A stretch of 64,000 bases of DNA from an uncultured Flavobacteriales bacterium (GTDB lineage: Bacteria; Bacteroidota; Bacteroidia; Flavobacteriales; JBLHRE01), in the NCBI GenBank assembly GCA_937139155.1, contig CAKZPI010000032.1, forward strand, positions 44,969 through 108,968. Reading direction: 5' to 3'. The translations under genes and the position numbers were made by a program. The notes under the pieces are model-generated. The model was not told the origin of the DNA. It ran no database searches and worked only from the letters and a program-made list of their open reading frames with translations. Shown one piece after another: positions 1-64,000 of the stretch. The stretch's first letter is position 1; each line of letters opens with the position of its first letter.

Positions 1-1
1 C

Positions 2-742
2 TTGCTTTATCCAGACATAGACCAATTGATGGAAATCATTGCCAAGCATGAGGTACCCATTGTTTTCACTTCAGCTGGAAATCCAAAAACTTGGACCTCC
101 TTTTTAAAAGAACGGGGCATTACCGTGGTTCATGTGGTTTCCAATGTGAAGTTTGCAAAGAAAGCAGAAGCAGCAGGGGTGGATGCCATTGTTGCGGAAG
201 GCTTTGAAGCAGGCGGACATAATGGGAGAGAAGAGACCACAACCCTTTGCTTGATTCCGATTGTTCGGGAAGCGGTGGATTTACCCTTAATTGCAGCTGG
301 AGGAATTGGTTCAGGAAAAGCCATGCATGCGGCCATTGCTTTGGGTGCCGATGCTGTTCAAGTTGGGTCAAGGTTTGTTACCTCTGAAGAGTCTTCGGCC
401 CATTTGGCCTTTAAAAAAACCGTGGTAGATGCTGAGGAAGGGGCCACCATTTTAACCTTAAAGGAATTGGCTCCCGTTCGGTTGATAAAGAATGGATTTT
501 TCAAAGACCTTCAAGAAGCTTACGCCCGTTGCGCATCTCCAGATGAACTGCGAGAAATTCTGGGAAGAGCACGAGCCAAAAGGGGTATGTTCGAAGGTGA
601 TTTAGAACAAGGAGAACTTGAAATCGGACAGGTTTCTGCCGGAATTCACGAAATCCTTCCCGCCAAGGAAATTGTGAATGAATTCATTCAAGATTTCAAA
701 CATTGCCAAGAGAGAATGGCTAAAATTTCCGCCAGTTTATGA
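2..742 (+). CDS. Nitronate monooxygenase / FabK-like FMN-dependent enoyl-ACP reductase (5' end lies outside the window)
   Basis: The ORF runs from the window edge. It has the TIM-barrel NMO motif 'AAGGIGSGKAMHAAIALGADAVQVGSRF' and 'EAGGH'. Confidence 0.8.
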   Translation: MLYPDIDQLMEIIAKHEVPIVFTSAGNPKTWTSFLKERGITVVHVVSNVKFAKKAEAAGVDAIVAEGFEAGGHNGREETTTLCLIPIVREAVDLPLIAAGGIGSGKAMHAAIALGADAVQVGSRFVTSEESSAHLAFKKTVVDAEEGATILTLKELAPVRLIKNGFFKDLQEAYARCASPDELREILGRARAKRGMFEGDLEQGELEIGQVSAGIHEILPAKEIVNEFIQDFKHCQERMAKISASL

Positions 743-1974
743 TAGAATTTGAGCAGTTTACCCTAGACAACGGGTTGAGGGTGATTCTTTGTCCGGATCA
801 AGCCACCCAAATGGTGACCGTAAACCTTATGTACGATGTTGGAGCCAGGGATGAATCGCCTGAACGCACCGGATTTGCCCATTTATTTGAGCACCTCATG
901 TTTGGAGGAACCCCGGGAATACCTGACTATGATAATTACGTTGAAAAGGCAGGGGGGCAGAACAATGCTTTTACCTCAAATGATTTAACCAATTATTACA
1001 TAAGCCTACCCTCTGCCAACCTTGAAACAGCTCTTTGGCTAGAGGCTGACCGTATGGCTGGATTGGCATTTACTGAAAAAAGCCTAGACGTTCAAAGAAA
1101 GGTGGTGGTAGAGGAATTCAAGCAGAGGTATTTAAATCAACCTTATGGTGATGTTTACCTTTTGATGCGGCCTTTGGCTTTCAAAAAACACCCTTACCAA
1201 TGGCCAACCATCGGTAAAAACATTCAGCACGTAGAAGAGGCAAGCATGCAAGAAGTTAAGGACTTCTTCTACGCGCATTATGCTCCGGCCAATGCGGTTT
1301 TATGTCTTTCAGGAGGTTTTAATTCGGAATCAGCTAAGGCTTTGGTTGAGCATTATTTCGGGCCTATTCCTCCGCGAGATCCCAAACCTAGATTTCTGCC
1401 TGAGGAGCCTAAACAGGACTCGCAACGAAGAATGAGAGTTGAGCGGGATGTTCCGGTTTCAGTACTATATATGGCCTTTCACATGGGAGGCAGACTAGAT
1501 CCTGATTATCCGGCAACCGACCTGCTTTCGGATGTTTTAGGAAACGGTGAGTCGAGTCGGTTGCATAAGGACTTGGTTCAGGAAAAACCATTGTTCAGTT
1601 CCATTTCGGCTTATGTTGGAGGAGACCGAGATCCAGGTCTTTTTTACATCGCGGGGAAACTAAATGATGGGGTAGATTTTGAAACAGCTGAAGCTGGAAT
1701 TTGGGAGTTGATATCCAACCTACAAACTCAAGGAGTTAGTGAGGATGAGCTAAAGAAGGTTAAAAATAAATACTTAACCAATTTCTTGTTTAGTCAGGTA
1801 AAGGGTCTTTCAAAGGCCATTAATCTCTGCTATTATTCCTTATTGGGCGATCCAAATCTTTTGAACGAAACCCAAGTTTGGTATGAAAGGGTTTCCCCTC
1901 AAGATGTTCAAAACATGGCCGCTGAAATCCTACGTGCCGAAAATGTTTCGGTACTTGAATACGCTAAAAAATAA
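739..1974 (+). CDS. M16 family zinc peptidase (pitrilysin/insulinase type), catalytic subunit
   Basis: Inverted zinc motif HxxEH ('HLFEHLMF') near the N-terminus. There is a 4-nt overlap with the upstream stop. Confidence 0.85.
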   Translation: MIEFEQFTLDNGLRVILCPDQATQMVTVNLMYDVGARDESPERTGFAHLFEHLMFGGTPGIPDYDNYVEKAGGQNNAFTSNDLTNYYISLPSANLETALWLEADRMAGLAFTEKSLDVQRKVVVEEFKQRYLNQPYGDVYLLMRPLAFKKHPYQWPTIGKNIQHVEEASMQEVKDFFYAHYAPANAVLCLSGGFNSESAKALVEHYFGPIPPRDPKPRFLPEEPKQDSQRRMRVERDVPVSVLYMAFHMGGRLDPDYPATDLLSDVLGNGESSRLHKDLVQEKPLFSSISAYVGGDRDPGLFYIAGKLNDGVDFETAEAGIWELISNLQTQGVSEDELKKVKNKYLTNFLFSQVKGLSKAINLCYYSLLGDPNLLNETQVWYERVSPQDVQNMAAEILRAENVSVLEYAKK

Positions 1975-1977
1975 AAT

Positions 1978-3228
1978 ATGCAGGCTCCGAAAATCACTGA
2001 TGCCAGCGAATTGAAATTGGCTACCCCTGAAATTCATCACCTCAAATCTGGACAAAGGCTTTGGGTATTGCGTGATCCAGGATTGCCTTTGGTGAAGGCC
2101 CAGTTTCTTTTTCATCACGGATTGGTAGATCAGTACATGCCCATGCTAAACTCTTCTACTTGGTCAAATGCATTTGCCGGAACCAAAAGGCATTCAACCG
2201 AAGATATGGCCTTGAAGCTAGACACCATGGGTTTAATGATGGAAGAGGAGTCTGAGGTGGAATCCTCCGGCTTCACGGTGAATATTCACAACGACTTTTT
2301 TGGAGAGTTTTTAGACCTCTGCTTCGAAGTTTTTGATTCGGCCAATTTTCCGGAATCAGAGCTTCAGAGGTATCGAGAAAGAAGAAGACAATCCTTCCTT
2401 ATAAATAGCCAAAAGGCTTCCATTGTAGCGTCTAGATCTTTCTCAAAGGCCTTTTATGGAGGCCAACACCCCTTGGGCATTCAAGTGACTCCTGAGCATT
2501 TTGACATGCTTAATCAAGATCGATTGAAAAAGCATTGGGAGGAAGAACTTACCCGTGCACCATTGGATGTTCTGGTTAGTGGTAACCCAAAGGAAGAAGA
2601 CTTAGACCGTATTTCTACTTGGATGGAAGGAAGGCAAGTTGATTTTCAACGGAAACCCTTTCCCGAAAGGAATCCCGAGGGAAGTGAAATTACCCAAGAT
2701 TGGGAGAAAGCCATGCAATCGGCTTTGAAGATTGGATTGGAAATGCCCGGGGCTAATCATCCGGATTATGTGGGTTTAAAGTTTACCGTTCAGGTTTTAG
2801 GGGGTTATTTTGGTTCAAGGTTGATGAAAGAGCTGCGTGAAGAAAAGGGCTATACCTATGGAGTTCATGCTGGTTTGGTGAGCAATTCGAAGCTGGGCGT
2901 AATGACCATCCGCACAGAGGTTGGTAAGGAGTTCAGAGAAGAATCTTTAGGGATTATTGAAAAGGAGATCGAAAACCTGGTTGCCCATCCCCCTTTGGAA
3001 GATGAGATTCTTAAGGTTCGAAGATATATGCAAGGTCAGATTTTGGAAGCTGCAGACGGGGTAATGAGCCAGCAAGAACTTTGGAAATCAGCTTGGCAAT
3101 TAGGCCTTCCCGAAGGGCATTTTGAGAACTTTTATTCCAAGCTGAACTCCCTTGATACTCATCAGGTTTTAGCCCTTGCTAACAAGTACTTGAAAGGTAG
3201 AGACTTGACTAAAATCATCATTGGCTAA
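1978..3228 (+). CDS. M16 family peptidase-like protein, non-catalytic partner (no HxxEH motif)
   Basis: Similar length to M16 subunits and starts 3 nt after the catalytic M16 gene. It lacks the zinc motif. Such pairing is typical of Bacteroidota M16 genes. Confidence 0.7.
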   Translation: MQAPKITDASELKLATPEIHHLKSGQRLWVLRDPGLPLVKAQFLFHHGLVDQYMPMLNSSTWSNAFAGTKRHSTEDMALKLDTMGLMMEEESEVESSGFTVNIHNDFFGEFLDLCFEVFDSANFPESELQRYRERRRQSFLINSQKASIVASRSFSKAFYGGQHPLGIQVTPEHFDMLNQDRLKKHWEEELTRAPLDVLVSGNPKEEDLDRISTWMEGRQVDFQRKPFPERNPEGSEITQDWEKAMQSALKIGLEMPGANHPDYVGLKFTVQVLGGYFGSRLMKELREEKGYTYGVHAGLVSNSKLGVMTIRTEVGKEFREESLGIIEKEIENLVAHPPLEDEILKVRRYMQGQILEAADGVMSQQELWKSAWQLGLPEGHFENFYSKLNSLDTHQVLALANKYLKGRDLTKIIIG

Positions 3229-3278
3229 TCCCTTATGTTTTCTTAACTTGTGGCCGTTTCTGAAACGAAAACATTGCC

Positions 3279-6200
3279 ATGATAAAATTATTTCGTTGGG
3301 TAGGTGTCGCCCTACTTACCCTTTTTATTGTCCCTACCAACGCCTCTCACTTAATGGGTGGGGAGATTACTTGGGAATGCCTTCCCACAGGTCAGTTTAA
3401 GTTTTACATGTCGGTTTACCGAGATTGTAATGGTATTTCTGGCCCCACAACGGCTAGTTTAGATGTGGCTGGCGTTCCTGGTGTAGGTTCAATTCCGCTT
3501 AACTTTTTAGGGTCTTCGGATATTTCTCCAGATTGTTATGATCCCAACCAGCAGATTACTTGTAATACAGGTGGTGATGGAGCAGTAGAAGAGTTTTTAT
3601 TTGAGTCAAACCCCGTTTTTTTGAATGGAACACCTCCTCCAACAGGTTGGTGGTTCTCATGGCAGTCTTGCTGTAGAAATTCAGCCATTACCAATTTGCA
3701 AAGTCCCGGATCACAAGGTTTTACCCTAAGGGCGGGAATGTTTCCTTACAATGGTCAAAACATGAATCCATGTTATGATTCTTCTCCTTCTTTCTTAGAA
3801 AAGCCCAATACAATTCTTTGTACTGGCTATCCATTTGAGTACAACAACAATGGTGCAGACCCAGACCTTGACTCTCTTGTTTTTTCTTGGGGGCAACCTT
3901 TGGATGATTATACTGGAACCTTTTCCCCAAATGGAGTAAATCCTGCCAATCTTGCTTTTCAAAGCGGATATAGCCATTCTAGTCCTTTACCAAGCTCTAC
4001 CCAAGATCCAAGAAATACAGCTGCTACGGTAGACCCAATTACAGGAAATGTGGCCTATGAATCTTACACTCCTGGAAATTTCGTGACCGTACTGAAAATT
4101 GAATCCTACAAATGTGGTATCAAAGTTGCCGAAATTTACAGGGAGATTCAGGTAATCCTTCTTGGAAATTGTGGACAAAATACTCCGCCTACCGTTACTG
4201 CACCCTTCCAAGATGCAAATGGGAATTACACGGAGTATGTGGATACGGTTTATGCCGGTGAAACGGTTCAATTTACTATGTCTGGTACGGACTATGAAAC
4301 CCTTCCAAATGGATTTCCTCAAACCATGCAGATTCAGGCATCAGGAGGTCAGTTTGGAAACAACTACACGGATCCAAATGCGGGTTGTTATGAGCCCCCA
4401 TGTGCTACCTTGAATCCTCCACCTCCGGCCACTGGCCAAATAGGGGTGTCTACAACATTTACATGGAATACAGATTGTTCCAACCTCTCCTATACCAATG
4501 GTTGCGGGTCAACCTCAAATACTTATAATTTCGTAATCAAAGTACTTGATGACTGGTGTCCGGCACCTGCCATTAATTTCTCGTCCATTACCATTGTGGT
4601 CTTAACCCTTCCGGTAGATCCTCCAACTTTAAGATGTGCCAATTTGGTGAATGGAGTTCCAAGCCTTGAGTGGACCCCGGCAGTGGATACGGGTAATTTC
4701 TTTGACTCTTACCATGTTTTTCACTCAAGCTCCTATGATGGGCCTTATACTGTGGTTGACTCTATTTTTGATATTAGCGTTAGCAATGTGAATTACCCAA
4801 GTTTGACTGGAGGTTATTTTTATGTTCAGTCTAGAAACAATTGCGGGTCATTAACTAAGCCTTCTGATACCATTTCGGTTCTTGAATTACAGGCGCAAAA
4901 TTTAACGACACAGGTGGGCGAGCTTAGTTGGAACTCGTTCTCAGAGGATTTCACGGAAACCTCTCATTTGAAATATGATATTTATCGAGAAATTCCTGCG
5001 GGGTCAGGAAACTGGAATTTAGCAACTTCTACCTTAGATACCTTCTACATTGATACCCTAGCCCTTTGCGGGGAAGATGTGGGCTATAGAGTTGCGGTGG
5101 AGGATAGCAGTGGCTGTTCTTCCATTACCAATGAAATGATCCTTCGATACGAAGATTTAATTGCTCCAGCTATTGTGGATAATGATTTTGTAACCGTTGA
5201 TCATGGTGCAGGAAATAAGGCCAGCATTGAATGGGGACAAGCTCCTGAACCAGATGCTATTGGCTATGTGATTTACCAACTTTTGGGAGGGAACTGGGTG
5301 GCCATTGATACCCTCTTTGACCCAAGCATGACCGTTTACACGAATGCCAATTCCAATGCAGGGTCAAATCCAGAAACTTATCGAATTGCAGCTTTGGATT
5401 CTTGTTACAATATCTCTCCCATGAATCTTGAGCATACCACCATGCACCTGAGCAATTTAATGGACCCTTGCGCCAATGAGAACCTATTAGACTGGAATGA
5501 ATATGTGAACTGGCCAGATAGTGTTGGCATTTATAATGTTTTGGTTTCAGAAAATGGCGGACCGTTTAATCTATTGGCGTCTACGGCTCCTACAACCACT
5601 GAACTGCAGCATAATAATTTGGTGACCGGAAACCAGTACTGCTATTATATTGAAGCCTTCAATCAAGATTCAACCCTTAAATCCTATTCAAATCAGTTTT
5701 GCTTCACGGCTGCTCTTCCTACCCCTCCAACTTTTGATTATTTGGAATATGTTACCGTATTAGGCGACCAGGTAGAAACTAGATCCTTTGTGGATACCGC
5801 GGCAGATGTGACCAAATATAGAATTGAAAGAGCTGTTGATCAACCGGTAGGATACCAATACCTAGGAGTTGTTCCAGTAACTGGGCCGCAAATTGATTTC
5901 ACCGATCTAACCGCCAAGGTGAACGAGCATTCCTATTATTATCGGGCCATTGCCATTGATACCTGCGGAATGCCAACGGATACGTCCAATTTAGGTAGAA
6001 CCATATTGGTGCATACGGAGGCCCAATCGGATATGACCAATATTATTGAATGGAATCCTTATGCAGATTGGGATGCAGGTGTAGGCTATTATGAGGTTTA
6101 CAGAGCCGTTCAAGGTGTTTGGGACCCGAATCCTATTGCCGTACTAAGCTCTTCGGTAAATGCCTATGAAGACCAAGTAGGAGAGTTTTCTCAAACCTCT

Positions 6201-6572
6201 GGTGAGTTCTGTTATCAGATAAGAGCGGTAGAGGATAATGGCAATTCTTATAATTTGCTTGGTACTAGTTACTCCAATGAGGCATGTGCCAAGCAAGAAC
6301 CAAGGATTTTTGTACCGAATGCCTTTACGCCCAATGGTAAAAACCCAATTTTCAAACCGAATACAACCTTTGTTGACCCGGCTTTCTATAAGTTCTCGGT
6401 ATTTGACCGTTGGGGACAAGAATTGTTTTATACGGAGGATCCAAACCAGGGATGGGACGGAACCTTTATGGGGGAAGAGCTTCCATTGGCTGTGTATATC
6501 TACTACGTGCAGAGTCAAACCCTTGACGGTGAGCCCATAGAGATAACAGGATCAATTACCCTAATCCGGTAA
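3279..6572 (+). CDS. Large secreted surface protein with a T9SS type-B (gliding motility-associated, CHU_C) C-terminal sorting domain
   Basis: Signal peptide present. N-terminal 'SHLMGGEITWEC' module. C-terminus 'FVPNAFTPNGKNPIFKP...FDRWGQELF...GWDG' matches the type-B CTD. Confidence 0.8.
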   Translation: MIKLFRWVGVALLTLFIVPTNASHLMGGEITWECLPTGQFKFYMSVYRDCNGISGPTTASLDVAGVPGVGSIPLNFLGSSDISPDCYDPNQQITCNTGGDGAVEEFLFESNPVFLNGTPPPTGWWFSWQSCCRNSAITNLQSPGSQGFTLRAGMFPYNGQNMNPCYDSSPSFLEKPNTILCTGYPFEYNNNGADPDLDSLVFSWGQPLDDYTGTFSPNGVNPANLAFQSGYSHSSPLPSSTQDPRNTAATVDPITGNVAYESYTPGNFVTVLKIESYKCGIKVAEIYREIQVILLGNCGQNTPPTVTAPFQDANGNYTEYVDTVYAGETVQFTMSGTDYETLPNGFPQTMQIQASGGQFGNNYTDPNAGCYEPPCATLNPPPPATGQIGVSTTFTWNTDCSNLSYTNGCGSTSNTYNFVIKVLDDWCPAPAINFSSITIVVLTLPVDPPTLRCANLVNGVPSLEWTPAVDTGNFFDSYHVFHSSSYDGPYTVVDSIFDISVSNVNYPSLTGGYFYVQSRNNCGSLTKPSDTISVLELQAQNLTTQVGELSWNSFSEDFTETSHLKYDIYREIPAGSGNWNLATSTLDTFYIDTLALCGEDVGYRVAVEDSSGCSSITNEMILRYEDLIAPAIVDNDFVTVDHGAGNKASIEWGQAPEPDAIGYVIYQLLGGNWVAIDTLFDPSMTVYTNANSNAGSNPETYRIAALDSCYNISPMNLEHTTMHLSNLMDPCANENLLDWNEYVNWPDSVGIYNVLVSENGGPFNLLASTAPTTTELQHNNLVTGNQYCYYIEAFNQDSTLKSYSNQFCFTAALPTPPTFDYLEYVTVLGDQVETRSFVDTAADVTKYRIERAVDQPVGYQYLGVVPVTGPQIDFTDLTAKVNEHSYYYRAIAIDTCGMPTDTSNLGRTILVHTEAQSDMTNIIEWNPYADWDAGVGYYEVYRAVQGVWDPNPIAVLSSSVNAYEDQVGEFSQTSGEFCYQIRAVEDNGNSYNLLGTSYSNEACAKQEPRIFVPNAFTPNGKNPIFKPNTTFVDPAFYKFSVFDRWGQELFYTEDPNQGWDGTFMGEELPLAVYIYYVQSQTLDGEPIEITGSITLIR

Positions 6573-6594
6573 TCGATAAATTAAGAATTTAGAA

Positions 6595-6620
6595 AGGTGA
6601 ACTTCGGTTCGCCTTTTTTT
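6595..6620 (+). terminator. Intrinsic terminator after the T9SS cargo gene
   Basis: 8-bp stem AGGTGAAC/GTTCGCCT (one G-U pair), TTCG tetraloop, then T7. Confidence 0.7.
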
Positions 6621-6681
6621 ATGCCTAGATTTGCAGAAAATTATCCTTTCGTAAGAATTAAAATACCACGTTTAGATTTCG

Positions 6682-6689
6682 TATTTTTG
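6682..6689 (+). promoter_or_regulatory. Candidate Bacteroidota -7 promoter box (TAnnTTTG) for guaB
   Basis: 'TATTTTTG' lies 37 nt upstream of the guaB ATG. No clear -33 TTTG. Confidence 0.35.
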
Positions 6690-6725
6690 CGCGCAATTCA
6701 AACGCAATTGCAAAACCAGCCTCCT

Positions 6726-8198
6726 ATGTCGTTTTATCAAGATAAAGTGCTAGGCGAAGGACTCACATACGATGATGTCCTGCTTGTACCAGACTATTCA
6801 GAAGTCCTTCCCAGAGATGTTTCAACACGAACTCGGTTCTCACGAAACATTGAACTAAAACTGCCCATTGTATCCGCAGCTATGGATACCGTGACCGAAT
6901 ACCAAATGGCGATTGCCATGGCCCAGGAAGGGGGGATTGGTGTGCTTCACAAAAACATGACCATTGAAGATCAGGCCTATCACGTTCAAAAGGTGAAAAG
7001 GTCTGAGAATGGAATGATTTTAGACCCTGTAACTCTTGGGGTTGAGGCTGTTGTTAAAGATGCTCAATCCATGATGCGTGAGTATAAAATTGGAGGGATT
7101 CCTGTGGTTGCTGAAGATCAGACCTTGGTAGGAATTGTAACCAATAGAGACCTTCGATTTGAAAAAAATCCGGGCCGACCCATTTCGGAGGTCATGACCA
7201 AAGAAAACCTTATCACCACCAAAGAAGACACCTCACTTGAACATGCTGAAGACATTCTTCAAGAGCATAAAATTGAGAAACTTCCTGTGGTTGACGGACA
7301 GAATAAACTAATAGGGTTAATCACTTACCGTGACATCATCAAGGTAAAAGAGCGCCCCAATTCATGCAAAGACGCTTTTGGCCGACTTAGAGTAGCTGCT
7401 GCCGTTGGTGTTACCATGGATGTGGTTGACCGAGTTTCTGCCTTGGTGAAAGCCGGTGTAGATGCCGTTGTTATTGATACAGCTCATGGCCATACCCGCG
7501 GGGTGGTTGAAACCTTGAAAAAGGTGAAAAAAGCTTTTCCTGACCTAGACTGTGTGGTAGGTAATATTGCCACTGCTTCAGCTGCTGAGTATTTATACAA
7601 AGCCGGAGCCGATGGAATTAAAGTTGGAATTGGACCGGGTTCAATCTGTACGACCCGTGTGATTGCGGGCGTTGGTGTTCCTCAGCTAAGTGCGGTAATG
7701 GACGTGGCTCATGCTATGAAAGGAAAAGGAGTTCCGGTAATTGCTGATGGTGGAATTCGATTTACTGGGGATATTGTGAAAGCCATCGCAGCAGGTGCGG
7801 ACTCAGTTATGTTGGGATCTCTGCTAGCAGGTGTTGAGCAAAGTCCTGGTGAAACCATTATTTACGAAGGAAGAAAGTATAAATCATACCGAGGCATGGG
7901 GTCTATTGATGCCATGCAAAAAGGTTCCAAAGACCGATACTTCCAAGATGCCGAAGATGACATCAAGAAACTGGTGCCAGAAGGAATCGTAGGAAGAGTG
8001 GCCTATAAAGGAACCCTTACTGAGGTTATGTATCAATTTGTTGGCGGATTGAAAGCCGGAATGGGGTATTGCGGATCTAAGGATGTAGAAACTCTTAAAG
8101 AGCATGCCAAATTTGTGCGAATTACCTCTGCCGGGGTACATGAATCTCACCCCCACGATGTGACCATTACAAGAGAGGCTCCAAATTATAGCCGTTGA
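6726..8198 (+). CDS. guaB: IMP dehydrogenase
   Basis: '[10 protein letters not shown]' N-terminus, CBS pair, and catalytic loop '[11 protein letters not shown]'. I moved the start to ATG 6726 because the ORF-track start at 6597 overlaps the upstream terminator. Confidence 0.95.
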
Positions 8199-8244
8199 TC
8201 AATCTTTATTATTTTCGGGACCCTAATTTAAACAACCAAGGACC

Positions 8245-10185
8245 ATGAGGAAACTATGGCTTTTTTGCATTTCTGTTTTTTGTTCTTTCTCTCTGCTTGC
8301 GCAGGATGAAGACCCTACCATAATTCGAATTCAGGATTGGGAAATCCCCCTCTCTGAATTCATGTCGGTTTATTCAAAAAACGCTAAGGCTGAAGGTGAA
8401 ATAGACCAACAAGCTGTAAAAGAGTACTTAGATCTCTACTTGAATTTTAAACTCAAGGTTTACCACGCCAAAGAAATGGGCTTGGATACGAATCCGGAGT
8501 TTATCCGAGAACTACGTGGCTACAGAAATCAACTCGCTAAACCTTACCTTACCGATAATGAGGTTACCGAGTTTTTGATTGACCAAGCCTATGAGCGAAT
8601 GCAATCTGAGGTTCGTGCCCAGCACATCTTAATCCGGCTTCCAGAAACTCCGAGTCCGAGAGACACGCTCGAAGCCTTCAATGAAATCATGAAAATCCGG
8701 AAAGAGATTTCTGGAGGATTAGATTTTACCGAAGCTGCCTTGAAATACAGCGAAGACCCATCGGTTAGTAAGAATGACGGAGACCTGGGCTTTTTCTCAG
8801 CCCTCTATATGGTCTACCCTTTTGAAAACGCTGCTTACAATGCAGAAATTGGTGAGGTTTCAGAACCGGTTCGTACTCGTTTTGGTTACCACTTGGTGAA
8901 AGTTACCGGAAAAAGACCTGCCCAAGGTGAGGTGCTTGTTGCTCATATCATGATTCGTCCTGAAAAAAAGAACAATCCTGAATCCATTGAGCTTGCCCGA
9001 GATAAGGCAAATGAGATTTATGCGAAATTAATGGAAGGGGCTGATTTTACGGAGATGGTTAAAGCCTATTCTGAAGACCGGGGATCCCTTCCGAAGAATG
9101 GAGAACTTCCTTGGTTTGGCACCAACGTAATGGTTGAGTCCTTTGAAGAAGCTGCCTTCGCCCTTGAGGAAAAAGGAGACATTTCCCGTCCGGTGAAAAC
9201 CGAGTTCGGATTCCACATCATAAAACTAATCGACCGAAAAGGAATTAAGCCTTTGGAGGAGATCCGTTATGAGTTAAAGCAAAAAATTGAAAAGGATAGC
9301 CGGTCGTCTTTGAGTCGTACCAAGTTGATTAAATCCTTGAAAGATGAGTACGGTTATAAGAAGTATAGTTCTCGGGTGAAAGCCCTGGCGTCTTATTTGG
9401 ATGAATCTTATTATTCCGGACAGTGGAAGGCGGACGAGGCCATGAAATTGAACAAGGTGGTTTTCACCATTGGAGATTCAACCTATACCCAAAAAGACTT
9501 CGCCCGGTACCTATTCGTTCAGCAAGTAAGAACCGGAAATAGAATGCCCTTCGATCTTGTTGTGCACCGGAAATTCAAGGAGTTTGAAGAGGAGAAAATC
9601 ATTGATTACGAAAACGCCCTTCTTGAAGAGAAGTATCCTAGATTTAAGAACCTCATGCGGGAATACCACGAAGGAATTCTCCTTTTTGAAATTTCCGATC
9701 AAATGGTTTGGTCAAAAGCTTCGGCCGATACAGCCGGACTCATGGATTATTACGAGTCGATCAAATCTAAATTCATGTGGCCTGAAAGAGTGGATGCAGT
9801 TGTTGTTACCTGTCAAAATGCAAAAAGTGCTAAAAAAGCGAGAAGGTATTTAAAGAAAGGAAAGAGTTTAGAGTGGATCAACGCCAAACTAAATCAAAAC
9901 AGCCAGTTGAACTTCTCCTATGAACAAGATCTTTATGCCAAGGGAGACAATAAATGGGTAGACTCCATGCCTTGGACCGAAACCGTATCTGAGGTTAAAG
10001 AGGATGGTGAAAACTACAAGGTTGTCTACATCCGTGAAAACTTAGAACCTGCCCCAAAAGAGCTAAAAGAAATCCGCGGGATTGTTATATCTGAATACCA
10101 GGCTGTTTTGGAAAAACAATGGGTAGAGAAATTGCGTTCTACCTATACTTGGGAAACCTATCCTGAATTAATTGATGCATTATAA
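8245..10185 (+). CDS. Periplasmic peptidyl-prolyl isomerase, parvulin/PpiC type with two rotamase domains (PpiD/SurA-like chaperone)
   Basis: Signal peptide present. Two parvulin signatures: 'AQHILI...GDLGFF...FGYHLVKV' and 'VAHIMI...GELPWF...FGFHIIKL'. Confidence 0.8.
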   Translation: MRKLWLFCISVFCSFSLLAQDEDPTIIRIQDWEIPLSEFMSVYSKNAKAEGEIDQQAVKEYLDLYLNFKLKVYHAKEMGLDTNPEFIRELRGYRNQLAKPYLTDNEVTEFLIDQAYERMQSEVRAQHILIRLPETPSPRDTLEAFNEIMKIRKEISGGLDFTEAALKYSEDPSVSKNDGDLGFFSALYMVYPFENAAYNAEIGEVSEPVRTRFGYHLVKVTGKRPAQGEVLVAHIMIRPEKKNNPESIELARDKANEIYAKLMEGADFTEMVKAYSEDRGSLPKNGELPWFGTNVMVESFEEAAFALEEKGDISRPVKTEFGFHIIKLIDRKGIKPLEEIRYELKQKIEKDSRSSLSRTKLIKSLKDEYGYKKYSSRVKALASYLDESYYSGQWKADEAMKLNKVVFTIGDSTYTQKDFARYLFVQQVRTGNRMPFDLVVHRKFKEFEEEKIIDYENALLEEKYPRFKNLMREYHEGILLFEISDQMVWSKASADTAGLMDYYESIKSKFMWPERVDAVVVTCQNAKSAKKARRYLKKGKSLEWINAKLNQNSQLNFSYEQDLYAKGDNKWVDSMPWTETVSEVKEDGENYKVVYIRENLEPAPKELKEIRGIVISEYQAVLEKQWVEKLRSTYTWETYPELIDAL

Positions 10186-11038
10186 ATTGAATAAACATAT
10201 CCTAATTTTCCTTGCGGCACTAAGCTTGGGTTCATGTAAGTACTTTGAGCCTGCAAAAAAAGATAAGCACGTGGCAAGGGTGTACGATAAATATCTAAAT
10301 GCCTCTGACCTTAATGAAGCTTATCCTGGTGATATGCCCAAGGAGGACTCCATTCAGTGGGTACAGGGTTTCATCAACCTCTGGGGGAAAGAGCAGTTGG
10401 TTTTGCAAAAGGCAGAGTTAAACCTTACCGAAGAGCAAAAAGATGTAGAGCAGCAAATTCGCGAGTATAGGAATTCCTTAATTCGACATATTTACGAGCA
10501 AAACCTTGTAAAGCAAAAGCTAGATACCTCAGTTTCTCAATCGGAAATTCGCGATTATTACGAGGAGAACCATCATGTTTTCCCTTTAAGGGAGGGAATT
10601 ATGAGGTCTATTTATGTGGTTGTGGATCAAGGGGCACCTAGGATTGAAGAATTGAGGCAAGCCCTTTATTTACGGCTTCCAGGAGACCTGTATACCTTGG
10701 AAGATTATTGCCGGCAATACGCCAGTAAATACCAACTGAATGACTCCATTTGGATTTCAGTTTCAGATCTAAGAGCGGAGATTCCAGGTTTTGAAATAAA
10801 TCCTAACCCCAGTCGTTTCTACGAACAAAATCCATTGGTAGAATTAGCCGATAGCCAAAAGGTCTATTTCATTCATGTTAAGGAGTATATCCCTGAAGGG
10901 GAGTTGGCTCCCTTGAAATATGTGAGCAATAAAATTCGGGAGATCATAGTTCACCACAGAAAAATAAACCTATTGAAGACCGTAGAAAATTCCTTATTTG
11001 AAGACGCGGTTCGGAAAAATCATTTTGAAATATACTAG
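10175..11038 (+). CDS. Hypothetical lipoprotein (SurA-N/chaperone-like) between two parvulin genes
   Basis: Lipobox 'ALSLGSC'. It overlaps the upstream gene's stop. No catalytic motif recognised. Confidence 0.5.
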   Translation: MHYKLNKHILIFLAALSLGSCKYFEPAKKDKHVARVYDKYLNASDLNEAYPGDMPKEDSIQWVQGFINLWGKEQLVLQKAELNLTEEQKDVEQQIREYRNSLIRHIYEQNLVKQKLDTSVSQSEIRDYYEENHHVFPLREGIMRSIYVVVDQGAPRIEELRQALYLRLPGDLYTLEDYCRQYASKYQLNDSIWISVSDLRAEIPGFEINPNPSRFYEQNPLVELADSQKVYFIHVKEYIPEGELAPLKYVSNKIREIIVHHRKINLLKTVENSLFEDAVRKNHFEIY

Positions 11039-11039
11039 G

Positions 11040-12380
11040 ATGTCCAAACTCTTATTAACTCTCGCAATTTGCTCTAGCTTTCTTTTACAGGCACAACCAA
11101 AGGTGGTTGATGGCGTAATGGCGGTTGTGGGTAATAACATCATCCTTCTTTCGGATATTGAACAACAATATCTTCAAATCAAGGCCCAGGGCTTGCCCAT
11201 GGAAGACAATCTTAAATGTGGATTGTTTAAAGAGCAGCTATTTGAAAAACTTTTACTTCACCAAGCTGCCATTGACTCTGTTGAGGTTACCGAGGATGAG
11301 GTGGGAAGTGTGATTCAACGAAGATTAGATTATTTCATTAGCCAGGTGGGGTCTATTCAAGCATTGGAGTCTTACTACGGAAAAACCATCCCTGAGCTGA
11401 AAGAAGAGCTGAAAAAGCCCATTCGCCAGCAATTGATTGCCCAGAAAATGCAAAATCAAATTTCTGGTGGTCTTCAGGTTAGTCCTAAGGAAGTTGAGGA
11501 GTTTTTTAATGAAATTCCGAAAGACTCCTTACCCTTAATCAATGCAGAGGTTGAAGTAGCTCAAATTGTTAAGAAACCGGTAATTTCGGAGGCAGCAAGA
11601 ACCGAAGCTCGTCAACAATTATTAGAATTTCGCGAAAGGATCCTTAATGGGGAAAATTTTGCATCTCTGGCCATTCTGTATTCAGAAGATCCAGGTTCAG
11701 CACGAAATGGAGGAAAGTATACCGATATACAGCGAGGACAATTTGTGAAAGAATTTGAAGCAGCGGTTTTCGGCCTTGAGCCCATGGAATTGTCGGAAGT
11801 ATTTGAAACGGAATATGGTTTTCATTTGGCTCAGTTGCTCGAACGTCGCGGACAAGTGGTGGATGTTCGGCATATTCTTATCAAACCAGAAATTTCCTCA
11901 GAATCTATTCAAGAGTCGGCCAATTTCCTGGACAGCCTTAGACAAGCCATTCTTGACGGGGACCTTAGTTTTGAAACCGCCGCTTTAGAATACTCTGACG
12001 ATAAACAAACTCAGGCCACCAAAGGAAACTTGATCAATCAAAACACCAGTGATACTAGGTTTGAGGTAGGTCAATTGGATCGAAATGTGTATTTCGCCAT
12101 TGAAAACTTGAATCCGGGTGAGATTTCAAAGCCGGTATTCATGCAGTACCCAGACGGGTCTCAGGCCTATAGAATTATTAAATTGGTGTCAAGAACCGAA
12201 CCCCATAGAGCCAACCTAAAACGAGACTATAGTCGTATTAAGAATGTTGCTTTGGAGCAAAAAAAGCAAAAGGTGATCAATGATTGGGTGGATGAAAAAC
12301 TCAAGGTTACCTTCGTGAAAATTAATTCAGGGTATTTAGATTGTACCTTAGACCCAAAATGGACCCGTACGTATGAGTGA
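11040..12380 (+). CDS. SurA-like peptidyl-prolyl isomerase (parvulin domains)
   Basis: Signal peptide 'MSKLLLTLAICSSFLLQA', SurA-N-like region, and parvulin motifs 'YGFHLAQL' and 'VRHILIK'. I chose the start at ATG 11040. Confidence 0.8.
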   Translation: MSKLLLTLAICSSFLLQAQPKVVDGVMAVVGNNIILLSDIEQQYLQIKAQGLPMEDNLKCGLFKEQLFEKLLLHQAAIDSVEVTEDEVGSVIQRRLDYFISQVGSIQALESYYGKTIPELKEELKKPIRQQLIAQKMQNQISGGLQVSPKEVEEFFNEIPKDSLPLINAEVEVAQIVKKPVISEAARTEARQQLLEFRERILNGENFASLAILYSEDPGSARNGGKYTDIQRGQFVKEFEAAVFGLEPMELSEVFETEYGFHLAQLLERRGQVVDVRHILIKPEISSESIQESANFLDSLRQAILDGDLSFETAALEYSDDKQTQATKGNLINQNTSDTRFEVGQLDRNVYFAIENLNPGEISKPVFMQYPDGSQAYRIIKLVSRTEPHRANLKRDYSRIKNVALEQKKQKVINDWVDEKLKVTFVKINSGYLDCTLDPKWTRTYE

Positions 12381-13341
12381 GAATAGAAATTCGGATGTAG
12401 CAGCTGTAGATCATTTGGTTGAACAGTATAACCAACTCTCAACCGAAATAGCCAAGGTAATTGTTGGCCAACAAGATGTTGTTAAATCCGTGGTTCTATC
12501 CATTTTCTCGAAGGGGCATTGCTTATTGGTAGGGGTGCCAGGTTTGGCAAAGACCCTTTTGGTGAATACCATTGCCCAAACCCTAGGCCTTGACTTCAAC
12601 CGGATTCAGTTTACTCCAGACCTTATGCCTTCAGATATTACGGGCTCTGAGATTCTGGATGAGAATAGACAGTTTAAATTCATTAAAGGCCCTCTTTTTG
12701 CCAATATTGTTTTGGCAGATGAGATCAACCGTACCCCTCCGAAAACACAGGCCGCTCTTTTGGAAGCCATGCAAGAAAAGTCTGTAACCGCTGCAGGAAG
12801 ACATTTCAAACTGCCCAGTCCGTTTTTCGTGCTGGCTACCCAGAACCCCATTGAGCAGGAAGGAACCTATGCTTTGCCAGAGGCCCAGCTAGACCGGTTT
12901 ATGTTTAATATTAAGGTTGATTACCCTAGCTTTCAAGAGGAAGTTGATATTGTGAAGGCTACCACAACCGGGGTAGAGGCAACCGTAAATCAGGTTTTTT
13001 CTGCGGATGAAATTGAAGCTATACAAGCCTTGGTAAGAAGGATTCCAGTTGCAGACAATGTGGTTGAATATGCCGTTAAGCTCACCAATGCAACTCGCCC
13101 GAATACAGAGAATAGCAGTGATTTTGTAAACCAATACATTGGCTGGGGTGCTGGTCCTAGAGCTTCTCAGTTCTTGATTCTCGGAGCAAAGGCTCATGCC
13201 GCAATTCAAGGCAAGTATTCACCAGACATTGAAGATGTTCAAGCCGTAGCAGATTCGGTTCTTCGCCATAGAATTGTGAGAACCTATCGAGCAGAAGCAG
13301 AGGGAGTTAAAGTGGAGGATATCATTAAAGAAATATCATAA
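12373..13341 (+). CDS. MoxR-family AAA+ ATPase
   Basis: Walker A 'GVPGLAKT', Walker B 'VLADEINR', and 'ATQNPIEQEGTY.LPEAQLDRF', typical of the AAA_3/MoxR family. Confidence 0.9.
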   Translation: MSENRNSDVAAVDHLVEQYNQLSTEIAKVIVGQQDVVKSVVLSIFSKGHCLLVGVPGLAKTLLVNTIAQTLGLDFNRIQFTPDLMPSDITGSEILDENRQFKFIKGPLFANIVLADEINRTPPKTQAALLEAMQEKSVTAAGRHFKLPSPFFVLATQNPIEQEGTYALPEAQLDRFMFNIKVDYPSFQEEVDIVKATTTGVEATVNQVFSADEIEAIQALVRRIPVADNVVEYAVKLTNATRPNTENSSDFVNQYIGWGAGPRASQFLILGAKAHAAIQGKYSPDIEDVQAVADSVLRHRIVRTYRAEAEGVKVEDIIKEIS

Positions 13342-13365
13342 TGATCTCCCTTTTTTAATAAGCAT

Positions 13366-13402
13366 AAAAAAAGCCGTCACTTTCTTAAAAGGACGGCTTT
13401 TT
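13366..13402 (+). terminator. Bidirectional intrinsic terminator between moxR and the convergent lipoprotein gene
   Basis: AGCCGTC/GACGGCT stem flanked by an A-run on the 5' side and a T-run on the 3' side. Confidence 0.7.
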
Positions 13403-13502
13403 CTAGTTAGAGTCTAAAATCCGTTTATGGTTCGTCCGTTTCAAAGGTCTGGGTAATTTTCACCATGGTTCCAGGGGCTGAAAAATCTTGAAAAACGTTA
13501 AA

Positions 13503-13901
13503 TCAAGGTTTTCGGGTGTCCAATTCTACAGCCGCGGTAATCGAAAATCCAAAGAGTTCTTGGGTTTGTTGAAGCTCCATTTCATTTCTGGTGATGCTTA
13601 ATACCCAAATGGTGTCCCCTTCCGAAACAATGAGTTGGTCTTCAAAGTTATACTCATAATCTGCAGTAAAGGTTGTATCGCTCTCAGCTTCATATGAATA
13701 AACCTTACCTTGATTAAACTCTATGTACGATCCATCCTTTACCGTGTAGGTGGTGTCAAATGAATCTCCATTTTGATCAATCCATGTTTCGTGCATGGTG
13801 TAATGGTACCACCGGTCTTCTAGCCAACGCTCATGTTGGTTTTCTTTCGAACAGGAAACAAACATTCCTGCCATTAAGATAGCAGCGATAAATAATCTCA
13901 T
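13503..13901 (-). CDS. Small lipocalin-like lipoprotein (paralogue 1)
   Basis: Lipobox 'MFVSCS'. Shares the pattern 'LED.W....DGSY..F......Y.Y' with the neighbouring ORF. Confidence 0.6.
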   Translation of the reverse strand: MRLFIAAILMAGMFVSCSKENQHERWLEDRWYHYTMHETWIDQNGDSFDTTYTVKDGSYIEFNQGKVYSYEAESDTTFTADYEYNFEDQLIVSEGDTIWVLSITRNEMELQQTQELFGFSITAAVELDTRKP

Positions 13902-14070
13902 AATGATTTGTTTTAGTTTGGCGAAAGATATTGATATCTCTCATTTTTCAAATTAAATCTCAGAAAGTTTATTTGAAAAAATAAGGTGATAAGTGCTATA
14001 TGCTAGAGAATTAGCAAATCTTAATAAGCGGGAATGAAGGATAGGGAACGAGCCAGTTATAAGGTGATTT

Positions 14071-14514
14071 TCAATCTGGCGCCTCGGTTTTTAAGAAGTA
14101 AGTAGCTTCAACATATGGGTCGTTGTTCAGAGTATCGAATGGGAAGTCTGTAACTTGGGAAATGGATAATTCTTTGCGGCTAATAGAAACGATGCTGAAG
14201 GTATCCACGATTTGATCAGCGATTCCGGTTCCTGTTATAGCTAATTCGTCATGACTTAGAAGTTCGTACGAAAAAGTATCTCTCACATTGATATCTGCCC
14301 AATATGTATAAACCGTGGCATTATCAAATGTTAGATATGACCCATCCTTAAAAATTGTTTCTTCCTGTCCTATGACCCCGCTATCCGTTGAAATCAATAT
14401 CCTTTCATCCTTGTAAACAAACCAAGTGTCTTCTAAATGCTTTTCAGTGTATTTTTCTTTGGAACAGGAGGAAAGTATTCCAACTGTTAAAATGACGCTG
14501 ATAAATAATCTCAT
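14071..14514 (-). CDS. Small lipocalin-like lipoprotein (paralogue 2)
   Basis: Starts 'MRLFISVILTVGILSSCSKE', nearly identical to the paralogue 1 leader. I chose the start at the internal ATG (14514). Confidence 0.6.
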   Translation of the reverse strand: MRLFISVILTVGILSSCSKEKYTEKHLEDTWFVYKDERILISTDSGVIGQEETIFKDGSYLTFDNATVYTYWADINVRDTFSYELLSHDELAITGTGIADQIVDTFSIVSISRKELSISQVTDFPFDTLNNDPYVEATYFLKTEAPD

Positions 14515-14611
14515 AAAGATAAATTTTGGTTTACTGAAAATATTATCAATTCTCAAAGTATGATGATTAGGACCAAAATAGGAAAACTACTTCCATAAAA
14601 CACTTATACAC

Positions 14612-14642
14612 AAAAAAAAGAGCCAAACCGAAGCTTGACTCT
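14612..14642 (-). terminator. Intrinsic terminator downstream of gap
   Basis: On the minus strand: 10-bp stem AGAGTCAAGC/GTTTGGCTCT (two G-U pairs), TTCG loop, then T8. Confidence 0.7.
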
Positions 14643-14666
14643 TTTATGTATTTAGATCTTGTAATC

Positions 14667-16124
14667 TTAGTAATAACGAAGTCTACGAACTTTGCTTACA
14701 TATTTTCCAAGACGCATTACTTGGCAAGAGTATCCGTACTCATTATCATACCAAACGTAAAGCACCATGTTTTTACCATCATTGCTTACAATGGTTGCAG
14801 GTGAGTCAAAGATTGAACAAGACGAACGTCCAACAATGTCACTGCTTACCAATTCATTGGAAAGAGAGTATTGGATTTGTTCAACTAGGTCGCCGTGAAG
14901 GGCAGCTTCTCTCATCAGGTCGTTTACATCCTCCTTAGTAACCTCTTTACCAACAGTTAGGTTAAGAATGGCCAATGATCCGTTTGGAGTAGGAACGCGG
15001 ATGGCGGAAGAGGTAAGTTTACCTTCAAGACTAGGTACCGCTTTGGTAACGGCTTTTCCAGCACCTGTTTCGGTAATTACCATGTTCAAGGCTGCAGCAC
15101 GACCACGACGGTATTTCTTGTGCATATTGTCAACCAAGTTCTGGTCATTCGTATAGGCGTGGATGGTTTCAATATGTCCTTTTTCAATTCCGAAAGCATC
15201 TTCAATCACCTTCAATACAGGAGTAATTGCATTGGTGGTGCAAGAAGCAGCTGAGAAAATATCCACTTCGTCTGGGTTATAAAACCCTTGGTTAACTCCA
15301 TAAACGATGTTAGGTACTTCCTTTCCAGGAGCGGTTAAGATCACCTTTGAAGCTCCCTTAGATTGAAGGTGACGGCTTAGAGCCTCTCCATCTTTGAAGA
15401 CACCTGTATTATCCATGATCAAGGCATTGTTGATGCCCCATGCGGTATAGTCAATGTCTTCGGGTTGGTCAGCAGTAATCATATAAACGGTATGCCCATT
15501 GATGATAAGGGCATTGTTCTCAAAATCCTCTTTTACGGTACCTGGGAACTCTCCGTGTACCGAGTCAGAACGAAGTAAGGAAGCTCTTTTGGTAAGAGTT
15601 TCTGGAGAAATGCTACGGGTAACAATGGCCCGAAGACGCATTTGCTCTCCTTTTCCTTCTTGAGCCATAAGCTCACGGGCAAGAAGACGACCGATCCGTC
15701 CGAAACCGTAAAGTACCACGTCTTTCGGCTCAAGATTGTTTCCTTTTTCACCAAGGAAGCCAGAAAGCTTGGCGCCAACAAATTCTTTTACGTCGGCAAA
15801 GTTTTCTTTTTCAGCAATCCATTCTTTGGCAAGACGGCCAATGTCAATACGAGCAGGAGCAAGGTCTAGCTCACTCATGGCCTGAGCAATACTCAAGGTT
15901 TGAGCAATGGTGATTGGCTGTCCTACAAAGTCTCTTGCGTACTCGTGAAGACTTAGAATTTCGCTCGGACGTTGGTCCATAAGCTTGTTTCTGAACAAAA
16001 CGGTTTCAATAGACTTTTCATACGAAAGGTCAGAAATGGTTTTGATGAATTCTACAGCAGCCTTTTCTTCCTTGATCCGGTTCTGTAATGACAAATCATA
16101 CGTCTCTTTAAATGCCGTATTCAT
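14667..16124 (-). CDS. gap: Glyceraldehyde-3-phosphate dehydrogenase, long form with a ~135-aa N-terminal extension
   Basis: Rossmann motif 'YGFGRIGR', catalytic 'SAASCTTNA', and 'WYDNEYGYS'. The extension precedes the Rossmann fold. Confidence 0.9.
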   Translation of the reverse strand: MNTAFKETYDLSLQNRIKEEKAAVEFIKTISDLSYEKSIETVLFRNKLMDQRPSEILSLHEYARDFVGQPITIAQTLSIAQAMSELDLAPARIDIGRLAKEWIAEKENFADVKEFVGAKLSGFLGEKGNNLEPKDVVLYGFGRIGRLLARELMAQEGKGEQMRLRAIVTRSISPETLTKRASLLRSDSVHGEFPGTVKEDFENNALIINGHTVYMITADQPEDIDYTAWGINNALIMDNTGVFKDGEALSRHLQSKGASKVILTAPGKEVPNIVYGVNQGFYNPDEVDIFSAASCTTNAITPVLKVIEDAFGIEKGHIETIHAYTNDQNLVDNMHKKYRRGRAAALNMVITETGAGKAVTKAVPSLEGKLTSSAIRVPTPNGSLAILNLTVGKEVTKEDVNDLMREAALHGDLVEQIQYSLSNELVSSDIVGRSSCSIFDSPATIVSNDGKNMVLYVWYDNEYGYSCQVMRLGKYVSKVRRLRYY

Positions 16125-16265
16125 GACGAGGTGTTTGGGTTAAAATTGGCTGCAAAATTAAGGAATTCATTTGGCTTAGGGGAGGTGTTTTTGTAAATCC
16201 TGAAAAACCCTGATTATGCTCTAAGTTCCTGGCTTGTAAAGGGGCAGGTGGTTGGGTTTTTACAT

Positions 16266-16299
16266 GAAAAAGGCCGTTTCTCAGAAAGAAGAAACGGCC
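16266..16299 (-). terminator. Intrinsic terminator downstream of htrA
   Basis: Perfect 10-bp stem GGCCGTTTCT/AGAAACGGCC followed by a T-run on the minus strand. Confidence 0.75.
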
Positions 16300-16323
16300 T
16301 TAGGAGTTCTTTATTAAATGGAT

Positions 16324-17766
16324 TTATAATCCAAATGCATAATAAGATTTCATTCCGTTCGGGTAAACCCCTTCAATATAAACCCCTCCAGATTTTCCTT
16401 CAAGGGTTTTAACAATGTCATCTACATCTTTGATTTCTGTTTTATCCACTTTTGTGATGATGAATCCTTCTCGAATTCCAGCCCTGCGAAGCTTACCTCC
16501 TTGAAGCTCGGTGATCTTAACTCCATACTCGAGACCTAATTTTTTCAAGTCTTCATAGGGAGCCTTTTCAAACTGTGCACCCAAAACATTAATGATGGCA
16601 TTGGGATCGTTTTTCACTACCTCGGTATTGTTGTTCTTATTCCGAAGAACCAGACTAAACTCTTTCAACCTTCCGTCGCGATTGGCGGTAATTCGAACCT
16701 TGTCGCCCGGACGTTTTCTTCCGATGAGTTCTTGAAGTTCGCTTGTTTTTTCAACAGGGGTTTCATCCACTTGAACAATCACATCTCCTGCTTTCAGGCC
16801 TGCATCGGCTGCAGCCCCACCTTCTGTTAGAGCGCTTATATACACACCTTTACTTACTTCCAGGTCTTGGGTTTCCACCAATCCAGCGTCAATATCTCGA
16901 ATGGACACCCCGATGTAGGCCCTTTGTACCACTCCGAATTCCATCAAATCTTCTACGATTTTCTTCACCATATTGGAGGGAATGGCAAAGGAATAGCCCT
17001 CAAAACTTCCCGTACGAGTAGAGATGGCGGTATTGATACCTACCAGATTACCATTGATGTCAACCAAAGCTCCACCCGAGTTTCCTGGGTTTACGGCAGC
17101 ATCGGTTTGAATGAATGATTCAATGGCGGAACGATCATCAATGATGTTGATGTTACGTCCTTTTGCACTCACAATTCCAGCGGTAACCGTTGAGTTTAAA
17201 TTAAATGGATTGCCTACCGCCAATACCCATTGGCCAATTTTTAAATGATCTGAGTTTTCAAATCGGGCAAAGGGTAATTTTTTCTCATCAATTTTTAACA
17301 AAGCCAAATCGGTAGTGGGGTCTGTGCCAATCACCTCTGCTTCGTAGGACCGGTTATCATTAAGGGTAATACGAACCTGATCTGCATTTTCAACTACGTG
17401 ATTGTTGGTTACAATGTATCCATCATCTGAGATGATTACCCCGGAACCTGAACTAGACCTGGGCATGTTTCTACGGTATTCATCCATGCCAAAGCCCCAA
17501 AAGAAATCCCGAAATGGATCAGTGGATGCCTGTGGATTGCCTTCATAATCTGACCGAACATGCACAACGGTATTCACTGTCATTTCGGCAGCCTTCGAGA
17601 AATCCAGCCCTACCAAATCTGGCATTTCATCGGAAGACATGAGTCTGGCCGGAGTTGATTCTGTGATAATGACCCGCTCAGGTTTTTCTAAAAAGAGTTT
17701 GTATCCGCCTAATGTGACTGCCCCACTGAGCAAGGCAACAGCCAATATTCCTGCGATTTTTTTCAT
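16324..17766 (-). CDS. htrA: HtrA/DegP/DegQ-family periplasmic serine protease with two PDZ domains
   Basis: Catalytic residues in 'TNNHVV', 'DLALLKI' and 'GNSGGAL'. C-terminal PDZ-like repeats. Confidence 0.9.
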   Translation of the reverse strand: MKKIAGILAVALLSGAVTLGGYKLFLEKPERVIITESTPARLMSSDEMPDLVGLDFSKAAEMTVNTVVHVRSDYEGNPQASTDPFRDFFWGFGMDEYRRNMPRSSSGSGVIISDDGYIVTNNHVVENADQVRITLNDNRSYEAEVIGTDPTTDLALLKIDEKKLPFARFENSDHLKIGQWVLAVGNPFNLNSTVTAGIVSAKGRNINIIDDRSAIESFIQTDAAVNPGNSGGALVDINGNLVGINTAISTRTGSFEGYSFAIPSNMVKKIVEDLMEFGVVQRAYIGVSIRDIDAGLVETQDLEVSKGVYISALTEGGAAADAGLKAGDVIVQVDETPVEKTSELQELIGRKRPGDKVRITANRDGRLKEFSLVLRNKNNNTEVVKNDPNAIINVLGAQFEKAPYEDLKKLGLEYGVKITELQGGKLRRAGIREGFIITKVDKTEIKDVDDIVKTLEGKSGGVYIEGVYPNGMKSYYAFGL

Positions 17767-17903
17767 GATTTATTTTGAATTTAGGTAAATAGGTTCTGTT
17801 TTTATTCGGCAAATTTTATGCCAGTCAAAGGGCTAACGAGATACTTGTTTTCCTTGTTGCCCTCCGCCTTAAAAAATACGTTCTTTGAGGCGAATCTTAT
17901 TTT

Positions 17904-18680
17904 ATGGACCTAATTTTTGAAAAATACCACGGGGCTGGTAACGACTTTATTCTGATCAATGGATTTGAATCCCAACCGGATTTAAGCCAAGAACAAGTTT
18001 ATTCCTTATGCAAGCGCCACACCGGAATTGGTGCGGATGGTTTAATCATAATTAAGCCCAGCGAAGAGGCTGATTTCTACATGGATTATTATAATGCAGA
18101 TGGGAAACTGGGTAGCCTTTGCGGAAATGGATCTAGATGTGCCGTTCAGTTTGCTTATGCGAAGGGAATTATTGAAGAGTCTTGTGAGTTTTTGGCCTCC
18201 GATGGAAAACACTCAGCTTCCGTTCTTGAGGGTGGAAGAGTGGATTTGAAAATGGCCCCTGTGAAGGAATGGGAGGAGCATTTTGATGATTTGGTCATTG
18301 ATACTGGGTCTCCTCATTACATCAAAGAAGTGTATCGGCTAGAAAAAATAAATGTAATCTCAGAAGGTAGGAAAATCCGCTGCAGCGAAACCTATCAAAA
18401 CCACGGGATTAATGTGAATTTTGTGGAAGAAAACGATTCCGGGTTTTCTATGCGAACCTATGAACGGGGGGTAGAAAATGAAACCCAAGCCTGCGGTACT
18501 GGCGCAGTTGCCACAGCCTTAGCTCTAAATATTTGGGGAAGGGCAGAAAGCCCCATCTCGGTACAGGCACCGGGAGGCCTTCTTGAAATTTCCTTTGAAA
18601 AAAACGAAAAGGGTTTCCACAACATCCATCTCATTGGTCCGGCCGAAAGGGTCTATTCTGGTAAGGTAAGAATTCAATAA
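17904..18680 (+). CDS. dapF: Diaminopimelate epimerase
   Basis: 'GAGNDF' N-terminus with catalytic Cys motifs 'CGNGSRC' and 'ACGTGA'. Confidence 0.9.
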   Translation: MDLIFEKYHGAGNDFILINGFESQPDLSQEQVYSLCKRHTGIGADGLIIIKPSEEADFYMDYYNADGKLGSLCGNGSRCAVQFAYAKGIIEESCEFLASDGKHSASVLEGGRVDLKMAPVKEWEEHFDDLVIDTGSPHYIKEVYRLEKINVISEGRKIRCSETYQNHGINVNFVEENDSGFSMRTYERGVENETQACGTGAVATALALNIWGRAESPISVQAPGGLLEISFEKNEKGFHNIHLIGPAERVYSGKVRIQ

Positions 18681-20612
18681 ATGCTGAGGTTTTCCTCCAT
18701 TCTATTTCTAGGAATATGCCTGATTTTTGTTGGGCTTACCCAGGTGAAATGTGCTGAAGAAGTGCCCACCTATGCCAATTTACAACCAGGGGTAAAATAT
18801 GTGGGTAAAGAAGCCTGTGCCCAATGCCATGTAGGGCATTTTGAAAGCTTTATGCATACTGGAATGGGCTTGAGTATTGACACCGCCTCGCCCGAAAAAA
18901 GCGCCTTGTATGGACAAGATCATCCGGCCATTTATGATGAGTATTCCGATTTATTCTATGCCCCGATTTGGGAAAAACAAGAGTTCTTCATTCTTGAATT
19001 TAGAGTTCGAGAAGGTGACACCATTCACCAACGGAAGGAAAAGGTTGACTTTATAATAGGCTCAGGGCAACATACCAACTCTCATCTATTCGATGAAAAC
19101 GGCTATGTGCATCAAATGCCTTTGACCTTCTATACACAAGATCAAACCCTAGACCTTCCACCAGGTTTTGAAGGTGGACAAAATTCAAGATTTAATAGAA
19201 TCATCGGGCTAGAATGTATGTCTTGCCATAATGCCTATCCTGAAAAGGTATTTGGCTCAGAAAATAAATTCAAAGAAATCCCTAGAGGGATTGACTGTGA
19301 ACGCTGCCATGGCCCCGGCGAAATTCACGTAAAAGAAAAGTTGGCGGGCAATATCGTTGACACTTCTCAATTCATTGATTACTCCATTGTGAATCCTGCA
19401 AAGCTTCCGGTTAACCTTCAATTTGAAGTTTGTCAAAGATGCCATTTACAGGGGAATACCGTGGTTCAGGACGGAAAGTCGTTTCTGGATTTTAAGCCCG
19501 GAATGGAGCTTAGTGAAGTGATGGAAGTGTATATTCCGAGGTATGATGATTCCGATGAAAATTTCATCATGGCAAGTCATGTTGACCGGTTGAAATCATC
19601 AGAATGCTTCAAGCAAACAGGAGGGGAATTGGTTTGTTTTACCTGCCATAATCCGCATAAGTCTGTGAAAATTACAGACTCAAATGTATTCAATTCTAAA
19701 TGCGAATCTTGCCATAATCAAGCAGAACCCAAATGCCAGAAAGAAGACTTGGGGCGGGATTGCGTTACTTGCCACATGCCCAATTCTTCTTCGTCTGATA
19801 TACCTCACGTGAGTATAACCGATCATAAAATTGCCATTCCCCAAGCCCAGGTTAAAACCGATTCCATTCGTGAGTTTTTGAACTTGTATTGTGTAAACAA
19901 CCCCAATCCAAGTTCGTACAGTCGGGCAAAGGCCTTCCTCAACCAGTTTGAGAAATTTGACCCAGACCCGCAGTTTCTTGACTCGGCTTGGAGGTATATT
20001 CAAGGGGCTAAACTGGAGTCTGAAACTGAGTTTCATTTAAAGATCCGTTGGTATTTTTTGAAGGGCGCTTTCGCGGAAGCCAGATCTTATATTGATGGCC
20101 TGAATGCCCAATTGGTCTTAGATCAATGGTTGAATGAAGTTGATCATGACAATAAAGATGCGTGGTCAGCCTATAGAGTAGGAGAGATGCTTAATGCAAC
20201 GGGGCAGGATGAATTGGCGTCGAGGTATTTTGAAAAGGCCGTAAATCTCGCCCCCTTTGTTCTAGATTTTCAAATAAAATATGGGGTGAATGCCCTGCAG
20301 TTGGGAAGGGTGAATCAGGCAAAGGATTGTTTTGAATTCATCCTCGAAGAAAATAAAAATCATGCAGAAGCCTGGAATAACTTAGGTTTTGTTCAGCTTC
20401 AACTTGGTGATATTCAGTTGGCTAAAAGGAGTATTCAAAATGCCATTGACTTGAACCCCAATTATGCTTTGGCTTACTTAAATTTGGCCCAAGCGAATAT
20501 CTTAACCGATGAAAAGGCAGAGGCAATAAAATGCCTCGAGGAGGTATTAATTTTACAACCAAACCACAGGCCTGCCCAGCAAGCCCTAGATGATTTACTT
20601 AAGACAAACTAA
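18681..20612 (+). CDS. Secreted multihaem c-type cytochrome (7 CxxCH) fused to C-terminal TPR repeats
   Basis: Signal peptide present. CxxCH motifs: CAQCH, CMSCH, CERCH, CQRCH, CFTCH, CESCH, CVTCH. The C-terminal ~200 aa carry TPR-like repeats ('AWNNLGFVQLQLGD...A...A..L.P'). Confidence 0.8.
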   Translation: MLRFSSILFLGICLIFVGLTQVKCAEEVPTYANLQPGVKYVGKEACAQCHVGHFESFMHTGMGLSIDTASPEKSALYGQDHPAIYDEYSDLFYAPIWEKQEFFILEFRVREGDTIHQRKEKVDFIIGSGQHTNSHLFDENGYVHQMPLTFYTQDQTLDLPPGFEGGQNSRFNRIIGLECMSCHNAYPEKVFGSENKFKEIPRGIDCERCHGPGEIHVKEKLAGNIVDTSQFIDYSIVNPAKLPVNLQFEVCQRCHLQGNTVVQDGKSFLDFKPGMELSEVMEVYIPRYDDSDENFIMASHVDRLKSSECFKQTGGELVCFTCHNPHKSVKITDSNVFNSKCESCHNQAEPKCQKEDLGRDCVTCHMPNSSSSDIPHVSITDHKIAIPQAQVKTDSIREFLNLYCVNNPNPSSYSRAKAFLNQFEKFDPDPQFLDSAWRYIQGAKLESETEFHLKIRWYFLKGAFAEARSYIDGLNAQLVLDQWLNEVDHDNKDAWSAYRVGEMLNATGQDELASRYFEKAVNLAPFVLDFQIKYGVNALQLGRVNQAKDCFEFILEENKNHAEAWNNLGFVQLQLGDIQLAKRSIQNAIDLNPNYALAYLNLAQANILTDEKAEAIKCLEEVLILQPNHRPAQQALDDLLKTN

Positions 20613-21688
20613 TGGGTCGTAGAAGATTTAAGCGAAGGAGCCAAAAGAAGAAAAACAGGATTGGAAAAATTCTATTTCTCCTCACCCTAGCCTTAGGGGT
20701 TTATGCCGTGATTAAGGTGTACGGACTAATTCTTAAAGACAATATCAAAAAGGAGGAACCAGTTTACCTCTATATTCCTTCAGGGGCTTCCTATGAAACC
20801 GTTATTGACAGTCTTGAGAAACTTGATGTCTTAAAATCTTTTACAGGATTTGACTTAGTAGCTAAACTGAAGTCTTATCCTGATTTGGTGAAACCAGGAA
20901 GGTATAAGATTGGTTCGGGCCTCAGCAATAATGAATTGGTGAATAAGCTTAGAAGCGGAGACCAAGAGGTGGTTCAGCTTACCTTCAATAATCTGGAAGA
21001 TATCTATGAACTGGCCGGGATTGTTTCGAGACAAATAGAAGCGGATTCAGCCAGTTTGGTTGCTGAGATGACCTCCATTGATGTTGATGATTTTGAGGTT
21101 AATTCGGCCACCCTTCCTTCTTTATTTTTACCAAACACCTACCAGTTTTATTGGAATACCGATGCAGATGGCTTTGTTCGAAGGATGGTTTTGGAGTTCA
21201 ACCGATTTTGGAATAATGAACGGAAATCGAAGGCCAAGTCTATGAACTTGACCATACCAGAAGTGGTTACCTTGGCCAGCATTGTGCATAAAGAAACGGT
21301 TAAGCCCGATGAGCGGAAAAGGGTTGCGGGTTTGTACGTGAATAGAATCCGGAAAAATTGGAAGCTTCAATCGGATCCAACCGTGATTTTTGCGGTGAAG
21401 AAAAAACTTAACAAAGACACAATCATTCGAAGAGTCCTTTACAAAGACCTTCGTACCGAATCTCCTTACAATACCTATTTAAACCCAGGAATTCCGCCCG
21501 GTCCAATTTGCATTCCCCCTTTAGGGGCCATAGATGCGGTATTATATCACGAAGAACATGAATACATGTATATGTGTGCTCGAGAAGACTTTTCAGGCTA
21601 CCATAACTTTGCCATAACCGCTTCACAACATGCAATTAATAGGGCTAAGTACACCAAAGAATTAGACCGAAGAAATATAAAGCGGTAA
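20612..21688 (+). CDS. mltG: Endolytic peptidoglycan transglycosylase MltG (YceG-like)
   Basis: N-terminal membrane anchor and YceG motifs 'ASIV.KE' and 'SPYNTY...GLPPGPI'. TAATG overlap with the upstream stop. Confidence 0.85.
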   Translation: MGRRRFKRRSQKKKNRIGKILFLLTLALGVYAVIKVYGLILKDNIKKEEPVYLYIPSGASYETVIDSLEKLDVLKSFTGFDLVAKLKSYPDLVKPGRYKIGSGLSNNELVNKLRSGDQEVVQLTFNNLEDIYELAGIVSRQIEADSASLVAEMTSIDVDDFEVNSATLPSLFLPNTYQFYWNTDADGFVRRMVLEFNRFWNNERKSKAKSMNLTIPEVVTLASIVHKETVKPDERKRVAGLYVNRIRKNWKLQSDPTVIFAVKKKLNKDTIIRRVLYKDLRTESPYNTYLNPGIPPGPICIPPLGAIDAVLYHEEHEYMYMCAREDFSGYHNFAITASQHAINRAKYTKELDRRNIKR

Positions 21689-21693
21689 TTGGT

Positions 21694-21701
21694 TAGTTTT
21701 G
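21694..21701 (+). promoter_or_regulatory. Candidate -7 promoter box (TAnnTTTG)
   Basis: 'TAGTTTTG' lies 19 nt upstream of the ATG at 21720. The same 12-mer TAGTTTTGCCGC recurs at 27022. Confidence 0.4.
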
Positions 21702-21719
21702 CCGCCAAACTGAGAAATT

Positions 21720-23135
21720 ATGTCATTGATAAAATTTGGAACCGACGGATGGAGGGCTATTATTGCCAAAGACTTCACCGTAGATAATGTAGCTCGCGTA
21801 TCTACTGCCACCGCCGACTGGCTTTTGCAGAATTTTGATAACCCATCTTGTGTAGTGGGTCACGATTGCCGGTATGGAGGGCCAATGTTTGCAGAAACAG
21901 TAGCCAAGGTTTTGGTTCAAAAAGGAATTAAAGTTTACCTACATAATTCAGGTCCGGTTTCAACACCAATGGTCTCTTTAGGTGCCGTTAAGCACAAGGC
22001 CTCTTTGGGGGTAATTATTACGGCTTCTCATAATCCGCCAACCTATAATGGGTATAAACTAAAAGGGCATTTCGGCGGACCATTACTTCCAAAGGAAGTT
22101 GCTGAGGTTGAAGGATTGATTCCTGACAACAACATCATGGCTCTTGACTCCATTGACCTGGATACTTTTAAGAGTCAGGGTAGACTTGAGTACACCAATT
22201 TAGAAGATTTATATGTTGATCATGCGGAAGCTCATTTTGATATGGATGCCATTTTGAACTCAGGTTTAAATATGGCCTATGACCCAATGTATGGTGCGGG
22301 CCAGGATGCTATGAGGAGAATCCTTCCAGACATTACGTATTTGCATGCTGATCATAATCCGGGGTTTGAAGGTGTTGCTCCAGAGCCCATCTTGAAAAAC
22401 CTAATGCCTTTCAGAGATCTAATCCAAATGTCTGGAGATATCGACGCCGGCTTGGCCACCGATGGAGATGCAGATAGACTTGGGTTCTTTGATCAGAAAG
22501 GAAATTTTATTGACTCACACCACCTCATCTTGCTTTTGATTCACTACTTGGTGAAGTATAAGGGCATGAGTGGAAAAGTGGTGACCGCCTTCAGTGTTAC
22601 CGACCGGGTGAAAAAGCTTTGCCAGCATTATGGCCTTGAGCAAGAGACCACCAAAATTGGATTTAAGTACATAGCCGGACATTTCCTAGACAGTGATGTA
22701 TTGCTTGGAGGGGAAGAGTCTGGGGGTATTGCCATCAAGGGCCACATTCCTGAACGGGATGGAATCTGGATGGGACTTACCCTATGGGAGTTTATGGCCA
22801 AATCAGGTAAAAGCCTAGAAGCTTTGATTCAAGAGGTTTATGATTTGGTAGGAGCCTTTCAGTTTAGCCGAAATGACCTGCACATTACGGAGGAATTGAA
22901 GCAAAAAGCCATGAAGGCTTGCGCCGATGGGACATTTACCCAGTTTGGTGACCGAAAGGTAGAACGGGTAGAAAACATCGATGGATATAAATTCCATTTT
23001 GCCAATGATGAATGGTTGATGATTCGCCCGAGTGGTACCGAGCCCGTTTTAAGAACTTATGCGGAGTCTTCAGACATGGAAGGGGTTAATCAGCTTCTTG
23101 CCCATTGCGAAAAGGCAATTAAGGCTTTAGCCTAA
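21720..23135 (+). CDS. Phosphoglucomutase/phosphomannomutase family protein
   Basis: Active-site serine loop 'TASHNPPTYNGYK', metal loop 'DGDADR' and sugar loop 'GGEESGG'. Confidence 0.85.
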   Translation: MSLIKFGTDGWRAIIAKDFTVDNVARVSTATADWLLQNFDNPSCVVGHDCRYGGPMFAETVAKVLVQKGIKVYLHNSGPVSTPMVSLGAVKHKASLGVIITASHNPPTYNGYKLKGHFGGPLLPKEVAEVEGLIPDNNIMALDSIDLDTFKSQGRLEYTNLEDLYVDHAEAHFDMDAILNSGLNMAYDPMYGAGQDAMRRILPDITYLHADHNPGFEGVAPEPILKNLMPFRDLIQMSGDIDAGLATDGDADRLGFFDQKGNFIDSHHLILLLIHYLVKYKGMSGKVVTAFSVTDRVKKLCQHYGLEQETTKIGFKYIAGHFLDSDVLLGGEESGGIAIKGHIPERDGIWMGLTLWEFMAKSGKSLEALIQEVYDLVGAFQFSRNDLHITEELKQKAMKACADGTFTQFGDRKVERVENIDGYKFHFANDEWLMIRPSGTEPVLRTYAESSDMEGVNQLLAHCEKAIKALA

Positions 23136-23157
23136 TACAAAGACCTTAATTTAAAAA

Positions 23158-23191
23158 AGGTAAGTAGGGCCTAGGACTTACTTCCTTTTTT
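23158..23191 (+). terminator. Probable intrinsic terminator after the PGM/PMM gene
   Basis: 8-bp stem AGGTAAGT/ACTTACTT (one G-U pair) followed by CC and T6. Confidence 0.55.
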
Positions 23192-23349
23192 AGTTTTCAT
23201 CCTTATTTCTGAGATTCAAAAGGAAGGTATCCTTGAAAATCACTCAAAGGTGTTTTGGATGCTTTCCTTGGCCAAAATGAATCAGCATTTAACGCCTTTG
23301 ATTCGTTGATTTATAGATTGTTGTACCTTGGTAGGAAATATAATCCACC

Positions 23350-24864
23350 ATGTTACGAAAACTAATTCTTTTACTAAGCCTATTTCTCTATTGGCAAGCC
23401 TCCTATTCGCAAACCTATGTAGATAGCCTTTTGTATCACCCTACCCAGGACCAAGAGTCTATTCAACAAGTTTTTAATATGGGTGATTTTATTGGCATGT
23501 TCATTGGGTATGGATCAACCCTTTCCGGCTGGCATTCTTGGGCCCATTTTGATACCGAAAAGATCAACATGAATCGAATCGGTGGGATATCTCTGTCACA
23601 CGCTCCATTGTTTTATGAGACCTTTCATTACAACGACTCAATCTTGTTAAGGTATTTATGGGATTATGATTTTTGCTTGCACGCCAGCTATCATAGCAAA
23701 ACGAACCTTCGTATAGAGTCAAATAATTGTCCAGTTCGGGGGGGCGAACTCAATTTGATGGAAGGCTTTCTTTACCAAGGTGTTCCAAACATCCCGTTTT
23801 ACAATTACTATAATACTGGTTTACCAGATTATGGATACTTTCAAATTGACTCAACCTGGGGTATTGCGGATACATTTCGTTTTCCAAGTTATTTTACGGA
23901 TTCCAGTGGTTTTCCAAGGACCATAATTAAGGATGAGAAGGACCAAATTGTTGCATTAGCAGATGAAATTAAGATAAACGGGGTTAACCACCTTCAATTC
24001 ATCCGTCTTGACAATAATGGGTGGTTGATAAAAGATACCAGCTTAATTGATTTGAGTCAGTTGCCTTATACCACAAGTGCAAGGGGACCGTTTTATAATA
24101 AATTCCTGATTTCCAAAAACGGTTTGGTTTACTTATCGGTTCGTCACCGTGATGTTCAATCCTTTTTTATTTTCAATGAATCTTTTCAAATTAAAGGAAA
24201 GGCATTAACAATTCCATTAAACTCTCCTTGCCAAAAGCGGTATGTATTAGGCCTTTCACCAAGCCCTAGTCATCCATTGGACTATTTATCCTTGCAGCCC
24301 ATGAAGGATGGTAGCTTTCTGGTTCTTTCTAATTGGGAGATTCATACGTTCCAGCAAAATATGAATCATAAATCTAAATCTTCAATTTGGAAATTTGATT
24401 CCCTGGGTACCCACTTATGGTCAAACTGCATTCCTGTAAATAGCTTTCATCATTATATTCAATTGCGATATGCATTTGAGGTGAATGATTCTACGTATGG
24501 GGTCATCGGAACAGAATACGAGAATATTCATAATGGAACTGACAATAATCCTGCAAGAACTCGAGTACTTTATTTTAACAAAAATGGCGACCCAGGGAAA
24601 GCCTTAACGTCAGAAAGCGAAGTTGATGAATCCCCCGTAATAATTTTCCCTAACCCTGCATCCCATACCTTAAAAATTGAGGCCAATCATGAGGAATTTA
24701 AAGATTTAAATGTACTTGACCCACTTGGGCGAACGGTTTATTTTCAGCCAGTTAGGCCCAGTATGACGATAGATTTAAGTGGGTGGGCAAGGGGTATATA
24801 TTACCTTAACTTTATTGGCGAAACTGGGCATTATATTGTAAAGACTGTACTAGTTGTTGATTAG
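23350..24864 (+). CDS. Secreted protein of unknown function with a T9SS type-A C-terminal sorting domain
   Basis: Signal peptide present. C-terminus 'IFPNPASHTLKIE....LDPLGRTVY......IDLSGWARGIYYLNF' matches the Por_Secre_tail pattern. Confidence 0.75.
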   Translation: MLRKLILLLSLFLYWQASYSQTYVDSLLYHPTQDQESIQQVFNMGDFIGMFIGYGSTLSGWHSWAHFDTEKINMNRIGGISLSHAPLFYETFHYNDSILLRYLWDYDFCLHASYHSKTNLRIESNNCPVRGGELNLMEGFLYQGVPNIPFYNYYNTGLPDYGYFQIDSTWGIADTFRFPSYFTDSSGFPRTIIKDEKDQIVALADEIKINGVNHLQFIRLDNNGWLIKDTSLIDLSQLPYTTSARGPFYNKFLISKNGLVYLSVRHRDVQSFFIFNESFQIKGKALTIPLNSPCQKRYVLGLSPSPSHPLDYLSLQPMKDGSFLVLSNWEIHTFQQNMNHKSKSSIWKFDSLGTHLWSNCIPVNSFHHYIQLRYAFEVNDSTYGVIGTEYENIHNGTDNNPARTRVLYFNKNGDPGKALTSESEVDESPVIIFPNPASHTLKIEANHEEFKDLNVLDPLGRTVYFQPVRPSMTIDLSGWARGIYYLNFIGETGHYIVKTVLVVD

Positions 24865-25049
24865 AGTAAAAGCGTACCTGAGCTCTTGAAAATTTCCTGG
24901 GAATCAATTTTGTGCACATCTGGTTTAGGGCCTGCTCAAAAGTCTGTACGATTAAATTTTTTTCGGTTGAAATTTAATTTTTGATACCCCAAGGTTCAAG
25001 TAGGAAAATACCTTAAGAATATCGTGCTTCGCAGGGTGATTCATTAGGA

Positions 25050-26216
25050 ATGGGCGATGCATTGAAAACATATTCAAATTCATTTTGGAGGCTTTGCCTG
25101 AGCGGATTTTTATTCTTCGCGAGCTTTAACATGATTATTCCTGAATTGCCAGGATACCTTGAGTCTATTGGTGGAGGAGAATACAAGGGTTTAATCATAG
25201 CCCTATTCACTTTAACAGCAAGCATTTCAAGACCCTTTAGCGGAAGGTTAACCGATACCATTGGCCGGATTCCGGTAATGGTAATAGGGGTAGGGGTTTG
25301 TGTGATTTCCTCAATGGCTTACCCCTTTGCAACCACCTTATTCGGATTTTTTGCCCTGAGGTTGCTGCATGGTTTGAGTACCGGGTTTAAACCCACGGCA
25401 ACAGCAGCCTATGTGGCAGACATCATACCCATAAACAAAAGAGGAGAAGCCATGGGCATTTTCGGAACATTTGGTTCTGCAGGTATGGCCTTTGGTCCGG
25501 CCATGGGTAGCCCAATTGCTCAAGAATTCGGAATGGATTGGATGTTTTATGCCTCCGCATTCCTGGGCGGATTGTCGCTTTTGGTACTCTTCAAAATGCC
25601 AGAAACCCTGGAAGATACCGTTCGGTTTAAGGCTTCCCACCTACAACTTTCTTTAGAAGATGTTTTTGATAGGGGAGTCTGGTTCCCGGGCTTTCTATTG
25701 GTCTTAACCGCATTTTCCTTTGGCTTGGTTTTAACCGTGGTGCCTGATTATTCAGACCATTTGGGCTTGGCCAATCGGGGGGTGTTTTTCACGGTATTTA
25801 CCCTTTCCTCCATATTGGTTCGCTTCCTTGCGGGAAAGGCCTCTGATAAATATGGAAGGTTGCCGGTGCTAATGGCTAGCACCAGTTTAATGGTTGTATC
25901 TTTATGTTTAATGGCCTTTGCTGGAACGGGAACCGCTTTATTGGTTGCTGGTGGGGTTTACGGATTGGCCATCGGAATAAACTCGCCAACTCTCTACGCG
26001 TATACCGTGGATTTAGGAGACCCCAATCGGAAGGGGAGGGCCTTGGCTACCATGTACATTATGTTGGAAATAGGCATTGGCCTGGGCGCCTTACTGGGAG
26101 GCTGGGTTCATGGGAATGAAACCGATAATTTCCCGAAAACCTTTTTAATGCCAGCCGTGTTGTCAGGCTTGGCCGGATTCTTGGTAATTATTCGATACCG
26201 GATGGTTAAGCAATAA
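25050..26216 (+). CDS. MFS transporter
   Basis: About 12 predicted hydrophobic helices and the MFS loop motif 'GRLTDTIGR' / 'ASDKYGR'. Confidence 0.8.
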   Translation: MGDALKTYSNSFWRLCLSGFLFFASFNMIIPELPGYLESIGGGEYKGLIIALFTLTASISRPFSGRLTDTIGRIPVMVIGVGVCVISSMAYPFATTLFGFFALRLLHGLSTGFKPTATAAYVADIIPINKRGEAMGIFGTFGSAGMAFGPAMGSPIAQEFGMDWMFYASAFLGGLSLLVLFKMPETLEDTVRFKASHLQLSLEDVFDRGVWFPGFLLVLTAFSFGLVLTVVPDYSDHLGLANRGVFFTVFTLSSILVRFLAGKASDKYGRLPVLMASTSLMVVSLCLMAFAGTGTALLVAGGVYGLAIGINSPTLYAYTVDLGDPNRKGRALATMYIMLEIGIGLGALLGGWVHGNETDNFPKTFLMPAVLSGLAGFLVIIRYRMVKQ

Positions 26217-26217
26217 T

Positions 26218-26937
26218 TTAGTCAATTTGACGAATGGAGCCTGCTCCGCTAATGTCTTTACTAATGGATTTAGGGTTTCCTTTATAGCGGATGGACCCTG
26301 CCCCACTAACTTCCGCGTCAAGCTTCTCGGTAACCCATAGTTTGGCCGATCCTGCACCTGAAAGATCCATGTCTATTTCTCGGGTTTCCAATTCGTAAGC
26401 GTCTAGGTCAACCGCTCCTGAGATATCCGCATCAAATTCATAGGCTTTCCCTGATAGCCAAAGTTCAGCAGCACCCGAAACATCCACGTTTAGGTGGTTT
26501 ACATTGAGTGCGATTTTGGCGTCTGTGGCTCCTGAAATATCAATGGAAAATTCATCGTTTTCGATTACTCCCTTTGAGTCTAAATCAATGGCACCCGAAA
26601 GGTTAATTTCTGAAAGGTGGGTATAGGTTATATAAATCTCCATTTTTTCAGCTTTCCGAATGTCTTCAGAGATCCAGACTTTAAGTTCACCAGCTTCAAC
26701 TTCATGGCGAATGAGTTCGAGTAAATTTTCATCGGCAACAACCTCAAGGTCTGGGCTATCTCCTTGCCTTATGTATACATCGAAGAAACCTGAGATTTCC
26801 AAGGACTCAAAATGCTCAATGCTCCTTACTTCTCTTTCAACTTGACCATTACCCTTAACCCCTTGAATGCAGGCGAAGAGTATGAAAGGAAGGGCCGCAA
26901 TGCCAAGGAAACTGAAGATTTTTCTCGAGAGAATCAT
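26218..26937 (-). CDS. DUF2807 (GIN/adhesin-head-like) beta-helix protein
   Basis: Signal/lipoprotein leader and eight repeats of the form '(I/L/V)SGA.(D/S)...'. Confidence 0.6.
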   Translation of the reverse strand: MILSRKIFSFLGIAALPFILFACIQGVKGNGQVEREVRSIEHFESLEISGFFDVYIRQGDSPDLEVVADENLLELIRHEVEAGELKVWISEDIRKAEKMEIYITYTHLSEINLSGAIDLDSKGVIENDEFSIDISGATDAKIALNVNHLNVDVSGAAELWLSGKAYEFDADISGAVDLDAYELETREIDMDLSGAGSAKLWVTEKLDAEVSGAGSIRYKGNPKSISKDISGAGSIRQID

Positions 26938-27021
26938 AGGAAACTAGGATTAGGTTATGCCACGAATTTAAGTAAACTAGAAATAGAAATGTATTTTTTG
27001 AAGTTTGAAAGCGCATAGTAT

Positions 27022-27029
27022 TAGTTTTG
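27022..27029 (+). promoter_or_regulatory. Candidate -7 promoter box (TAnnTTTG) upstream of the Smr gene and rnpB
   Basis: 'TAGTTTTG' ends 5 nt before the GTG at 27034. The true start may therefore be the ATG at 27091, or the mRNA is almost leaderless. Confidence 0.35.
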
Positions 27030-27033
27030 CCGC

Positions 27034-27582
27034 GTGAAACCAAGCAAAGACATAAAACCAGGAGATTGGGTTCGGTTTTTAAATGAGGCCATGGAAGGAA
27101 GGGTTCTTGAGATTCAAGATAATCGGGCCTTGGTTTTAAGGTCGGATGAATTTGAAGAGTGGGTTGGTCTTAGTGAATTGGTGAAAGAGCTGAAAGAGTT
27201 TGAAGCTTTGATGGAAATTCAAGACTTTGATTTTCGGCGGGTGAGAGAGAAAGAAGCAAGGGCAAAAAGAAAGGTTTCGGCTTCAAGCAAAGGCGAGCAG
27301 GTTTGGGAAGTTGATCTTCATTTTGAGAATTTGGTGGACCGAATTCGAGGGTTGACCAATGGAGAAATTTTAAACATTCAAATCAACCATTGCCGATTTA
27401 AAATAGACCAAGCCATGGAAAGAAAGGTGGATAAATTGGTCATTGTACATGGGGTAGGCCAAGGAGTTTTAAGAGCTGAGGTACACGCCCTATTGCATTC
27501 CTATAATTTGAAATTTTACGATGCCAGCTTTGCGAAATATGGACGTGGGGCAACCGAGGTAGAAATCAGACAAAGGCCGTAA
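27034..27582 (+). CDS. Smr domain-containing protein
   Basis: C-terminal Smr pattern 'EVDLH.....A.........L..A......L.IVHG.G.GVLR..V...L'. The start codon is uncertain (GTG 27034 vs ATG 27091). Confidence 0.6.
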   Translation: MKPSKDIKPGDWVRFLNEAMEGRVLEIQDNRALVLRSDEFEEWVGLSELVKELKEFEALMEIQDFDFRRVREKEARAKRKVSASSKGEQVWEVDLHFENLVDRIRGLTNGEILNIQINHCRFKIDQAMERKVDKLVIVHGVGQGVLRAEVHALLHSYNLKFYDASFAKYGRGATEVEIRQRP

Positions 27583-27591
27583 CTTTGCCGG

Positions 27592-27931
27592 GCATGTAGC
27601 TTGTCGCCCGCCTTAGGTGGGAGGAAAGTCCGGGCAGCAAAGGACAGCCTGCTTCCTAACGGGAAGGCTTAATTATTTTAAGGAGTACTGCAGAAGAAAA
27701 TAACCGTCCGCCTCAGGCGGATAAGGGTGAGAAGGTGGGGTAAGGGCCCACCAGCAATGTGGTGACATATTGGCTGTGCAGCTCAGGCGCTGAAATGCCA
27801 TGTATACCTCGGGTTGAAAGCGGTCCGCTTGATCAGTTTACTGAACCGGGGAGGGTAGGCAGATGGATCCATAGGGTGACTTATGGGCTAGATAAATGAC
27901 AGGCCTTGACAGAATCCGGCTTATCGCATGC
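27592..27931 (+). ncRNA. rnpB: RNase P RNA, bacterial type A
   Basis: Universally conserved 'GAGGAAAGTCCGGGC', 'AAGGGTGAGAAGGTGGGGTAAGGGCCCACC' and 'ACAGAATCCGGCTTATCG'. P1 pairing GCATG/CATGC. The ends are accurate to about +/-5 nt. Confidence 0.9.
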
Positions 27932-27939
27932 AAAGAATT

Positions 27940-27970
27940 AGGGGTCGCTCATTGGGCGGCCTCTTTTTTT
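27940..27970 (+). terminator. Intrinsic terminator of rnpB; the hairpin encloses the stop codon of the convergent histidine kinase gene
   Basis: 9-bp stem AGGGGTCGC/GCGGCCTCT (two G-U pairs), 7-nt loop, then T7. Confidence 0.6.
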
Positions 27971-29205
27971 GGAATGGTGAATTGAAAGGTTGAGCCTTTG
28001 CCCAGTTCAGATTTAACCCAAATTTCTCCATTGTGTTTTTCAATGATTCGTTTTATAAGGGCTAGGCCTACACCTGAGCTTTCTTCCAAAGCCATATCAC
28101 TTAAAATCTTTCCGAATCTAAAGAGCTGGCTTTGCTGCTCTGGGCTCAGTCCAATGCCATTGTCTTTGATTTTAATGTGGTACGAATTTTCCAATTCGTC
28201 CAAGGTGATTTTCACCTTTTTTATCTCACTTGAATTATACTTAACGGCATTGGTGAGCAAGTTTTGAAAAACAGTTTGAAGCTCTGAGGGGTTGAAAGTT
28301 ACTTCCGTTTCCTCAAAATCAAGTTTAATTTTTACGTCCTCTTTAAACTGTAAATAGTTTAGGAGTTTTTCAAGGAAAGCTTTGATTTCAAGGGTTTCAG
28401 TTTCGGCTGTTTTACCTGCAGCTTTTGAGAAATTCAATACTTGATTAATGAAGTCTTTCATTTTATTGCTTTGTTCCTCAATCATTTGAGAGAACTTCTC
28501 AAGCTTTAATTTGTTTTGTTCTTCTTTAACAAAGGCGGCAAGGATTAAAATATTGTTCAAAGGGGCTTTAAGGTCATGAGCTACAAGGTTTGCAAAGTCT
28601 TGGATTTCTTGGTTTCTAGCCGCTAATTCTTCCGTTTTTTTACGGAGGTTTTCATTGGCCTTAATCAAGGCCTTCTGTTGTTGTTTAATCTCCTTGTAAG
28701 CCGCGGTTAACTCTTGGTTGTTTTCCTTGACAATATCCAGGTAGTTATTGGTTTCGGCCTTCATTTTATTCAGCCATTCTACCAGGGTTTCTGGGTCAAT
28801 TTCTATGGCTACAGGAAGAACTATTCCAATTTTAACTTTTGTGCCTTCCTTTCCTGTTTCAATTTCGAAGGAATCACAAAGCCGTTTGGCGCCTCTAAGT
28901 CCTAGGCCCAAGCCAGAGCTGCTCTTATAGTTTCCAGAGAGAATTTCAGAGAGGTTTTCAATTCCTGGTCCGTGGTCTTGAACAATGGCCACAAGCTCCT
29001 GTGGTGCTTCTTCGGTAATGTAGAAGGTGATTTCTCCAGAGTTTCCGTATTTAATCACGTTCCTCACCAATTCAGAAATAGCTGTGGTAAACTTTGAGGT
29101 GTCTTGTTTGCTGAGTTGACATAATTCAGCCAAGGTACTTACCCTTCTTCGAATAATGCCAGAATCAGATTCATGGTTGATTTGAATTTCCTTTATATAA
29201 ATCAT
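27949..29205 (-). CDS. Histidine kinase with an N-terminal RsbT/RsbW-like GHKL domain, a coiled coil, HisKA and HATPase_c
   Basis: N-terminal boxes 'ELVRNVIKYG', 'DHGPGI' and 'GLGLGLRGAKRL'. H-box 'VAHDLKAPL' (His210). C-terminal 'NLLTNAVKYN', 'DNGIGL' and 'GVGLALIKRIIE.HNG'. Confidence 0.85.
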   Translation of the reverse strand: MIYIKEIQINHESDSGIIRRRVSTLAELCQLSKQDTSKFTTAISELVRNVIKYGNSGEITFYITEEAPQELVAIVQDHGPGIENLSEILSGNYKSSSGLGLGLRGAKRLCDSFEIETGKEGTKVKIGIVLPVAIEIDPETLVEWLNKMKAETNNYLDIVKENNQELTAAYKEIKQQQKALIKANENLRKKTEELAARNQEIQDFANLVAHDLKAPLNNILILAAFVKEEQNKLKLEKFSQMIEEQSNKMKDFINQVLNFSKAAGKTAETETLEIKAFLEKLLNYLQFKEDVKIKLDFEETEVTFNPSELQTVFQNLLTNAVKYNSSEIKKVKITLDELENSYHIKIKDNGIGLSPEQQSQLFRFGKILSDMALEESSGVGLALIKRIIEKHNGEIWVKSELGKGSTFQFTIPKKEAAQ

Positions 29206-30221
29206 AGGTCATTCTTTATGATTAATATGGAGGCATCATCCGTGTTTCGAATCTTTTTATGCATTAGATAGGCTGCAATTACTGGACTTTCTTTTCCGTA
29301 AAGTTCAGAAGGGAAGTCTTTGGAGGTTACATTTGAAAGACCATCCGAATGTAAAACTAGGATGGCCCCTTTAGGAAAGGGCAGAATTTGTGGTTTTGGA
29401 AGGTTTTGGTCTTTACCAAAAAGCCCAGATTTACTAATAAGGTGCTTCGGTTTTTCCCCATATTGGTAGATTGCGGCTTGAACATTTCCCATCCCGAAAA
29501 AAGTAAGCTCCTCTTTTTCATGATGGATTTCCCCAAAGCCTAAAACGCCTCCTCTTTTAGCATTGGCTTCCTGAAACATTCCCTCCCAAAGAGACTCTGG
29601 GGAAAGGTTAAAATTTCTTCGAAAATAATTTCCCACGGAAGTGGATGAATCAGCGGCTTCACTTCCATGACCTAACCCATCCATTAATAAGAAATGGGTT
29701 TCCTCCTTTGTTTCTTCAATTCCAGTCCAATCACCAGACGTTTTTTGACCAGGAATCGCAAAATTGATCCAATGGTGGTCGAAATGGCTTAAAGGTTTTT
29801 TAGGTGCGTCTTTGTTTTTTAATTGGGCGTAGAAGCATGTAAAATCACCTGGAATGGAGGCGAAAATAAGTTTAGAGCTAAACCTTTTTATGGCCCCGAG
29901 TCCGCTACCCGAAGACCCACCGGTAGAATAACCATCTTCAAAGCTCTTGGTGAAGTTTTTAATCCCGGGTCCCTGATCGTAGGCCATGATTTCTATAAAA
30001 CCTGAAAGGCCTGAAAACCTGAAAATAATTTCCCCGCCTCCTGCGTACTTTACTAGGTTACTTCCTAGTTCAGTAATAACAAGTTTGGCTTCGGCTAGGG
30101 TAAGAGGTGTGAAATATGGTAAGTCTTTAAACCCATCGATTTCCCTTCTGGCTACTCCCACATCTGTTTGAGCCTTTATCTTAAACCGGAGGAAATTATG
30201 TGGCAAGGTAAATTTCACCAT
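29202..30221 (-). CDS. RsbT/RsbW-like GHKL domain fused to a PP2C (SpoIIE-type) phosphatase; sits in the RsbX position
   Basis: N-terminal 'ELGSNLVKYAGGG', 'DQGPGI' and 'GSGLGAIKR'. C-terminal PP2C motifs 'LMDGLGHG' and 'VLHSDGL'. ATGA overlap with the downstream gene. Confidence 0.8.
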   Translation of the reverse strand: MVKFTLPHNFLRFKIKAQTDVGVARREIDGFKDLPYFTPLTLAEAKLVITELGSNLVKYAGGGEIIFRFSGLSGFIEIMAYDQGPGIKNFTKSFEDGYSTGGSSGSGLGAIKRFSSKLIFASIPGDFTCFYAQLKNKDAPKKPLSHFDHHWINFAIPGQKTSGDWTGIEETKEETHFLLMDGLGHGSEAADSSTSVGNYFRRNFNLSPESLWEGMFQEANAKRGGVLGFGEIHHEKEELTFFGMGNVQAAIYQYGEKPKHLISKSGLFGKDQNLPKPQILPFPKGAILVLHSDGLSNVTSKDFPSELYGKESPVIAAYLMHKKIRNTDDASILIIKNDL

Positions 30222-30622
30222 TGAGCAATTCTAATTTCTGTTCCATTTCGGCATTCAAGAACTTCAAATTCAGCACAAAGCCTTTTCGCTCCTGGAAGAC
30301 CTAGGCCTAAACTACCCCCGGTTGAAAAACCATCTTTTAAGGCAGATTCAATTTCTGCAATTCCGGGTCCTTGATCCTTGAAAGTTGCCTGAATTTTACC
30401 CTTGCCTTTAGGGCCTATAGATTCCGAAAAAACCACAGTTCCAGAGCCTGCATGGTTGAGCATATTTCTACCCAATTCACTCACGGCAGTTATGAACTTT
30501 GTAATGGCCAATGGGCCTAAACCAAGTTTTTTAGAGAGTTCTTTTGCTTGCCTTCTGGCCTCTGCTAGGTCGCGTTCAGTATTAATTTCCTGAAAGATTT
30601 CCTCCATGGCTTGGGTCTTCAT
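30215..30622 (-). CDS. rsbT: RsbT-like serine/threonine kinase (stressosome switch kinase)
   Basis: Alignable by eye to B. subtilis RsbT: 'ITAVSELGRNML.HAG', 'DQGPGI', 'DGFSTGGSLGLGLPGAKRL' and 'GTEI...W'. Confidence 0.85.
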   Translation of the reverse strand: MKTQAMEEIFQEINTERDLAEARRQAKELSKKLGLGPLAITKFITAVSELGRNMLNHAGSGTVVFSESIGPKGKGKIQATFKDQGPGIAEIESALKDGFSTGGSLGLGLPGAKRLCAEFEVLECRNGTEIRIAQW

Positions 30623-31007
30623 CTAAGTCAATGTCTTCTTGGGCAGCCTCCGAATTAATTTCGTCTTGCAGCAGCTTCATCCCAAGGTTCATGTTTATGG
30701 CGGTTTGAATGTTTTTCAATTCCATTCCAAGCTCAACAAGGGTAATAGCTACAGCTGGCTGCATACCAACAACTACAGTTTTTGCCCCCATAATTTTACT
30801 TACTTCAGAAACCATTCCTAAGACCCTTCCAATGTAGGTGTCTACCATGTCAAGGGCCGAAATATCTATAAGCACTCCTTTTGCGGAGGATTTGCTCAGC
30901 CTATTGCCCATTTCTTCTTGGAACTGGTTTGCAACCGTATCATAAATGTCTCCTTGAAGGCTTACAACGAGAATTTCATTGAATTCTAATATGGGTATTC
31001 TCTCCAT
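30582..31007 (-). CDS. rsbS: RsbS-like single STAS-domain stressosome scaffold protein
   Basis: 'IPIL......LVVSLQ', 'VLIDISALDMVDTYI' and 'MGAKTVVVGMQPAVAITLVELG' closely parallel B. subtilis RsbS. Thr57 sits at the position of the phospho-acceptor Ser59. Confidence 0.9.
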   Translation of the reverse strand: MERIPILEFNEILVVSLQGDIYDTVANQFQEEMGNRLSKSSAKGVLIDISALDMVDTYIGRVLGMVSEVSKIMGAKTVVVGMQPAVAITLVELGMELKNIQTAINMNLGMKLLQDEINSEAAQEDIDLDEDPSHGGNLSGN

Positions 31008-31008
31008 T

Positions 31009-31881
31009 TTACTGGGTCTTTTTAGCCACTACTTCAAGGCCAAGGTTATTGAGGGCTGTGTGAAGGGCATCGGCCATAGATGCCTTGGTTTGGCTATGCT
31101 CATCAAGAGAAACTCCAAGCCCAACCATGGTAGTGGCAATTTCAGGGCGGATTCCAGAGATGATGCATTTTCCACCCATAAGGCGTATGGCAGAAGTGGT
31201 TTTAATGATGTGCTGAGCGGTCATGGTATCAACCGTTGGAACCCCAGAAATGTCGATGATTACATTTCGGTATCCTGTTTCAACAATTTCTTGAAGGATG
31301 TTTTCCATGAGTTGTTGAGCACGCATTGAGTCTAAGGTTCCAACAATGGGAAGGGTTAAAATCCCGTTCCAAACCTTGATTACGGGGGTAGACAACTCCA
31401 TGATTTCAGACTGCTGAGCCCGAATAATTTCATCTCGTTCCTGAACAAAAGACTCAACCACCATTATGCTAAGTTCCTCGGCCAGTTTATTAAAACCCAT
31501 CATGTCTTCTTGGTAGGGCTCGGTTTCTTCCGGTTTATGCTTTTCCCCAACCACAATGAAAAAAGCGAGTCGCCAGCCCAGTACATATCGGGCGGTGTCT
31601 CCTGGGCTAAACCCTTGAACCACCCTTTTCTTTGCGAAGTCTTGAACAATTTGTTCAAGTTGGCTGGATTCATTTCCAATGATTTTTTGAAAGGAGTTCA
31701 CCGAACTTATATCTTCCAAAACGGCATCATAAAATGCCCCACATTCTTCAATAAAGTCATCCTTCCGCCTACCGAGCTTCCCTTGGTGCAACTCCAATTG
31801 CTCCTGGGTCCACTTTTCTAAAATTTCAGAACGGTAATCTTCCAAATACTTTACAACGATATTCTTTTTTTTAGCGCACAT
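31009..31881 (-). CDS. rsbR: RsbR-like stressosome sensor: N-terminal RsbR-type (globin-fold-like) domain plus C-terminal STAS
   Basis: STAS motifs 'LTLPIVGTLDSMRAQ' and 'IIDISGVPTVDTMTAQHII'. Ser185/Thr219 are 34 residues apart, the same spacing as RsbRA Thr171/Thr205. Confidence 0.85.
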   Translation of the reverse strand: MCAKKKNIVVKYLEDYRSEILEKWTQEQLELHQGKLGRRKDDFIEECGAFYDAVLEDISSVNSFQKIIGNESSQLEQIVQDFAKKRVVQGFSPGDTARYVLGWRLAFFIVVGEKHKPEETEPYQEDMMGFNKLAEELSIMVVESFVQERDEIIRAQQSEIMELSTPVIKVWNGILTLPIVGTLDSMRAQQLMENILQEIVETGYRNVIIDISGVPTVDTMTAQHIIKTTSAIRLMGGKCIISGIRPEIATTMVGLGVSLDEHSQTKASMADALHTALNNLGLEVVAKKTQ

Positions 31882-31955
31882 GGTACTGATGTTTTAGAAG
31901 GGTAAGGTAGAAAATTAAATCAACCAATGGTTGAATGACCCTTCGGATTGGAAAC

Positions 31956-31990
31956 AAAAAAAAGGCAAACCTGATTAGGCCTGCCTTTTT
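31956..31990 (-). terminator. Intrinsic terminator between tRNA-Pro and the rsbR operon (symmetrical, possibly bidirectional)
   Basis: Hairpin GGCAAACCT/AGGCCTGCC (7 of 9 positions pair; two adjacent internal mismatches) flanked by A8 and T5. Read on the minus strand it is followed by T8. Confidence 0.65.
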
Positions 31991-31994
31991 GAAG

Positions 31995-32067
31995 TCGAGG
32001 TGACAGGACTTGAACCTGCGACCCCACGCCCCCCAGACGTGTACTCTACCAACTGAGCTACACCTCG
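31995..32067 (-). tRNA. tRNA-Pro (anticodon GGG)
   Basis: Hand-folded cloverleaf: acceptor CGAGGTG/CACCTCG, D-arm GCTC-AGTTGGTA-GAGT, anticodon arm CACGT-CTGGGGG-GCGTG, T-arm GCAGG-TTCAAGT-CCTGT, discriminator A. No encoded CCA. Confidence 0.9.
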
Positions 32068-32130
32068 ATGGTGTGAATTTTTAACCAAATTCTTCCTAAA
32101 AACCTTTAGGATCCTTGGTTAAATGGGGTG

Positions 32131-32138
32131 CAAATTTA
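32131..32138 (-). promoter_or_regulatory. Candidate -7 promoter box (TAAATTTG on the minus strand) for tRNA-Pro
   Basis: The reverse complement of CAAATTTA is TAAATTTG, followed by CACC. It lies about 65 nt upstream of the tRNA 5' end. Confidence 0.4.
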
Positions 32139-32208
32139 AGATTATATTGGTAAAATCAAGTCGATATTCTCGAAATCTGCCTACCTTGGGCCAAGGTTTT
32201 TAAACGAT

Positions 32209-34557
32209 ATGAAATACATCCTTGTCTTTCTTCTTTTCCCCCTGTCTTTATTGGCTCAAAAAGTGACGGTTTCCGGTTATGTAACCGATGCAACCTCAGG
32301 GGAAAGCTTAATTGGTGCCAATGTATTTTTACCAGGACTTGCCAAAGGAACGGCCACCAATGCCTATGGGTTTTACTCTCTGAGCATTCCGGCTGGAAAG
32401 CATGAATTGATTTGCAGCTTTATTGGCTTTCAGGAAATGAAAACTCCGTTGCTCCTGAAAAAAGACACCACATTAAATTTCAAATTAACACCTGCCTCGG
32501 AGGTTATTGATGAGGTGGTTGTAACCGATATCATACAGGATGAAAATGTTAGCTCTACAGAGGTAAGCACCATTGAACTTGAAGTGAATCAGGTAAAGGA
32601 GCTACCGGCCATTTTTGGGGAAGTTGATATTTTAAAAGCCATTCAACTCCTTCCCGGGGTTCAATCGGCCGGAGAAGGTTCTGCCGGATTTTACGTGCGT
32701 GGGGGAGGTCCTGACCAAAACCTCATTCTTCTGGATGAAGCTGTGGTTTACAATGCGAGTCATTTGCTTGGGTTTTTCTCGGTGTTCAATGCAGATGCCA
32801 TTAAGAATGTTGAGCTGATCAAAGGAGGAATGCCCGCCAAGTATGGTGGACGGTTAAGTTCTGTACTAGATATATCTATGCGCGATGGCAACAATCAAAA
32901 GCATGAGTTTTCTGGAGGAATTGGATTGATTTCCTCCCGGGCTACCGCTGAGGGTCCGCTTCTCAAAGAAAAATCATCCTATATCGTTTCAGCCCGAAGA
33001 ACATATATAGATGCTTTGCTGAAACCGGTTCTAGACCGGAACCCTGATTTGCAAGGGAATTCTTATTATTTCTACGATTTAAATGCCAAGGTTAATTATC
33101 GAATTTCCGACAAAGACCGGATTTTTTTAAGCGGTTATTTTGGAAGAGACCGATTTAGCTTTAAAAGTCCAGATTCAGATTTTCAAGTGGCTGTACCCTG
33201 GGGCAATGCCACGGCATCCCTTCGATGGAACCACCTGATCAACTCGCGGCTTTTTGTGAATACCACCGCAGTTTTTAGCGATTATCAATTTGAATTCAAT
33301 GCCTTTCAAGATGATTTTTCAATTGGCCTATTCTCGGGAATTACAGATTATAATTTCAAGTCCGACTTTACCTACATCCCAAATACCAAACATCAAATTG
33401 ATTTTGGGATAAATTATACTTGGCATGTTTTCATTCCTTCAAACGTTACGGCCAATTTAGGAGGAACGGAAGTCAATGTTGGGAAGGTTGTGAAATACCG
33501 GGCCCATGAATTTGCTGGTTACCTTCAAGATGAATGGGAAATAAATCCCTTGTTCAAAGTAAATATTGGCCTCCGCTATTCTGGCTTTGCCCAGGTGGGT
33601 CCGTTTACCCGGTTCAATTACGACGATCAAGACGTTCTTATTGATAGCGTGAATTACGCCAGGGGTGAAAGGATAAAGTACTACGGAGGACTTGAACCTC
33701 GGATGACCTTACGGTACCAAATCAATGACGTGTCAAGTCTAAAAGCGGCGTTCACCAAGAATTTTCAATACGTTCATCTGGCCTCCATTTCAAGTCTTGC
33801 CTTGCCCACCGATGTTTGGGTGCCAAGTTCAGATGTTGTGGCTCCACAAATTGGTTACCAAGGAGCTCTGGGTTATTTCCGGAATTTCAAAGACAATACT
33901 TACGAAGCCTCCGTTGAGGTTTATTACAAATCCTTGGATAATTTAATTGAGTACAAGGAGTACGAATCTCCAGGACCCTCATCCGAAGATAATCCAGATA
34001 ATGCTTTTACTTTCGGTACTGGCGAGAGTTATGGAATTGAATTATTTTTTAAGAAAAGACTTGGCAAAGCCACCGGTTGGGTGGGTTATACCCTGAGTAA
34101 AACCACCCGTACTTTTGAGGCATTGAACGGAGGTGAGCCCTTTGTGGCCAAATACGATCGGGTGCATGACGTTTCTGCTACCTTAAATTATAAGGCCTTT
34201 AAAAACTGGACCTTTGGAGCCGTTTATGTTTTTGCTACCGGAAACGCCATTACCCTGCCTGAGAGCAGATATTTTATCAACGGTGAAATGGTGGTTGAGT
34301 ATGGTAAACGGAATTCATACCGAATTGGGTACTACCAGAGGTTTGACCTTGCCGCTACGTATAAAAATCTAAAAAAGGATAAGAAGTTTGAGTCAAGCTG
34401 GACCTTTGCCATTTACAATGTTTTCAACCGTAAAAACCCATATTTCATTTATTTTGATTCAGACGGTGACTTATCTGAAGGAAGCTTTACAACTTCTGCT
34501 CAGCAAGTTTCCCTTTTTCCCATTTTGCCCTCAGTAACCTGGAATTTTAGTTTCTAA
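32209..34557 (+). CDS. TonB-dependent receptor with an N-terminal carboxypeptidase-regulatory-like domain
   Basis: Signal peptide; 'VSGYVTDA.SGE.LIGANV' CarbopepD_reg-like domain; plug motifs 'LPG....G......VRGG..DQN...LDE'; C-terminal aromatic residue 'WNFSF'. Confidence 0.85.
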   Translation: MKYILVFLLFPLSLLAQKVTVSGYVTDATSGESLIGANVFLPGLAKGTATNAYGFYSLSIPAGKHELICSFIGFQEMKTPLLLKKDTTLNFKLTPASEVIDEVVVTDIIQDENVSSTEVSTIELEVNQVKELPAIFGEVDILKAIQLLPGVQSAGEGSAGFYVRGGGPDQNLILLDEAVVYNASHLLGFFSVFNADAIKNVELIKGGMPAKYGGRLSSVLDISMRDGNNQKHEFSGGIGLISSRATAEGPLLKEKSSYIVSARRTYIDALLKPVLDRNPDLQGNSYYFYDLNAKVNYRISDKDRIFLSGYFGRDRFSFKSPDSDFQVAVPWGNATASLRWNHLINSRLFVNTTAVFSDYQFEFNAFQDDFSIGLFSGITDYNFKSDFTYIPNTKHQIDFGINYTWHVFIPSNVTANLGGTEVNVGKVVKYRAHEFAGYLQDEWEINPLFKVNIGLRYSGFAQVGPFTRFNYDDQDVLIDSVNYARGERIKYYGGLEPRMTLRYQINDVSSLKAAFTKNFQYVHLASISSLALPTDVWVPSSDVVAPQIGYQGALGYFRNFKDNTYEASVEVYYKSLDNLIEYKEYESPGPSSEDNPDNAFTFGTGESYGIELFFKKRLGKATGWVGYTLSKTTRTFEALNGGEPFVAKYDRVHDVSATLNYKAFKNWTFGAVYVFATGNAITLPESRYFINGEMVVEYGKRNSYRIGYYQRFDLAATYKNLKKDKKFESSWTFAIYNVFNRKNPYFIYFDSDGDLSEGSFTTSAQQVSLFPILPSVTWNFSF

Positions 34558-35399
34558 TGAGAAGAGTATTCAGCCTTGTCTTTCTTTTTTCGGCCTTAGC
34601 CTGCACCCAGGAAATAAACATACCCTTGCCTGATTCTAAAGATCAGGTGGTGATTGAATCTTGGATTGAAAATGGAAGCCCCGCCAAGGTTATTGTAACC
34701 CGTTCTGCAGGATTCTTCGAGCCAATTTATGCAGATTCCATTCAAAATTATGTGGTTTTAAATGCCCAGGTGACCCTAAGTGATGGGGTGAATTCAGAGC
34801 TGTTAAGCCTTCAGATTGATGAAAGTGTTTTCCCGCCTTTTCTATATGTCTCCTCTACCATGCTCGGAGAGGTAGGCAAAACTTATGAATTAGAGGTGGT
34901 TGCAGATGAGGATACCCTTCGTGCTACCACCCAAATCCTCGACCCCATTCGTCCCGACAGCCTTTGGTTTGAATTGGAAGAAGGCGAGGATAGCTTAGGC
35001 TACCTAAAGGCCTTGGTAACCGACCCGGACACCCCTGGAAACCGTTACAGATTTTTCTCGAAAAGGTTAGGAAGAGATTTAATTTACTATCCTATTATCG
35101 GTGACTTAAGAGAGGATGTTTTGGTGAATGGGTTGAGTTTTGAAACCTTCTTTTATAGGGGTAATGCCCCATCTGATTCTACCGGTGAAGAATCCGCTTA
35201 TTTTAGATTAGGAGATACCATTGTGCTTAAAACCACACACATAGACTTTGACCATTATAAGTTCTGGGAGTCAATTGACAATAACTCAGGAGGGAATCCT
35301 TTTAGTTCTCCAGGCAATGTTAGGAGCAATGTTTCTGGGGGATTCGGAATATGGGGAGGATATGCCGCCGAATATGATACGGTTATAGCCATTCCGTAA
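34557..35399 (+). CDS. DUF4249-like lipoprotein, partner of the TonB-dependent receptor
   Basis: Lipobox 'FSALAC'. TAATG overlap with the receptor gene. This pairing is typical in Bacteroidota. Confidence 0.6.
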   Translation: MRRVFSLVFLFSALACTQEINIPLPDSKDQVVIESWIENGSPAKVIVTRSAGFFEPIYADSIQNYVVLNAQVTLSDGVNSELLSLQIDESVFPPFLYVSSTMLGEVGKTYELEVVADEDTLRATTQILDPIRPDSLWFELEEGEDSLGYLKALVTDPDTPGNRYRFFSKRLGRDLIYYPIIGDLREDVLVNGLSFETFFYRGNAPSDSTGEESAYFRLGDTIVLKTTHIDFDHYKFWESIDNNSGGNPFSSPGNVRSNVSGGFGIWGGYAAEYDTVIAIP

Positions 35400-35410
35400 T
35401 ATGGTTTTCT

Positions 35411-35418
35411 TAATTTTG
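35411..35418 (+). promoter_or_regulatory. Candidate -7 promoter box (TAATTTTG) for trxB
   Basis: Exact TAnnTTTG match 27 nt upstream of the ATG at 35445. Confidence 0.4.
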
Positions 35419-35444
35419 CAAGCCAATTTTAGAATTAGAAGAAA

Positions 35445-36395
35445 ATGGAACATGTAAAATGTTTGATCATAGGCTCGGGCCCTGCAGGATATACCGCAGC
35501 AATCTACGCCGCCCGTGCTGATTTAAGTCCGGTTATGTACACAGGTATGGAGCCTGGCGGACAACTTACTCAAACCACCGAGGTTGAGAACTACCCGGGT
35601 TATCCTGACGGAGTTCAAGGTCCGGCCATGATGGAAGACTTTAAGAAACAAGCTGAACGTTTCGGTACCGATGTTCGTTTTGGTTATGCATCTTCGGTGA
35701 ATTTTTCAAAAGATGGCTCTGAACCCCACCAAGTAACCTTTGATGAATCGGTAACTGTTTCTGCGGATACGGTAATTATTTCTACCGGAGCCTCCGCCAA
35801 GTGGCTAGGTCTGGAAAGCGAGAAAAGACTTAACGGTCATGGGGTTTCAGCCTGTGCTGTTTGCGATGGATTTTTCTTCAAAAACCAAGAAGTGGTAATT
35901 GTAGGAGCAGGAGATACTGCCTGTGAAGAGGCCTCTTATTTGGCAAAGCTTTGTACCAAAGTTACCATGTTGGTGCGTAGAGAGGAGTTTAGAGCTTCTA
36001 AAGCCATGCAACACCGTGTTGAAAATACCAAGAACATTGAAATTCTTTACAATACAGAAACCAAAGAGGTTCTTGGAGAGAAGGCCGTAGAAGGGGTTAA
36101 AGTATTTAACAATCAAACCGGAGAAGAGAAGGTGATTCCTGCTACTGGCTTCTTTGTGGCCATAGGTCATAAACCCAATACTGATCTTTTTAAAGGTGTA
36201 TTGCCCATGGATGAGGTTGGCTACTTGAAAGTTGAAGAACCAAGCTCTAGAACAGGCATTCCAGGGGTGTTTGCTTCAGGAGATGTCATGGATTCAATTT
36301 ACCGTCAGGCCGTAACAGCCGCCGGAACGGGTTGTAGAGCAGCGCTTGATGCGGAAAGGTACTTAGCCGCAAAAGAAACGGCGGTTGAGGCTTAA
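35445..36395 (+). CDS. trxB: Thioredoxin-disulfide reductase
   Basis: FAD motif 'IIGSGPAGYTAA', redox-active 'CAVCDG' and NADPH motif 'VVGAGDTACEEA'. Confidence 0.9.
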   Translation: MEHVKCLIIGSGPAGYTAAIYAARADLSPVMYTGMEPGGQLTQTTEVENYPGYPDGVQGPAMMEDFKKQAERFGTDVRFGYASSVNFSKDGSEPHQVTFDESVTVSADTVIISTGASAKWLGLESEKRLNGHGVSACAVCDGFFFKNQEVVIVGAGDTACEEASYLAKLCTKVTMLVRREEFRASKAMQHRVENTKNIEILYNTETKEVLGEKAVEGVKVFNNQTGEEKVIPATGFFVAIGHKPNTDLFKGVLPMDEVGYLKVEEPSSRTGIPGVFASGDVMDSIYRQAVTAAGTGCRAALDAERYLAAKETAVEA

Positions 36396-36421
36396 TGCCA
36401 GCCCTCTAATAAATTTGAAAA

Positions 36422-36447
36422 GCCACTCCAATCGGGGTGGTTTTTTG
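36422..36447 (+). terminator. Intrinsic terminator after trxB
   Basis: 8-bp stem GCCACTCC/GGGGTGGT (two G-U pairs), AATC loop, then T6. Confidence 0.7.
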
Positions 36448-36564
36448 CTTTTATCAAAATTTATTGAGTCAAGAGTTTTCCTTTACTTTGAGAGGTGATG
36501 ATTTCCTGCACCCTTTCTAGGCCGGATTTCGTACTTAATTAAAACGCTAACAAAATTTATAGGC

Positions 36565-37035
36565 ATGTCAACAAATCGTATCGGAATTGATTCCGCGAAA
36601 GCTGAAAAACTTGCGGAAGAACTAAACTCCTTACTCTCAACCTATCAAGTTCATTATCAAAATCTCAGAGGTTTTCATTGGAACATAAAAGGAAACCAAT
36701 TTTTTGAACTTCACCTTAAGTTTGAAGAGCTCTACAACGATGCCCAAGTTAAAATTGACGAAATCGCCGAAAGGATTCTAACCTTGGGCCATAGACCCTT
36801 ACATTCCTTTAGTGCTTATTTAGACGCATCCAAGGTAAAACCAGTTATGGACCTTAGCGATGGACAGCAAACCATAGAAACGGTCTTGGCTGACTTGAAG
36901 GTGATTCTTCAAATAGAAAGAGGAATGCTTGAACTTGCGTCCGAAGCTGAAGATGAGGGAACCCTAACCCTGGTTACCGATTACATCACCCAGCAAGAAA
37001 AGCTAATTTGGATGCTTTCTTCATACCTAGGTTAA
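36565..37035 (+). CDS. dps: Dps-family DNA-protection/ferritin-like protein
   Basis: 'LN.LL......Y.NLRGFHWN..G..F..LH..FEE.Y' ferroxidase-site pattern. Confidence 0.85.
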   Translation: MSTNRIGIDSAKAEKLAEELNSLLSTYQVHYQNLRGFHWNIKGNQFFELHLKFEELYNDAQVKIDEIAERILTLGHRPLHSFSAYLDASKVKPVMDLSDGQQTIETVLADLKVILQIERGMLELASEAEDEGTLTLVTDYITQQEKLIWMLSSYLG

Positions 37036-37036
37036 G

Positions 37037-37846
37037 GTGGAGTTGATTACCATACTTGCATTTATAGCCGCCATTCTTATTGGGGTTTCTTTGGGCCTCA
37101 TTGGAAGTGGCGGCAGTATTTTAACCGTACCCGTTCTGGTTTATATTCTGGGCATTGACGCAGTTTCCGCTACAGGATACTCCTTGTTTATTGTTGGGGT
37201 CTCAGCACTTTTGGGGGCCTATCGATATTTTAGGAGGCAAGAACTGGATTTGAAATTTGTTTTCCTTTTCGGCATTCCTAGTATAATAGCTGTTTACTTT
37301 ACCCGGGCCTGGCTGGTTCCGGTTTTGCCCGATGAATTGTTTGAAATAGGAGCTAAGGTGATTACCAAGTCTACCTTTCTACTGCTTCTTTTCGCCGTTC
37401 TTATGTTGGTGGCAGCCTATTCCATGATTCGCAAGAGCTCTGGAAAGACTCAGGATAAAATGGAAAAGGTATCAAAACCTTGGTCTTGGATCATTGTACT
37501 ACTAGAAGGTCTTTTTGTTGGGGTTCTTACCGGAATGGTTGGAGCTGGAGGTGGATTTTTAATCATCCCAGTTTTGGTATTGGTAACCGGCTTGCCCATG
37601 AAAAAGGCCATAGGTACCAGTTTGGCCATTGTTGCCCTCAAATCTTTGATAGGGTTTTCAGGAGACATGGTGAATTTAGAAATAGACTGGCCTATGTTGA
37701 TGTCTTTTACCGGGTTCTCAGTTTTGGGAATCTTTGTAGGGGGACATTTCTCTAAACGGGTTTCAGGTGAGAAGCTAAAACCTGCCTTCGGGATTTTCAT
37801 CCTGGTTATGGGACTATTTATCTTAACTCGTGAATTGTTTTTATAA
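37037..37846 (+). CDS. TauE/SafE-family (sulfite exporter-like) membrane protein
   Basis: GTG start 1 nt after the dps stop. Eight hydrophobic helices with duplicated 'G.GGS/GF...P.L' motifs. Confidence 0.75.
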   Translation: MELITILAFIAAILIGVSLGLIGSGGSILTVPVLVYILGIDAVSATGYSLFIVGVSALLGAYRYFRRQELDLKFVFLFGIPSIIAVYFTRAWLVPVLPDELFEIGAKVITKSTFLLLLFAVLMLVAAYSMIRKSSGKTQDKMEKVSKPWSWIIVLLEGLFVGVLTGMVGAGGGFLIIPVLVLVTGLPMKKAIGTSLAIVALKSLIGFSGDMVNLEIDWPMLMSFTGFSVLGIFVGGHFSKRVSGEKLKPAFGIFILVMGLFILTRELFL

Positions 37847-38058
37847 TGGAAACCTGGAAATTTAAAGTGAAAAATGTGAAATGCGGAGGCTGCGTAAGCT
37901 CCGTCACCGATGCCCTCAAAGACTTGAAGGGGGTAGAGAAGGTAGAGGTTGACCTCAATGGCGAGGTTGAACTTAAAGGAGAGGGTTTTGATAAGGCCCA
38001 GGCTAAATCAAGCCTAAAGGAGATTGGATATCCTCTTAAAGGAGGTTTGTTTGGCTAG
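37846..38058 (+). CDS. Small heavy-metal-associated (HMA)-like protein with a CGGC motif
   Basis: 70 aa. The beta-alpha-beta-beta-alpha-beta pattern 'FKVKNVKCGGCVSSV...L..L.GVEKVEVDL' fits an HMA fold. TAATG overlap with tauE. Confidence 0.65.
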   Translation: METWKFKVKNVKCGGCVSSVTDALKDLKGVEKVEVDLNGEVELKGEGFDKAQAKSSLKEIGYPLKGGLFG

Positions 38059-38061
38059 GAA

Positions 38062-38994
38062 ATGGATTATTTAGACATCATTGGAAATGCTTACAGCGGA
38101 TACTTCAATTATCTAACCTCAGAGATTTTAAACCCCTCGTGGCATAATTACTTTTATTGGTTAATTGGGCTGTCTCTTTTGGCTTGGATGCTTGAAGTAG
38201 TATGGCCTTGGCGGGAAAAACAAGCTCTTATACGAAAGGATTTTTGGCTGGACGTGTTCTACATGTTCTTTAATTTCTTCCTTTTCTCTCTAATCGTTTA
38301 CAATGCTTTAAGCGAGGTTGCCGTGAATGCCTTCAATGATTTCTTGGGCCTTTTCGGGGTGGAAAACTTAATAGCCATAGAAATCAACTCTTGGCCAGTA
38401 TGGGCCCAGCTATTGCTTTTATTCATCCTGGTAGACTTTATACAGTGGAACGTGCATAGGCTTTTGCATAGAGTACCGTGGCTATGGAATTTTCACAAGG
38501 TTCATCATTCGGTGGAAGAAATGGGCTTTGCCGCCCACCTTCGGTTTCATTGGATGGAAACCATAGTTTATAAAACCATTCAATACATTCCAGTAGCTAT
38601 GATTGGCTTTGGGCTGGATGATTTCTTCCTGGTGCATATTGTGGCATTGACCATAGGCCATCTTAACCATTCAAACATCCCGCTCTCTTATGGTCCCTTT
38701 AAGTACATCTTGAACAATCCTAAGATGCATATTTGGCATCATTTAAAATACATGCCCAAAGAAAGACCCTATGGAATGAATTACGGACTTTCTTTAAGCA
38801 TTTGGGATTACCTTTTCGGAACGGCCTACGTTCCCAATAATGGACGAGACATCGAAATTGGCATCCCTGAACAAGATCAGGTGCCCCCCGGATTTATTGG
38901 TCAAATGTTCATGCCCTTCAAAAAACATGATTCAGGTCAAGTTAGCCAGGAAACTATATTTGAGAAAATTCCAAAAAAGGGAAATTCCATCTAA
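38062..38994 (+). CDS. Fatty acid hydroxylase / sterol desaturase superfamily membrane protein
   Basis: Histidine boxes 'HRLLH', 'HKVHH' and 'HIWHH', with about 4 TM helices. Confidence 0.75.
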   Translation: MDYLDIIGNAYSGYFNYLTSEILNPSWHNYFYWLIGLSLLAWMLEVVWPWREKQALIRKDFWLDVFYMFFNFFLFSLIVYNALSEVAVNAFNDFLGLFGVENLIAIEINSWPVWAQLLLLFILVDFIQWNVHRLLHRVPWLWNFHKVHHSVEEMGFAAHLRFHWMETIVYKTIQYIPVAMIGFGLDDFFLVHIVALTIGHLNHSNIPLSYGPFKYILNNPKMHIWHHLKYMPKERPYGMNYGLSLSIWDYLFGTAYVPNNGRDIEIGIPEQDQVPPGFIGQMFMPFKKHDSGQVSQETIFEKIPKKGNSI

Positions 38995-39175
38995 AACTCA
39001 ATGGGTGTTCCAAGGTTTAGGCGGGTAAGTGGTTGAAAATAAGGATTAAGCCTTTTTGATAACACTCATACAATGCCTTGAGGAGGGTCAGGTCATTACC
39101 AAGGCTTTGATATTACATTTGGCTTGTTAACATAAGGTGGCTTGCAGTTACCTTAGGTTAAGGCGATGTAGTGTT

Positions 39176-39210
39176 GGAGCCGCTTTCTTTGAAGGCGGCT
39201 TCTTCTTTTT
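39176..39210 (+). terminator. Intrinsic terminator within the 276-bp intergenic region upstream of usp-sulP
   Basis: 8-bp stem GGAGCCGC/GCGGCTTC (one G-U pair), 11-nt loop, then TTCTTTTT. It lies 180 nt after the preceding stop and 60 nt before the next ATG. Confidence 0.6.
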
Positions 39211-39270
39211 ATTAGACCTCCCTCATTCTCAGAACCTTCCCGTTTACTTACAATTCCTTATTTTTTCGGC

Positions 39271-40113
39271 ATGCAAAATCCGCCGAAGAAAATGTTTCAA
39301 AGGGTAGCAACTGCGCTTGCTTTTTCCCCAAGACTAGAAGCCAATTTATGCGAAGGAATACGTGTAGCTCAATACTTCAATGCTGAATTGGTATTGATAC
39401 ATGTGGGGGATCAAGACGCCGACAAAAAACGAATTCTAGACGGCCTTTTAGCAGATCATTCTTTTCCTGAAAACCGACTGAAAATTGTTTGGCATAAAGG
39501 AGACCCGGTAAAGGTGATTTCCAGGGCTTGCAAGGTTCATGAGGTAGATTTACTAGTTGCTGGAGCGGTACAAAATGAAAACCTACTTACCTATTATTTA
39601 GGTTCAGTGGCTCGTGATTTATGCCGGGAAGCTCCTTGTTCAATTTTGCTTTTGGTAAATCCAGCAACCGAGAGTGTGAAATTTCACACCATGGTGGTAG
39701 ACGGAAAACAACATCCAGAAGATAAACAGCTAATCAAAGCAGCCATGGCTTTTGGTCAGGCCATTGGCATCAAAGAGTCCTTCTTTGTTGAAGAGTTAAA
39801 ACCCAAAGCCGTTAAAGAACTTTCCAATGAAGCGGAGGAGGATGACCCTATCGCCATGGAAAACGAAAGAGTAAGCAAAATGCTTGACGGCATGAACGAT
39901 TGCCGAGAAATGGAAATTAACAATTTCCCCATTTTCGGTCAGGGCGGATACACCATTTCCCATTTCGCGCAAAGCAAAAGGGCAGATTTACTAGTGCTTC
40001 ACGCCCCTGAAAAAAAGCAGGCCCGATTAAATCGTTTTTTCACTCGAGGAATAGAATATGTTTTAACTGACCTTCCAACCAATTTACTACTGTATAAAAA
40101 CCACGCTGAATGA
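39271..40113 (+). CDS. Tandem universal stress protein (UspA-family) domain protein
   Basis: 280 aa, the size of two Usp domains. 'DLLV.GA......L....LGSVA..L...A.CS.LL' motif. Confidence 0.7.
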   Translation: MQNPPKKMFQRVATALAFSPRLEANLCEGIRVAQYFNAELVLIHVGDQDADKKRILDGLLADHSFPENRLKIVWHKGDPVKVISRACKVHEVDLLVAGAVQNENLLTYYLGSVARDLCREAPCSILLLVNPATESVKFHTMVVDGKQHPEDKQLIKAAMAFGQAIGIKESFFVEELKPKAVKELSNEAEEDDPIAMENERVSKMLDGMNDCREMEINNFPIFGQGGYTISHFAQSKRADLLVLHAPEKKQARLNRFFTRGIEYVLTDLPTNLLLYKNHAE

Positions 40114-42302
40114 AGATTGATGCCGGCCTAAAAAAGGATTTCTTTTCTGGTTTTATTGTATCCTTAATTGCCTTGCCTTTAGGGCTCGGCTTGGCCTTAG
40201 CCTCCAATGTTCCGCCTACGGCAGGTTTAATTGCCGCCATTGTAGGGGGTGTGGTGGTCTCAATTTTCGGCGGCTCTCATGTAACCATTACGGGTCCGGG
40301 TAACGGACTGGTGGTTGTGATTTTAACCGCAGTTACTGCCTTAGGAAACGGAGACCCTTTTACCGGCTATTTGGCCGCTTTGGGTGCCATAGTAGTTTCC
40401 GGGGGTGTCATGAGTCTACTTGGCTTCCTGAAATTTGGTAAACTCGGCGATATCTTCCCTTCCTCGGCCATTCAGGGTATGTTGTCTGCCATCGGAATCA
40501 TAATTCTGGCTAAACAGGCCCATATCATGTTGGGTAATCTAGACCCTAAAGCAAGTTCAAATGCGGAAATGCTTTATACCCTTCCGGCCACTGTATTCAG
40601 GCTCTTTTCTGAAACCCATTGGCAGGTGCCAGCCTTGGTGGGTCTAGCTAGTTTAGGAATCATGATTTTTTATTCCAAAATCAGAAAACCCATATTTCAA
40701 CTCATACCAGCCCCCATGTGGGTTCTTTTGCTTTGCATTGGGTTTTATGAATATTTCCGAATTTTCAAATTAGATTACCCCATTCAGCCTGAGTATTTGC
40801 TCCAACTTCCGAATGACCTTAGCCAGGCTTTGGTTTTTCCAGATTTTTCTAGAATAGGTGAAGGGGTTTTTTGGGAAGCCGTTATTGGAATCACATTAAT
40901 CTCAACCGTCGAATCTTTATTAAGCATTAAGGCCGTGGATCGGCTTGACCCCCAAGCCCGACGTTCAAACGTGAACAAAGACCTCAAGGCCTTAGGACTT
41001 GGAACCATGCTTTCGGGCTTGGTTGGCGGACTTCCAGTTGTAACCGTTATTGCTCGTTCTAGTGTGAATGTTAACACGGGCGCAAATTCTAGAAAGGCTA
41101 ATTTTTTCCATGGCATCTTATTGTTGACCTTGGTCTTGACCATGCAGTCTGTATTGAAAAAAATACCCATGCCTGCCCTTTGTGCCATTTTGGTTTATAC
41201 AGGTTATAAACTAGCTGAGCCAGCCATATTCAGGCGTATGTGGAGGGCTGGATGGCAGCAATTTGCCATCTTCCTCTTGACCATCGTTATCACCCTTTTC
41301 TTTGGTTTGATCAATGGAATTTTGGTAGGAATCTTGGCTACTCTCGTTCAACAAATGCTGAAAATTCACCCTTTACGATTGTTTTTTAGGTATTTGATTT
41401 GGCCCAATACTCTGATGTATGAGGAGTCTGAGAATCAATTTATTATTTCGGTAAAGGGGGTGTCTAATTTCTTGAACTTTCCAAGGCTTAAAGAAAAGTT
41501 AGAAAGCTTACCCATTGAATCTAGGGTAATCTTAGATTTTTCCCTCACCAAGTATATGGACTCAACCGTGCTCGAGCACATTCAACAATTTGAGTCAGAA
41601 CGAGAGCGACGAGGTGGTGAACTAGAGGTCATTGGCCTTGATGATTTGGCAGGAAACCGAGGAAAGCCCCTTTCTTTGGTGGGAAGTCGATCGCTCATTA
41701 ATCCGCTCAACTCAATGAGTAAAAGGCAAGCAGAGGTTCAAGCTGTAGCGGAAGAATTAAATTGGAATTTTAAGGTAAATCCAACCCAGGCTGTGCATAG
41801 CCTTGAGAAGTTCCCTTATTTCCGAACCAAGCGCATTGAACATGCATTTAATACTTTATTAGGCGAAACCGAATTGTGCAAGATCAAGGTTCGAGATGTT
41901 GAATATTTTGAGGGTGAGTTCATTGCAAAGGAAATGATTCGGTCTACCATGGCTGTGGTGAATTTAGACCAGAAAATACCCGCCTTCACCATTCATAGAG
42001 AAAACCTTTTAAGTCGAATTGCGGCTGCAGCCGGATTTGAAGACCTAGAGATTCCGGACTATCCTGATTTTAACAAAAGGTTTTACCTACGCGGAAACTC
42101 AGAGGAATTGCTTGAGTTTTTTGATCATGACTTGGTTTTGTTTCTTGAATCTAGGGCCCAGTTTCATATTGAAAGTGTAGGGAATAAGATTCTGGTCTTT
42201 GACCGGGAAAGACTGGCAACGGTGTCTGAGCTCAAAGCCTTGATTCGATTCACAATCGATTTGGTTCCTCTTCTTTTAGAACGAGGGAAATCAAACCCTT
42301 AG
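40110..42302 (+). CDS. SulP-family anion transporter with a STAS domain and an additional ~190-aa C-terminal region
   Basis: 'D...G......IALP..L..A.......P..GL' N-terminus, many TM helices, and a STAS-like segment at ~aa 430-530. ATGA overlap with usp. Confidence 0.85.
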   Translation: MKIDAGLKKDFFSGFIVSLIALPLGLGLALASNVPPTAGLIAAIVGGVVVSIFGGSHVTITGPGNGLVVVILTAVTALGNGDPFTGYLAALGAIVVSGGVMSLLGFLKFGKLGDIFPSSAIQGMLSAIGIIILAKQAHIMLGNLDPKASSNAEMLYTLPATVFRLFSETHWQVPALVGLASLGIMIFYSKIRKPIFQLIPAPMWVLLLCIGFYEYFRIFKLDYPIQPEYLLQLPNDLSQALVFPDFSRIGEGVFWEAVIGITLISTVESLLSIKAVDRLDPQARRSNVNKDLKALGLGTMLSGLVGGLPVVTVIARSSVNVNTGANSRKANFFHGILLLTLVLTMQSVLKKIPMPALCAILVYTGYKLAEPAIFRRMWRAGWQQFAIFLLTIVITLFFGLINGILVGILATLVQQMLKIHPLRLFFRYLIWPNTLMYEESENQFIISVKGVSNFLNFPRLKEKLESLPIESRVILDFSLTKYMDSTVLEHIQQFESERERRGGELEVIGLDDLAGNRGKPLSLVGSRSLINPLNSMSKRQAEVQAVAEELNWNFKVNPTQAVHSLEKFPYFRTKRIEHAFNTLLGETELCKIKVRDVEYFEGEFIAKEMIRSTMAVVNLDQKIPAFTIHRENLLSRIAAAAGFEDLEIPDYPDFNKRFYLRGNSEELLEFFDHDLVLFLESRAQFHIESVGNKILVFDRERLATVSELKALIRFTIDLVPLLLERGKSNP

Positions 42303-42309
42303 GCTTTTG

Positions 42310-42317
42310 TACATTTG
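42310..42317 (+). promoter_or_regulatory. Candidate -7 promoter box (TACATTTG) for miaE-gcvT
   Basis: Exact TAnnTTTG match 21 nt upstream of the GTG at 42338. Confidence 0.4.
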
Positions 42318-42337
42318 CCACCCAAATTTCAAGAAAA

Positions 42338-42919
42338 GTGCTGGGCTTAAAACTTCCTACTGACCCAAGATGGGTGAACATCGCTGAAAAGAACATCAAG
42401 GAAATCTTGATAGATCATGCCTTTTGTGAACAGAAAGCTGCATCTACGGCCATCTCATTCATAGTTCAATACCCCGAGAGATCAGAATTGGTTACCGCCA
42501 TGGGTGAGCTTGTGCAAGAAGAAATTGCTCACTTTAAAATGGTTCATCAGGAAATTTTAAAAAGAGGTTGGGTTTTAGGAAAAGAAAGACCTGACCCCTA
42601 TGTTCGAGATCTTCAGGCCTTTTTCAAAAAAGGAGTGGGTAAGGAACAGCATTTAATTAATAAGCTTTTAATTGCGGCCTTAATTGAAGCCAGGTCTTGT
42701 GAGCGTTTTAGGGTTTTGTCTGAGAATATTACCGACAAAGATCTGGCCCAGTTCTATCGGAAATTAATGGTTTCTGAAGCCAATCATTATACCATGTTCT
42801 TAGGCTTTGCCAGAAAATATGGTGACCGAGAAAAGGTGGATGAAATTTGGCAAGACCTGCTTGATTACGAGGCAGAAGTCATGAAGAATTACGGAAAAAA
42901 AGAATTCATACACGGATAA
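42338..42919 (+). CDS. miaE: tRNA-(ms2io6A37) hydroxylase MiaE-like, ferritin-like di-iron protein
   Basis: Di-iron ligand motifs '[10 protein letters not shown]' and 'EE..H', and 'EARSCERF...E..H', match the MiaE pattern. Confidence 0.7.
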
Positions 42920-42929
42920 AATAAATTGC

Positions 42930-44015
42930 ATGAAAAAAACAGCCTTAAGCCATGTACACGAGGCACTTGGAGCCAAAATGGTTCCATTTGCGGGTTATGA
43001 TATGCCTGTTCAATATGAAGGGGTAAACATTGAACATGAAAATGTTCGAGAGAAATTGGGAGTTTTTGATGTTTCCCATATGGGAGAGTTCATTTTAAAA
43101 GGTGAAAAGGCCCTTGACCTGATTCAAAAGGTTTGCTCAAACGATGCCTCTAAGTTGGTTGACGGAAAGGCCCAGTATTCTTGCATGCCCAATGATAAAG
43201 GAGGGGTTGTAGATGACCTGCTTATTTACCGTATCGATGCAGAGACCTATATGTTGGTGGTTAACGCCTCAAACATTGAAAAAGATTGGAATTGGATTGA
43301 GTCTCATAACTCATTTGGAGTGAAAATGGAGGACATTTCTGACCAAACCAGCCTTCTCGCCGTGCAGGGTCCCTTGGCCGCCGAAGCCATGCAAAGCTTA
43401 ACCGAAATTGACCTCAATGGGATGAAGTATTATACTTTTCAAAAGGGTGAGTTTGCAGGGAAGTCTAATGTCTTGGTTTCTGCTACGGGTTATACCGGGT
43501 CTGGCGGGTTCGAAATTTATTTTAGAAATGAGGATGCCGAAGATATTTGGAATGCAGTACTAAAGGCCGGAGAGCCTTATGGTATTAAGCCTATTGGTCT
43601 TGCCGCTAGAGATACCCTTCGTTTGGAAATGGGTTTTTGCCTTTACGGGAATGATATAGATGATACAACATCTCCTTTGGAAGCTGGACTTGGCTGGATT
43701 ACAAAATTCACCAAAGACTTTGTGAATTCAGAGGCTTTGAAAGCGGAAAAAGAAGCGGGTATAAAGAATAAATTGGTTGCCTTTGAAATGGTTGAAAGGG
43801 GAATACCCAGACAGGGTTACGAAATATTAAATGCCGAAGGAAGCCCAATTGGTCGGGTAACTTCAGGTACCATGTCTCCTTCTCTTCAAAAAGGAATCGG
43901 CTTGGGGTATGTGCCTAAAGAATTGGCTTCAGAAGGAAGTGAGATTTACATTGGAGTTCGGAAAAAACAAATCAAGGCTCAGGTAGTAAAGCTGCCTTTT
44001 TATAAGGCTAAGTAG
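42930..44015 (+). CDS. gcvT: Glycine cleavage system aminomethyltransferase (T protein)
   Basis: 'T.L...H..LGAKMV.FAG..MPV.Y', 'FDVSHMG' and 'ARD.LRLE'. Confidence 0.9.
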
Positions 44016-44045
44016 ATTTGAAATAATTTGTACTTTAAAGGGCGT

Positions 44046-44987
44046 ATGAGAACAAATATCATTCGCCCTTTTTTAATGGCCTTCCTGATTCTTGGTCTAT
44101 TTACCAATTGGGGCTTCTTTGGTCATGAAACCATTCATGAAAAGGCGGTTTATTCCCTGCCAAAGGAAATGTGGCCCCTTTACAAAGAGCATATTGCCAT
44201 TTTGATTGAGAAGTCAACCAACCCCGATAAAAGGCGGCATTTCTCAAAAAAAGAACCTCCCAAGCATTATATTGATTTAGATGCTTTTCGGGTAAACCCA
44301 AAAACGGTTTTCCCCGCCAATTGGGATTCAGCAAAATCATTTCTAACCGAAGATACCCTCTGGGCATATGGGGTGCTTCCCTGGAATATTGAATGGGTTT
44401 ATTACGATTTGGTAGAAGCCTTCGACTCAAATGATGCACAGGCAATTCTAAGGCTTAGTGCAGATCTGGGCCATTATATTTCTGACGCTTGCGTTCCTTT
44501 GCATACCACGGTTAACTACAATGGGCAATTAACAAATCAACGAGGAATTCACGGGTTTTGGGAGTCTAGGTTGCCCGAATTATTTGCGGAGGAATATTTC
44601 TTGTACCCTGGCCAGGCTGAGTACATTCACAACCGTCAAGAGTATATTTGGGCAATCATCTTTGAAAGCTTTTCGGCCAAGGATTCGGTACTTGACTTAG
44701 ATAAGAAGGTTCAAGAGGCTTTCGCCGATGAAGGAACCCAGTCTATTTCTGAGCGGAAAGGGCAGGGGGTCAGAACTCAGTCAATTGAGGCCTCAAGGGC
44801 TTACCATGAAGCATTGAATGGCATGGTTGAAAGAAGGATGAGGCGGTCAATAAAGGCCGTGGCTGATTTCTGGTTTACCGCCTGGGTAGATGCAGGTCAA
44901 CCCAATTTGAAAAACCTGGAGCTTGAAAAGGATGGGGAAACAAAGTTTTTTGGAGAGAAAGTTCTAGAGAAGCTTTGGGGAAATTAA
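44046..44987 (+). CDS. Zinc-dependent phospholipase C / S1-P1 nuclease superfamily protein
   Basis: After the signal sequence, 'WGFFGHETI', like the N-terminal Trp/His zinc ligands of this superfamily. Later 'H..D...PLH'. I chose the start at ATG 44046. Confidence 0.55.
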   Translation: MRTNIIRPFLMAFLILGLFTNWGFFGHETIHEKAVYSLPKEMWPLYKEHIAILIEKSTNPDKRRHFSKKEPPKHYIDLDAFRVNPKTVFPANWDSAKSFLTEDTLWAYGVLPWNIEWVYYDLVEAFDSNDAQAILRLSADLGHYISDACVPLHTTVNYNGQLTNQRGIHGFWESRLPELFAEEYFLYPGQAEYIHNRQEYIWAIIFESFSAKDSVLDLDKKVQEAFADEGTQSISERKGQGVRTQSIEASRAYHEALNGMVERRMRRSIKAVADFWFTAWVDAGQPNLKNLELEKDGETKFFGEKVLEKLWGN

Positions 44988-45436
44988 TCCTTAATCAAAT
45001 GGGGGAAGTGTTTTTTCACAATTTCCCGGAAAGCGGTAACCGTGAGGGGTTTATTATAAAACCCAGACAATTCTTTTTCTTCTGAACGTTCCCGATCGTC
45101 AGGATTTAAAGAAACGGTAAGCATCATGACCACCACCTTTGCTTTTTCCTCGGGCGGAAGGAGGTCGTATTCTTCCATGAACTCCCAACCATTCATGCCC
45201 GGCATATTTATGTCAAGCAAAATTAGGTCGGGTTGCCGCTCATCATTTCTATGGTTAAACTTTAAAAAGGTTAAAGCGTCTTTTCCGGAAAGAACGGAAA
45301 CAACTCTACTTACAAGTCCGCTTCGTTTTACAACCTTTTTATGCAAGAAATTATCAGCCTCGTTATCGTCAACGAGCAATACATGAAGTCTTTCGTTTGT
45401 CTCTAGTCCAGGCTCAAATTCTGGGAGGGTGTTCAT
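44984..45436 (-). CDS. Stand-alone response-regulator receiver domain protein
   Basis: 'VLLVDDNEAD', phospho-acceptor 'LILLDINMPGMNG' and 'KPL'. No output domain. Confidence 0.85.
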   Translation of the reverse strand: MNTLPEFEPGLETNERLHVLLVDDNEADNFLHKKVVKRSGLVSRVVSVLSGKDALTFLKFNHRNDERQPDLILLDINMPGMNGWEFMEEYDLLPPEEKAKVVVMMLTVSLNPDDRERSEEKELSGFYNKPLTVTAFREIVKKHFPHLIKD

Positions 45437-45479
45437 TGAATCAGGTTAAGTCTCCAAGGTAAAACTAAATTTACTTATG

Positions 45480-46130
45480 TCAAGCCCTAGAACCAAAAAT
45501 TGAAGATCCAATTCGAACCATATTTGAACCTTTATCAAGGGCAATTTTATAATCACCGCTCATTCCCATGCTCAGATAAGACCAATTGAACTCATCGGCG
45601 TAAGCCTTATAAATTTTAGACAAGGATTGAAATTCTCTCCCTACTTGGTCTTGGTTGTCAGTGAATGTTGCCATACCCATTAGCCCCTGAACATTTACAT
45701 TGGGGTATTCTAGAAAGCGTTCATGCCTCAAAAGCTCGAGTATTTCTTCTTCTGAAAACCCAAATTTGCTTGATTCTTCGGCAATGTGCACCTGCAAGAG
45801 GCAGTTCACCTTACGGTCAATTTTTTCTGCTCTTTTCTGAATTTCTTTGAGCAATTTCTCAGAGTCTACCCCATGAATTAGGTGAACAAAATCAACCAGG
45901 TATTTAACCTTATTTCTTTGCAAATGCCCAATCATATGCCATTGAATGTCTTTGGGCAATTCTTCGGCTTTGTCAACAAGCTCTTGAACCTTGTTTTCTC
46001 CAAAATCTCTTTGTCCGGTATTGTAAGCTTCAAGAACATCTTCTTTGGGCTTGGTTTTGGAAACCGCCACAAGGCTTACCTCTTTAGGTAGTTCTGATTT
46101 TAGTTTTTCAAGGTTTTTGGCAATGCTCAT
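45480..46130 (-). CDS. yggS: YggS-family pyridoxal-phosphate homeostasis protein
   Basis: 'LVAVSKTKP', 'FGENKVQE', 'WHMIGHLQRNK' and 'LSMGMSGDY..A...GS..VRIGS.IFG'. I chose the start at ATG 46130, an ATGA overlap with the upstream gene. Confidence 0.85.
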   Translation of the reverse strand: MSIAKNLEKLKSELPKEVSLVAVSKTKPKEDVLEAYNTGQRDFGENKVQELVDKAEELPKDIQWHMIGHLQRNKVKYLVDFVHLIHGVDSEKLLKEIQKRAEKIDRKVNCLLQVHIAEESSKFGFSEEEILELLRHERFLEYPNVNVQGLMGMATFTDNQDQVGREFQSLSKIYKAYADEFNWSYLSMGMSGDYKIALDKGSNMVRIGSSIFGSRA

Positions 46131-47371
46131 CCTGAAACTAAGTTTTTTTCGATGGGATAAATGGTCATCCCAGAGCGCAATTTGGGTTCTATATAGGTTG
46201 ACTTCGGAGGCATGCACAAGCCTGCATCCGCTACCCTTTTCAGGTCTTCAATGGTAACAGCCGGAAGGGCAAATGCAAAATCAGCCTCGCCCTTATCTAC
46301 GGAGTTTTGCAATCCAATGTGTCCGGATCTACCCCCTTTAAAGAATACCCGCTTATCAGTTCTTAGGTCTATGATGTCAAAAATTGGTCCGAGTACAAAC
46401 TCTGAAAGTTGGTGTGCTTCCAATGCTTCCACTGGGTTCCTTTTACCCAAGGTGTCTTCAGGAAATTTCCCTAAATACCATCCTTCAGGGGTGTATAGCT
46501 TAAAACTTCCTGGTTCTAAGGGGGTTTCTAGTTCACAGGGGGTTAAGTCAATTTGGTTCTCAACAATGAGCTTGATTAAAATTTCAGATGAAAGTCCGCC
46601 AGCATCTTTGATCAATCGATTAAAATCATAGATGGCCATTTCTGCTTCATCGATGAAACAGGCTAGGAAATGCTGGGCCGATGGATTGTCAATTTTATCT
46701 TGAGCTAGGAGAACTGAAGAGGCTGACCGGTGATGTCCGTCGGCAATATAGCTGGCATCAAATTCTGAAAAATAAGTTTGAATGGCTTGAATTTCTTTAG
46801 GGTCTGAAACCTTCCAAAGTTGGTGACGATCTCTATTGGTTGAGGTGAAATCGTAAGAGGGGGTGGATTGGATGATTTCATCGCGCAAAGCGAGCAAATC
46901 TTCACTATGTGGGTGGGCAATTAAAACCGGCTCTGCATTGAAGCCCGTAACCTCTAAATACTGCCTAAACATTTCCTCTCTAGAGGTGATGGTATGCTCG
47001 TGAATTTTAATTTTTTTATTCAAATAATCCTGAACCGAAGCACCTCCAATCCAGCCTGTAAAAGTTTTTCCACCAGGGATTTGCTGTACTTGCCGGTATA
47101 AATAAAAGCAGTCTGTTTGATCTTGAAAATAAACCCCTTCTGAAACAAAGTCTAGAAACCGCTCTCGAACCTTTCTGAATTTGGTTAATCCAGAGCTTTT
47201 CCTGCCCGGTTTATTGTATTCAGGATTGATGATGTGGATGAAGGTATAGGGATTTTCATCTAGCTTACTAGCAAGGGCTTTTCGGGCATAGCTTACGTAA
47301 GATCTAGAGGCCACCAAATGCACTTTGTCTGCAACGGGGCGAATGGCCTTGAAGGGTTTAAAATCTATCAT
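46127..47371 (-). CDS. DUF1015-family protein of unknown function
   Basis: N-terminus 'FKAIRP...' and 'YIADGHHR', which I recognise as the DUF1015 (COG4198) pattern. Confidence 0.7.
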   Translation of the reverse strand: MIDFKPFKAIRPVADKVHLVASRSYVSYARKALASKLDENPYTFIHIINPEYNKPGRKSSGLTKFRKVRERFLDFVSEGVYFQDQTDCFYLYRQVQQIPGGKTFTGWIGGASVQDYLNKKIKIHEHTITSREEMFRQYLEVTGFNAEPVLIAHPHSEDLLALRDEIIQSTPSYDFTSTNRDRHQLWKVSDPKEIQAIQTYFSEFDASYIADGHHRSASSVLLAQDKIDNPSAQHFLACFIDEAEMAIYDFNRLIKDAGGLSSEILIKLIVENQIDLTPCELETPLEPGSFKLYTPEGWYLGKFPEDTLGKRNPVEALEAHQLSEFVLGPIFDIIDLRTDKRVFFKGGRSGHIGLQNSVDKGEADFAFALPAVTIEDLKRVADAGLCMPPKSTYIEPKLRSGMTIYPIEKNLVSG

Positions 47372-47441
47372 GAAATTTGGTCTTGCGCGTCAAAAATAAA
47401 GGGAAGTAATCAAATCACACCCATTATTCTCACCGGAACAT

Positions 47442-47472
47442 AAAAAAAGAGGCGAATCTTCCGACCGCCTCT
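47442..47472 (-). terminator. Intrinsic terminator downstream of serA
   Basis: On the minus strand: stem AGAGGCG/CGCCTCT with an 11-nt loop, followed by T7. Confidence 0.7.
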
Positions 47473-47492
47473 TAAAATTCTCTGAAATTCAA

Positions 47493-48452
47493 TTACTGAG
47501 CATCACGAAACGAAAGGATGGCTTCCGCCATTTCCGTTCCAATTCTGGCTTGGGCTTCAACCGTTGCCGCTCCAATGTGCGGACTAAGGCTCAAGGCTGG
47601 GTTCATCAATACGCGCATGGCAGGTTTTGGTTCGTTTTCAAAAACGTCCAGTCCGGCAAAGCTTAATTTATCAGCGTCAAGGGCATCCAAAAGGGCATGC
47701 TCATCAACAACTCCTCCTCTGGCCGCATTGATTAAAACGGCACCGTCTTTCATCATCTCCATTTCTGGCTTTCCAATCACATACCCATCTTTTTGGGCAG
47801 GTACATGAAGGGTGACGAAGTCTGAAGATTTAAGAACCTCTTCCTTGCTTACGGTGGTAATATCAAAATTCAATTCTTGTCCGTCAAAAAACTCAAGTTT
47901 AATGCTGGCATTTTCCACAAATGGATCATGGGCAACAACTTTCATTCCTTGCCCGATGGCAATTCTAGCGACGGATTGACCGATTCGGCCAAAGCCAATG
48001 ATGCCCATGGTTTTTCCTCTGAGCTCACGACCCTTGGCATAGGCCTTTTTCATTTCCTTAAACTTGGTTTCACCTTCTAAAGGCATGTTGCGGTTGGCGT
48101 CGTGCAAAAATCGCAATCCTGAAGCTAGGTGAGCAAAAACCAATTCAGCAACTGAGTCAGAAGATGCAGCTGGGGTATTGGCTACGGTAAGTCCTTTTGA
48201 ACGGGCGTAATCAACGTCAATATTGTCCATTCCAACGCCTCCTCTTCCAATGAATTTTAGGCCCGGACAAGCATCAATAAGTTCTTTTCGAACGGTGGTG
48301 GCAGAACGCACCAAAAGGGCTGTATATCCTTCTTGGTTGATTACATTGGCCAATTGTTCTTGGGCAACCTTTTGGGTAACCACTTCAACTCCAGCTGATT
48401 CTAACTGTTCAATTCCTGAGGCTGCAAGCCCGTCGTTTGCTAATACTTTCAT
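47493..48452 (-). CDS. serA: D-3-phosphoglycerate dehydrogenase (short form) / D-2-hydroxyacid dehydrogenase
   Basis: NAD motif 'GIIGFGRIGQ' and catalytic 'ARGG..D' and 'PHIGA'. Adjacent to serC. Confidence 0.8.
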   Translation of the reverse strand: MKVLANDGLAASGIEQLESAGVEVVTQKVAQEQLANVINQEGYTALLVRSATTVRKELIDACPGLKFIGRGGVGMDNIDVDYARSKGLTVANTPAASSDSVAELVFAHLASGLRFLHDANRNMPLEGETKFKEMKKAYAKGRELRGKTMGIIGFGRIGQSVARIAIGQGMKVVAHDPFVENASIKLEFFDGQELNFDITTVSKEEVLKSSDFVTLHVPAQKDGYVIGKPEMEMMKDGAVLINAARGGVVDEHALLDALDADKLSFAGLDVFENEPKPAMRVLMNPALSLSPHIGAATVEAQARIGTEMAEAILSFRDAQ

Positions 48453-48460
48453 ATTGATTC

Positions 48461-49531
48461 TTATCCGTGTTTCTTTTCAAATTCTTGCATTACATCAACC
48501 AAGGCCTGAACTGAGTCAAGGGGTAGGGCATTGTACATGGAAGCTCTATATCCACCTACTGATCTATGTCCTTTCAATCCGTTGATCTTCGCTTCTTGCC
48601 ACATTTGGTCAAAAATCTCTCCTTTATCCGGGTTGGTCAAAAGGAAACAAGCATTCATATTTGATCGGTCTTCTTTGGCGGCTGTACCTTCAAAACAAGG
48701 ATTTCGGTCGATTTCGCCGTAAAGCAAATCAGCTTTTGCCTGGTTTCTTTCGGTGATCCAGGGAATTCCTCCGTTTGATTTTAACCAACGAAGGGTTAGC
48801 ATGGAAGCGTAAACAGCAAATACCGGAGGAGTATTGAACATAGACTCCTTTTCAATATGCACTGAATAATCAAGCATGGTAGGGATTCTACGGTTCACTC
48901 TACCCAAGGCATCTTTCTTTACAATCACCAAGGTGGTTCCGGCAGGACCCATGTTTTTCTGGGCTCCGGCGTAAATCATGTCAAATTTACTCACGTCAAT
49001 TGGGCGGCTGAAAATATCAGAAGACATATCGCAGATTACCGGAACCGAAGACTCAGGAAAGTCTTTTACCTGGGTTCCGAAAATGGTATTGTTTGAGGTA
49101 AGGTGAAAATAGGCCAGGTCTTTCGGAATCTCATATCCCTTTGGAATGTATGAGAAATTCTTGTCGGCCGAGCTAGCCAAAGAAACACCCCCCATGGGTT
49201 CAGCTTCTTTAAAGGCCTTTTTGGCCCAAGTACCGGTTACTAAATAGCCCGCTTTTCCGCCTTCAGGCAAGAAATTCATGGCAGCCATTAAAAATTGCAG
49301 ACTGGCTCCTCCTTGAAGAAACAATACTTCGTACCCATCGGGCACATTGAGAATTTCCTTTACCAAAGCCCTAGCTTCATCCATTACCGCAACAAAAGGT
49401 TTGCTTCTATGCGACATTTCGATGAGGGATAAACCCGAGTCTTGGTAGTTAAGAATGGCCTGAGCGGCCTCTTCAAATACAGATTGAGGAAGAATGCAGG
49501 GTCCTGCAGAATAATTGTGCACTTTGCCCAT
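48461..49531 (-). CDS. serC: Phosphoserine aminotransferase
   Basis: 'NYSAGP..LP', 'GGAS.QF', and PLP lysine region 'YAGAQKN.GPAG'. Confidence 0.9.
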
Positions 49532-49626
49532 GACGAGAGCCTGTTTTTAAGGTTAAACTGGGGCCAAAGGTGGTAAATTTTCAGGGAATTAACTTGACCC
49601 CTTTTTAAGTCTATTTTATCCAGGCA

Positions 49627-50484
49627 TTAATTTTCGCCCAGGTTCCGAACGTCAATGTTTTCTTCAAAAATCCACTTTCCTTTTTTGTACTTCAAACCGT
49701 TGTAAGTGAAGTCAGGGCCGTAGTATTGATACATGCCCTCAGCTCCTTCCACGGTTGGCTGAAGGTTGTCCATCACAATCATTTTGTACCTAGGCTCATA
49801 CCTCAAAGTTGCAAAAGCTTTGGCTGAGTATCTTAGAATGTATCGGCAAAGGGCCTTTTCATTTTCCTTGATTTGAATCATAGGGTACCCAAAAAAGGGC
49901 TCATCAAAGGCGTCAAAAACCAAAACATCAACCAATTTTTGAGTTTCTGTGGCATCTTGCCCATGCCAACCTAGAAGGGTGTAATAATGCTTCCTTTTAC
50001 GCTTGTGATGAAGAACCTTGTAATAAAGAGCACCATACCATTGGTCGGTTTCCAGCACTTTGTCCATTGCTTGGCTTGTATTGTGTTGCTCAGGCTTTAA
50101 TTTAAGGTAATAAGGGCTTCCCTTTCGGGGAATGAGGTATAGGTAACCATTGTATTGGTAGCTGCCATTGGTCAAGGGAACTACCCATGTGTAAATTCTG
50201 AATTTATCGTTTGGAGCCCTGAGGGCCGAAAGGTTCTTTACCTGATCAAATTCATGGGCATATGAGGCATGGGATTCAAGGGCCCATTCCAGATAATGCG
50301 TGAATGAGTCATTGGCGGCCAACCGCTCTTGGTTGGTGCTATCAACCAGAATTTTTCCCCCAAAATGAGCCAGTTTAGACTCTAAACTGTCAAGCGAAAT
50401 TTGAGAAAATCCGAAGAGTGGACTCAGGAAAAAAGCCAAAAAAAACCCACGAATTACGTGGGTTTGTATTTTATTCCAATGCAT
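49627..50484 (-). CDS. Conserved hypothetical secreted protein
   Basis: Signal-like 'FFLAFFLSPLFGFSQ'. I chose the start at ATG 50484 to avoid overlap with the ferredoxin gene. No motif recognised. Confidence 0.45.
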   Translation of the reverse strand: MHWNKIQTHVIRGFFLAFFLSPLFGFSQISLDSLESKLAHFGGKILVDSTNQERLAANDSFTHYLEWALESHASYAHEFDQVKNLSALRAPNDKFRIYTWVVPLTNGSYQYNGYLYLIPRKGSPYYLKLKPEQHNTSQAMDKVLETDQWYGALYYKVLHHKRKRKHYYTLLGWHGQDATETQKLVDVLVFDAFDEPFFGYPMIQIKENEKALCRYILRYSAKAFATLRYEPRYKMIVMDNLQPTVEGAEGMYQYYGPDFTYNGLKYKKGKWIFEENIDVRNLGEN

Positions 50485-50488
50485 GAAA

Positions 50489-50836
50489 TTAAAGGTGTAA
50501 GAAGTCTTTTTTCTCAAGCAATTCTTCCTCGGTTTCAACATGGTCTTCATCAGGTACGCAGCAATCTACCGGGCAAACAGCCGCACATTGAGGCTCATCA
50601 TGGAAGCCTTTACACTCTGTACATTTATCCGTAACGATGTAGTAAACGTCATACGAACCCGGTTCTTGAGATTCATCTGCATCCGCGGTGATTCCGGTCT
50701 TAGAAGTTACCTTTCCGGCTAAACCGGTGCCTTCAGCAAAGCTCCATTCCTCACCTCCTTCGTAAATTGCATTGTTGGGGCATTCTGGTTCACAGGCTCC
50801 ACAATTAATGCATTCATCGGTTATCTTAATGGCCAT
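50489..50836 (-). CDS. 4Fe-4S ferredoxin (two cluster motifs)
   Basis: 'CINCGACEPECP' and 'CTEC......C..VCPVDC'. Confidence 0.85.
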   Translation of the reverse strand: MAIKITDECINCGACEPECPNNAIYEGGEEWSFAEGTGLAGKVTSKTGITADADESQEPGSYDVYYIVTDKCTECKGFHDEPQCAAVCPVDCCVPDEDHVETEEELLEKKDFLHL

Positions 50837-50910
50837 ATTCTTCAGTTTATATTGTCATATTTGCGGCTCCAAATATAGGCAAAACCATAGGGGAATTAAA
50901 AGAAAGAAGA

Positions 50911-51942
50911 ATGCGTGATACCCTCGTAAAATTAGGTAAGGTTTTTCAGGAAGATGAATCCTTTTTACAGGCCAATCCTCAAGTTTCTAAAGCCTTTGTG
51001 CTTTGGAAAAATGCTTGGCAATTGGCCGAAATCAAAAACAAATGGTTTACCCAAGAATTCATTCAGAAGGCAGTGCAAGACTGGGGACTGGCTTTGGCCG
51101 AGGAAAAAGTAGATGCTTGGCTTGAAAGGTATACCCCAAGCAAATCACCCAAAACCGTGGCACTTATTACCGCAGGAAACCTGCCTTTGGTAGGCTTGCA
51201 TGATTTACTTTCCATTCTTGCCTCTGGGCACAAAGCCTTGGTGAAACCTGCAAAAGACGATCAAGAACTCATGGAAAACGTCATGGCCTTGCTCATGGTG
51301 GTTAATCCTAGCCTGAAAGATCGATTGATTTTGGCCAAGGGAAAGATGAGCGATTTTGAGGCGGTAATTGCCACCGGTTCAGATAATTCTACCCGTTATT
51401 TTGAATCTTATTTTGGAGAGTTTCCGCATATTTTTCGGGGAAACCGAACTTCCTTGGCGGTTTTAACCGGGGAAGAGTCTGAGGAGGAAATGTCGGGCCT
51501 TGCCGATGATGTTTTCCAATATTTTGGGATGGGCTGCAGAAATGTATCCAAGGTTTTTGTGCCTTCGGGCTACGACCCCAACCAATTGCTCAATGCATTC
51601 CGGAAATACGAACACCTTGCAGATCACAACAAGTTCCACAATAATTACCTCTATCATAAATCGATTTTTGGAATGAACCTGGATCGTTTTCATGATTTTG
51701 GAATCCTTCTTCTACGGAAGGTGCCTGAACTTCACGCGGGTATTGCTACCCTTCATTACGAAGAGTACGAAAGTTTGGAGGCTGTGAACAAGCAAATTGA
51801 AATCATTAAAGAGGATCTTCAATGCGTTGCAAAGGCCCATCCGGAAAAAGAATATGAAGTGAAATTGGGAGAAACTCAAAGGCCCCAATTATGGGATTAT
51901 GCAGATGGGGTTGATACCATGAAATTCCTTACCCAACTTTAG
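50911..51942 (+). CDS. LuxC-like acyl-CoA reductase family protein
   Basis: Size and the motifs 'ITAGN.PLVG.HD' and 'GMGCRN' fit the family as I remember it for Flavobacteriia. Confidence 0.55.
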   Translation: MRDTLVKLGKVFQEDESFLQANPQVSKAFVLWKNAWQLAEIKNKWFTQEFIQKAVQDWGLALAEEKVDAWLERYTPSKSPKTVALITAGNLPLVGLHDLLSILASGHKALVKPAKDDQELMENVMALLMVVNPSLKDRLILAKGKMSDFEAVIATGSDNSTRYFESYFGEFPHIFRGNRTSLAVLTGEESEEEMSGLADDVFQYFGMGCRNVSKVFVPSGYDPNQLLNAFRKYEHLADHNKFHNNYLYHKSIFGMNLDRFHDFGILLLRKVPELHAGIATLHYEEYESLEAVNKQIEIIKEDLQCVAKAHPEKEYEVKLGETQRPQLWDYADGVDTMKFLTQL

Positions 51943-53363
51943 TCAATACGCTCGTAGCAGCCTATGTCAGGACCCGCATCTGCGGCTCGTGAGTCGCCCT
52001 TTAAATCAAAGGGAATGTCAAGGCCAATGGAGTTTAAACCTGCGTTTTGAGCAGGAGAAAGGGTGTCAAGTTGAAACTCATCCTGAAAGGGATCTTCAAA
52101 CTTGGGGTAAAGGTTGAAACTGGAATTCAAGAAACGGTTGGGGTCATTCCGGTCAAAATCTGAATCCACCTTAAGCATTGAGTTTTCAAAAACCGGATTG
52201 AATTGAGCATCCGTGTTTTCATCAAAAAACACTTCCCCTTCAAGGTTTCCCCATAGAATGCAATTCCCAAAATAAGCCTGGGTAAGGTCTCGGGTAATAA
52301 TAGCACCCTCTAGGCTCTCATAATAATTTTTCAAAATCACATTGGGAAATTTTCGAACCGAGGAGTTCCAGTAATTGGCAAAGGTGCAATGCTTAAAGCT
52401 GTATGATCCACCTAAGTCAAGCAAAAGGCTCAGGTCTCCACAATTTTTCACCAATAAATTTTCGCCTTCCAAATGGGTTCCCCGGCCAAAAATTCCAACC
52501 GAACTCATGTTTTCAATGATGGTATTGGTAACCTTTAAAGTGGGGGCCGTAGAATTGCCCAGGGTGTCAACCAATAGCCCAATGGTTCCATTTCGGATGA
52601 TGGTATAGTCAATGGTATTGTTTACCGAACCGGCAAAAAGCCAAATCCGATCCCATTGACCAGGAAGGTCTTCATAGAAAGGTTCTAAACGGTCTCCTTC
52701 CACAATGATTTCATTTCCCAATTCCCCATCCATGGTGAGAGTCCCAGCGGTATTGACAATAAGTCCGGATTGATCATGGAAATGCATTCGGGTTCCAGGG
52801 TCTACGGTTAGGGAGCAACTCGAATCAACCACAGCATAACCATAAAAAACATTGGGCTTGTCATTGGGCAAGGTGAAATTGCAAGGCAAGAGATAGGCAT
52901 TGCCACCCGGCGGGGGTGCATAGAAATACGCGTCCTGCCCCCAAGCCACAAGGTCTACATCCTGCATTCCATCATCCCTGTAAAACCGAATCGAGTCAGT
53001 AACAATTAAGGGATTGTTTTGATTGGTAGGGTCTACGGTTACGTCTACAAAAATGTAAAGGCTATCACCAGCTTCAAGTTCGTAGTCTTCGAATGAATTT
53101 CCTGGAATCCCATCAATATTCAATCGGAAAAAGGATTGGTTTCCCCCGGCAAGTTCTATTTTTGCAATCCTGATTTTTTCATCGGTGGGATTTTTTACCC
53201 GAAGCGACCGAGTGGAAGACCCCAAGGTGGTAAACACGGTGTCAAACATGACCGTATCGGTTGAAAAACTGAGGGTGTAACCAGAAGAAATCAGGTCATC
53301 GGGCTTTTTGCAAGCCTGAAAAACTAGAATAGCTAGTCCGAAAAGAAGGAGTATTTTTTTCAT
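51939..53363 (-). CDS. Lipoprotein with predicted right-handed beta-helix repeats
   Basis: Lipobox 'LVFQAC'. The C-terminal 'GPDIGCYE' ending is typical of parallel beta-helix proteins. I chose the start at ATG 53363. Confidence 0.5.
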   Translation of the reverse strand: MKKILLLFGLAILVFQACKKPDDLISSGYTLSFSTDTVMFDTVFTTLGSSTRSLRVKNPTDEKIRIAKIELAGGNQSFFRLNIDGIPGNSFEDYELEAGDSLYIFVDVTVDPTNQNNPLIVTDSIRFYRDDGMQDVDLVAWGQDAYFYAPPPGGNAYLLPCNFTLPNDKPNVFYGYAVVDSSCSLTVDPGTRMHFHDQSGLIVNTAGTLTMDGELGNEIIVEGDRLEPFYEDLPGQWDRIWLFAGSVNNTIDYTIIRNGTIGLLVDTLGNSTAPTLKVTNTIIENMSSVGIFGRGTHLEGENLLVKNCGDLSLLLDLGGSYSFKHCTFANYWNSSVRKFPNVILKNYYESLEGAIITRDLTQAYFGNCILWGNLEGEVFFDENTDAQFNPVFENSMLKVDSDFDRNDPNRFLNSSFNLYPKFEDPFQDEFQLDTLSPAQNAGLNSIGLDIPFDLKGDSRAADAGPDIGCYERID

Positions 53364-53442
53364 TCGGGGCAAATATACTAGCTGATACGTGAAAAAGTAG
53401 AAATTATTTTGTTTCATGCTTTGGTGGTGCAAATATTCGTCT

Positions 53443-53450
53443 TATTTTTG
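53443..53450 (+). promoter_or_regulatory. Bacteroidota-type promoter for rpmE2 (-7 TATTTTTG; -33 TTTG at 53420-53423)
   Basis: Exact TAnnTTTG match with a TTTG 19 bp upstream. Followed by GCACTCC, as at the rpsA promoter. Confidence 0.5.
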
Positions 53451-53480
53451 CACTCCAAAATTTTTAAGGCAGAACCTGTC

Positions 53481-53732
53481 ATGAGAAAAGACATACATCC
53501 AGAGAATTACAGATTGGTAGCATTTCGCGACATGTCAAATGGCGAGACTTGGATTACCAAGTCATGCGCAGAGGCTCGCGAGACTGAAACCATTGACGGC
53601 GTTGAGTACCCATTGGTGAAATTGGAGATTTCTTCACATTCACATCCATTTTACACAGGTAAGATGAAATTGGTTGACTCTGCGGGTCGAGTTGATAAGT
53701 TCCGCAACCGGTACTCCAAATTCAAGAAATAA
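53481..53732 (+). CDS. rpmE2: 50S ribosomal protein L31, type B (non-zinc)
   Basis: 'MRKDIHPE', 'HPFYTGK' and 'GRV.KF..RY'. Lacks the CxxC pair. I chose the start at ATG 53481. Confidence 0.9.
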
Positions 53733-53753
53733 GATATTCTTCATATCCCATTG

Positions 53754-53789
53754 AAGGCTGTTTCAGAAATTCTGATTCAGCCTTTTTTT
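53754..53789 (+). terminator. Intrinsic terminator after rpmE2
   Basis: AAGGCTG/CAGCCTT outer stem plus TCAGA/TCTGA inner stem, then T7. Confidence 0.8.
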
Positions 53790-53842
53790 GTTGGTTGATT
53801 TTTCAAGCTTTCTCTTAGATTTGCCTACCTAATTTTCTAGCT

Positions 53843-55009
53843 ATGAACTTGGTATTATTTGACGGTAAAGACCGTGACGAACTTCTTCCTTTGGTTTTTC
53901 ATTGCAGCATTTCAGACCTGCGGGTGGGCATTGATACCCTTCGTGAAAAATGGGAGAACCAATGGAATGGGAAGGTATTCTGCCAGGTTCCAGATTACCT
54001 TGGCGGGAAATATCCTGCCCTTCCTGACGGAGAAGTGGTTTATGTCTATGCAGGAGTAGTGCCAAATCCTGAGTTCATTCAAGCCTTAATGGGTCTCAAG
54101 CTAGGGGCCAGGGTTTACAAGGATGGAAAATGCATTGCCGCCAAATTGTCAGGAGAATTTCAGGATTCGGAAAGTTCTGACAAGTCAAATAAGTTCGAAA
54201 AGGAATTGCTGGTGATTCGTAAGCCTTGGGATGTATTCAAAATGAATGATCAGGTTTTAAAAGCCGATTTTCACCGAATAACCATGGGTAGAAAATCCAA
54301 TCCCATTCCTGGTTCAAATACATGCATTGGGGAAGATATTTTTCTGGAGGAAGGCGCCAAGGTGGAAGCATCCATTTTAAATGCTAGTTCCGGCCCCATT
54401 TACCTTGGTAAGAATGCGGAAATCATGGAGGGCTCTATGGTTCGAGGTGGGTTGGCACTTTGCGAAAGTGCAGTTTTAAAACTAGGCACCAAGATTTATG
54501 GGGCAACCACCATTGGGCCATTTTCCAAAGTTGGAGGCGAGGTAAATAACTCGGTAATCCGGGGCTATTCAAACAAAGGTCATGACGGGTTTTTAGGAAA
54601 TTCGGTCTTGGGAGAATGGTGCAATCTCGGGGCAGATACCAACAATTCAAACCTGAAAAATAATTACAGCAGCATTAAGGTTTACTCTTATGCGTCCAAT
54701 GATTACCAGAACACAGGACTTCAATTCTGCGGTTTGATCATGGGCGACCACTCTAAGACCGGAATCAATACCATGTTGAATACAGGTACTGTGGTTGGTT
54801 CAAATGCAAACATCTTCGGAGGAGGTTTCCCGCCCAAGCACATCCCTTCCTTTTCATGGGGGGGAGCAGACGGAATGGTTCCATTTAATCTAGACAAGGC
54901 CAAAGAAGTGGCCACCAGAATGATGGAGCGTAGAGGCATTCAATTTGATGAGCATGAAAACCATGTATTTGAATACCTTTTTCAAGAAACCGAATCCGAT
55001 AGAAACTGA
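53843..55009 (+). CDS. Putative sugar nucleotidyltransferase/acyltransferase (GlmU-like, left-handed beta-helix)
   Basis: N-terminal 'LVLFDG..R..LLPL' and C-terminal hexapeptide repeats ('GKNAEIMEGSMVRGG', 'GNSVLGEWCNLGA'). Confidence 0.6.
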   Translation: MNLVLFDGKDRDELLPLVFHCSISDLRVGIDTLREKWENQWNGKVFCQVPDYLGGKYPALPDGEVVYVYAGVVPNPEFIQALMGLKLGARVYKDGKCIAAKLSGEFQDSESSDKSNKFEKELLVIRKPWDVFKMNDQVLKADFHRITMGRKSNPIPGSNTCIGEDIFLEEGAKVEASILNASSGPIYLGKNAEIMEGSMVRGGLALCESAVLKLGTKIYGATTIGPFSKVGGEVNNSVIRGYSNKGHDGFLGNSVLGEWCNLGADTNNSNLKNNYSSIKVYSYASNDYQNTGLQFCGLIMGDHSKTGINTMLNTGTVVGSNANIFGGGFPPKHIPSFSWGGADGMVPFNLDKAKEVATRMMERRGIQFDEHENHVFEYLFQETESDRN

Positions 55010-55089
55010 CAAAGTTTCCTGATTCATCCTTTGGCATGCTCATTGACCTGTTAGGGGAACCACCAATAATTTGATCGAATTAAAAAAGC

Positions 55090-57558
55090 ATGAATTCAGA
55101 TTCTTTCTTTGGAGACAATTTAGGTTTCCAACAAATCATAGATGAAGACACCGAGTTTATTCCCTTGATGACTGACGACGATGAAGATCGTATGAACAAG
55201 TCGGATGTACCCGATGAGCTTCCCATACTGCCTTTACGAAACACAGTCCTTTTTCCAGGGGTGGTGATACCCATTACCGTTGGCCGGGATAAGAGCATTA
55301 AGCTGATTAAGGATGCTAACAATGGGTCTAAAATGATTGGGGTGGTCTCTCAAAAAAATGGCCAAGAAGAAGACCCCAATCCTCAAGATCTTCACAAAGT
55401 TGGAACTGTTGCTCGTATTCTAAGAATCTTTAGAATGCCCGATGGAAATACCACGGTAATCATTCAAGGAAACAAAAGGTTTGAAGTTCAAGAATTCGTT
55501 TCGGTAGATCCTTATTTCAGAGCCAGGGTTCAAACCCTTGAAGACGATAAAACCGGCATTGAATTGGGCGAGTTTCAGGCTGTAGTGGCCTCTCTTAAAG
55601 ATTTAGCCCTTCAAATCATTAAGGAGTCTCCGAACATTCCCTCTGAGGCTTCCTTCGCCATTAAAAACATTGAGAATACCAGTTTCCTGGTAAACTTCAT
55701 CTCTTCAAACATGAACCTTGACGTTCCAGAAAAGCAGTCGATGCTTGAAATGAACGATTTGGTTCTTCGGTCTAAAGAAGCCCTAAAACACCTTACTCAA
55801 GAATTGAAACTTCTGGAAATGAAGAATGAGATTCAGGATAAGGTACGGGTTGATATGGACCAACAGCAGAGAGAGTATTTCTTGAACCAGCAGCTGAAAA
55901 CCATTCAGGAGGAGTTGGGCCACAATACCTACGAGGAAGACCTCGAGGAAATGAAGAAAAAGGCCAAGGCTAAAAAATGGACCAAAGAGGTTGGCGAACT
56001 TTTCGAAAAGGAAATGGGTCGCCTTCAGCGGATGAATCCACAAGTTGCTGAATATACTGTACAAAGGAATTATTTGGAGCTTCTTTTGGAGCTTCCATGG
56101 GGTGAATTCACCAAAGATAAATTCGACCTAAAAAGGGCCAAGAAAATTCTAGATCGCGATCATTTCGGACTGGAAGAAGTTAAGGAGCGCATCCTTGAGC
56201 ATCTAGCCGTTTTGAAGATTCGAGGCGATATGCGTTCTCCTATTATTTGCTTGTACGGACCTCCCGGGGTGGGGAAAACCTCTCTGGGTAAATCCATTGC
56301 TGAGGCCTTGGGTAGAAAATACATCCGCATGAGTTTAGGCGGAATGCGCGATGAAGCAGAGGTAAGAGGGCATCGGAAAACCTATATTGGAGCCATGCCT
56401 GGAAGGATTATTCAAAACCTGAGAAAGGCTGAATCTTCCAATCCGGTTTTTGTCTTGGATGAAATTGATAAGCTTACCAAAGACGCACATGGCGATCCTT
56501 CATCGGCCATGCTTGAGGTTCTAGACCCTCAACAAAACGACACCTTCTATGATAATTACCTTGAAACCGGTTACGATTTATCAAAGGTATTGTTCATTGC
56601 TACGGCCAATAACCTTAATGCCATTCATCCTGCTCTTAGAGACCGGATGGAAATCATTGACATTACAGGTTATACCCAAGAGGAAAAGGTTGAGATTGCC
56701 AAAAGGCATCTTCTTCCAAAACAGCTTAAAGAACACGGCCTGACCAAGGATGATTTGAAAATTGGCAAACGTGAATTGGAGTTTGTGATTGATGGTTATA
56801 CCCGAGAATCAGGAGTACGCGGATTGGATAAGAAAATTGCCAAATTGGTTCGGTATGCCGCAAAGTCAATTGCCATGGAGGAAGAGTATACTGTGAAGCT
56901 AAACAAAGCCGATGTTGAAAAGGTGCTCAAGGCTCCTAGGCTTGAAAGAACCCGTTACCAAGGAAATGATGTAGCTGGGGTGGTTACAGGTTTGGCCTGG
57001 ACCCCCGTGGGAGGTGATATCTTATTTATAGAGTCAAGTTTAAGCCAAGGAAAAGGAAAACTTACGGTTACCGGTAACCTAGGTTCGGTAATGAAAGAAT
57101 CGGCCATTATCGCCATGGAGTATTTGAAATCTCATTGCGATGAATGGAATCTTGATCCGAGGGTCTTTGATCAATGGAATGTGCATATTCACGTGCCAGA
57201 AGGAGCCACTCCTAAAGATGGTCCCTCTGCCGGAATTACCATGTTAACCTCACTTGCCTCTTTGTTCTCTCAAAGAAAAGTGAAGCAGAACTTAGCCATG
57301 ACCGGAGAGATTACGCTACGAGGAAAGGTTCTACCTGTGGGCGGAATCAAAGAGAAGATTCTTGCTGCAAAACGGGCGGATATTAAAGAAATCATCCTCT
57401 GCGAGCAGAATAAGAAAGATGTTGAAGAAATTAAGGAAGACTACCTAAAGGGCTTGAAAATCCATTATGTGGATAAAATGGCCGAAGTCTTAAGTATTGG
57501 TTTGCTGAAAGATAAGGTGAAAAACCCTAGAAATCTTACCTTAAATTTAAAGGATTGA
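55090..57558 (+). CDS. lon: ATP-dependent Lon protease
   Basis: LON N-domain, Walker A 'GPPGVGKTS', Walker B 'VLDEIDK', and catalytic 'KDGPSAG' with the '...K' dyad. Confidence 0.95.
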
Positions 57559-57602
57559 AAAAATTTTTTGTTTCTTTCCACCCTTAACCAATCATTGCTG
57601 CC

Positions 57603-58235
57603 ATGCGCGAATTAAGAATTACACTTTTAGCTTTAGTCGGATTTGGTCTTATGGCTTCGGCTCAGACAAATACCACAACATCTGATGATGACTATTATGT
57701 TCAGAGAAGAAACATCCTAGGCTTAAGCCCGATGCACTTCTTTGACGAGACTCTTTTTGTGACCTACGAAAGGCTTCATCAAAATGATCAAGGAACCATG
57801 TTCCAAGCAGGTTTTACCCTATTTGAAGATGGGAGCAACCAACGCCTTGGAACCACTTTTGAACTCCAACAAAGGTTCTACCTTTTCGGAAATGACTGGA
57901 GTCCTTCACAACGAACAGGGAATTTTGACGGGGTTTACTTCGCCATTTTCGCAAAATCCCGGAACCTGAGGGAAACGGCACTGGAAACTGTCTACAATCC
58001 AGACACGGAAACGGACGAGCAACAAGTAATCGACGAAGAGATTTTCGGCCATGTTTCAGGAGGAGTTTTAGCCGGCTTGCGCTTGATTTATTACGATCGC
58101 TTTTTCGTTGACCTTTATGCAGGGGGCGGTTTGCAATATGCTTACCGAAATGGAAACGGAGACAATCAGGTATTTAGTCCTGGTTATACCGGAGTAACTC
58201 CTCACGGAGGTTTTCAAATTGGGTTTAGCTTCTAA
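57603..58235 (+). CDS. Putative outer-membrane beta-barrel protein
   Basis: Signal peptide, alternating amphipathic strands, and C-terminal 'FQIGFSF'. Confidence 0.5.
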   Translation: MRELRITLLALVGFGLMASAQTNTTTSDDDYYVQRRNILGLSPMHFFDETLFVTYERLHQNDQGTMFQAGFTLFEDGSNQRLGTTFELQQRFYLFGNDWSPSQRTGNFDGVYFAIFAKSRNLRETALETVYNPDTETDEQQVIDEEIFGHVSGGVLAGLRLIYYDRFFVDLYAGGGLQYAYRNGNGDNQVFSPGYTGVTPHGGFQIGFSF

Positions 58236-58260
58236 AGAAACCTAGAAATAATTTACAGAA

Positions 58261-58288
58261 GGGCTGGTTTAATTACCGGCCCTTTTTT
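58261..58288 (+). terminator. Intrinsic terminator
   Basis: 8-bp stem GGGCTGGT/ACCGGCCC (one G-U pair), 6-nt loop, then T6. Confidence 0.7.
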
Positions 58289-58352
58289 GTTTTTTAAAGA
58301 TTCATACAATTTTTTTCCGCTCTTGTGGTTTCAATTTGCATATTGCGTGCTC

Positions 58353-59372
58353 ATGAGGCAAATTTTATTCATCTTGGTATTTTGGTCATCCATTGCATCT
58401 GCGCAAATCGGAGGGCAAACGGTTTACGGGGTACTTGACTTGGCGGGCTCAGCCCATGTTCAGGCCTTGGGCGGAACCTTAATAAACCGCCCAGGTGCTG
58501 ACCTGAACTTTGCCTTTGAAAACCCAGCCCTTTTAAATGAATCCATGAGGGGTAAAATAGGATTGAACTGGTCTAGTTTTTACGGCGGGGTGAAATACGG
58601 TAACCTCAGTCATGTAATGCCTTCCAAGAAATTCGGACAGCTTGGCTTCAATCTCAGGTACATAAATTATGGAAGTTTTGATCAAGCCAATGGTTTGGGG
58701 CAAATTACTGGAGAGTTCTCTGCCGGAGATTACGTGTTGGAAGCCGCTTGGTCTAAAAGTTTAGATTCCAATACCAGCATCGGAGTGAAGCCTGAATTGG
58801 TTTATAGCTATATAGAACAATATACTTCTGCTGGCCTTGCCCTTACCCTTGGGGCCTATCATAAAACCAAAAAAGGATTTGATTTGGCTTTATTGGTACG
58901 ACATATGGGGGCTCAGATTGTGGCCTATGATAAGCAAAGGGAACCAATGCCTTTTGAAGTCCTCTTCGGCATCGGTAAATCCCTAGAACATGCGCCTTTC
59001 CGTTGGAGCATTACCCTTCATGACCTAAACCGATTTGACCTCCGATACGAAGATCCAAGCCGGGTAAGTAGAGACCCCATTACCGGGGAAATCATCAAGG
59101 AAGAAATCACCCTTGGAGACAATTTATTAAGGCATGCCATCTTCGGAGTTGAAATTTTCCCGGAAGGAAACCTTACTGCTCGTATAGCCTATAACCACCA
59201 GCGAAGTAGAGAGATGAAAATTGAACTTTACGGAAGAAATGTAGGCTGGTCTTGGGGCATGGGATTAAAATTCAAAAGATTTCAGTTAAACTACAGTCGG
59301 GCCCGGTACCATATAACCGGGGCTTCCAACCATTTTTCATTGATAACCACCTTGAATAAGCTCTACCAATGA
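58353..59372 (+). CDS. porQ: Type IX secretion system protein PorQ-like outer-membrane beta-barrel
   Basis: 'AQIGGQTVYGVLDLAGSAHVQALGG' matches the PorQ N-terminal pattern. I chose the start at ATG 58353, after the terminator. ATGA overlap with cmk. Confidence 0.65.
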   Translation: MRQILFILVFWSSIASAQIGGQTVYGVLDLAGSAHVQALGGTLINRPGADLNFAFENPALLNESMRGKIGLNWSSFYGGVKYGNLSHVMPSKKFGQLGFNLRYINYGSFDQANGLGQITGEFSAGDYVLEAAWSKSLDSNTSIGVKPELVYSYIEQYTSAGLALTLGAYHKTKKGFDLALLVRHMGAQIVAYDKQREPMPFEVLFGIGKSLEHAPFRWSITLHDLNRFDLRYEDPSRVSRDPITGEIIKEEITLGDNLLRHAIFGVEIFPEGNLTARIAYNHQRSREMKIELYGRNVGWSWGMGLKFKRFQLNYSRARYHITGASNHFSLITTLNKLYQ

Positions 59373-60043
59373 GTAAAGTAATAGCAGTGGATGGATATTC
59401 ATCTACCGGCAAAAGCACCCTTGCCAAAGCCTTAGCCAAAAGATTGAACTTTACCTATATTGATACAGGCGCCATGTATCGGGCAGTCACCTTATTCGCT
59501 TTGCGCGAAAACTGTTTTGAAGCCATGGACTTAAAGGCTTGTTTGACTCCTAAACTGTCTCAGGTAAGCATAGGTTTTGAGAAAAAAGAACAGGGGCAAG
59601 AGGTTACCCTTAACGGGGAAAATATTGAGGCTGAAATTCGAGGGATGAGGGTCTCTAGCCGGGTGAGTGAGGTTGCGGCCCTATCAGAGGTGCGAAGGTT
59701 CTTGGTAGATCAGCAAAGAATCATGGGAGCCTCAGGGCAAGGGGTGGTCATGGATGGAAGAGATATTGGCTCAGTGGTTTTTCCAGATGCCTTTCTAAAA
59801 ATATTTGTAACCGCTGATCCTGAGATTCGGGCAAAAAGGAGGTTTGAAGAATTGCAAGGAAAGGGTGAGATAATCTCCTTGGAAGATGTGAAAACCAACC
59901 TGGCCCAAAGAGACCATCTAGACACTAGCCGAGAGGATAGTCCGCTCATTCAAACTGAGGACGCAAGAGTTTTAGACAATACCCATTTAACCAGGCAAGA
60001 GCAAGAAGATTTGGCGTATTCCTGGGCTCAGGAATTGCTGTAA
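59369..60043 (+). CDS. cmk: Cytidylate kinase
   Basis: P-loop 'DGYSSTGKST', 'IDTGAMYRA' and 'DGRDIG'. Confidence 0.9.
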   Translation: MSKVIAVDGYSSTGKSTLAKALAKRLNFTYIDTGAMYRAVTLFALRENCFEAMDLKACLTPKLSQVSIGFEKKEQGQEVTLNGENIEAEIRGMRVSSRVSEVAALSEVRRFLVDQQRIMGASGQGVVMDGRDIGSVVFPDAFLKIFVTADPEIRAKRRFEELQGKGEIISLEDVKTNLAQRDHLDTSREDSPLIQTEDARVLDNTHLTRQEQEDLAYSWAQELL

Positions 60044-61266
60044 TTCTGCTTAACTTCTTCTAGAGCTTCTTCCGGGTTCCTATGGTCTTGAACTAGGCTA
60101 AGAACCTTGTGAATCACTTCATCTACAACGGCGTCCGGACAAGAAGCACCGCTTGTAATTGCAATCTGTAAAGGCGATTTATTCAAGAGAAATTTCTCGG
60201 TTGTCTCAATTACCTTTTCATGCTGATTAAAATGAGAAATGGAGCCGTCCTCAGAAATGCAACCTGCTCCTTCTATATAGTAGGTTGGGAATTTTTCCTC
60301 CAATAATTCAGCAAGGTGAGAGGTATTCGATGAATTATATCCTCCAACCACAATGGCCAAGTCTGCCGGAGCTTGCAGCAGGTCTAAGGTTGCATTCTGA
60401 TTTTCATTGGTTGCATAACAAAGGGTATCGCGGGTATCGGCAAAATGGTTTCTGATTTCCTCAATCCCGTAATGATCCTCCATTGATTTTTTGATGAAAT
60501 CGGCGATGGCTTGGGTTTCGGTGGCGAGCATAGTGGTTTGGTTCACAACACCTACTTTCTTAAAATGAATTTCTGGATCAAAACCAGGGGTATATTTCCC
60601 TTCAAACTCTTTGTAAAAGGCTGGTTTTGATTTTTTCTGAGTCATGTATTCAGACAGGGCCTTTGCTTCATTCATATCGCGAATTACAACCGCATGACTA
60701 TGTTCGGCTGAATGGCTAAACGTTGCTCTGGTTTCTTCATGCTCATGTTTACCATGGATGATGATGGTATGGTCGGTTTCCCCGAGCTTTGCGGCTTTTT
60801 TCCAAACCCTTGTAACGAAAGGGCAGGTGGTGTCAAAAGCGGCGATTTCAATTCCTTTCTTTTTCAGAAGATCCTCAATTTCTCGGGTGGTTCCGAAGGC
60901 AGGGGTGATTACAATGTCATCTCCATGAACCTCATCCCAAGGCACCAATTGATTGCCTTCTGTGTCTTGAATGAATTTGAGTCCGCGATCTAGAAGGTCA
61001 GCATTAACCAGCGGATTGTGGATCATTTGAGAAAGCAGGTAGATATTCCGGTTGGGGTGGTCATTTAAGGTTCGATAGGAAATCTCAATGGCATTTTCAA
61101 CACCATAACAAAACCCAAAATGTCTGGCGATGTGAAATTTAACATTTCCAAAATTTAAAAGGGTAGGGCTGGGGTCTTTTTTCTTGGGGTCAGACGCGGA
61201 ACGAATGTTCTTGATTTGCCCGATTAGGGGCGATTTATAATAAACCGGAATATCAAAACTTTTCAT
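60028..61266 (-). CDS. ispH: 4-hydroxy-3-methylbut-2-enyl diphosphate reductase, long (~410 aa) form
   Basis: 'FGFCYGVENAI', 'TCPFV' and 'SSNTSHL' carry the three Fe-S cysteines. About 50-aa N-terminal extension plus insertions. Confidence 0.9.
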   Translation of the reverse strand: MKSFDIPVYYKSPLIGQIKNIRSASDPKKKDPSPTLLNFGNVKFHIARHFGFCYGVENAIEISYRTLNDHPNRNIYLLSQMIHNPLVNADLLDRGLKFIQDTEGNQLVPWDEVHGDDIVITPAFGTTREIEDLLKKKGIEIAAFDTTCPFVTRVWKKAAKLGETDHTIIIHGKHEHEETRATFSHSAEHSHAVVIRDMNEAKALSEYMTQKKSKPAFYKEFEGKYTPGFDPEIHFKKVGVVNQTTMLATETQAIADFIKKSMEDHYGIEEIRNHFADTRDTLCYATNENQNATLDLLQAPADLAIVVGGYNSSNTSHLAELLEEKFPTYYIEGAGCISEDGSISHFNQHEKVIETTEKFLLNKSPLQIAITSGASCPDAVVDEVIHKVLSLVQDHRNPEEALEEVKQNYSNS

Positions 61267-61300
61267 ACCGCGAAGGTACGTAATAGACGGGTTTTAGGCT

Positions 61301-61972
61301 TTAAAAACTCGGACATTCATTGGAGCCTGATTTCCCTCTTTTGTTTCGGAGTGTTTTAGAAATCTCAAGCGTAAAATGGTAATAAAAATCATTGAAATTG
61401 TACCCGTTGCTAGGTACTTCCATGGCGTCTAAATAATCGGTAGTGGTAATGTGGTAGGTAAATTCCCCTCCCAAAGACCAGGATCGATCAAGCGGAATTC
61501 TCCACCCGAAACCAAGCATGGCTGCAGCATTTAGGGCTGCTTGCTGGGTTTGTCGGGTTTCTTCCCCAGCGCGGATTGACACGGGCTCAAAGAGGTAGAA
61601 AGCATTCAGACCAATTAGGCTAAACACCTTCACCTGTTCATTTTTCACCAGGTTGTATTCCAGTTGATTTGTGATTTCAAATAGGTTGGTTCGGTATGAC
61701 AAACCCCGGCTTTCGTTTGTGTGAAGAGTATCGGCTCCTGCTAGTTGAGCATAGTTAAGCCCAGTTTTCCAAGAGAAACTTGGATTTAAGTACTTCCGTG
61801 TAAAGATTCCAATTTGGGGCCGAATTTCCTGGATTAATGATGCAGGGTTGTTGGTGGTGGAAATGTCATTTTGAGAGTTTCCCGAACCCAGTTGTAGTCC
61901 AAGGGAACGTGACTGGCCAAAGGATTGACTTCCGAAAAAAAGAAAAGCGAAAAAAAAGAAAAGCGCTTTCAT
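61301..61972 (-). CDS. Putative outer-membrane beta-barrel protein
   Basis: Signal peptide 'MKALFFFFAFLFFGSQSFGQ' and beta-strand periodicity. I chose the start at ATG 61972. Confidence 0.5.
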   Translation of the reverse strand: MKALFFFFAFLFFGSQSFGQSRSLGLQLGSGNSQNDISTTNNPASLIQEIRPQIGIFTRKYLNPSFSWKTGLNYAQLAGADTLHTNESRGLSYRTNLFEITNQLEYNLVKNEQVKVFSLIGLNAFYLFEPVSIRAGEETRQTQQAALNAAAMLGFGWRIPLDRSWSLGGEFTYHITTTDYLDAMEVPSNGYNFNDFYYHFTLEISKTLRNKRGKSGSNECPSF

Positions 61973-62116
61973 GGCTAGGGCGAATAAGTGTAACGGGTGC
62001 AAAAATAAAAGTCTGATAAGCCTATGGACTGAGGCAAATCAGGTTTGAATGCTTACATAGCAAATATGCCATTTTTTTTATTGAGTTTAACCTTTCTGTG
62101 AAAGGATTTATTTTCT

Positions 62117-62124
62117 TACTTTTG
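62117..62124 (+). promoter_or_regulatory. Candidate -7 promoter box (TACTTTTG) for rpsA
   Basis: Exact TAnnTTTG match followed by GCACTCC, the same downstream heptamer as at rpmE2. Implies a ~110-nt leader. Confidence 0.45.
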
Positions 62125-62239
62125 CACTCCTTTTCAACGGATAACCGGATGAGTTGGAAAGGGTTGAGATTCAAGTAGAAATTCTTTCGGAAGCATCCCA
62201 ACATCCGGGCAACCGAAATACAAAAAAGCTCTGAAGACT

Positions 62240-64000
62240 ATGTCAGAGGAAAACAAAAAAGCTGCCGAAACTGAAGCAGCTGCAAAAACAGAAGAGGTAA
62301 AAGCTGAAGAAGCTCAGCAAGAAACCTCAACCCCCACCGAAGAAGCTGAAGCCCCAGCTCCCAAGACTCCAAAAGCTAAAACTACCAAGAGGTCAGCCAA
62401 AAAGGTTGAAGTTGAGGAAGTAGAGGAAGAAGAGGAGGATGTAAATCCGTTGGAAGATGAGGATGATGATCCCAATGCAAGAGTAACCAGCCCTGATGAA
62501 GACAAAGACTTCGACTGGGATGCTTACGAGGATGGATTGAAATCTTACGGAGAGAAGGAAGAAAACCAACTTCGCGAAATGTATGCTGACACCCTTAACA
62601 CCTTCGAGGAAAACGAAGTGGTTATTGGTAAGGTAACCAATAGAACAGATCGTGAGGCCATCATTGACATCAACTCTAAATCAGAAGGGGTTGTTTCATT
62701 GAATGAGTTCAGGTACAATCCAGATCTAGCAGTAGGTGACGAAGTAGAGGTTCTTATTGACAAGCAAGAAGATAAGAACGGTTCAATGGTGCTTTCACAC
62801 CGTAAAGCCCGTGCCATTAAGGCTTGGGACCGCGTGAACGAAGTCTTTGAAACTGAAGAAATTGTTCAAGGATATGTGAAGTGTCGTACCAAAGGTGGTA
62901 TGATCGTTGACGTATTCGGAATTGAAGCCTTCCTTCCAGGATCACAAATTGATGTGAAGCCTATTCGTGACTACGATCAGTATGTAGATAAGACCATGGA
63001 ATTCAAGGTGGTGAAAATCAACCAAGAGTTCAAAAACGTGGTTGTTTCTCACAAAGCTCTTATTGAGGCCGATCTTGAACAGCAGAAGAAAGAAATTATT
63101 TCTAAGCTTGAAAAAGGTCAGGTACTTGAAGGTGTTGTGAAAAACGTTACTTCTTACGGGGTGTTTATTGACCTTGGAGGTGTTGACGGTTTGATTCACA
63201 TTACCGACCTATCTTGGAGCCGCATCAACCACCCATCAGAGGTAGTTGAAATGGACGAGAAGTTGAACGTTGTAATTCTTGACTTCGACGAAGACAAGAC
63301 GCGTATCCAACTTGGTCTTAAGCAGCTTCAAAAGCATCCTTGGGAAGCGCTTAGCGAAGAAATCAACATCGGAGATAAAGTGAAGGGTAAAGTTGTAGTT
63401 ATTGCTGACTATGGCGCCTTCGTTGAAATTGCTCCTGGAGTTGAGGGTCTAGTTCACGTTTCTGAAATGAGCTGGTCTACCCACCTTCGTTCTGCTCAAG
63501 ACTTCGTGAAAGTAGGTGATGAAGTAAATTGTCAAGTGCTTACCCTTGATCGGGAAGAGCGTAAGATGAGCCTTGGAATGAAGCAGTTGAGCCCAGATCC
63601 ATGGACCGACATTACCGAGAAATATCCTAAAAATAGCCAGCACAAAGGAGTGGTAAGAAACTTTACCAACTTCGGAGTATTTGTTGAGCTTGAAGAAGGT
63701 ATTGATGGCTTGATTCACATCTCTGACCTTTCATGGACCAAAAAGGTTAAGCATCCAGCTGATTTCACCAGCATTGGTGAAGAAATGGAAGTTGCCGTTC
63801 TTGATATTGACACTGAAAACCGTCGCTTAAGCTTAGGCCACAAACAATTGGAAGAGAATCCGTGGGATACCTACCAAACTGTTTTCACCTTGAACTCTGT
63901 TCACGAAGGTGAAATTGCCGAAGTAAACGAAAAAGGTGCTACCGTTAATTTCAAAGAAACCGGTGCCGAAGGTTTTGTTCCTACACGTCACATGAAGAAA
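62240..64000 (+). CDS. rpsA: 30S ribosomal protein S1 (3' end lies outside the window), with a ~90-aa charged N-terminal extension
   Basis: My own translation from ATG 62240 stays open to the window end and gives repeated S1 domains ('GKV......A.IDI..K.EG', 'GYVK.RTKGG', 'GVVKNVTSYGVFIDLGGVDGLIHI.D.SW'). It is absent from the ORF track because no stop lies in the window. Confidence 0.9.
   Translation, partial: MSEENKKAAETEAAAKTEEVKAEEAQQETSTPTEEAEAPAPKTPKAKTTKRSAKKVEVEEVEEEEEDVNPLEDEDDDPNARVTSPDEDKDFDWDAYEDGLKSYGEKEENQLREMYADTLNTFEENEVVIGKVTNRTDREAIIDINSKSEGVVSLNEFRYNPDLAVGDEVEVLIDKQEDKNGSMVLSHRKARAIKAWDRVNEVFETEEIVQGYVKCRTKGGMIVDVFGIEAFLPGSQIDVKPIRDYDQYVDKTMEFKVVKINQEFKNVVVSHKALIEADLEQQKKEIISKLEKGQVLEGVVKNVTSYGVFIDLGGVDGLIHITDLSWSRINHPSEVVEMDEKLNVVILDFDEDKTRIQLGLKQLQKHPWEALSEEINIGDKVKGKVVVIADYGAFVEIAPGVEGLVHVSEMSWSTHLRSAQDFVKVGDEVNCQVLTLDREERKMSLGMKQLSPDPWTDITEKYPKNSQHKGVVRNFTNFGVFVELEEGIDGLIHISDLSWTKKVKHPADFTSIGEEMEVAVLDIDTENRRLSLGHKQLEENPWDTYQTVFTLNSVHEGEIAEVNEKGATVNFKETGAEGFVPTRHMKK

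Follow-up and report, generated by a model that had tools for sequence, protein, structure and literature searches.

Clusters of the rsbRSTX type that lack sigB and are coupled to two-component proteins are already known as a general kind of signalling system. Comparative genomics has recorded such clusters with HisKA and REC outputs, including some in Bacteroidetes, from 2005 onwards (PMC9237108, citing Pane-Farre 2005). Most stressosome-linked kinases are devoid of RsbU_N, and their coupling to the stressosome is not understood (PMC9237108). In RsbU, the input from RsbT is carried by coiled-coil linkers, and the same has been proposed for histidine kinase and GGDEF outputs (PMC12143880). No experimental study of the system considered here could be found in the searchable literature, in line with the original prediction, which had called its signal and output in Bacteroidota uncharacterised.

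The locus is located on the minus strand of a 64-kb stretch of DNA (the window) from an uncultured Flavobacteriales-like bacterium, and its features are listed in Table 1. The five tightly packed genes proposed previously were recovered at the same coordinates in the list of open reading frames (ORFs), and the same five genes were obtained by an independent gene call on a public contig with identical proteins. R and S are separated by a 1-nt spacer, and the later junctions overlap by 41, 7 and 4 nt in gene order. These overlaps, also proposed previously, stand as called, but the one between S and T is probably 26 nt rather than 41 nt, since the closest T homologue starts at the position of Met6. 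The short spacer and the overlaps, flanked by a tRNA terminator and a convergent rnpB gene, point to a single transcription unit, and the operon promoter must presumably lie in the putative 77-nt leader. The same tRNA-Pro(GGG) gene is also present upstream of the cassette in the closest relative.

Table 1. Features of the operon and its surroundings (window coordinates; domains of R in residues)
Feature	Position	Strand	Remarks
Operon, five ORFs	27949-31881	-	
rsbR homologue (R)	31009-31881	-	290 aa
R domains	RsbRD_N / non-haem-globin type 11-106, linker helix, C-terminal STAS 166-258		Pfam
rsbS homologue (S)	30582-31007	-	141 aa
rsbT homologue (T)	30215-30622	-	135 aa as called; probable true start Met6 at 30607
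Gene 4, GHKL+PP2C	29202-30221	-	339 aa
Gene 4 N-half, RsbT-like GHKL (class X-N)	29820-30221	-	residues 1-134
Gene 4 C-half, RsbX-type PP2C	29202-29786	-	residues 146-339
Gene 5 (K), GHKL+HisKA/HATPase kinase	27949-29205	-	418 aa
Gene 5 N-domain, third RsbT-like GHKL (class K-N)	28819-29205	-	residues 1-129, kinase sensor position
Gene 5 remainder	27949-28818	-	HisKA + HATPase_c portion
Upstream boundary	31882-31990	-	tRNA-Pro terminator hairpin 31959-31990, then 77-nt leader
Upstream neighbour	31959-32067		tRNA-Pro(GGG) plus terminator hairpin
Downstream neighbour	27588-27939		RNase P RNA (rnpB), convergent
REC protein	44984-45436		16 kb from operon

The first three proteins were placed in the RsbR, RsbS and RsbT families by profile searches. 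R matched RsbRD_N (50.5 bits) and STAS (63.4 bits) in Pfam, S consists of a single STAS domain (48.6 bits) with an acidic, poorly conserved C-terminal tail, and T matched HATPase_c_2 (33.6 bits). Among the chains of solved stressosomes, the RsbR matches had E-values of 1e-31 to 1e-33 (8e-33 for V. vulnificus and 6e-31 for Listeria) and the RsbS matches 1e-29 (1e-29 for B. subtilis and 9e-29 for Listeria). The phosphorylation sites named in the original prediction are all present and fall in the acceptor columns of the Listeria and B. subtilis proteins. In R, Ser185 and Thr219 occupy the positions of T171 and T205 of RsbRA; among the matches listed, the former is Ser in 82/82 homologues and the latter Thr in 71/82 and Ser in 11/82. 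Thr57 of S corresponds to Ser59 of RsbS ('DMVDT' against 'DMIDS'), in a column that holds Ser in 80/82 sequences, the two exceptions with Thr being the window and its closest relative (among the matches listed). By its motifs (N-box E49..N53, G1 box D83xGxG and G2 box GLGLGLPG), T appears to be a stand-alone GHKL Ser/Thr switch kinase. It shared 42% identity (96 bits) with a provisional B. subtilis RsbT sequence and scored 18 bits against a provisional RsbW sequence, and it sorted into a pure T cluster of 82 sequences among the matches listed.

Gene 4 had been regarded as a second output, the module being described as 'wired to a phosphatase fusion', and this view was not upheld. The protein scored 31.1 bits for SpoIIE/PP2C in Pfam and carries the PP2C metal-binding motifs (G163-D164, D181-GLGHG, S292-D293-G and D328-D329). 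A family profile built from 35 homologues retrieved Moorella MtX (3zt9, 1.4e-29) and B. subtilis RsbX (3w40, 2.1e-27), with SpoIIE at 1e-11, and a Foldseek search with the AlphaFold model (pTM 0.88, pLDDT about 90 in the N-half) ranked RsbX 3w40 first (TM 0.81) and MtX 3zt9 second (TM 0.79). By profile and modelled fold, gene 4 is thus an RsbX-type feedback (reset) phosphatase, and the operon is read as a canonical rsbRSTX plus a kinase because the PP2C half is nearest to RsbX and MtX on both counts. Its N-terminal HATPase_c_2 match (22.6 bits) falls below the Pfam cut-off of 27.4, yet reaches 141 bits against the profile of its own family. The ATP-binding motifs of this half (N-box E51/N55, G1 D82xGxG and G2 G105xGxG) are kept and are invariant in the 35 homologues; its profile matches SpoIIAB and RsbW at about 5e-4, and the domain is 33% identical (59 bits) to the provisional RsbT sequence.

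The kinase K matched HATPase_c_2 (residues 18-126, 65 bits), HisKA (202-262, 38 bits) and HATPase_c (306-414, 131.7 bits), and neither a receiver nor a transmembrane or other sensor domain was found in it. Its AlphaFold model, which has a low pTM (0.40) and a shallow alignment of 8 sequences, places the GHKL domain at 1-129, a helix at 138-152, a continuous helix at 155-228 running through His210 (DHp alpha-1), DHp alpha-2 at 232-262 and the catalytic HATPase_c at 270-412. The phospho-acceptor His210 is invariant among homologues, and the N-box, G1 and G2 catalytic motifs lie at 315, 348 and 378. The linker from GHKL to DHp measures 82-84 residues in 48/64 homologues (among the matches listed), and a fixed length is what would be expected of a register-sensitive coiled coil. 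The N-terminal domain is 33% identical (70 bits) to the provisional RsbT sequence, has E12, D14, R48, N49, D77xGxG and G102 as invariant residues, and falls into a pure K cluster of 58 sequences (among the matches listed). Mean identity to the T class is 34% for this domain versus 28% for the gene 4 domain among the matches listed. Free RsbT and the N-domains of RsbX and of the kinase are three ancient RsbT paralogues in which the ATP-binding motifs have been kept, a point that could not be found in the searchable literature. Such intact motifs fit active Ser/Thr kinases as well as docking modules. Because the third paralogue occupies the sensor position and one long modelled helix connects it to His210, the anatomy suggests a direct coupling of stressosome and kinase without an RsbU_N adaptor.

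The original prediction implied that this arrangement is rare, and here the comparative data say otherwise; nor is it a specialty of Bacteroidota. The same architecture was found in at least ten phyla among the matches listed, and the GHKL-RsbX family comprises 302 clusters at 50% identity (E <= 1e-30). The order R, S, T, GHKL-RsbX, GHKL-kinase (with or without REC) is kept in nearly all of the approximately 70 loci with enough downstream DNA to be evaluated, again from at least ten phyla among the matches listed; hosts include Nostoc, Acidobacteriota, Myxococcota, Alphaproteobacteria, Gemmatimonadota and Hymenobacteraceae. Since the sample of 80 GTDB loci was chosen for the best matches to the RsbS type of the window among the matches listed, it is biased to this cassette. 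Exactly two STAS, three GHKL and one PP2C domains were counted in 57 loci, and an RsbX-type protein directly follows T in every locus (both among the matches listed). In most phyla, K includes a REC domain or a pair of them, and the next gene encodes a REC-HK(-REC) protein (among the matches listed); in 15 Bacteroidota loci Response_reg was the sole recurrent Pfam family in the flanks (15/115 proteins). No response regulator was found in or adjoining the operon of the window; the single REC protein in the 64 kb shares only 30-34% identity with the K-flanking REC genes of Hymenobacteraceae. Pseudomonas loci retain R-S-T-X-HK with a kinase devoid of the RsbT-like domain (among the matches listed), and this domain is therefore not indispensable for coupling. 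Given this wide occurrence, the operon is a genuine example of a signalling module that is already known, but not an unusual one.

We regard it as reasonably probable that the operon is a self-contained unit, composed of a minimal stressosome and a two-component output, with the kinase as the output. The kinase is taken as a functional partner because the gene order is so widely kept among the evaluable loci, and a two-component output is proposed because REC domains lie on or after K in most phyla and Response_reg recurs in Bacteroidota flanks. From the stressosomes of Bacillus, Listeria, Moorella and Vibrio we infer, by analogy, a megadalton assembly in which the STAS domains of R (a co-antagonist with an RsbRA-like N-domain of non-haem-globin type) and S (the scaffold) would form a large core holding RsbT, the switch kinase. 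Upon a signal, RsbT would phosphorylate R at Ser185 and Thr219 and S at Thr57, and leave the core. Gene 4 would strip these phosphates and reset the complex, and its fused RsbT-like domain would direct the phosphatase to the stressosome or control its action there. The soluble kinase, whose sole 'sensor' would be the third RsbT-like domain, may contact the stressosome by docking on the STAS core in the manner of RsbT, or pair with released RsbT, as its anatomy suggests. A change at this domain might then travel along the continuous helix (155-228) and switch autophosphorylation of His210, from which the phosphoryl group would pass to an unlinked single-domain response regulator, the cassette of this lineage being devoid of the REC that other phyla fuse or append.

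Alternatively, the RsbT-like domain of the kinase may never contact the stressosome and instead receive released RsbT in a GHKL-GHKL heterodimer, comparable to the homodimers of SpoIIAB and RsbW, as a functional analogue of RsbU_N, or RsbT may phosphorylate the kinase on Ser/Thr. This is possible but, in our view, unlikely. The domain belongs to the class nearest to free RsbT, as expected of a pairing partner; RsbT is known to order the coiled-coil linker of RsbU (PMC12143880), a linker that K also has in its AlphaFold model. However, nothing found here points to GHKL heterodimers, the Pseudomonas kinases of the same cassette do without the domain, and an interaction between VvRsbT and VvD1, which may or may not begin with such a domain, was not found by Heinz et al. 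(PMC9237108).

It appears improbable that the output proper is the GHKL-PP2C protein, acting through its N-domain as an activated RsbU-like phosphatase on an unlinked STAS or other phosphoprotein, with the kinase as a separate or secondary branch. A regulatory domain in front of PP2C formally resembles RsbU (RsbU_N+PP2C), the pTM of 0.88 would imply a fixed domain arrangement, and some stressosome loci, such as that of Methylomicrobium, have PP2C outputs (Heinz et al., PMC9237108). On the other hand, the small PP2C half (about 190 residues) is nearest to reset phosphatases and keeps the X position right after T, and a third STAS substrate was found neither in the window nor in 83 loci among the matches listed; a scan of every window ORF of 50 aa or more showed no other STAS, RsbT-like GHKL or RsbX-like PP2C. 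Very improbable is a conventional partner switching through a sigma factor with RsbV and RsbW outside the window, with the kinase as an unrelated neighbour. Although only 64 kb of the genome are in view, the kinase gene shares 4 nt with gene 4, holds its position in at least ten phyla (among the matches listed) and begins with an RsbT paralogue. As the original prediction held, RsbV, RsbW and sigma-B were not found among the window ORFs tested, nor RsbU_N in the five operon proteins (Pfam and ORF scan), and none of 20 further window ORFs matched a sigma factor in Pfam. In 83 related loci (among the matches listed), too, the cassette was not accompanied by sigma, RsbV, RsbW or RsbU_N in a scan with a SigB seed that ECF-type sigma factors would escape, and no sigma, STAS or HATPase_c_2 family recurred in the flanks of the 15 Bacteroidota loci.

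Compared with the rsbR-S-T-U-V-W-sigB-rsbX operons of B. subtilis and L. monocytogenes, the window shares homologous RsbR, RsbS and RsbT, conserved acceptor positions and an RsbX-type PP2C. It differs by the absence of RsbU, RsbV, RsbW and sigma-B, a histidine kinase as the proposed output, an RsbX placed directly after RsbT and extended by a further RsbT-like domain, and a Thr instead of Ser as the RsbS acceptor. The four-gene RSTX clusters of V. vulnificus and V. brasiliensis with the two-component genes VvD1/VvD2 (PMC9237108, PMC4976288, PMC10014275) likewise lack sigB and RsbU_N and have a sensor kinase close downstream. However, the sensor of RsbR in Vibrio is a haem globin, and R of the window aligns with the Vibrio protein only from residue 120; RsbX of the Vibrio cluster is described as single-domain, and the output there also includes c-di-GMP enzymes, whereas the window kinase is small, without a REC domain and with an RsbT-like domain in front. 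A non-sigma RSTX output is shared with MtR-MtS-MtT-MtX-MtG of Moorella thermoacetica (Quin et al. 2012, as cited in PMC12143880), whose MtX (3zt9) ranks first by sequence and second by fold among the matches of the gene 4 PP2C half. The deposited MtX chain, 193 residues long and without a GHKL domain, aligns to the PP2C half of the profile alone, and the output there is a GGDEF cyclase with an MtT-binding RsbU_N (Quin et al. 2012, cited in PMC12143880). M. tuberculosis Rv1364c (PAS-PP2C-GHKL-STAS, PDB 3ke6), which was among the profile and fold matches, combines PP2C and an anti-sigma-type GHKL in one polypeptide as gene 4 does, but in reversed order, with an RsbU-like rather than RsbX-like PP2C, and as a self-contained sigma-linked partner-switch outside any R-S-T cassette. 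Finally, the proteobacterial RsbU_N kinases in stressosome operons (PMC9237108; PMC12143880, Fig. 5E) have, as here, an N-terminal adaptor and a coiled-coil linker into the kinase, the adaptor of the window being an RsbT-like GHKL instead of the four-helix RsbU_N.

The five minus-strand genes of the operon encode a real stressosome without sigma-B, which is a typical member of a large gene cassette shared by multiple phyla. Here R, S and T denote the homologues of rsbR, rsbS and rsbT, X the fourth gene (a GHKL+PP2C fusion) and K the fifth (a kinase), while X-N and K-N are the RsbT-like N-terminal domains of the latter two proteins. All five ORFs were found in the ORF listing exactly where the original prediction had placed them, and the same five genes were drawn by an independent gene caller on public contigs carrying identical protein sequences. 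The predicted tight packing (1-nt spacing, then overlaps of 41, 7 and 4 nt) holds for the ORFs as such, but S and T probably share 26 nt instead of 41 nt, because the closest T homologue starts at the equivalent of Met6 of the window protein. The unit is cleanly bounded on both sides. Upstream lies a tRNA-Pro(GGG) gene with a strong terminator hairpin, only 77 nt from the rsbR start codon. From the downstream side, a full-length class-A bacterial RNase P RNA (rnpB; Rfam RF00010, 196.6 bits) converges on the K gene, and its terminator-like hairpin overlaps the last K codons. A scan for sigma-70-type promoters yielded none above the shuffled expectation; since this consensus does not apply to Bacteroidota, no operon promoter is claimed.

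Coordinates of the operon, its surroundings and features of related loci (L-numbers; L003 is the closest relative)
Feature	Sequence	Position	Strand	Size
R	window	31009-31881	-	290 aa
S	window	30582-31007	-	141 aa
T	window	30215-30622	-	135 aa
X	window	29202-30221	-	339 aa
K	window	27949-29205	-	418 aa
tRNA-Pro, anticodon GGG	window	31994-32067	-	
Terminator hairpin of tRNA-Pro(GGG)	window	31959-31990		
RNase P RNA (rnpB)	window	27588-27939	+	
Terminator-like hairpin of RNase P RNA	window	27940-27964		
Protein with C-terminal Por_Secre_tail	window	23350-24864	+	504 aa
Thioredoxin reductase	window	35445-36395	+	
Dps/ferritin-like protein	window	36565-37035	+	
Usp-domain protein	window	39271-40113	+	
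Lone receiver-domain protein	window	44984-45436	-	150 aa
tRNA-Pro(GGG) before cassette	L003	6152-6225		
RsbS with acceptor Thr	L003	7212-7637		
rnpB after cassette	L003	10285-10652		
Convergent REC gene after REC-less K	L029	12262-12702	-	
Convergent REC gene after REC-less K	L040	12235-12654	-	
Convergent REC gene after REC-less K	L050	12269-12715	-	
Convergent REC gene after REC-less K	L061	12345-12785	-	
Convergent REC gene after REC-less K	L067	12263-12697	-	
Convergent REC gene after REC-less K	L076	12255-12680	-	
Convergent REC gene after REC-less K	L080	12251-12718	-	
Pseudomonas variant	L006, L008, L009, L010, L012	about 10700-13570		
Split GHKL-RsbX gene	L020	9760-10783		
Split rsbR	L034	2672-3553		

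Profile searches place the first three genes as RsbR, RsbS and RsbT, in agreement with the original prediction. According to Pfam, R comprises RsbRD_N and STAS domains and S a STAS domain. Among solved chains in the PDB, R matches the RsbR proteins of V. vulnificus (8e-33) and Listeria (6e-31), and S aligns along its full length with the RsbS of B. subtilis and Listeria (~1e-29). The alignment of R to the haem-globin Vibrio protein covers the linker and STAS only, and the N-domain of R is of the Bacillus non-haem type because its Pfam match is the RsbRD_N family. The predicted phosphoacceptors were found at the expected residues. Ser185 and Thr219 of R occupy the positions of RsbRA T171 and T205, as in RsbR-type co-antagonists, and both columns are always Ser/Thr across 82 homologues. 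Thr57 of S aligns with RsbS Ser59, as in RsbS-type single-STAS antagonists; in this column Thr is restricted to the window and its closest relative, all 80 remaining homologues examined having Ser. T matches HATPase_c_2 above the Pfam cut-off and is 42% identical to B. subtilis RsbT over 124 residues (96 bits, versus 18 bits for RsbW; figures to be read with caution). It keeps the N, G1 and G2 boxes and is predicted to be an RsbT-type GHKL Ser/Thr kinase encoded directly after rsbS. A phmmer search of T against PDB sequences returned nothing relevant (its match to a designed repeat protein is spurious), and no NCBIfam model placing T was found.

In Pfam, X consists of a SpoIIE/PP2C domain preceded by a sub-threshold N-terminal HATPase_c_2 match. 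A family profile of 35 homologues matched Moorella MtX (3zt9, 1.4e-29) and B. subtilis RsbX (3w40, 2.1e-27), versus only ~1e-11 for SpoIIE, and the best PDB folds for the AlphaFold model of X (pLDDT 88.9, pTM 0.88) were RsbX (TM 0.81) and MtX (TM 0.79). The PP2C metal-binding motifs are invariant, as would befit an RsbX-type small PP2C beside the module, and an extra N-terminal domain is present, which is missing from the solved chains of RsbX and MtX. The original prediction had treated the phosphatase fusion as an output, which has to be revised, since its PP2C half is nearest to RsbX and MtX by both profile and fold. These matches, together with the intact metal motifs, point to a stressosome reset phosphatase, encoded after T as is canonical, rather than an output. 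Rather than a two-output module, the operon is rsbR-S-T-X plus one kinase.

K combines HATPase_c_2, HisKA (38 bits) and HATPase_c (131.7 bits) matches in Pfam. The H-box residue His210 never varies, and N, G1 and G2 boxes are present at positions 315, 348 and 378, as in HisKA-class DHp+CA kinases. In the AlphaFold model, which has a low pTM and a shallow alignment, the RsbT-like domain (1-129) is followed by a helix (138-152) and a continuous helix (155-228) running through His210, an arrangement typical of sensor kinases that have a signalling helix; the RsbT-like domain is the only candidate input domain. The GHKL-to-DHp linker is near-constant among K homologues (usually 82-84 residues), which fits a register-sensitive coiled coil, and is about 22 residues shorter in K of the window and of its closest relative. 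No REC domain was found in or adjoining the window operon, either fused or adjacent. The lone receiver-domain protein of the 64-kb window (Response_reg in Pfam at 56 bits) lies 16 kb away from the orphan kinase and is only a candidate for its cognate regulator, since an identity of 30-34% to the REC genes adjoining K in Hymenobacteraceae is generic.

The GHKL-RsbX protein gave more than 5,700 word-index matches, some of which are annotated by NCBI as 'ATP-binding SpoIIE family protein phosphatase', and 302 matches at E <= 1e-30 among 50%-identity representatives; those among the matches listed are all full-length (about 330-350 aa). When an RsbS profile was run against one genome for each GTDB species, at least 80 loci were obtained and annotated with our own profiles; as best matches to this RsbS type, they describe the cassette family rather than all stressosomes, and the window's own genome is not among the matches listed. 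The order R/S/T/GHKL-PP2C/GHKL-HK occurs in nearly every listed locus with enough downstream DNA, and in at least 57 loci the protein count is exactly two STAS, three GHKL and one PP2C. The taxa among the matches listed include Bacteroidota (Pontibacter, Rufibacter, Nibribacter, Cesiribacter, Hymenobacteraceae, Chitinophaga, Segetibacter, Emticicia and Huijunlia), Cyanobacteria (Nostoc, Calothrix and others), Acidobacteriota, Myxococcota, Alphaproteobacteria, Gemmatimonadota, Deinococcota, Verrucomicrobiota and Oligoflexales.

The downstream end of the cassette varies. K is fused to one or two receiver domains in most phyla, with a REC-HK(-REC) gene downstream of it. The Hymenobacteraceae-type K (about 446 aa) is REC-less like that of the window, and a conserved REC gene of ~140 aa convergently adjoins it. 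These REC genes, from Pontibacter, Rufibacter, Nibribacter and Hymenobacteraceae loci, share 55-83% identity and are likely to encode the cognate regulator of K in those genomes; no such gene is present at the corresponding position in the window. Chitinophaga-type loci have a longer K and a cassette flanked by small REC genes. Pseudomonas keeps the order R-S-T-(GHKL-RsbX)-HK, with a ~300-aa kinase that lacks the RsbT-like N-domain and a ~650-aa REC protein after it. In addition, split genes were observed in two MAGs (GHKL-RsbX as two ORFs in Acidobacteriota, and rsbR in an alphaproteobacterium), which may be frameshifts, pseudogenes or assembly errors.

T, X-N and K-N are mutually alignable and all retain the Glu/Asn of the N-box, the DxGxG of G1 and the glycines of G2. 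Clustering by identity matrix covered 82 T, 76 X-N and 58 K-N domains from 83 loci, and the nearest neighbour of each sequence always belonged to its own class. Mean identities were 0.57 (T-T), 0.49 (K-K) and 0.43 (X-X) within classes, and 0.34 (T-K), 0.28 (T-X) and 0.24 (X-K) between them; these are therefore three old RsbT-like lineages, each conserved separately, rather than recent duplicates. To be read with the same caution as above, RsbT showed 0.43 identity to class T, 0.35 to K-N and 0.28 to X-N, and RsbW ~0.22 to all three. An RsbT-like domain on RsbX or on an output kinase is undescribed in the searched literature, a search that did not extend to the figures of a 2005 comparative survey.

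The Bacteroidota origin of the window is supported by a nearby protein with a Por_Secre_tail (type IX secretion sorting) domain, and its housekeeping PGM (phosphoglucomutase/phosphomannomutase family) is 65-66% identical to proteins of Vicingaceae (Flavobacteriales) and Bacteroidia MAGs; the DNA thus comes from an uncultured member of the Bacteroidota, with a probable relationship to Flavobacteriales. The cassette was found in only one close relative, L003, and no Flavobacteriales occur among the at least 80 GTDB loci (matches listed); thus, it looks rare and patchy within the order. In both the window and L003 it lies at the same site, between the two stable-RNA genes tRNA-Pro(GGG) and rnpB. 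Identities between the two are 42% for X, 49% for K, 65% for S and 75% for PGM, so divergence is far greater in the cassette than in the housekeeping protein. Other X homologues are at most 36% identical to that of the window, and wherever an organism is named, it belongs to another phylum. The PGM-gene neighbourhoods of two relatives (66-67% identity) lacked conserved synteny, and the cassette was absent within 10 kb. Lineage-specific features of the window include the RsbS acceptor Thr, the shorter GHKL-to-DHp linker and the lack of an adjacent REC gene. Separately, genes for thioredoxin reductase, a Dps/ferritin-like protein and a universal-stress-protein (Usp) domain protein are found upstream of the operon, within 4-8 kb of it and on the opposite strand; in L003, too, thioredoxin-reductase and Usp genes lie close to the cassette.

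By analogy with known stressosomes, whose pseudo-icosahedral core of roughly 1.5-1.8 MDa sequesters RsbT, R and S would form the core, T would phosphorylate Ser185/Thr219 of R and Thr57 of S and then be released, and X would reset the complex. Judging from its anatomy, K is probably the output. In the favoured reading the switch would be direct docking of K-N on the STAS core, or its pairing with released T, and the phosphoryl group from K would pass to an unlinked single-domain response regulator. It may tentatively be proposed that the core is a docking platform for three RsbT-fold clients (T, X and K), which compete for or share STAS sites; X would be tethered by its own RsbT-like domain and the RsbT-like 'sensor' of K directly sequestered and released. 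No description of such a platform was found in the searched literature. If true, it would convert the stressosome state into a His-Asp phosphorelay output without an RsbU_N adaptor (the four-helix domain by which known effectors receive RsbT), and would explain signalling by many RSTX modules without RsbU_N-bearing partners. It is less likely that RsbT only pairs with, or phosphorylates, K. The Pseudomonas variant could show whether the RsbT-like domain of K is needed for coupling.

Two further explanations place the output outside K. rsbRSTX modules are known to occur with downstream PP2C, c-di-GMP or HisKA/REC modules (PMC9237108). X itself might serve as an RsbU-like output, but the family profile places it with the reset enzymes and this role is improbable. 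A sigma cascade encoded elsewhere is the least credible explanation. As originally predicted, the window holds no sigma-B partner-switching genes: RsbU_N had no match in any of the five proteins (Pfam, E <= 0.01), no further STAS, GHKL or PP2C protein was found in the window, and no sigma factor among 20 other ORFs scanned. Nor did the cassette lie beside a sigma factor with RsbV and RsbW in related genomes, a possibility the original prediction had raised; no RsbV-like STAS, RsbW-like kinase or group-3 sigma was detected within 9 kb on either side of 83 related loci, in a search whose SigB seed ECF sigmas would escape. Among 115 proteins flanking 15 Bacteroidota loci, Response_reg was the sole recurrent Pfam family.

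Stressosomes occur in many phyla, their signals and outputs being known almost exclusively from Firmicutes. The commonest relatives of the window operon share a fixed five-gene cassette, in which the reset phosphatase and the output kinase each carry their own RsbT paralogue. This triple-RsbT architecture may offer a testable route to how a stressosome reaches a two-component system without sigma-B, and cultivable hosts of the cassette include Pontibacter, Rufibacter, Nostoc and Pseudomonas. For the window organism, one soluble, putatively stress-linked kinase is marked out. The locus itself adds nothing categorically new, as the general kind has already been described. Kinases with an RsbU_N domain have been noted in stressosome operons (PMC12143880), and for most stressosome downstream proteins no RsbU_N-type RsbT receiver has been identified (PMC9237108). 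Compared with known systems, the RsbX of globin-type clusters is described as a single-domain protein, whereas X of the window carries the additional RsbT-like domain; the solved RsbX and MtX chains comprise about 195 residues.

What the first reader, a model, noticed from the sequence alone, without database searches (positions are those of the whole stretch)
27949..29205. Histidine kinase whose sensor position is occupied by an RsbT/RsbW-like kinase domain
The 418-aa protein has no TM, PAS or GAF sensor. Its first ~130 aa carry the N, G1 and G2 boxes of a GHKL Ser/Thr kinase ('ELVRNVIKYG', 'DHGPGI', 'GLGLGL'), very like the stand-alone RsbT two genes upstream. A ~70-aa heptad-rich linker follows, then the H-box (His210) and a second, classical HATPase_c. 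One polypeptide thus carries two ATP-binding kinase modules. My inference is that the N-terminal domain docks on, or phosphorylates, the STAS scaffold. Stressosome state would then gate His-Asp phosphotransfer directly, replacing the RsbT-to-RsbU step.
Basis: inference. Interest (0 to 1): 0.55.

Follow-up and report, generated by a model that had tools for sequence, protein, structure and literature searches.

The report
Stressosome-linked histidine kinase with RsbT-like head
This gene encodes a soluble histidine kinase whose sensor position holds a copy of the stressosome kinase RsbT; it is the last gene of a five-gene stress-sensing cassette found almost unchanged in hundreds of species from many phyla, so it is an ordinary member of a large family that, as far as I could find, nobody has studied experimentally.

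Summary
ORF 27949-29205 (-) encodes 418 aa: an RsbT/RsbW-type GHKL domain (aa 1-135), a long helical linker, HisKA with His210, and a classical HATPase_c. There is no TM, PAS or GAF domain.

The protein is not a local oddity. It closes an overlapping operon: rsbR, rsbS, rsbT, [RsbT-like+PP2C], [RsbT-like+HK]. One linker sub-type of this HK family alone matched at least 588 species genomes. About 68 of 70 loci with enough upstream DNA carry the same five genes.

The three GHKL domains form three ancient orthologous groups. All keep the ATP-site residues at about 100%. The predicted N-domain fold is closest to SpoIIAB and RsbW, both solved bound to STAS partners.

Stand-alone RsbT is always retained, so "replacing" RsbT is doubtful.

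Verdict: a real feature. It is a minimal, REC-less Bacteroidota member of a widespread, unnamed variant of stressosome output. Moderate interest.

The parts
27949..29205 (-). Whole gene: RsbT-like GHKL + helical linker + HisKA + HATPase_c histidine kinase (418 aa)
   Evidence: ORF; Pfam; AF2 model with pLDDT 89
28801..29205 (-). N-terminal RsbT-paralogue GHKL domain (aa 1-135; group 'T3')
   Evidence: HATPase_c_2 at 65 bits. Scores 132 bits against the T3 group HMM, 91 against RsbT and 70 against the PP2C-head group. AF2 pLDDT 94.4; top PDB folds are SpoIIAB and RsbW.
28603..28800 (-). Connector helix (aa 138-149) and coiled-coil linker (aa 155-201), with the family-invariant QNQEL-type motif (N163, L166)
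   Evidence: Alignments; continuous helix 155-228 in the AF2 model; heptad test
28414..28602 (-). DHp/HisKA domain with phospho-acceptor His210 (codon 28576-28578)
   Evidence: Pfam HisKA aa 202-262; translation; H210 invariant in the family
27964..28398 (-). Catalytic HATPase_c domain of the histidine kinase (aa 270-414)
   Evidence: Pfam, E 2e-38; Foldseek HK853, about 30% identity, TM(target) about 0.68
29202..30221 (-). Upstream neighbour: RsbT-like GHKL head (group 'T2') fused to a PP2C/SpoIIE phosphatase (339 aa). Its stop overlaps the HK start.
   Evidence: Pfam SpoIIE, plus HATPase_c_2 and HATPase_c hits at about 23 bits, below their curated cut-offs; the GHKL head is supported by the T2 group HMM at 94 bits. 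DGLGHG, HSDGL and DD metal motifs and ATP-site residues are conserved in the family.
30215..30622 (-). Stand-alone RsbT (135 aa; group 'T1')
   Evidence: Pfam HATPase_c_2; T1 HMM 117 bits
30582..31007 (-). RsbS (single STAS, 141 aa) with the conserved 'DIS' serine S50
   Evidence: Pfam STAS; family conservation
31009..31881 (-). RsbR (RsbRD_N sensor domain + STAS, 290 aa) with conserved S212 and T251 at the two known phospho-site positions
   Evidence: Pfam RsbRD_N + STAS; family conservation
44984..45436 (-). Candidate partner only: single-domain receiver, the only REC in the window
   Evidence: Pfam Response_reg. Only REC and only HK in 64 kb. It is 30-33% identical to the stand-alone RECs that flank the cassette in L086 and L092, the same level as those two show to each other.

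Best explanation
The gene is the histidine-kinase output of a conserved five-gene stressosome cassette: RsbR (sensor + STAS), RsbS (STAS), RsbT, [RsbT-like head + PP2C phosphatase] and [RsbT-like head + histidine kinase].

Shown here:
- the domain anatomy;
- the tight, phylum-spanning synteny;
- that the three GHKL domains are three ancient orthologous groups with intact ATP sites;
- that the head is predicted to fold like SpoIIAB/RsbW;
- that it is joined to the His210 helix by one uninterrupted helix with an invariant connector motif.

Inferred mechanism: the head is a partner-switching module that binds the STAS domains of RsbS/RsbR, and probably phosphorylates them, as RsbT does. Whether the head is engaged depends on the STAS phosphorylation state, which is set by the RsbT-type kinases and reset by the head-tethered PP2C. 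Engagement or release changes the packing or dimerisation of the coiled-coil linker and so switches autophosphorylation at His210. Phosphate then goes to a receiver. In most relatives that is a fused REC plus a second kinase. Here it would be a separate single-domain REC, possibly 44984-45436. In effect the RsbT-to-target step is hard-wired by fusing an RsbT paralogue to each effector enzyme.
For: - Anatomy.
- Operon: the five ORFs overlap or abut. They are bounded by tRNA-Pro upstream and RNase P RNA downstream.
- Same cassette elsewhere: a 49%-identical Bacteroidota relative, Nostocales HT-58-2, Drouetiella, Rhodocytophaga rosea, Rufibacter psychrotolerans and three metagenome contigs, one of which starts at the PP2C gene.
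Of about 70 loci with at least 3.3 kb upstream, all but L039 and L079 have the full cassette.
- Three paralogue groups: within-group identity 46-60%, between-group 24-35%. Each window domain scores best against its own positional group.
- ATP-site residues are 97-100% conserved in all three groups. An Arg at the position of SpoIIAB R20 is 94-100% conserved.
- Best stand-alone relatives of the head are RsbT proteins.
- The AF2 head (pLDDT 94) is closest to SpoIIAB/SpoIIAA and RsbW/RsbV complex chains, with TM 0.6-0.9 normalised to target length.
- Continuous helix 155-228. Connector residues E158, N163 and L166 are at least 90% conserved.
- RsbS S50 and RsbR S212/T251, and the PP2C metal motifs, are conserved.
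- Literature: docking studies allow one RsbT per STAS monomer with neighbouring RsbTs touching (PMC9237128). Coiled-coil linkers transmit RsbT binding to effector dimers (PMC12143880).
Against: - No experiment or complex prediction here shows head-STAS contact.
- A stand-alone RsbT is retained in virtually every cassette, so the head may not substitute for it.
- In V. vulnificus, which has a different downstream kinase, no RsbT-kinase interaction was detected (PMC9237108).
- Two related loci lack adjacent rsbRST (L039, L079).
- The 80 loci analysed come from one linker sub-type (the 'NRGVVALYAE' insert), which the window protein lacks. Short-type contexts rest on eight further look-ups, one of them without upstream sequence.
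- The heptad signal in the linker is only modest (p about 0.045).
- No cognate receiver is adjacent in this window.
Confidence: 0.55

Rival explanations
1. The head is the docking site for free RsbT, not for STAS. RsbT released from the stressosome pairs with the RsbT-like head (GHKL-GHKL heterodimer) of the kinase and of the PP2C and activates them in trans. The head would then play the role that RsbU_N plays in Bacillus.
For: - Stand-alone RsbT is retained in essentially all cassettes.
- No RsbU_N domain is present on any of the five proteins.
- SpoIIAB/RsbW-type GHKL proteins are dimers (established knowledge), and the head has that fold.
- The head is closer to RsbT (35%) than to the PP2C head (24%).
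Against: - A mere docking surface would not need an intact catalytic site, yet E45, N49, D77 and the G1/G2 glycines are 100% conserved.
- RsbT is not known to form GHKL heterodimers.
- The conserved Arg at the SpoIIAB-R20 position fits a STAS-binding face (the register is my inference).
Confidence: 0.15
2. The head is itself the primary sensor or an autonomous Ser/Thr kinase. An RsbT-type domain would perceive stress or energy (ATP) state directly. Alternatively it would phosphorylate the kinase, the receiver or another protein. The STAS scaffold would only buffer or tune it.
For: - In B. subtilis, stress still activates sigma-B without stressosomes but needs RsbT and its kinase activity (D78N), so RsbT may be a sensor (PMC11821858).
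- The head sits exactly where sensor domains sit in histidine kinases and keeps the equivalent Asp, D77.
- L039 carries a family kinase without a nearby cassette.
Against: - About 97% synteny with rsbR/rsbS argues that the STAS proteins are integral rather than optional.
- No candidate non-STAS substrate is conserved in the cassette.
Confidence: 0.15
3. The head is an anti-sigma-like domain that sequesters a sigma factor or other transcription factor, as RsbW/SpoIIAB do. The histidine kinase would then be a separate activity on the same chain.
For: The fold is closest to the anti-sigma factors SpoIIAB and RsbW. NCBIfam gives weak spIIAB and RsbA hits for the paralogues.
Against: - No sigma factor gene is in the cassette here or in any of the roughly 90 loci annotated.
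- The nearest sequence relatives are RsbT, which binds no sigma factor.
Confidence: 0.04
4. The head is a decayed duplicate of a catalytic domain with no signalling role, or an annotation or gene-fusion artefact.
For: GHKL domains duplicate easily. The Pfam HATPase_c model also matches this region weakly.
Against: - The same fusion with the same boundaries occurs in at least 588 species.
- The head is more conserved than the DHp region.
- Motif residues are invariant.
- The gene was called identically on independent assemblies.
Confidence: 0.02

Closest known systems
Bacillus subtilis stressosome output: RsbR/RsbS/RsbT, then RsbU (RsbU_N + PP2C), with RsbX as reset phosphatase
   Same: RsbR (N-terminal sensor + STAS), RsbS, RsbT and a PP2C are all present with conserved phospho-sites. 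A helical or coiled-coil linker connects the regulatory head to the effector.
   Different: There is no RsbU_N domain, no RsbV/RsbW and no sigma-B. The effectors (PP2C and HK) each carry their own RsbT paralogue instead of a four-helix RsbT-binding domain. The output is His-Asp phosphotransfer.
RsbU_N-fused effectors in stressosome operons (Moorella MtG GGDEF; proteobacterial RsbU_N histidine kinases; PMC12143880, PMC9237108)
   Same: A stressosome operon ends in a non-sigma output enzyme whose N-terminal head is linked by a coiled coil to a dimeric effector.
   Different: There the head is the RsbT target (RsbU_N). Here the head is an RsbT-like kinase domain.
Vibrio vulnificus rsbRSTX + VvD1/VvD2 two-component module (PMC9237108, PMC10014275)
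   Same: A stressosome genetically coupled to a sensor kinase. Mutants of the upstream and downstream modules give similar phenotypes.
   Different: - VvRsbR is a haem globin.
- RsbX is a single-domain PP2C.
- VvD1 is a large PAS-containing kinase; no RsbU_N was detected on it, and the papers read do not mention an RsbT-like head.
- No RsbT-D1 interaction was detected.
SypE of Vibrio fischeri (RsbW-like kinase + REC + PP2C acting on the STAS protein SypA; cited in PMC3999984)
   Same: One chain combines a partner-switching GHKL Ser kinase with another signalling enzyme that acts on, or is governed by, a STAS protein. This is the closest analogue of the neighbouring gene 29202-30221.
   Different: SypE has a central REC and no stressosome. 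The fusion partner in the finding is a histidine kinase, not a phosphatase.
SpoIIAB / RsbW anti-sigma Ser kinases (PDB 1til, 1th8, 1l0o, 6m36, 6m37) and the Rv1364c PP2C-RsbW fusion (3ke6)
   Same: Best structural matches to the head. They share the N, G1 and G2 boxes, and an Arg at the SpoIIAB R20 position.
   Different: They are stand-alone dimers, or in Rv1364c C-terminal to the PP2C, and they bind sigma factors. Sequence identity is only about 20%.
HK853-type class I (HisKA) histidine kinases
   Same: The C-terminal 220 aa are about 30% identical and share the DHp + CA fold.
   Different: Ordinary members have TM, PAS, GAF or HAMP sensors, not a second GHKL kinase domain.

Membership tests
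Partner-switching GHKL Ser/Thr kinases (RsbT/RsbW/SpoIIAB; Pfam HATPase_c_2) | Significant match to HATPase_c_2 above the curated threshold | tested here: met
   aa 18-126, 65 bits against a cut-off of 27.4, E 8.4e-18
Partner-switching GHKL Ser/Thr kinases (RsbT/RsbW/SpoIIAB; Pfam HATPase_c_2) | N box (E...N), G1 (DxGxG) and G2 (GxGxG) ATP-binding motifs | tested here: met
   E45/N49, D77-G79-G81, G98-G100-G102. Invariant or nearly so in the family.
Partner-switching GHKL Ser/Thr kinases (RsbT/RsbW/SpoIIAB; Pfam HATPase_c_2) | SpoIIAB/RsbW-like fold | tested here: met
   Predicted only. AF2 pLDDT 94.4. The top Foldseek PDB hits are mainly SpoIIAB (ranks 1-6) and RsbW (from rank 8), with histidine-kinase CA chains interspersed from rank 7; TM(target) 0.73-0.90.
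Partner-switching GHKL Ser/Thr kinases (RsbT/RsbW/SpoIIAB; Pfam HATPase_c_2) | Closest sequence relatives are RsbT rather than histidine-kinase CA domains | tested here: met
   Best stand-alone hits are 137-aa proteins named RsbT, at 38-46% identity. The RsbT-group HMM gives 91 bits. A PDB profile search, where no RsbT structure was matched, hits a YycG CA domain and SpoIIAB about equally.
Partner-switching GHKL Ser/Thr kinases (RsbT/RsbW/SpoIIAB; Pfam HATPase_c_2) | Stand-alone protein of about 135-160 aa | tested here: not met
   The domain is fused N-terminally to a complete histidine kinase
Partner-switching GHKL Ser/Thr kinases (RsbT/RsbW/SpoIIAB; Pfam HATPase_c_2) | Binds and phosphorylates a Ser/Thr of a STAS-domain partner | not testable with these tools
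   Needs biochemistry or multimer prediction. Only indirect support exists: synteny and conserved phospho-site residues in RsbS/RsbR.
Class I (HisKA) two-component sensor histidine kinases | HisKA/DHp domain with H-box histidine | tested here: met
   HisKA aa 202-262; His210 in HDLKAPL is invariant in the family
Class I (HisKA) two-component sensor histidine kinases | C-terminal HATPase_c with N, G1 and G2 boxes, and a DHp-CA fold | tested here: met
   E 2e-38; N315/N319, D348-G352, G378-G380; Foldseek HK853 at E 2e-18
Class I (HisKA) two-component sensor histidine kinases | Identifiable cognate response regulator | tested here: inconclusive
   None is adjacent. One orphan REC lies 16 kb away, the only one in the window. 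It is of the same single-domain subtype as the RECs next to the cassette in L086 and L092, at 30-33% identity.
Class I (HisKA) two-component sensor histidine kinases | Autophosphorylation on His and phosphotransfer to Asp | not testable with these tools
   Requires an in vitro assay
Stressosome RsbRST(X) module | RsbR (variable N-terminal sensor + STAS), RsbS (STAS) and RsbT encoded together | tested here: met
   RsbRD_N + STAS, STAS and HATPase_c_2 in consecutive overlapping ORFs
Stressosome RsbRST(X) module | Conserved phosphorylatable residues in RsbS and RsbR | tested here: met
   RsbS S50 in the 'DIS' motif; RsbR S212 in 'DISGVP' and T251 in 'RPEIATT'. All are conserved across about 66 cassettes. 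The equivalence to B. subtilis S59, T171 and T205 is by motif, from established knowledge.
Stressosome RsbRST(X) module | PP2C feedback phosphatase (RsbX-like) | tested here: met
   SpoIIE/PP2C domain with conserved DGLGHG, HSDGL and DD motifs. Unlike RsbX, it carries an RsbT-like head.
Stressosome RsbRST(X) module | Downstream target with an RsbU_N domain that receives RsbT | tested here: not met
   No RsbU_N hit on any of the five proteins at E <= 0.01
Stressosome RsbRST(X) module | Assembly into a pseudo-icosahedral RsbR/RsbS complex that sequesters RsbT | not testable with these tools
   Needs cryo-EM or biochemistry

The most novel reading that the evidence does not exclude
In this cassette the stressosome would not act by releasing one small kinase. 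It would be a platform on which three RsbT paralogues (free RsbT, a head-tethered PP2C and a head-tethered histidine kinase) occupy STAS sites side by side. The kinase monomers would be held apart on the scaffold. They would dimerise through the coiled coil, and so become active, only when STAS phosphorylation releases their heads. This would be a direct, scaffold-gated route from stressosome to two-component signalling, used by hundreds of species in at least ten phyla. It would also give evolutionary support to the recent proposal that RsbT-type domains are themselves sensory modules.
Probability: 0.25. Interest if true: 0.75.

Novelty: new variant of a known kind. Interest (0 to 1): 0.48.

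Why it matters
How stressosomes signal in the many bacteria that lack sigma-B and RsbU is an open question. The Vibrio papers state that the link to the downstream kinase is unknown, and that no RsbT-kinase interaction could be detected.

This cassette offers a concrete, testable answer for a very large group of organisms: cyanobacteria, Acidobacteriota, Nitrospirota, Planctomycetota, Bacteroidota and others. Both effector enzymes carry their own RsbT paralogue with an intact ATP site.

The 418-aa window protein and its close Bacteroidota relatives are the smallest versions. They have no REC and no long linker insert, which makes them convenient for biochemistry and structure work. Cultured hosts exist, for example Rhodocytophaga rosea, Rufibacter and Nostoc.

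If the head does bind STAS, it would define a new class of histidine-kinase input domain and widen the known outputs of stressosomes.

Tried and rejected
- Word-indexed search with the N-terminal 202 aa returned only 16 hits, all short (134-254 aa) HATPase_c_2-only proteins, the named ones called RsbT. This wrongly suggested the fusion was rare. The exhaustive search and the profile search corrected that.
- The genome scan with the diverse 24-sequence alignment A2 failed, because no block was conserved enough. I had to use the tighter A3 sub-family, so the count of 588 or more covers only one linker sub-type.
- Megablast of the operon against plasmids found no match.
- A single-sequence PDB search with the head gave only a weak VicK hit. 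The profile search was needed.
- Foldseek with the full-length model is dominated by the HK853-type core and says nothing about the head. The head was therefore modelled alone.
- My automatic cassette count first gave 57 of 67 complete loci. Inspecting the raw tables showed that most 'incomplete' cases were over-extended or frameshifted ORF calls. Only L039 and L079 are real exceptions.
- Eight literature searches found no explicit description of an RsbT-like head on a histidine kinase (for example). The key comparative paper (Pane-Farre et al. 2005, doi 10.1159/000088837) is not held, and the 2017 review was not found by title search. Prior description there cannot be excluded.
- I considered and rejected a gene-fusion artefact, a decayed duplicate CA domain, an anti-sigma role and a mobile-element origin. 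Composition is flat across the region.
Full report
**1. Observation**

The minus-strand ORF 27949-29205 encodes 418 aa. Pfam finds three domains and nothing else:
- HATPase_c_2 at aa 18-126 (65 bits, cut-off 27.4);
- HisKA at aa 202-262;
- HATPase_c at aa 306-414 (E 2e-38).

There is no hydrophobic segment; the highest 19-residue Kyte-Doolittle mean is 1.34.

AlphaFold2 with a 60-sequence family alignment gives mean pLDDT 89. The model has a compact alpha/beta head (aa 1-129), a short helix (138-149), one continuous helix (155-228) that contains His210, the second DHp helix (232-264) and a CA domain. The C-terminal half matches HK853-type kinases, at about 30% identity and E 2e-18. The only overstatement is 'very like RsbT': the head is 34% identical to the operon's RsbT and 24% to the neighbour's head.

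**2. Surroundings**

Five minus-strand ORFs overlap or abut:

| Gene | Coordinates | Domains |
|---|---|---|
| RsbR | 31009-31881 | RsbRD_N + STAS |
| RsbS | 30582-31007 | STAS |
| RsbT | 30215-30622 | GHKL |
| PP2C protein | 29202-30221 | GHKL head + SpoIIE/PP2C |
| Histidine kinase | 27949-29205 | GHKL head + HisKA + HATPase_c |

The 339-aa PP2C protein has an N-terminal GHKL domain of the same kind as the kinase.

The operon is bounded upstream by tRNA-Pro(GGG) with a terminator-like hairpin. Downstream lies a convergent RNase P RNA gene, which fills the apparent 366-bp gap. No receiver is in the operon. The window holds exactly one REC (44984-45436) and one histidine kinase. Flanking genes (Por_Secre_tail, TonB receptor with CarboxypepD_reg, DUF4249) indicate a Bacteroidota genome. 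The identical protein occurs on metagenome contigs without a name.

**3. How common is the architecture?**

- A word-indexed search with the head alone found only RsbT-like proteins.
- An exhaustive HMMER search with the whole protein showed that about 65 of the best 150 cluster representatives align from residue about 5 to the end. Their lengths are 415-470, 575-720 or about 860 aa.
- A profile search returned some 90 full-length (about 400-480 aa) members. Where named, they are called only 'sensor histidine kinase', 'GHKL domain-containing protein' or 'ATP-binding protein'. They include cultured Rhodocytophaga, Rufibacter and Adhaeribacter.
Of those rows, 588 were confirmed relatives. They come from Cyanobacteriota, Acidobacteriota, Nitrospirota, Planctomycetota, Verrucomicrobiota, Pseudomonadota, Desulfobacterota-like, Actinomycetota and other MAGs.

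**4. Is it tied to rsbRST?**

I annotated the 80 returned loci with iterated profiles seeded from the window's own proteins.
- Every locus with enough upstream DNA shows RsbR, RsbS, RsbT, GHKL-PP2C (about 335 aa) and GHKL-HK, with two exceptions.
- L039 has no cassette within 8 kb. L079 has only the PP2C gene.
- That is about 68 of 70 loci.
- The automatic count of 57 of 67 was lowered by over-extended or frameshifted ORF calls visible.

Independent gene calls with precomputed Pfam hits give the same picture for P0018, P0019, P0021, P0025, P0084, P0305 and P0314; the P0022 contig begins at the PP2C gene, so it shows only that gene and the kinase.

Most relatives are hybrid kinases with a C-terminal REC, followed by a second kinase gene. 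The window protein and its Bacteroidota kin are minimal forms. Two of those loci have a stand-alone REC next to the cassette.

**5. The three GHKL domains**

I call the three groups T1 (RsbT), T2 (PP2C head) and T3 (kinase head).

| Comparison | Mean identity |
|---|---|
| Within T1 | 60% |
| Within T2 | 46% |
| Within T3 | 55% |
| T1 vs T3 | 35% |
| T1 vs T2 | 30% |
| T2 vs T3 | 24% |

Identities between groups are the same whether the domains come from one locus or from different loci. Group HMMs built without the window place each window domain in its positional group; the kinase head scores 132, 91 and 70 bits for T3, T1 and T2. The triplication therefore predates the spread of the cassette.

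The ATP-site residues E45, N49, D77, G79, G81, G100 and G102 are 97-100% conserved in all three groups. An Arg (R19 here) is 94-100% conserved in all three. By ungapped register from the E/N box it corresponds to SpoIIAB R20; that correspondence is my inference. T3 additionally has invariant E12 and D14.

The connector (E158, N163, L166) is at least 90% conserved. The common sub-type has an invariant 'LNRELE-TNRGVVALYAELDE' insert that the window protein lacks.

Modelled alone, the head reaches pLDDT 94.4. Its best PDB matches are SpoIIAB (1til, 1tid, 1th8, 1l0o) and RsbW (6m36, 6m37), with histidine-kinase CA chains (RetS, CckA) interspersed from rank 7. The SpoIIAB 1til/1tid/1th8 chains and the RsbW chains come from complexes with a STAS partner, and 1l0o from the complex with sigma-F.

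RsbS S50, RsbR S212 and T251, and the PP2C metal motifs are conserved across cassettes.

**6. Mechanism**

*Shown:* the anatomy, the synteny, the ancient paralogy, the intact nucleotide sites, the SpoIIAB/RsbW-like predicted fold, and a rigid helical connection to His210.

*Inferred:* the head is a partner-switching module that engages RsbS/RsbR STAS domains. Its engagement depends on STAS phosphorylation and is passed through the coiled coil to the DHp.

This fits published ideas:
- One RsbT can dock per STAS monomer, with neighbouring RsbTs in contact (PMC9237128).
- RsbT binding orders a coiled-coil linker to dimerise and activate effectors, and such linkers are interchangeable between PP2C, GGDEF and HK outputs (PMC12143880).

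Rival readings:
- The head receives free RsbT. Stand-alone RsbT is always kept, but an intact catalytic site would then be unexplained.
- The head is itself a sensor or autonomous kinase. This is encouraged by the finding that B. subtilis RsbT, with its kinase activity, supports stress sensing without stressosomes (PMC11821858).
- The head has an anti-sigma role. No sigma gene is anywhere in the cassettes.

I could not run complex predictions, so the choice among the first three rests on indirect arguments.

**7. Comparison with what is known**

Stressosome modules joined to non-sigma outputs, including two-component systems, have been recognised since Pane-Farre et al. 2005, as cited in PMC10014275 and PMC9237108. 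RsbU_N-headed GGDEF and HK proteins are described (PMC12143880). For Vibrio the coupling is explicitly unknown (PMC9237108).

In the papers I could search I found no description of RsbT-like heads on the kinase and the phosphatase. The 2005 paper is not held and I could not find the 2017 review, so prior mention cannot be excluded.

SypE (RsbW-like kinase + REC + PP2C acting on SypA) is the nearest studied analogue of the neighbouring gene (PMC3999984).

I therefore file the cassette as a new, or at least uncharacterised, variant of a known kind. The window gene is an ordinary, minimal member of it.

**8. Verdict**

Interest is moderate (0.48). The architecture is far too common to be a surprise in this genome. 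Its breadth, the triple RsbT paralogy and the lack of any experimental work make it a useful entry point to an open question in stressosome signalling.

Noticed in passing
window 27588-27939 (+): Bacterial RNase P RNA class A (RF00010, 196.6 bits). It fills the whole 'intergenic gap' after the kinase stop codon and is convergent with the kinase. A GC-rich hairpin at 27940-27964 sits over both 3' ends and may act as a shared terminator.
   Followed up: partly
window 31994-32067 (-): tRNA-Pro(GGG) lies immediately upstream of rsbR on the same strand, followed by a terminator-like hairpin (31990-31959). That leaves only about 75 bp for the operon's own promoter.
   Followed up: partly
window 29202-30221 (-): The PP2C phosphatase next to the kinase also has an RsbT-like GHKL head with an intact ATP site in its family. 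It resembles SypE without the REC.
   Followed up: yes
window 44984-45436 (-): This is the only receiver domain in the 64-kb window. It is a single-domain REC of the same subtype (30-33% identity) as the RECs that sit beside the cassette in L086 and L092. It is a candidate partner, but the similarity is no higher than between unrelated members of that subtype.
   Followed up: partly
L006-L085 (for example L005 8001-10142); alignment A3: The commonest sub-family has an invariant roughly 20-residue linker insert, LNRELE(D/E)TNRGVVALYAELDE, between the QNQEL connector and the H-box. The window protein lacks it. No known motif was assigned.
   Followed up: no
L087 5173-5996: The Drouetiella cassette carries two consecutive stand-alone RsbT paralogues before the PP2C gene.
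   Followed up: no
L039 7938-9836; L079 6965-9680: Two family kinases lack an adjacent rsbRST. Potamolinea (L039) has no cassette gene within 8 kb. An Acidobacteriota MAG (L079) keeps only the head-PP2C gene.
   Followed up: partly
window 30582-30622: rsbS and rsbT overlap by 41 bp as called from the first start codon. The other junctions overlap by 4-7 bp or abut, which is consistent with translational coupling.
   Followed up: no
L005 10153-12504 and most cyanobacterial/acidobacterial loci: In most relatives the head-kinase is a hybrid (+REC) and is followed by a second kinase gene (for example REC-PAS-HisKA-HATPase-REC). This suggests a multi-step relay that is absent from the window.
   Followed up: no
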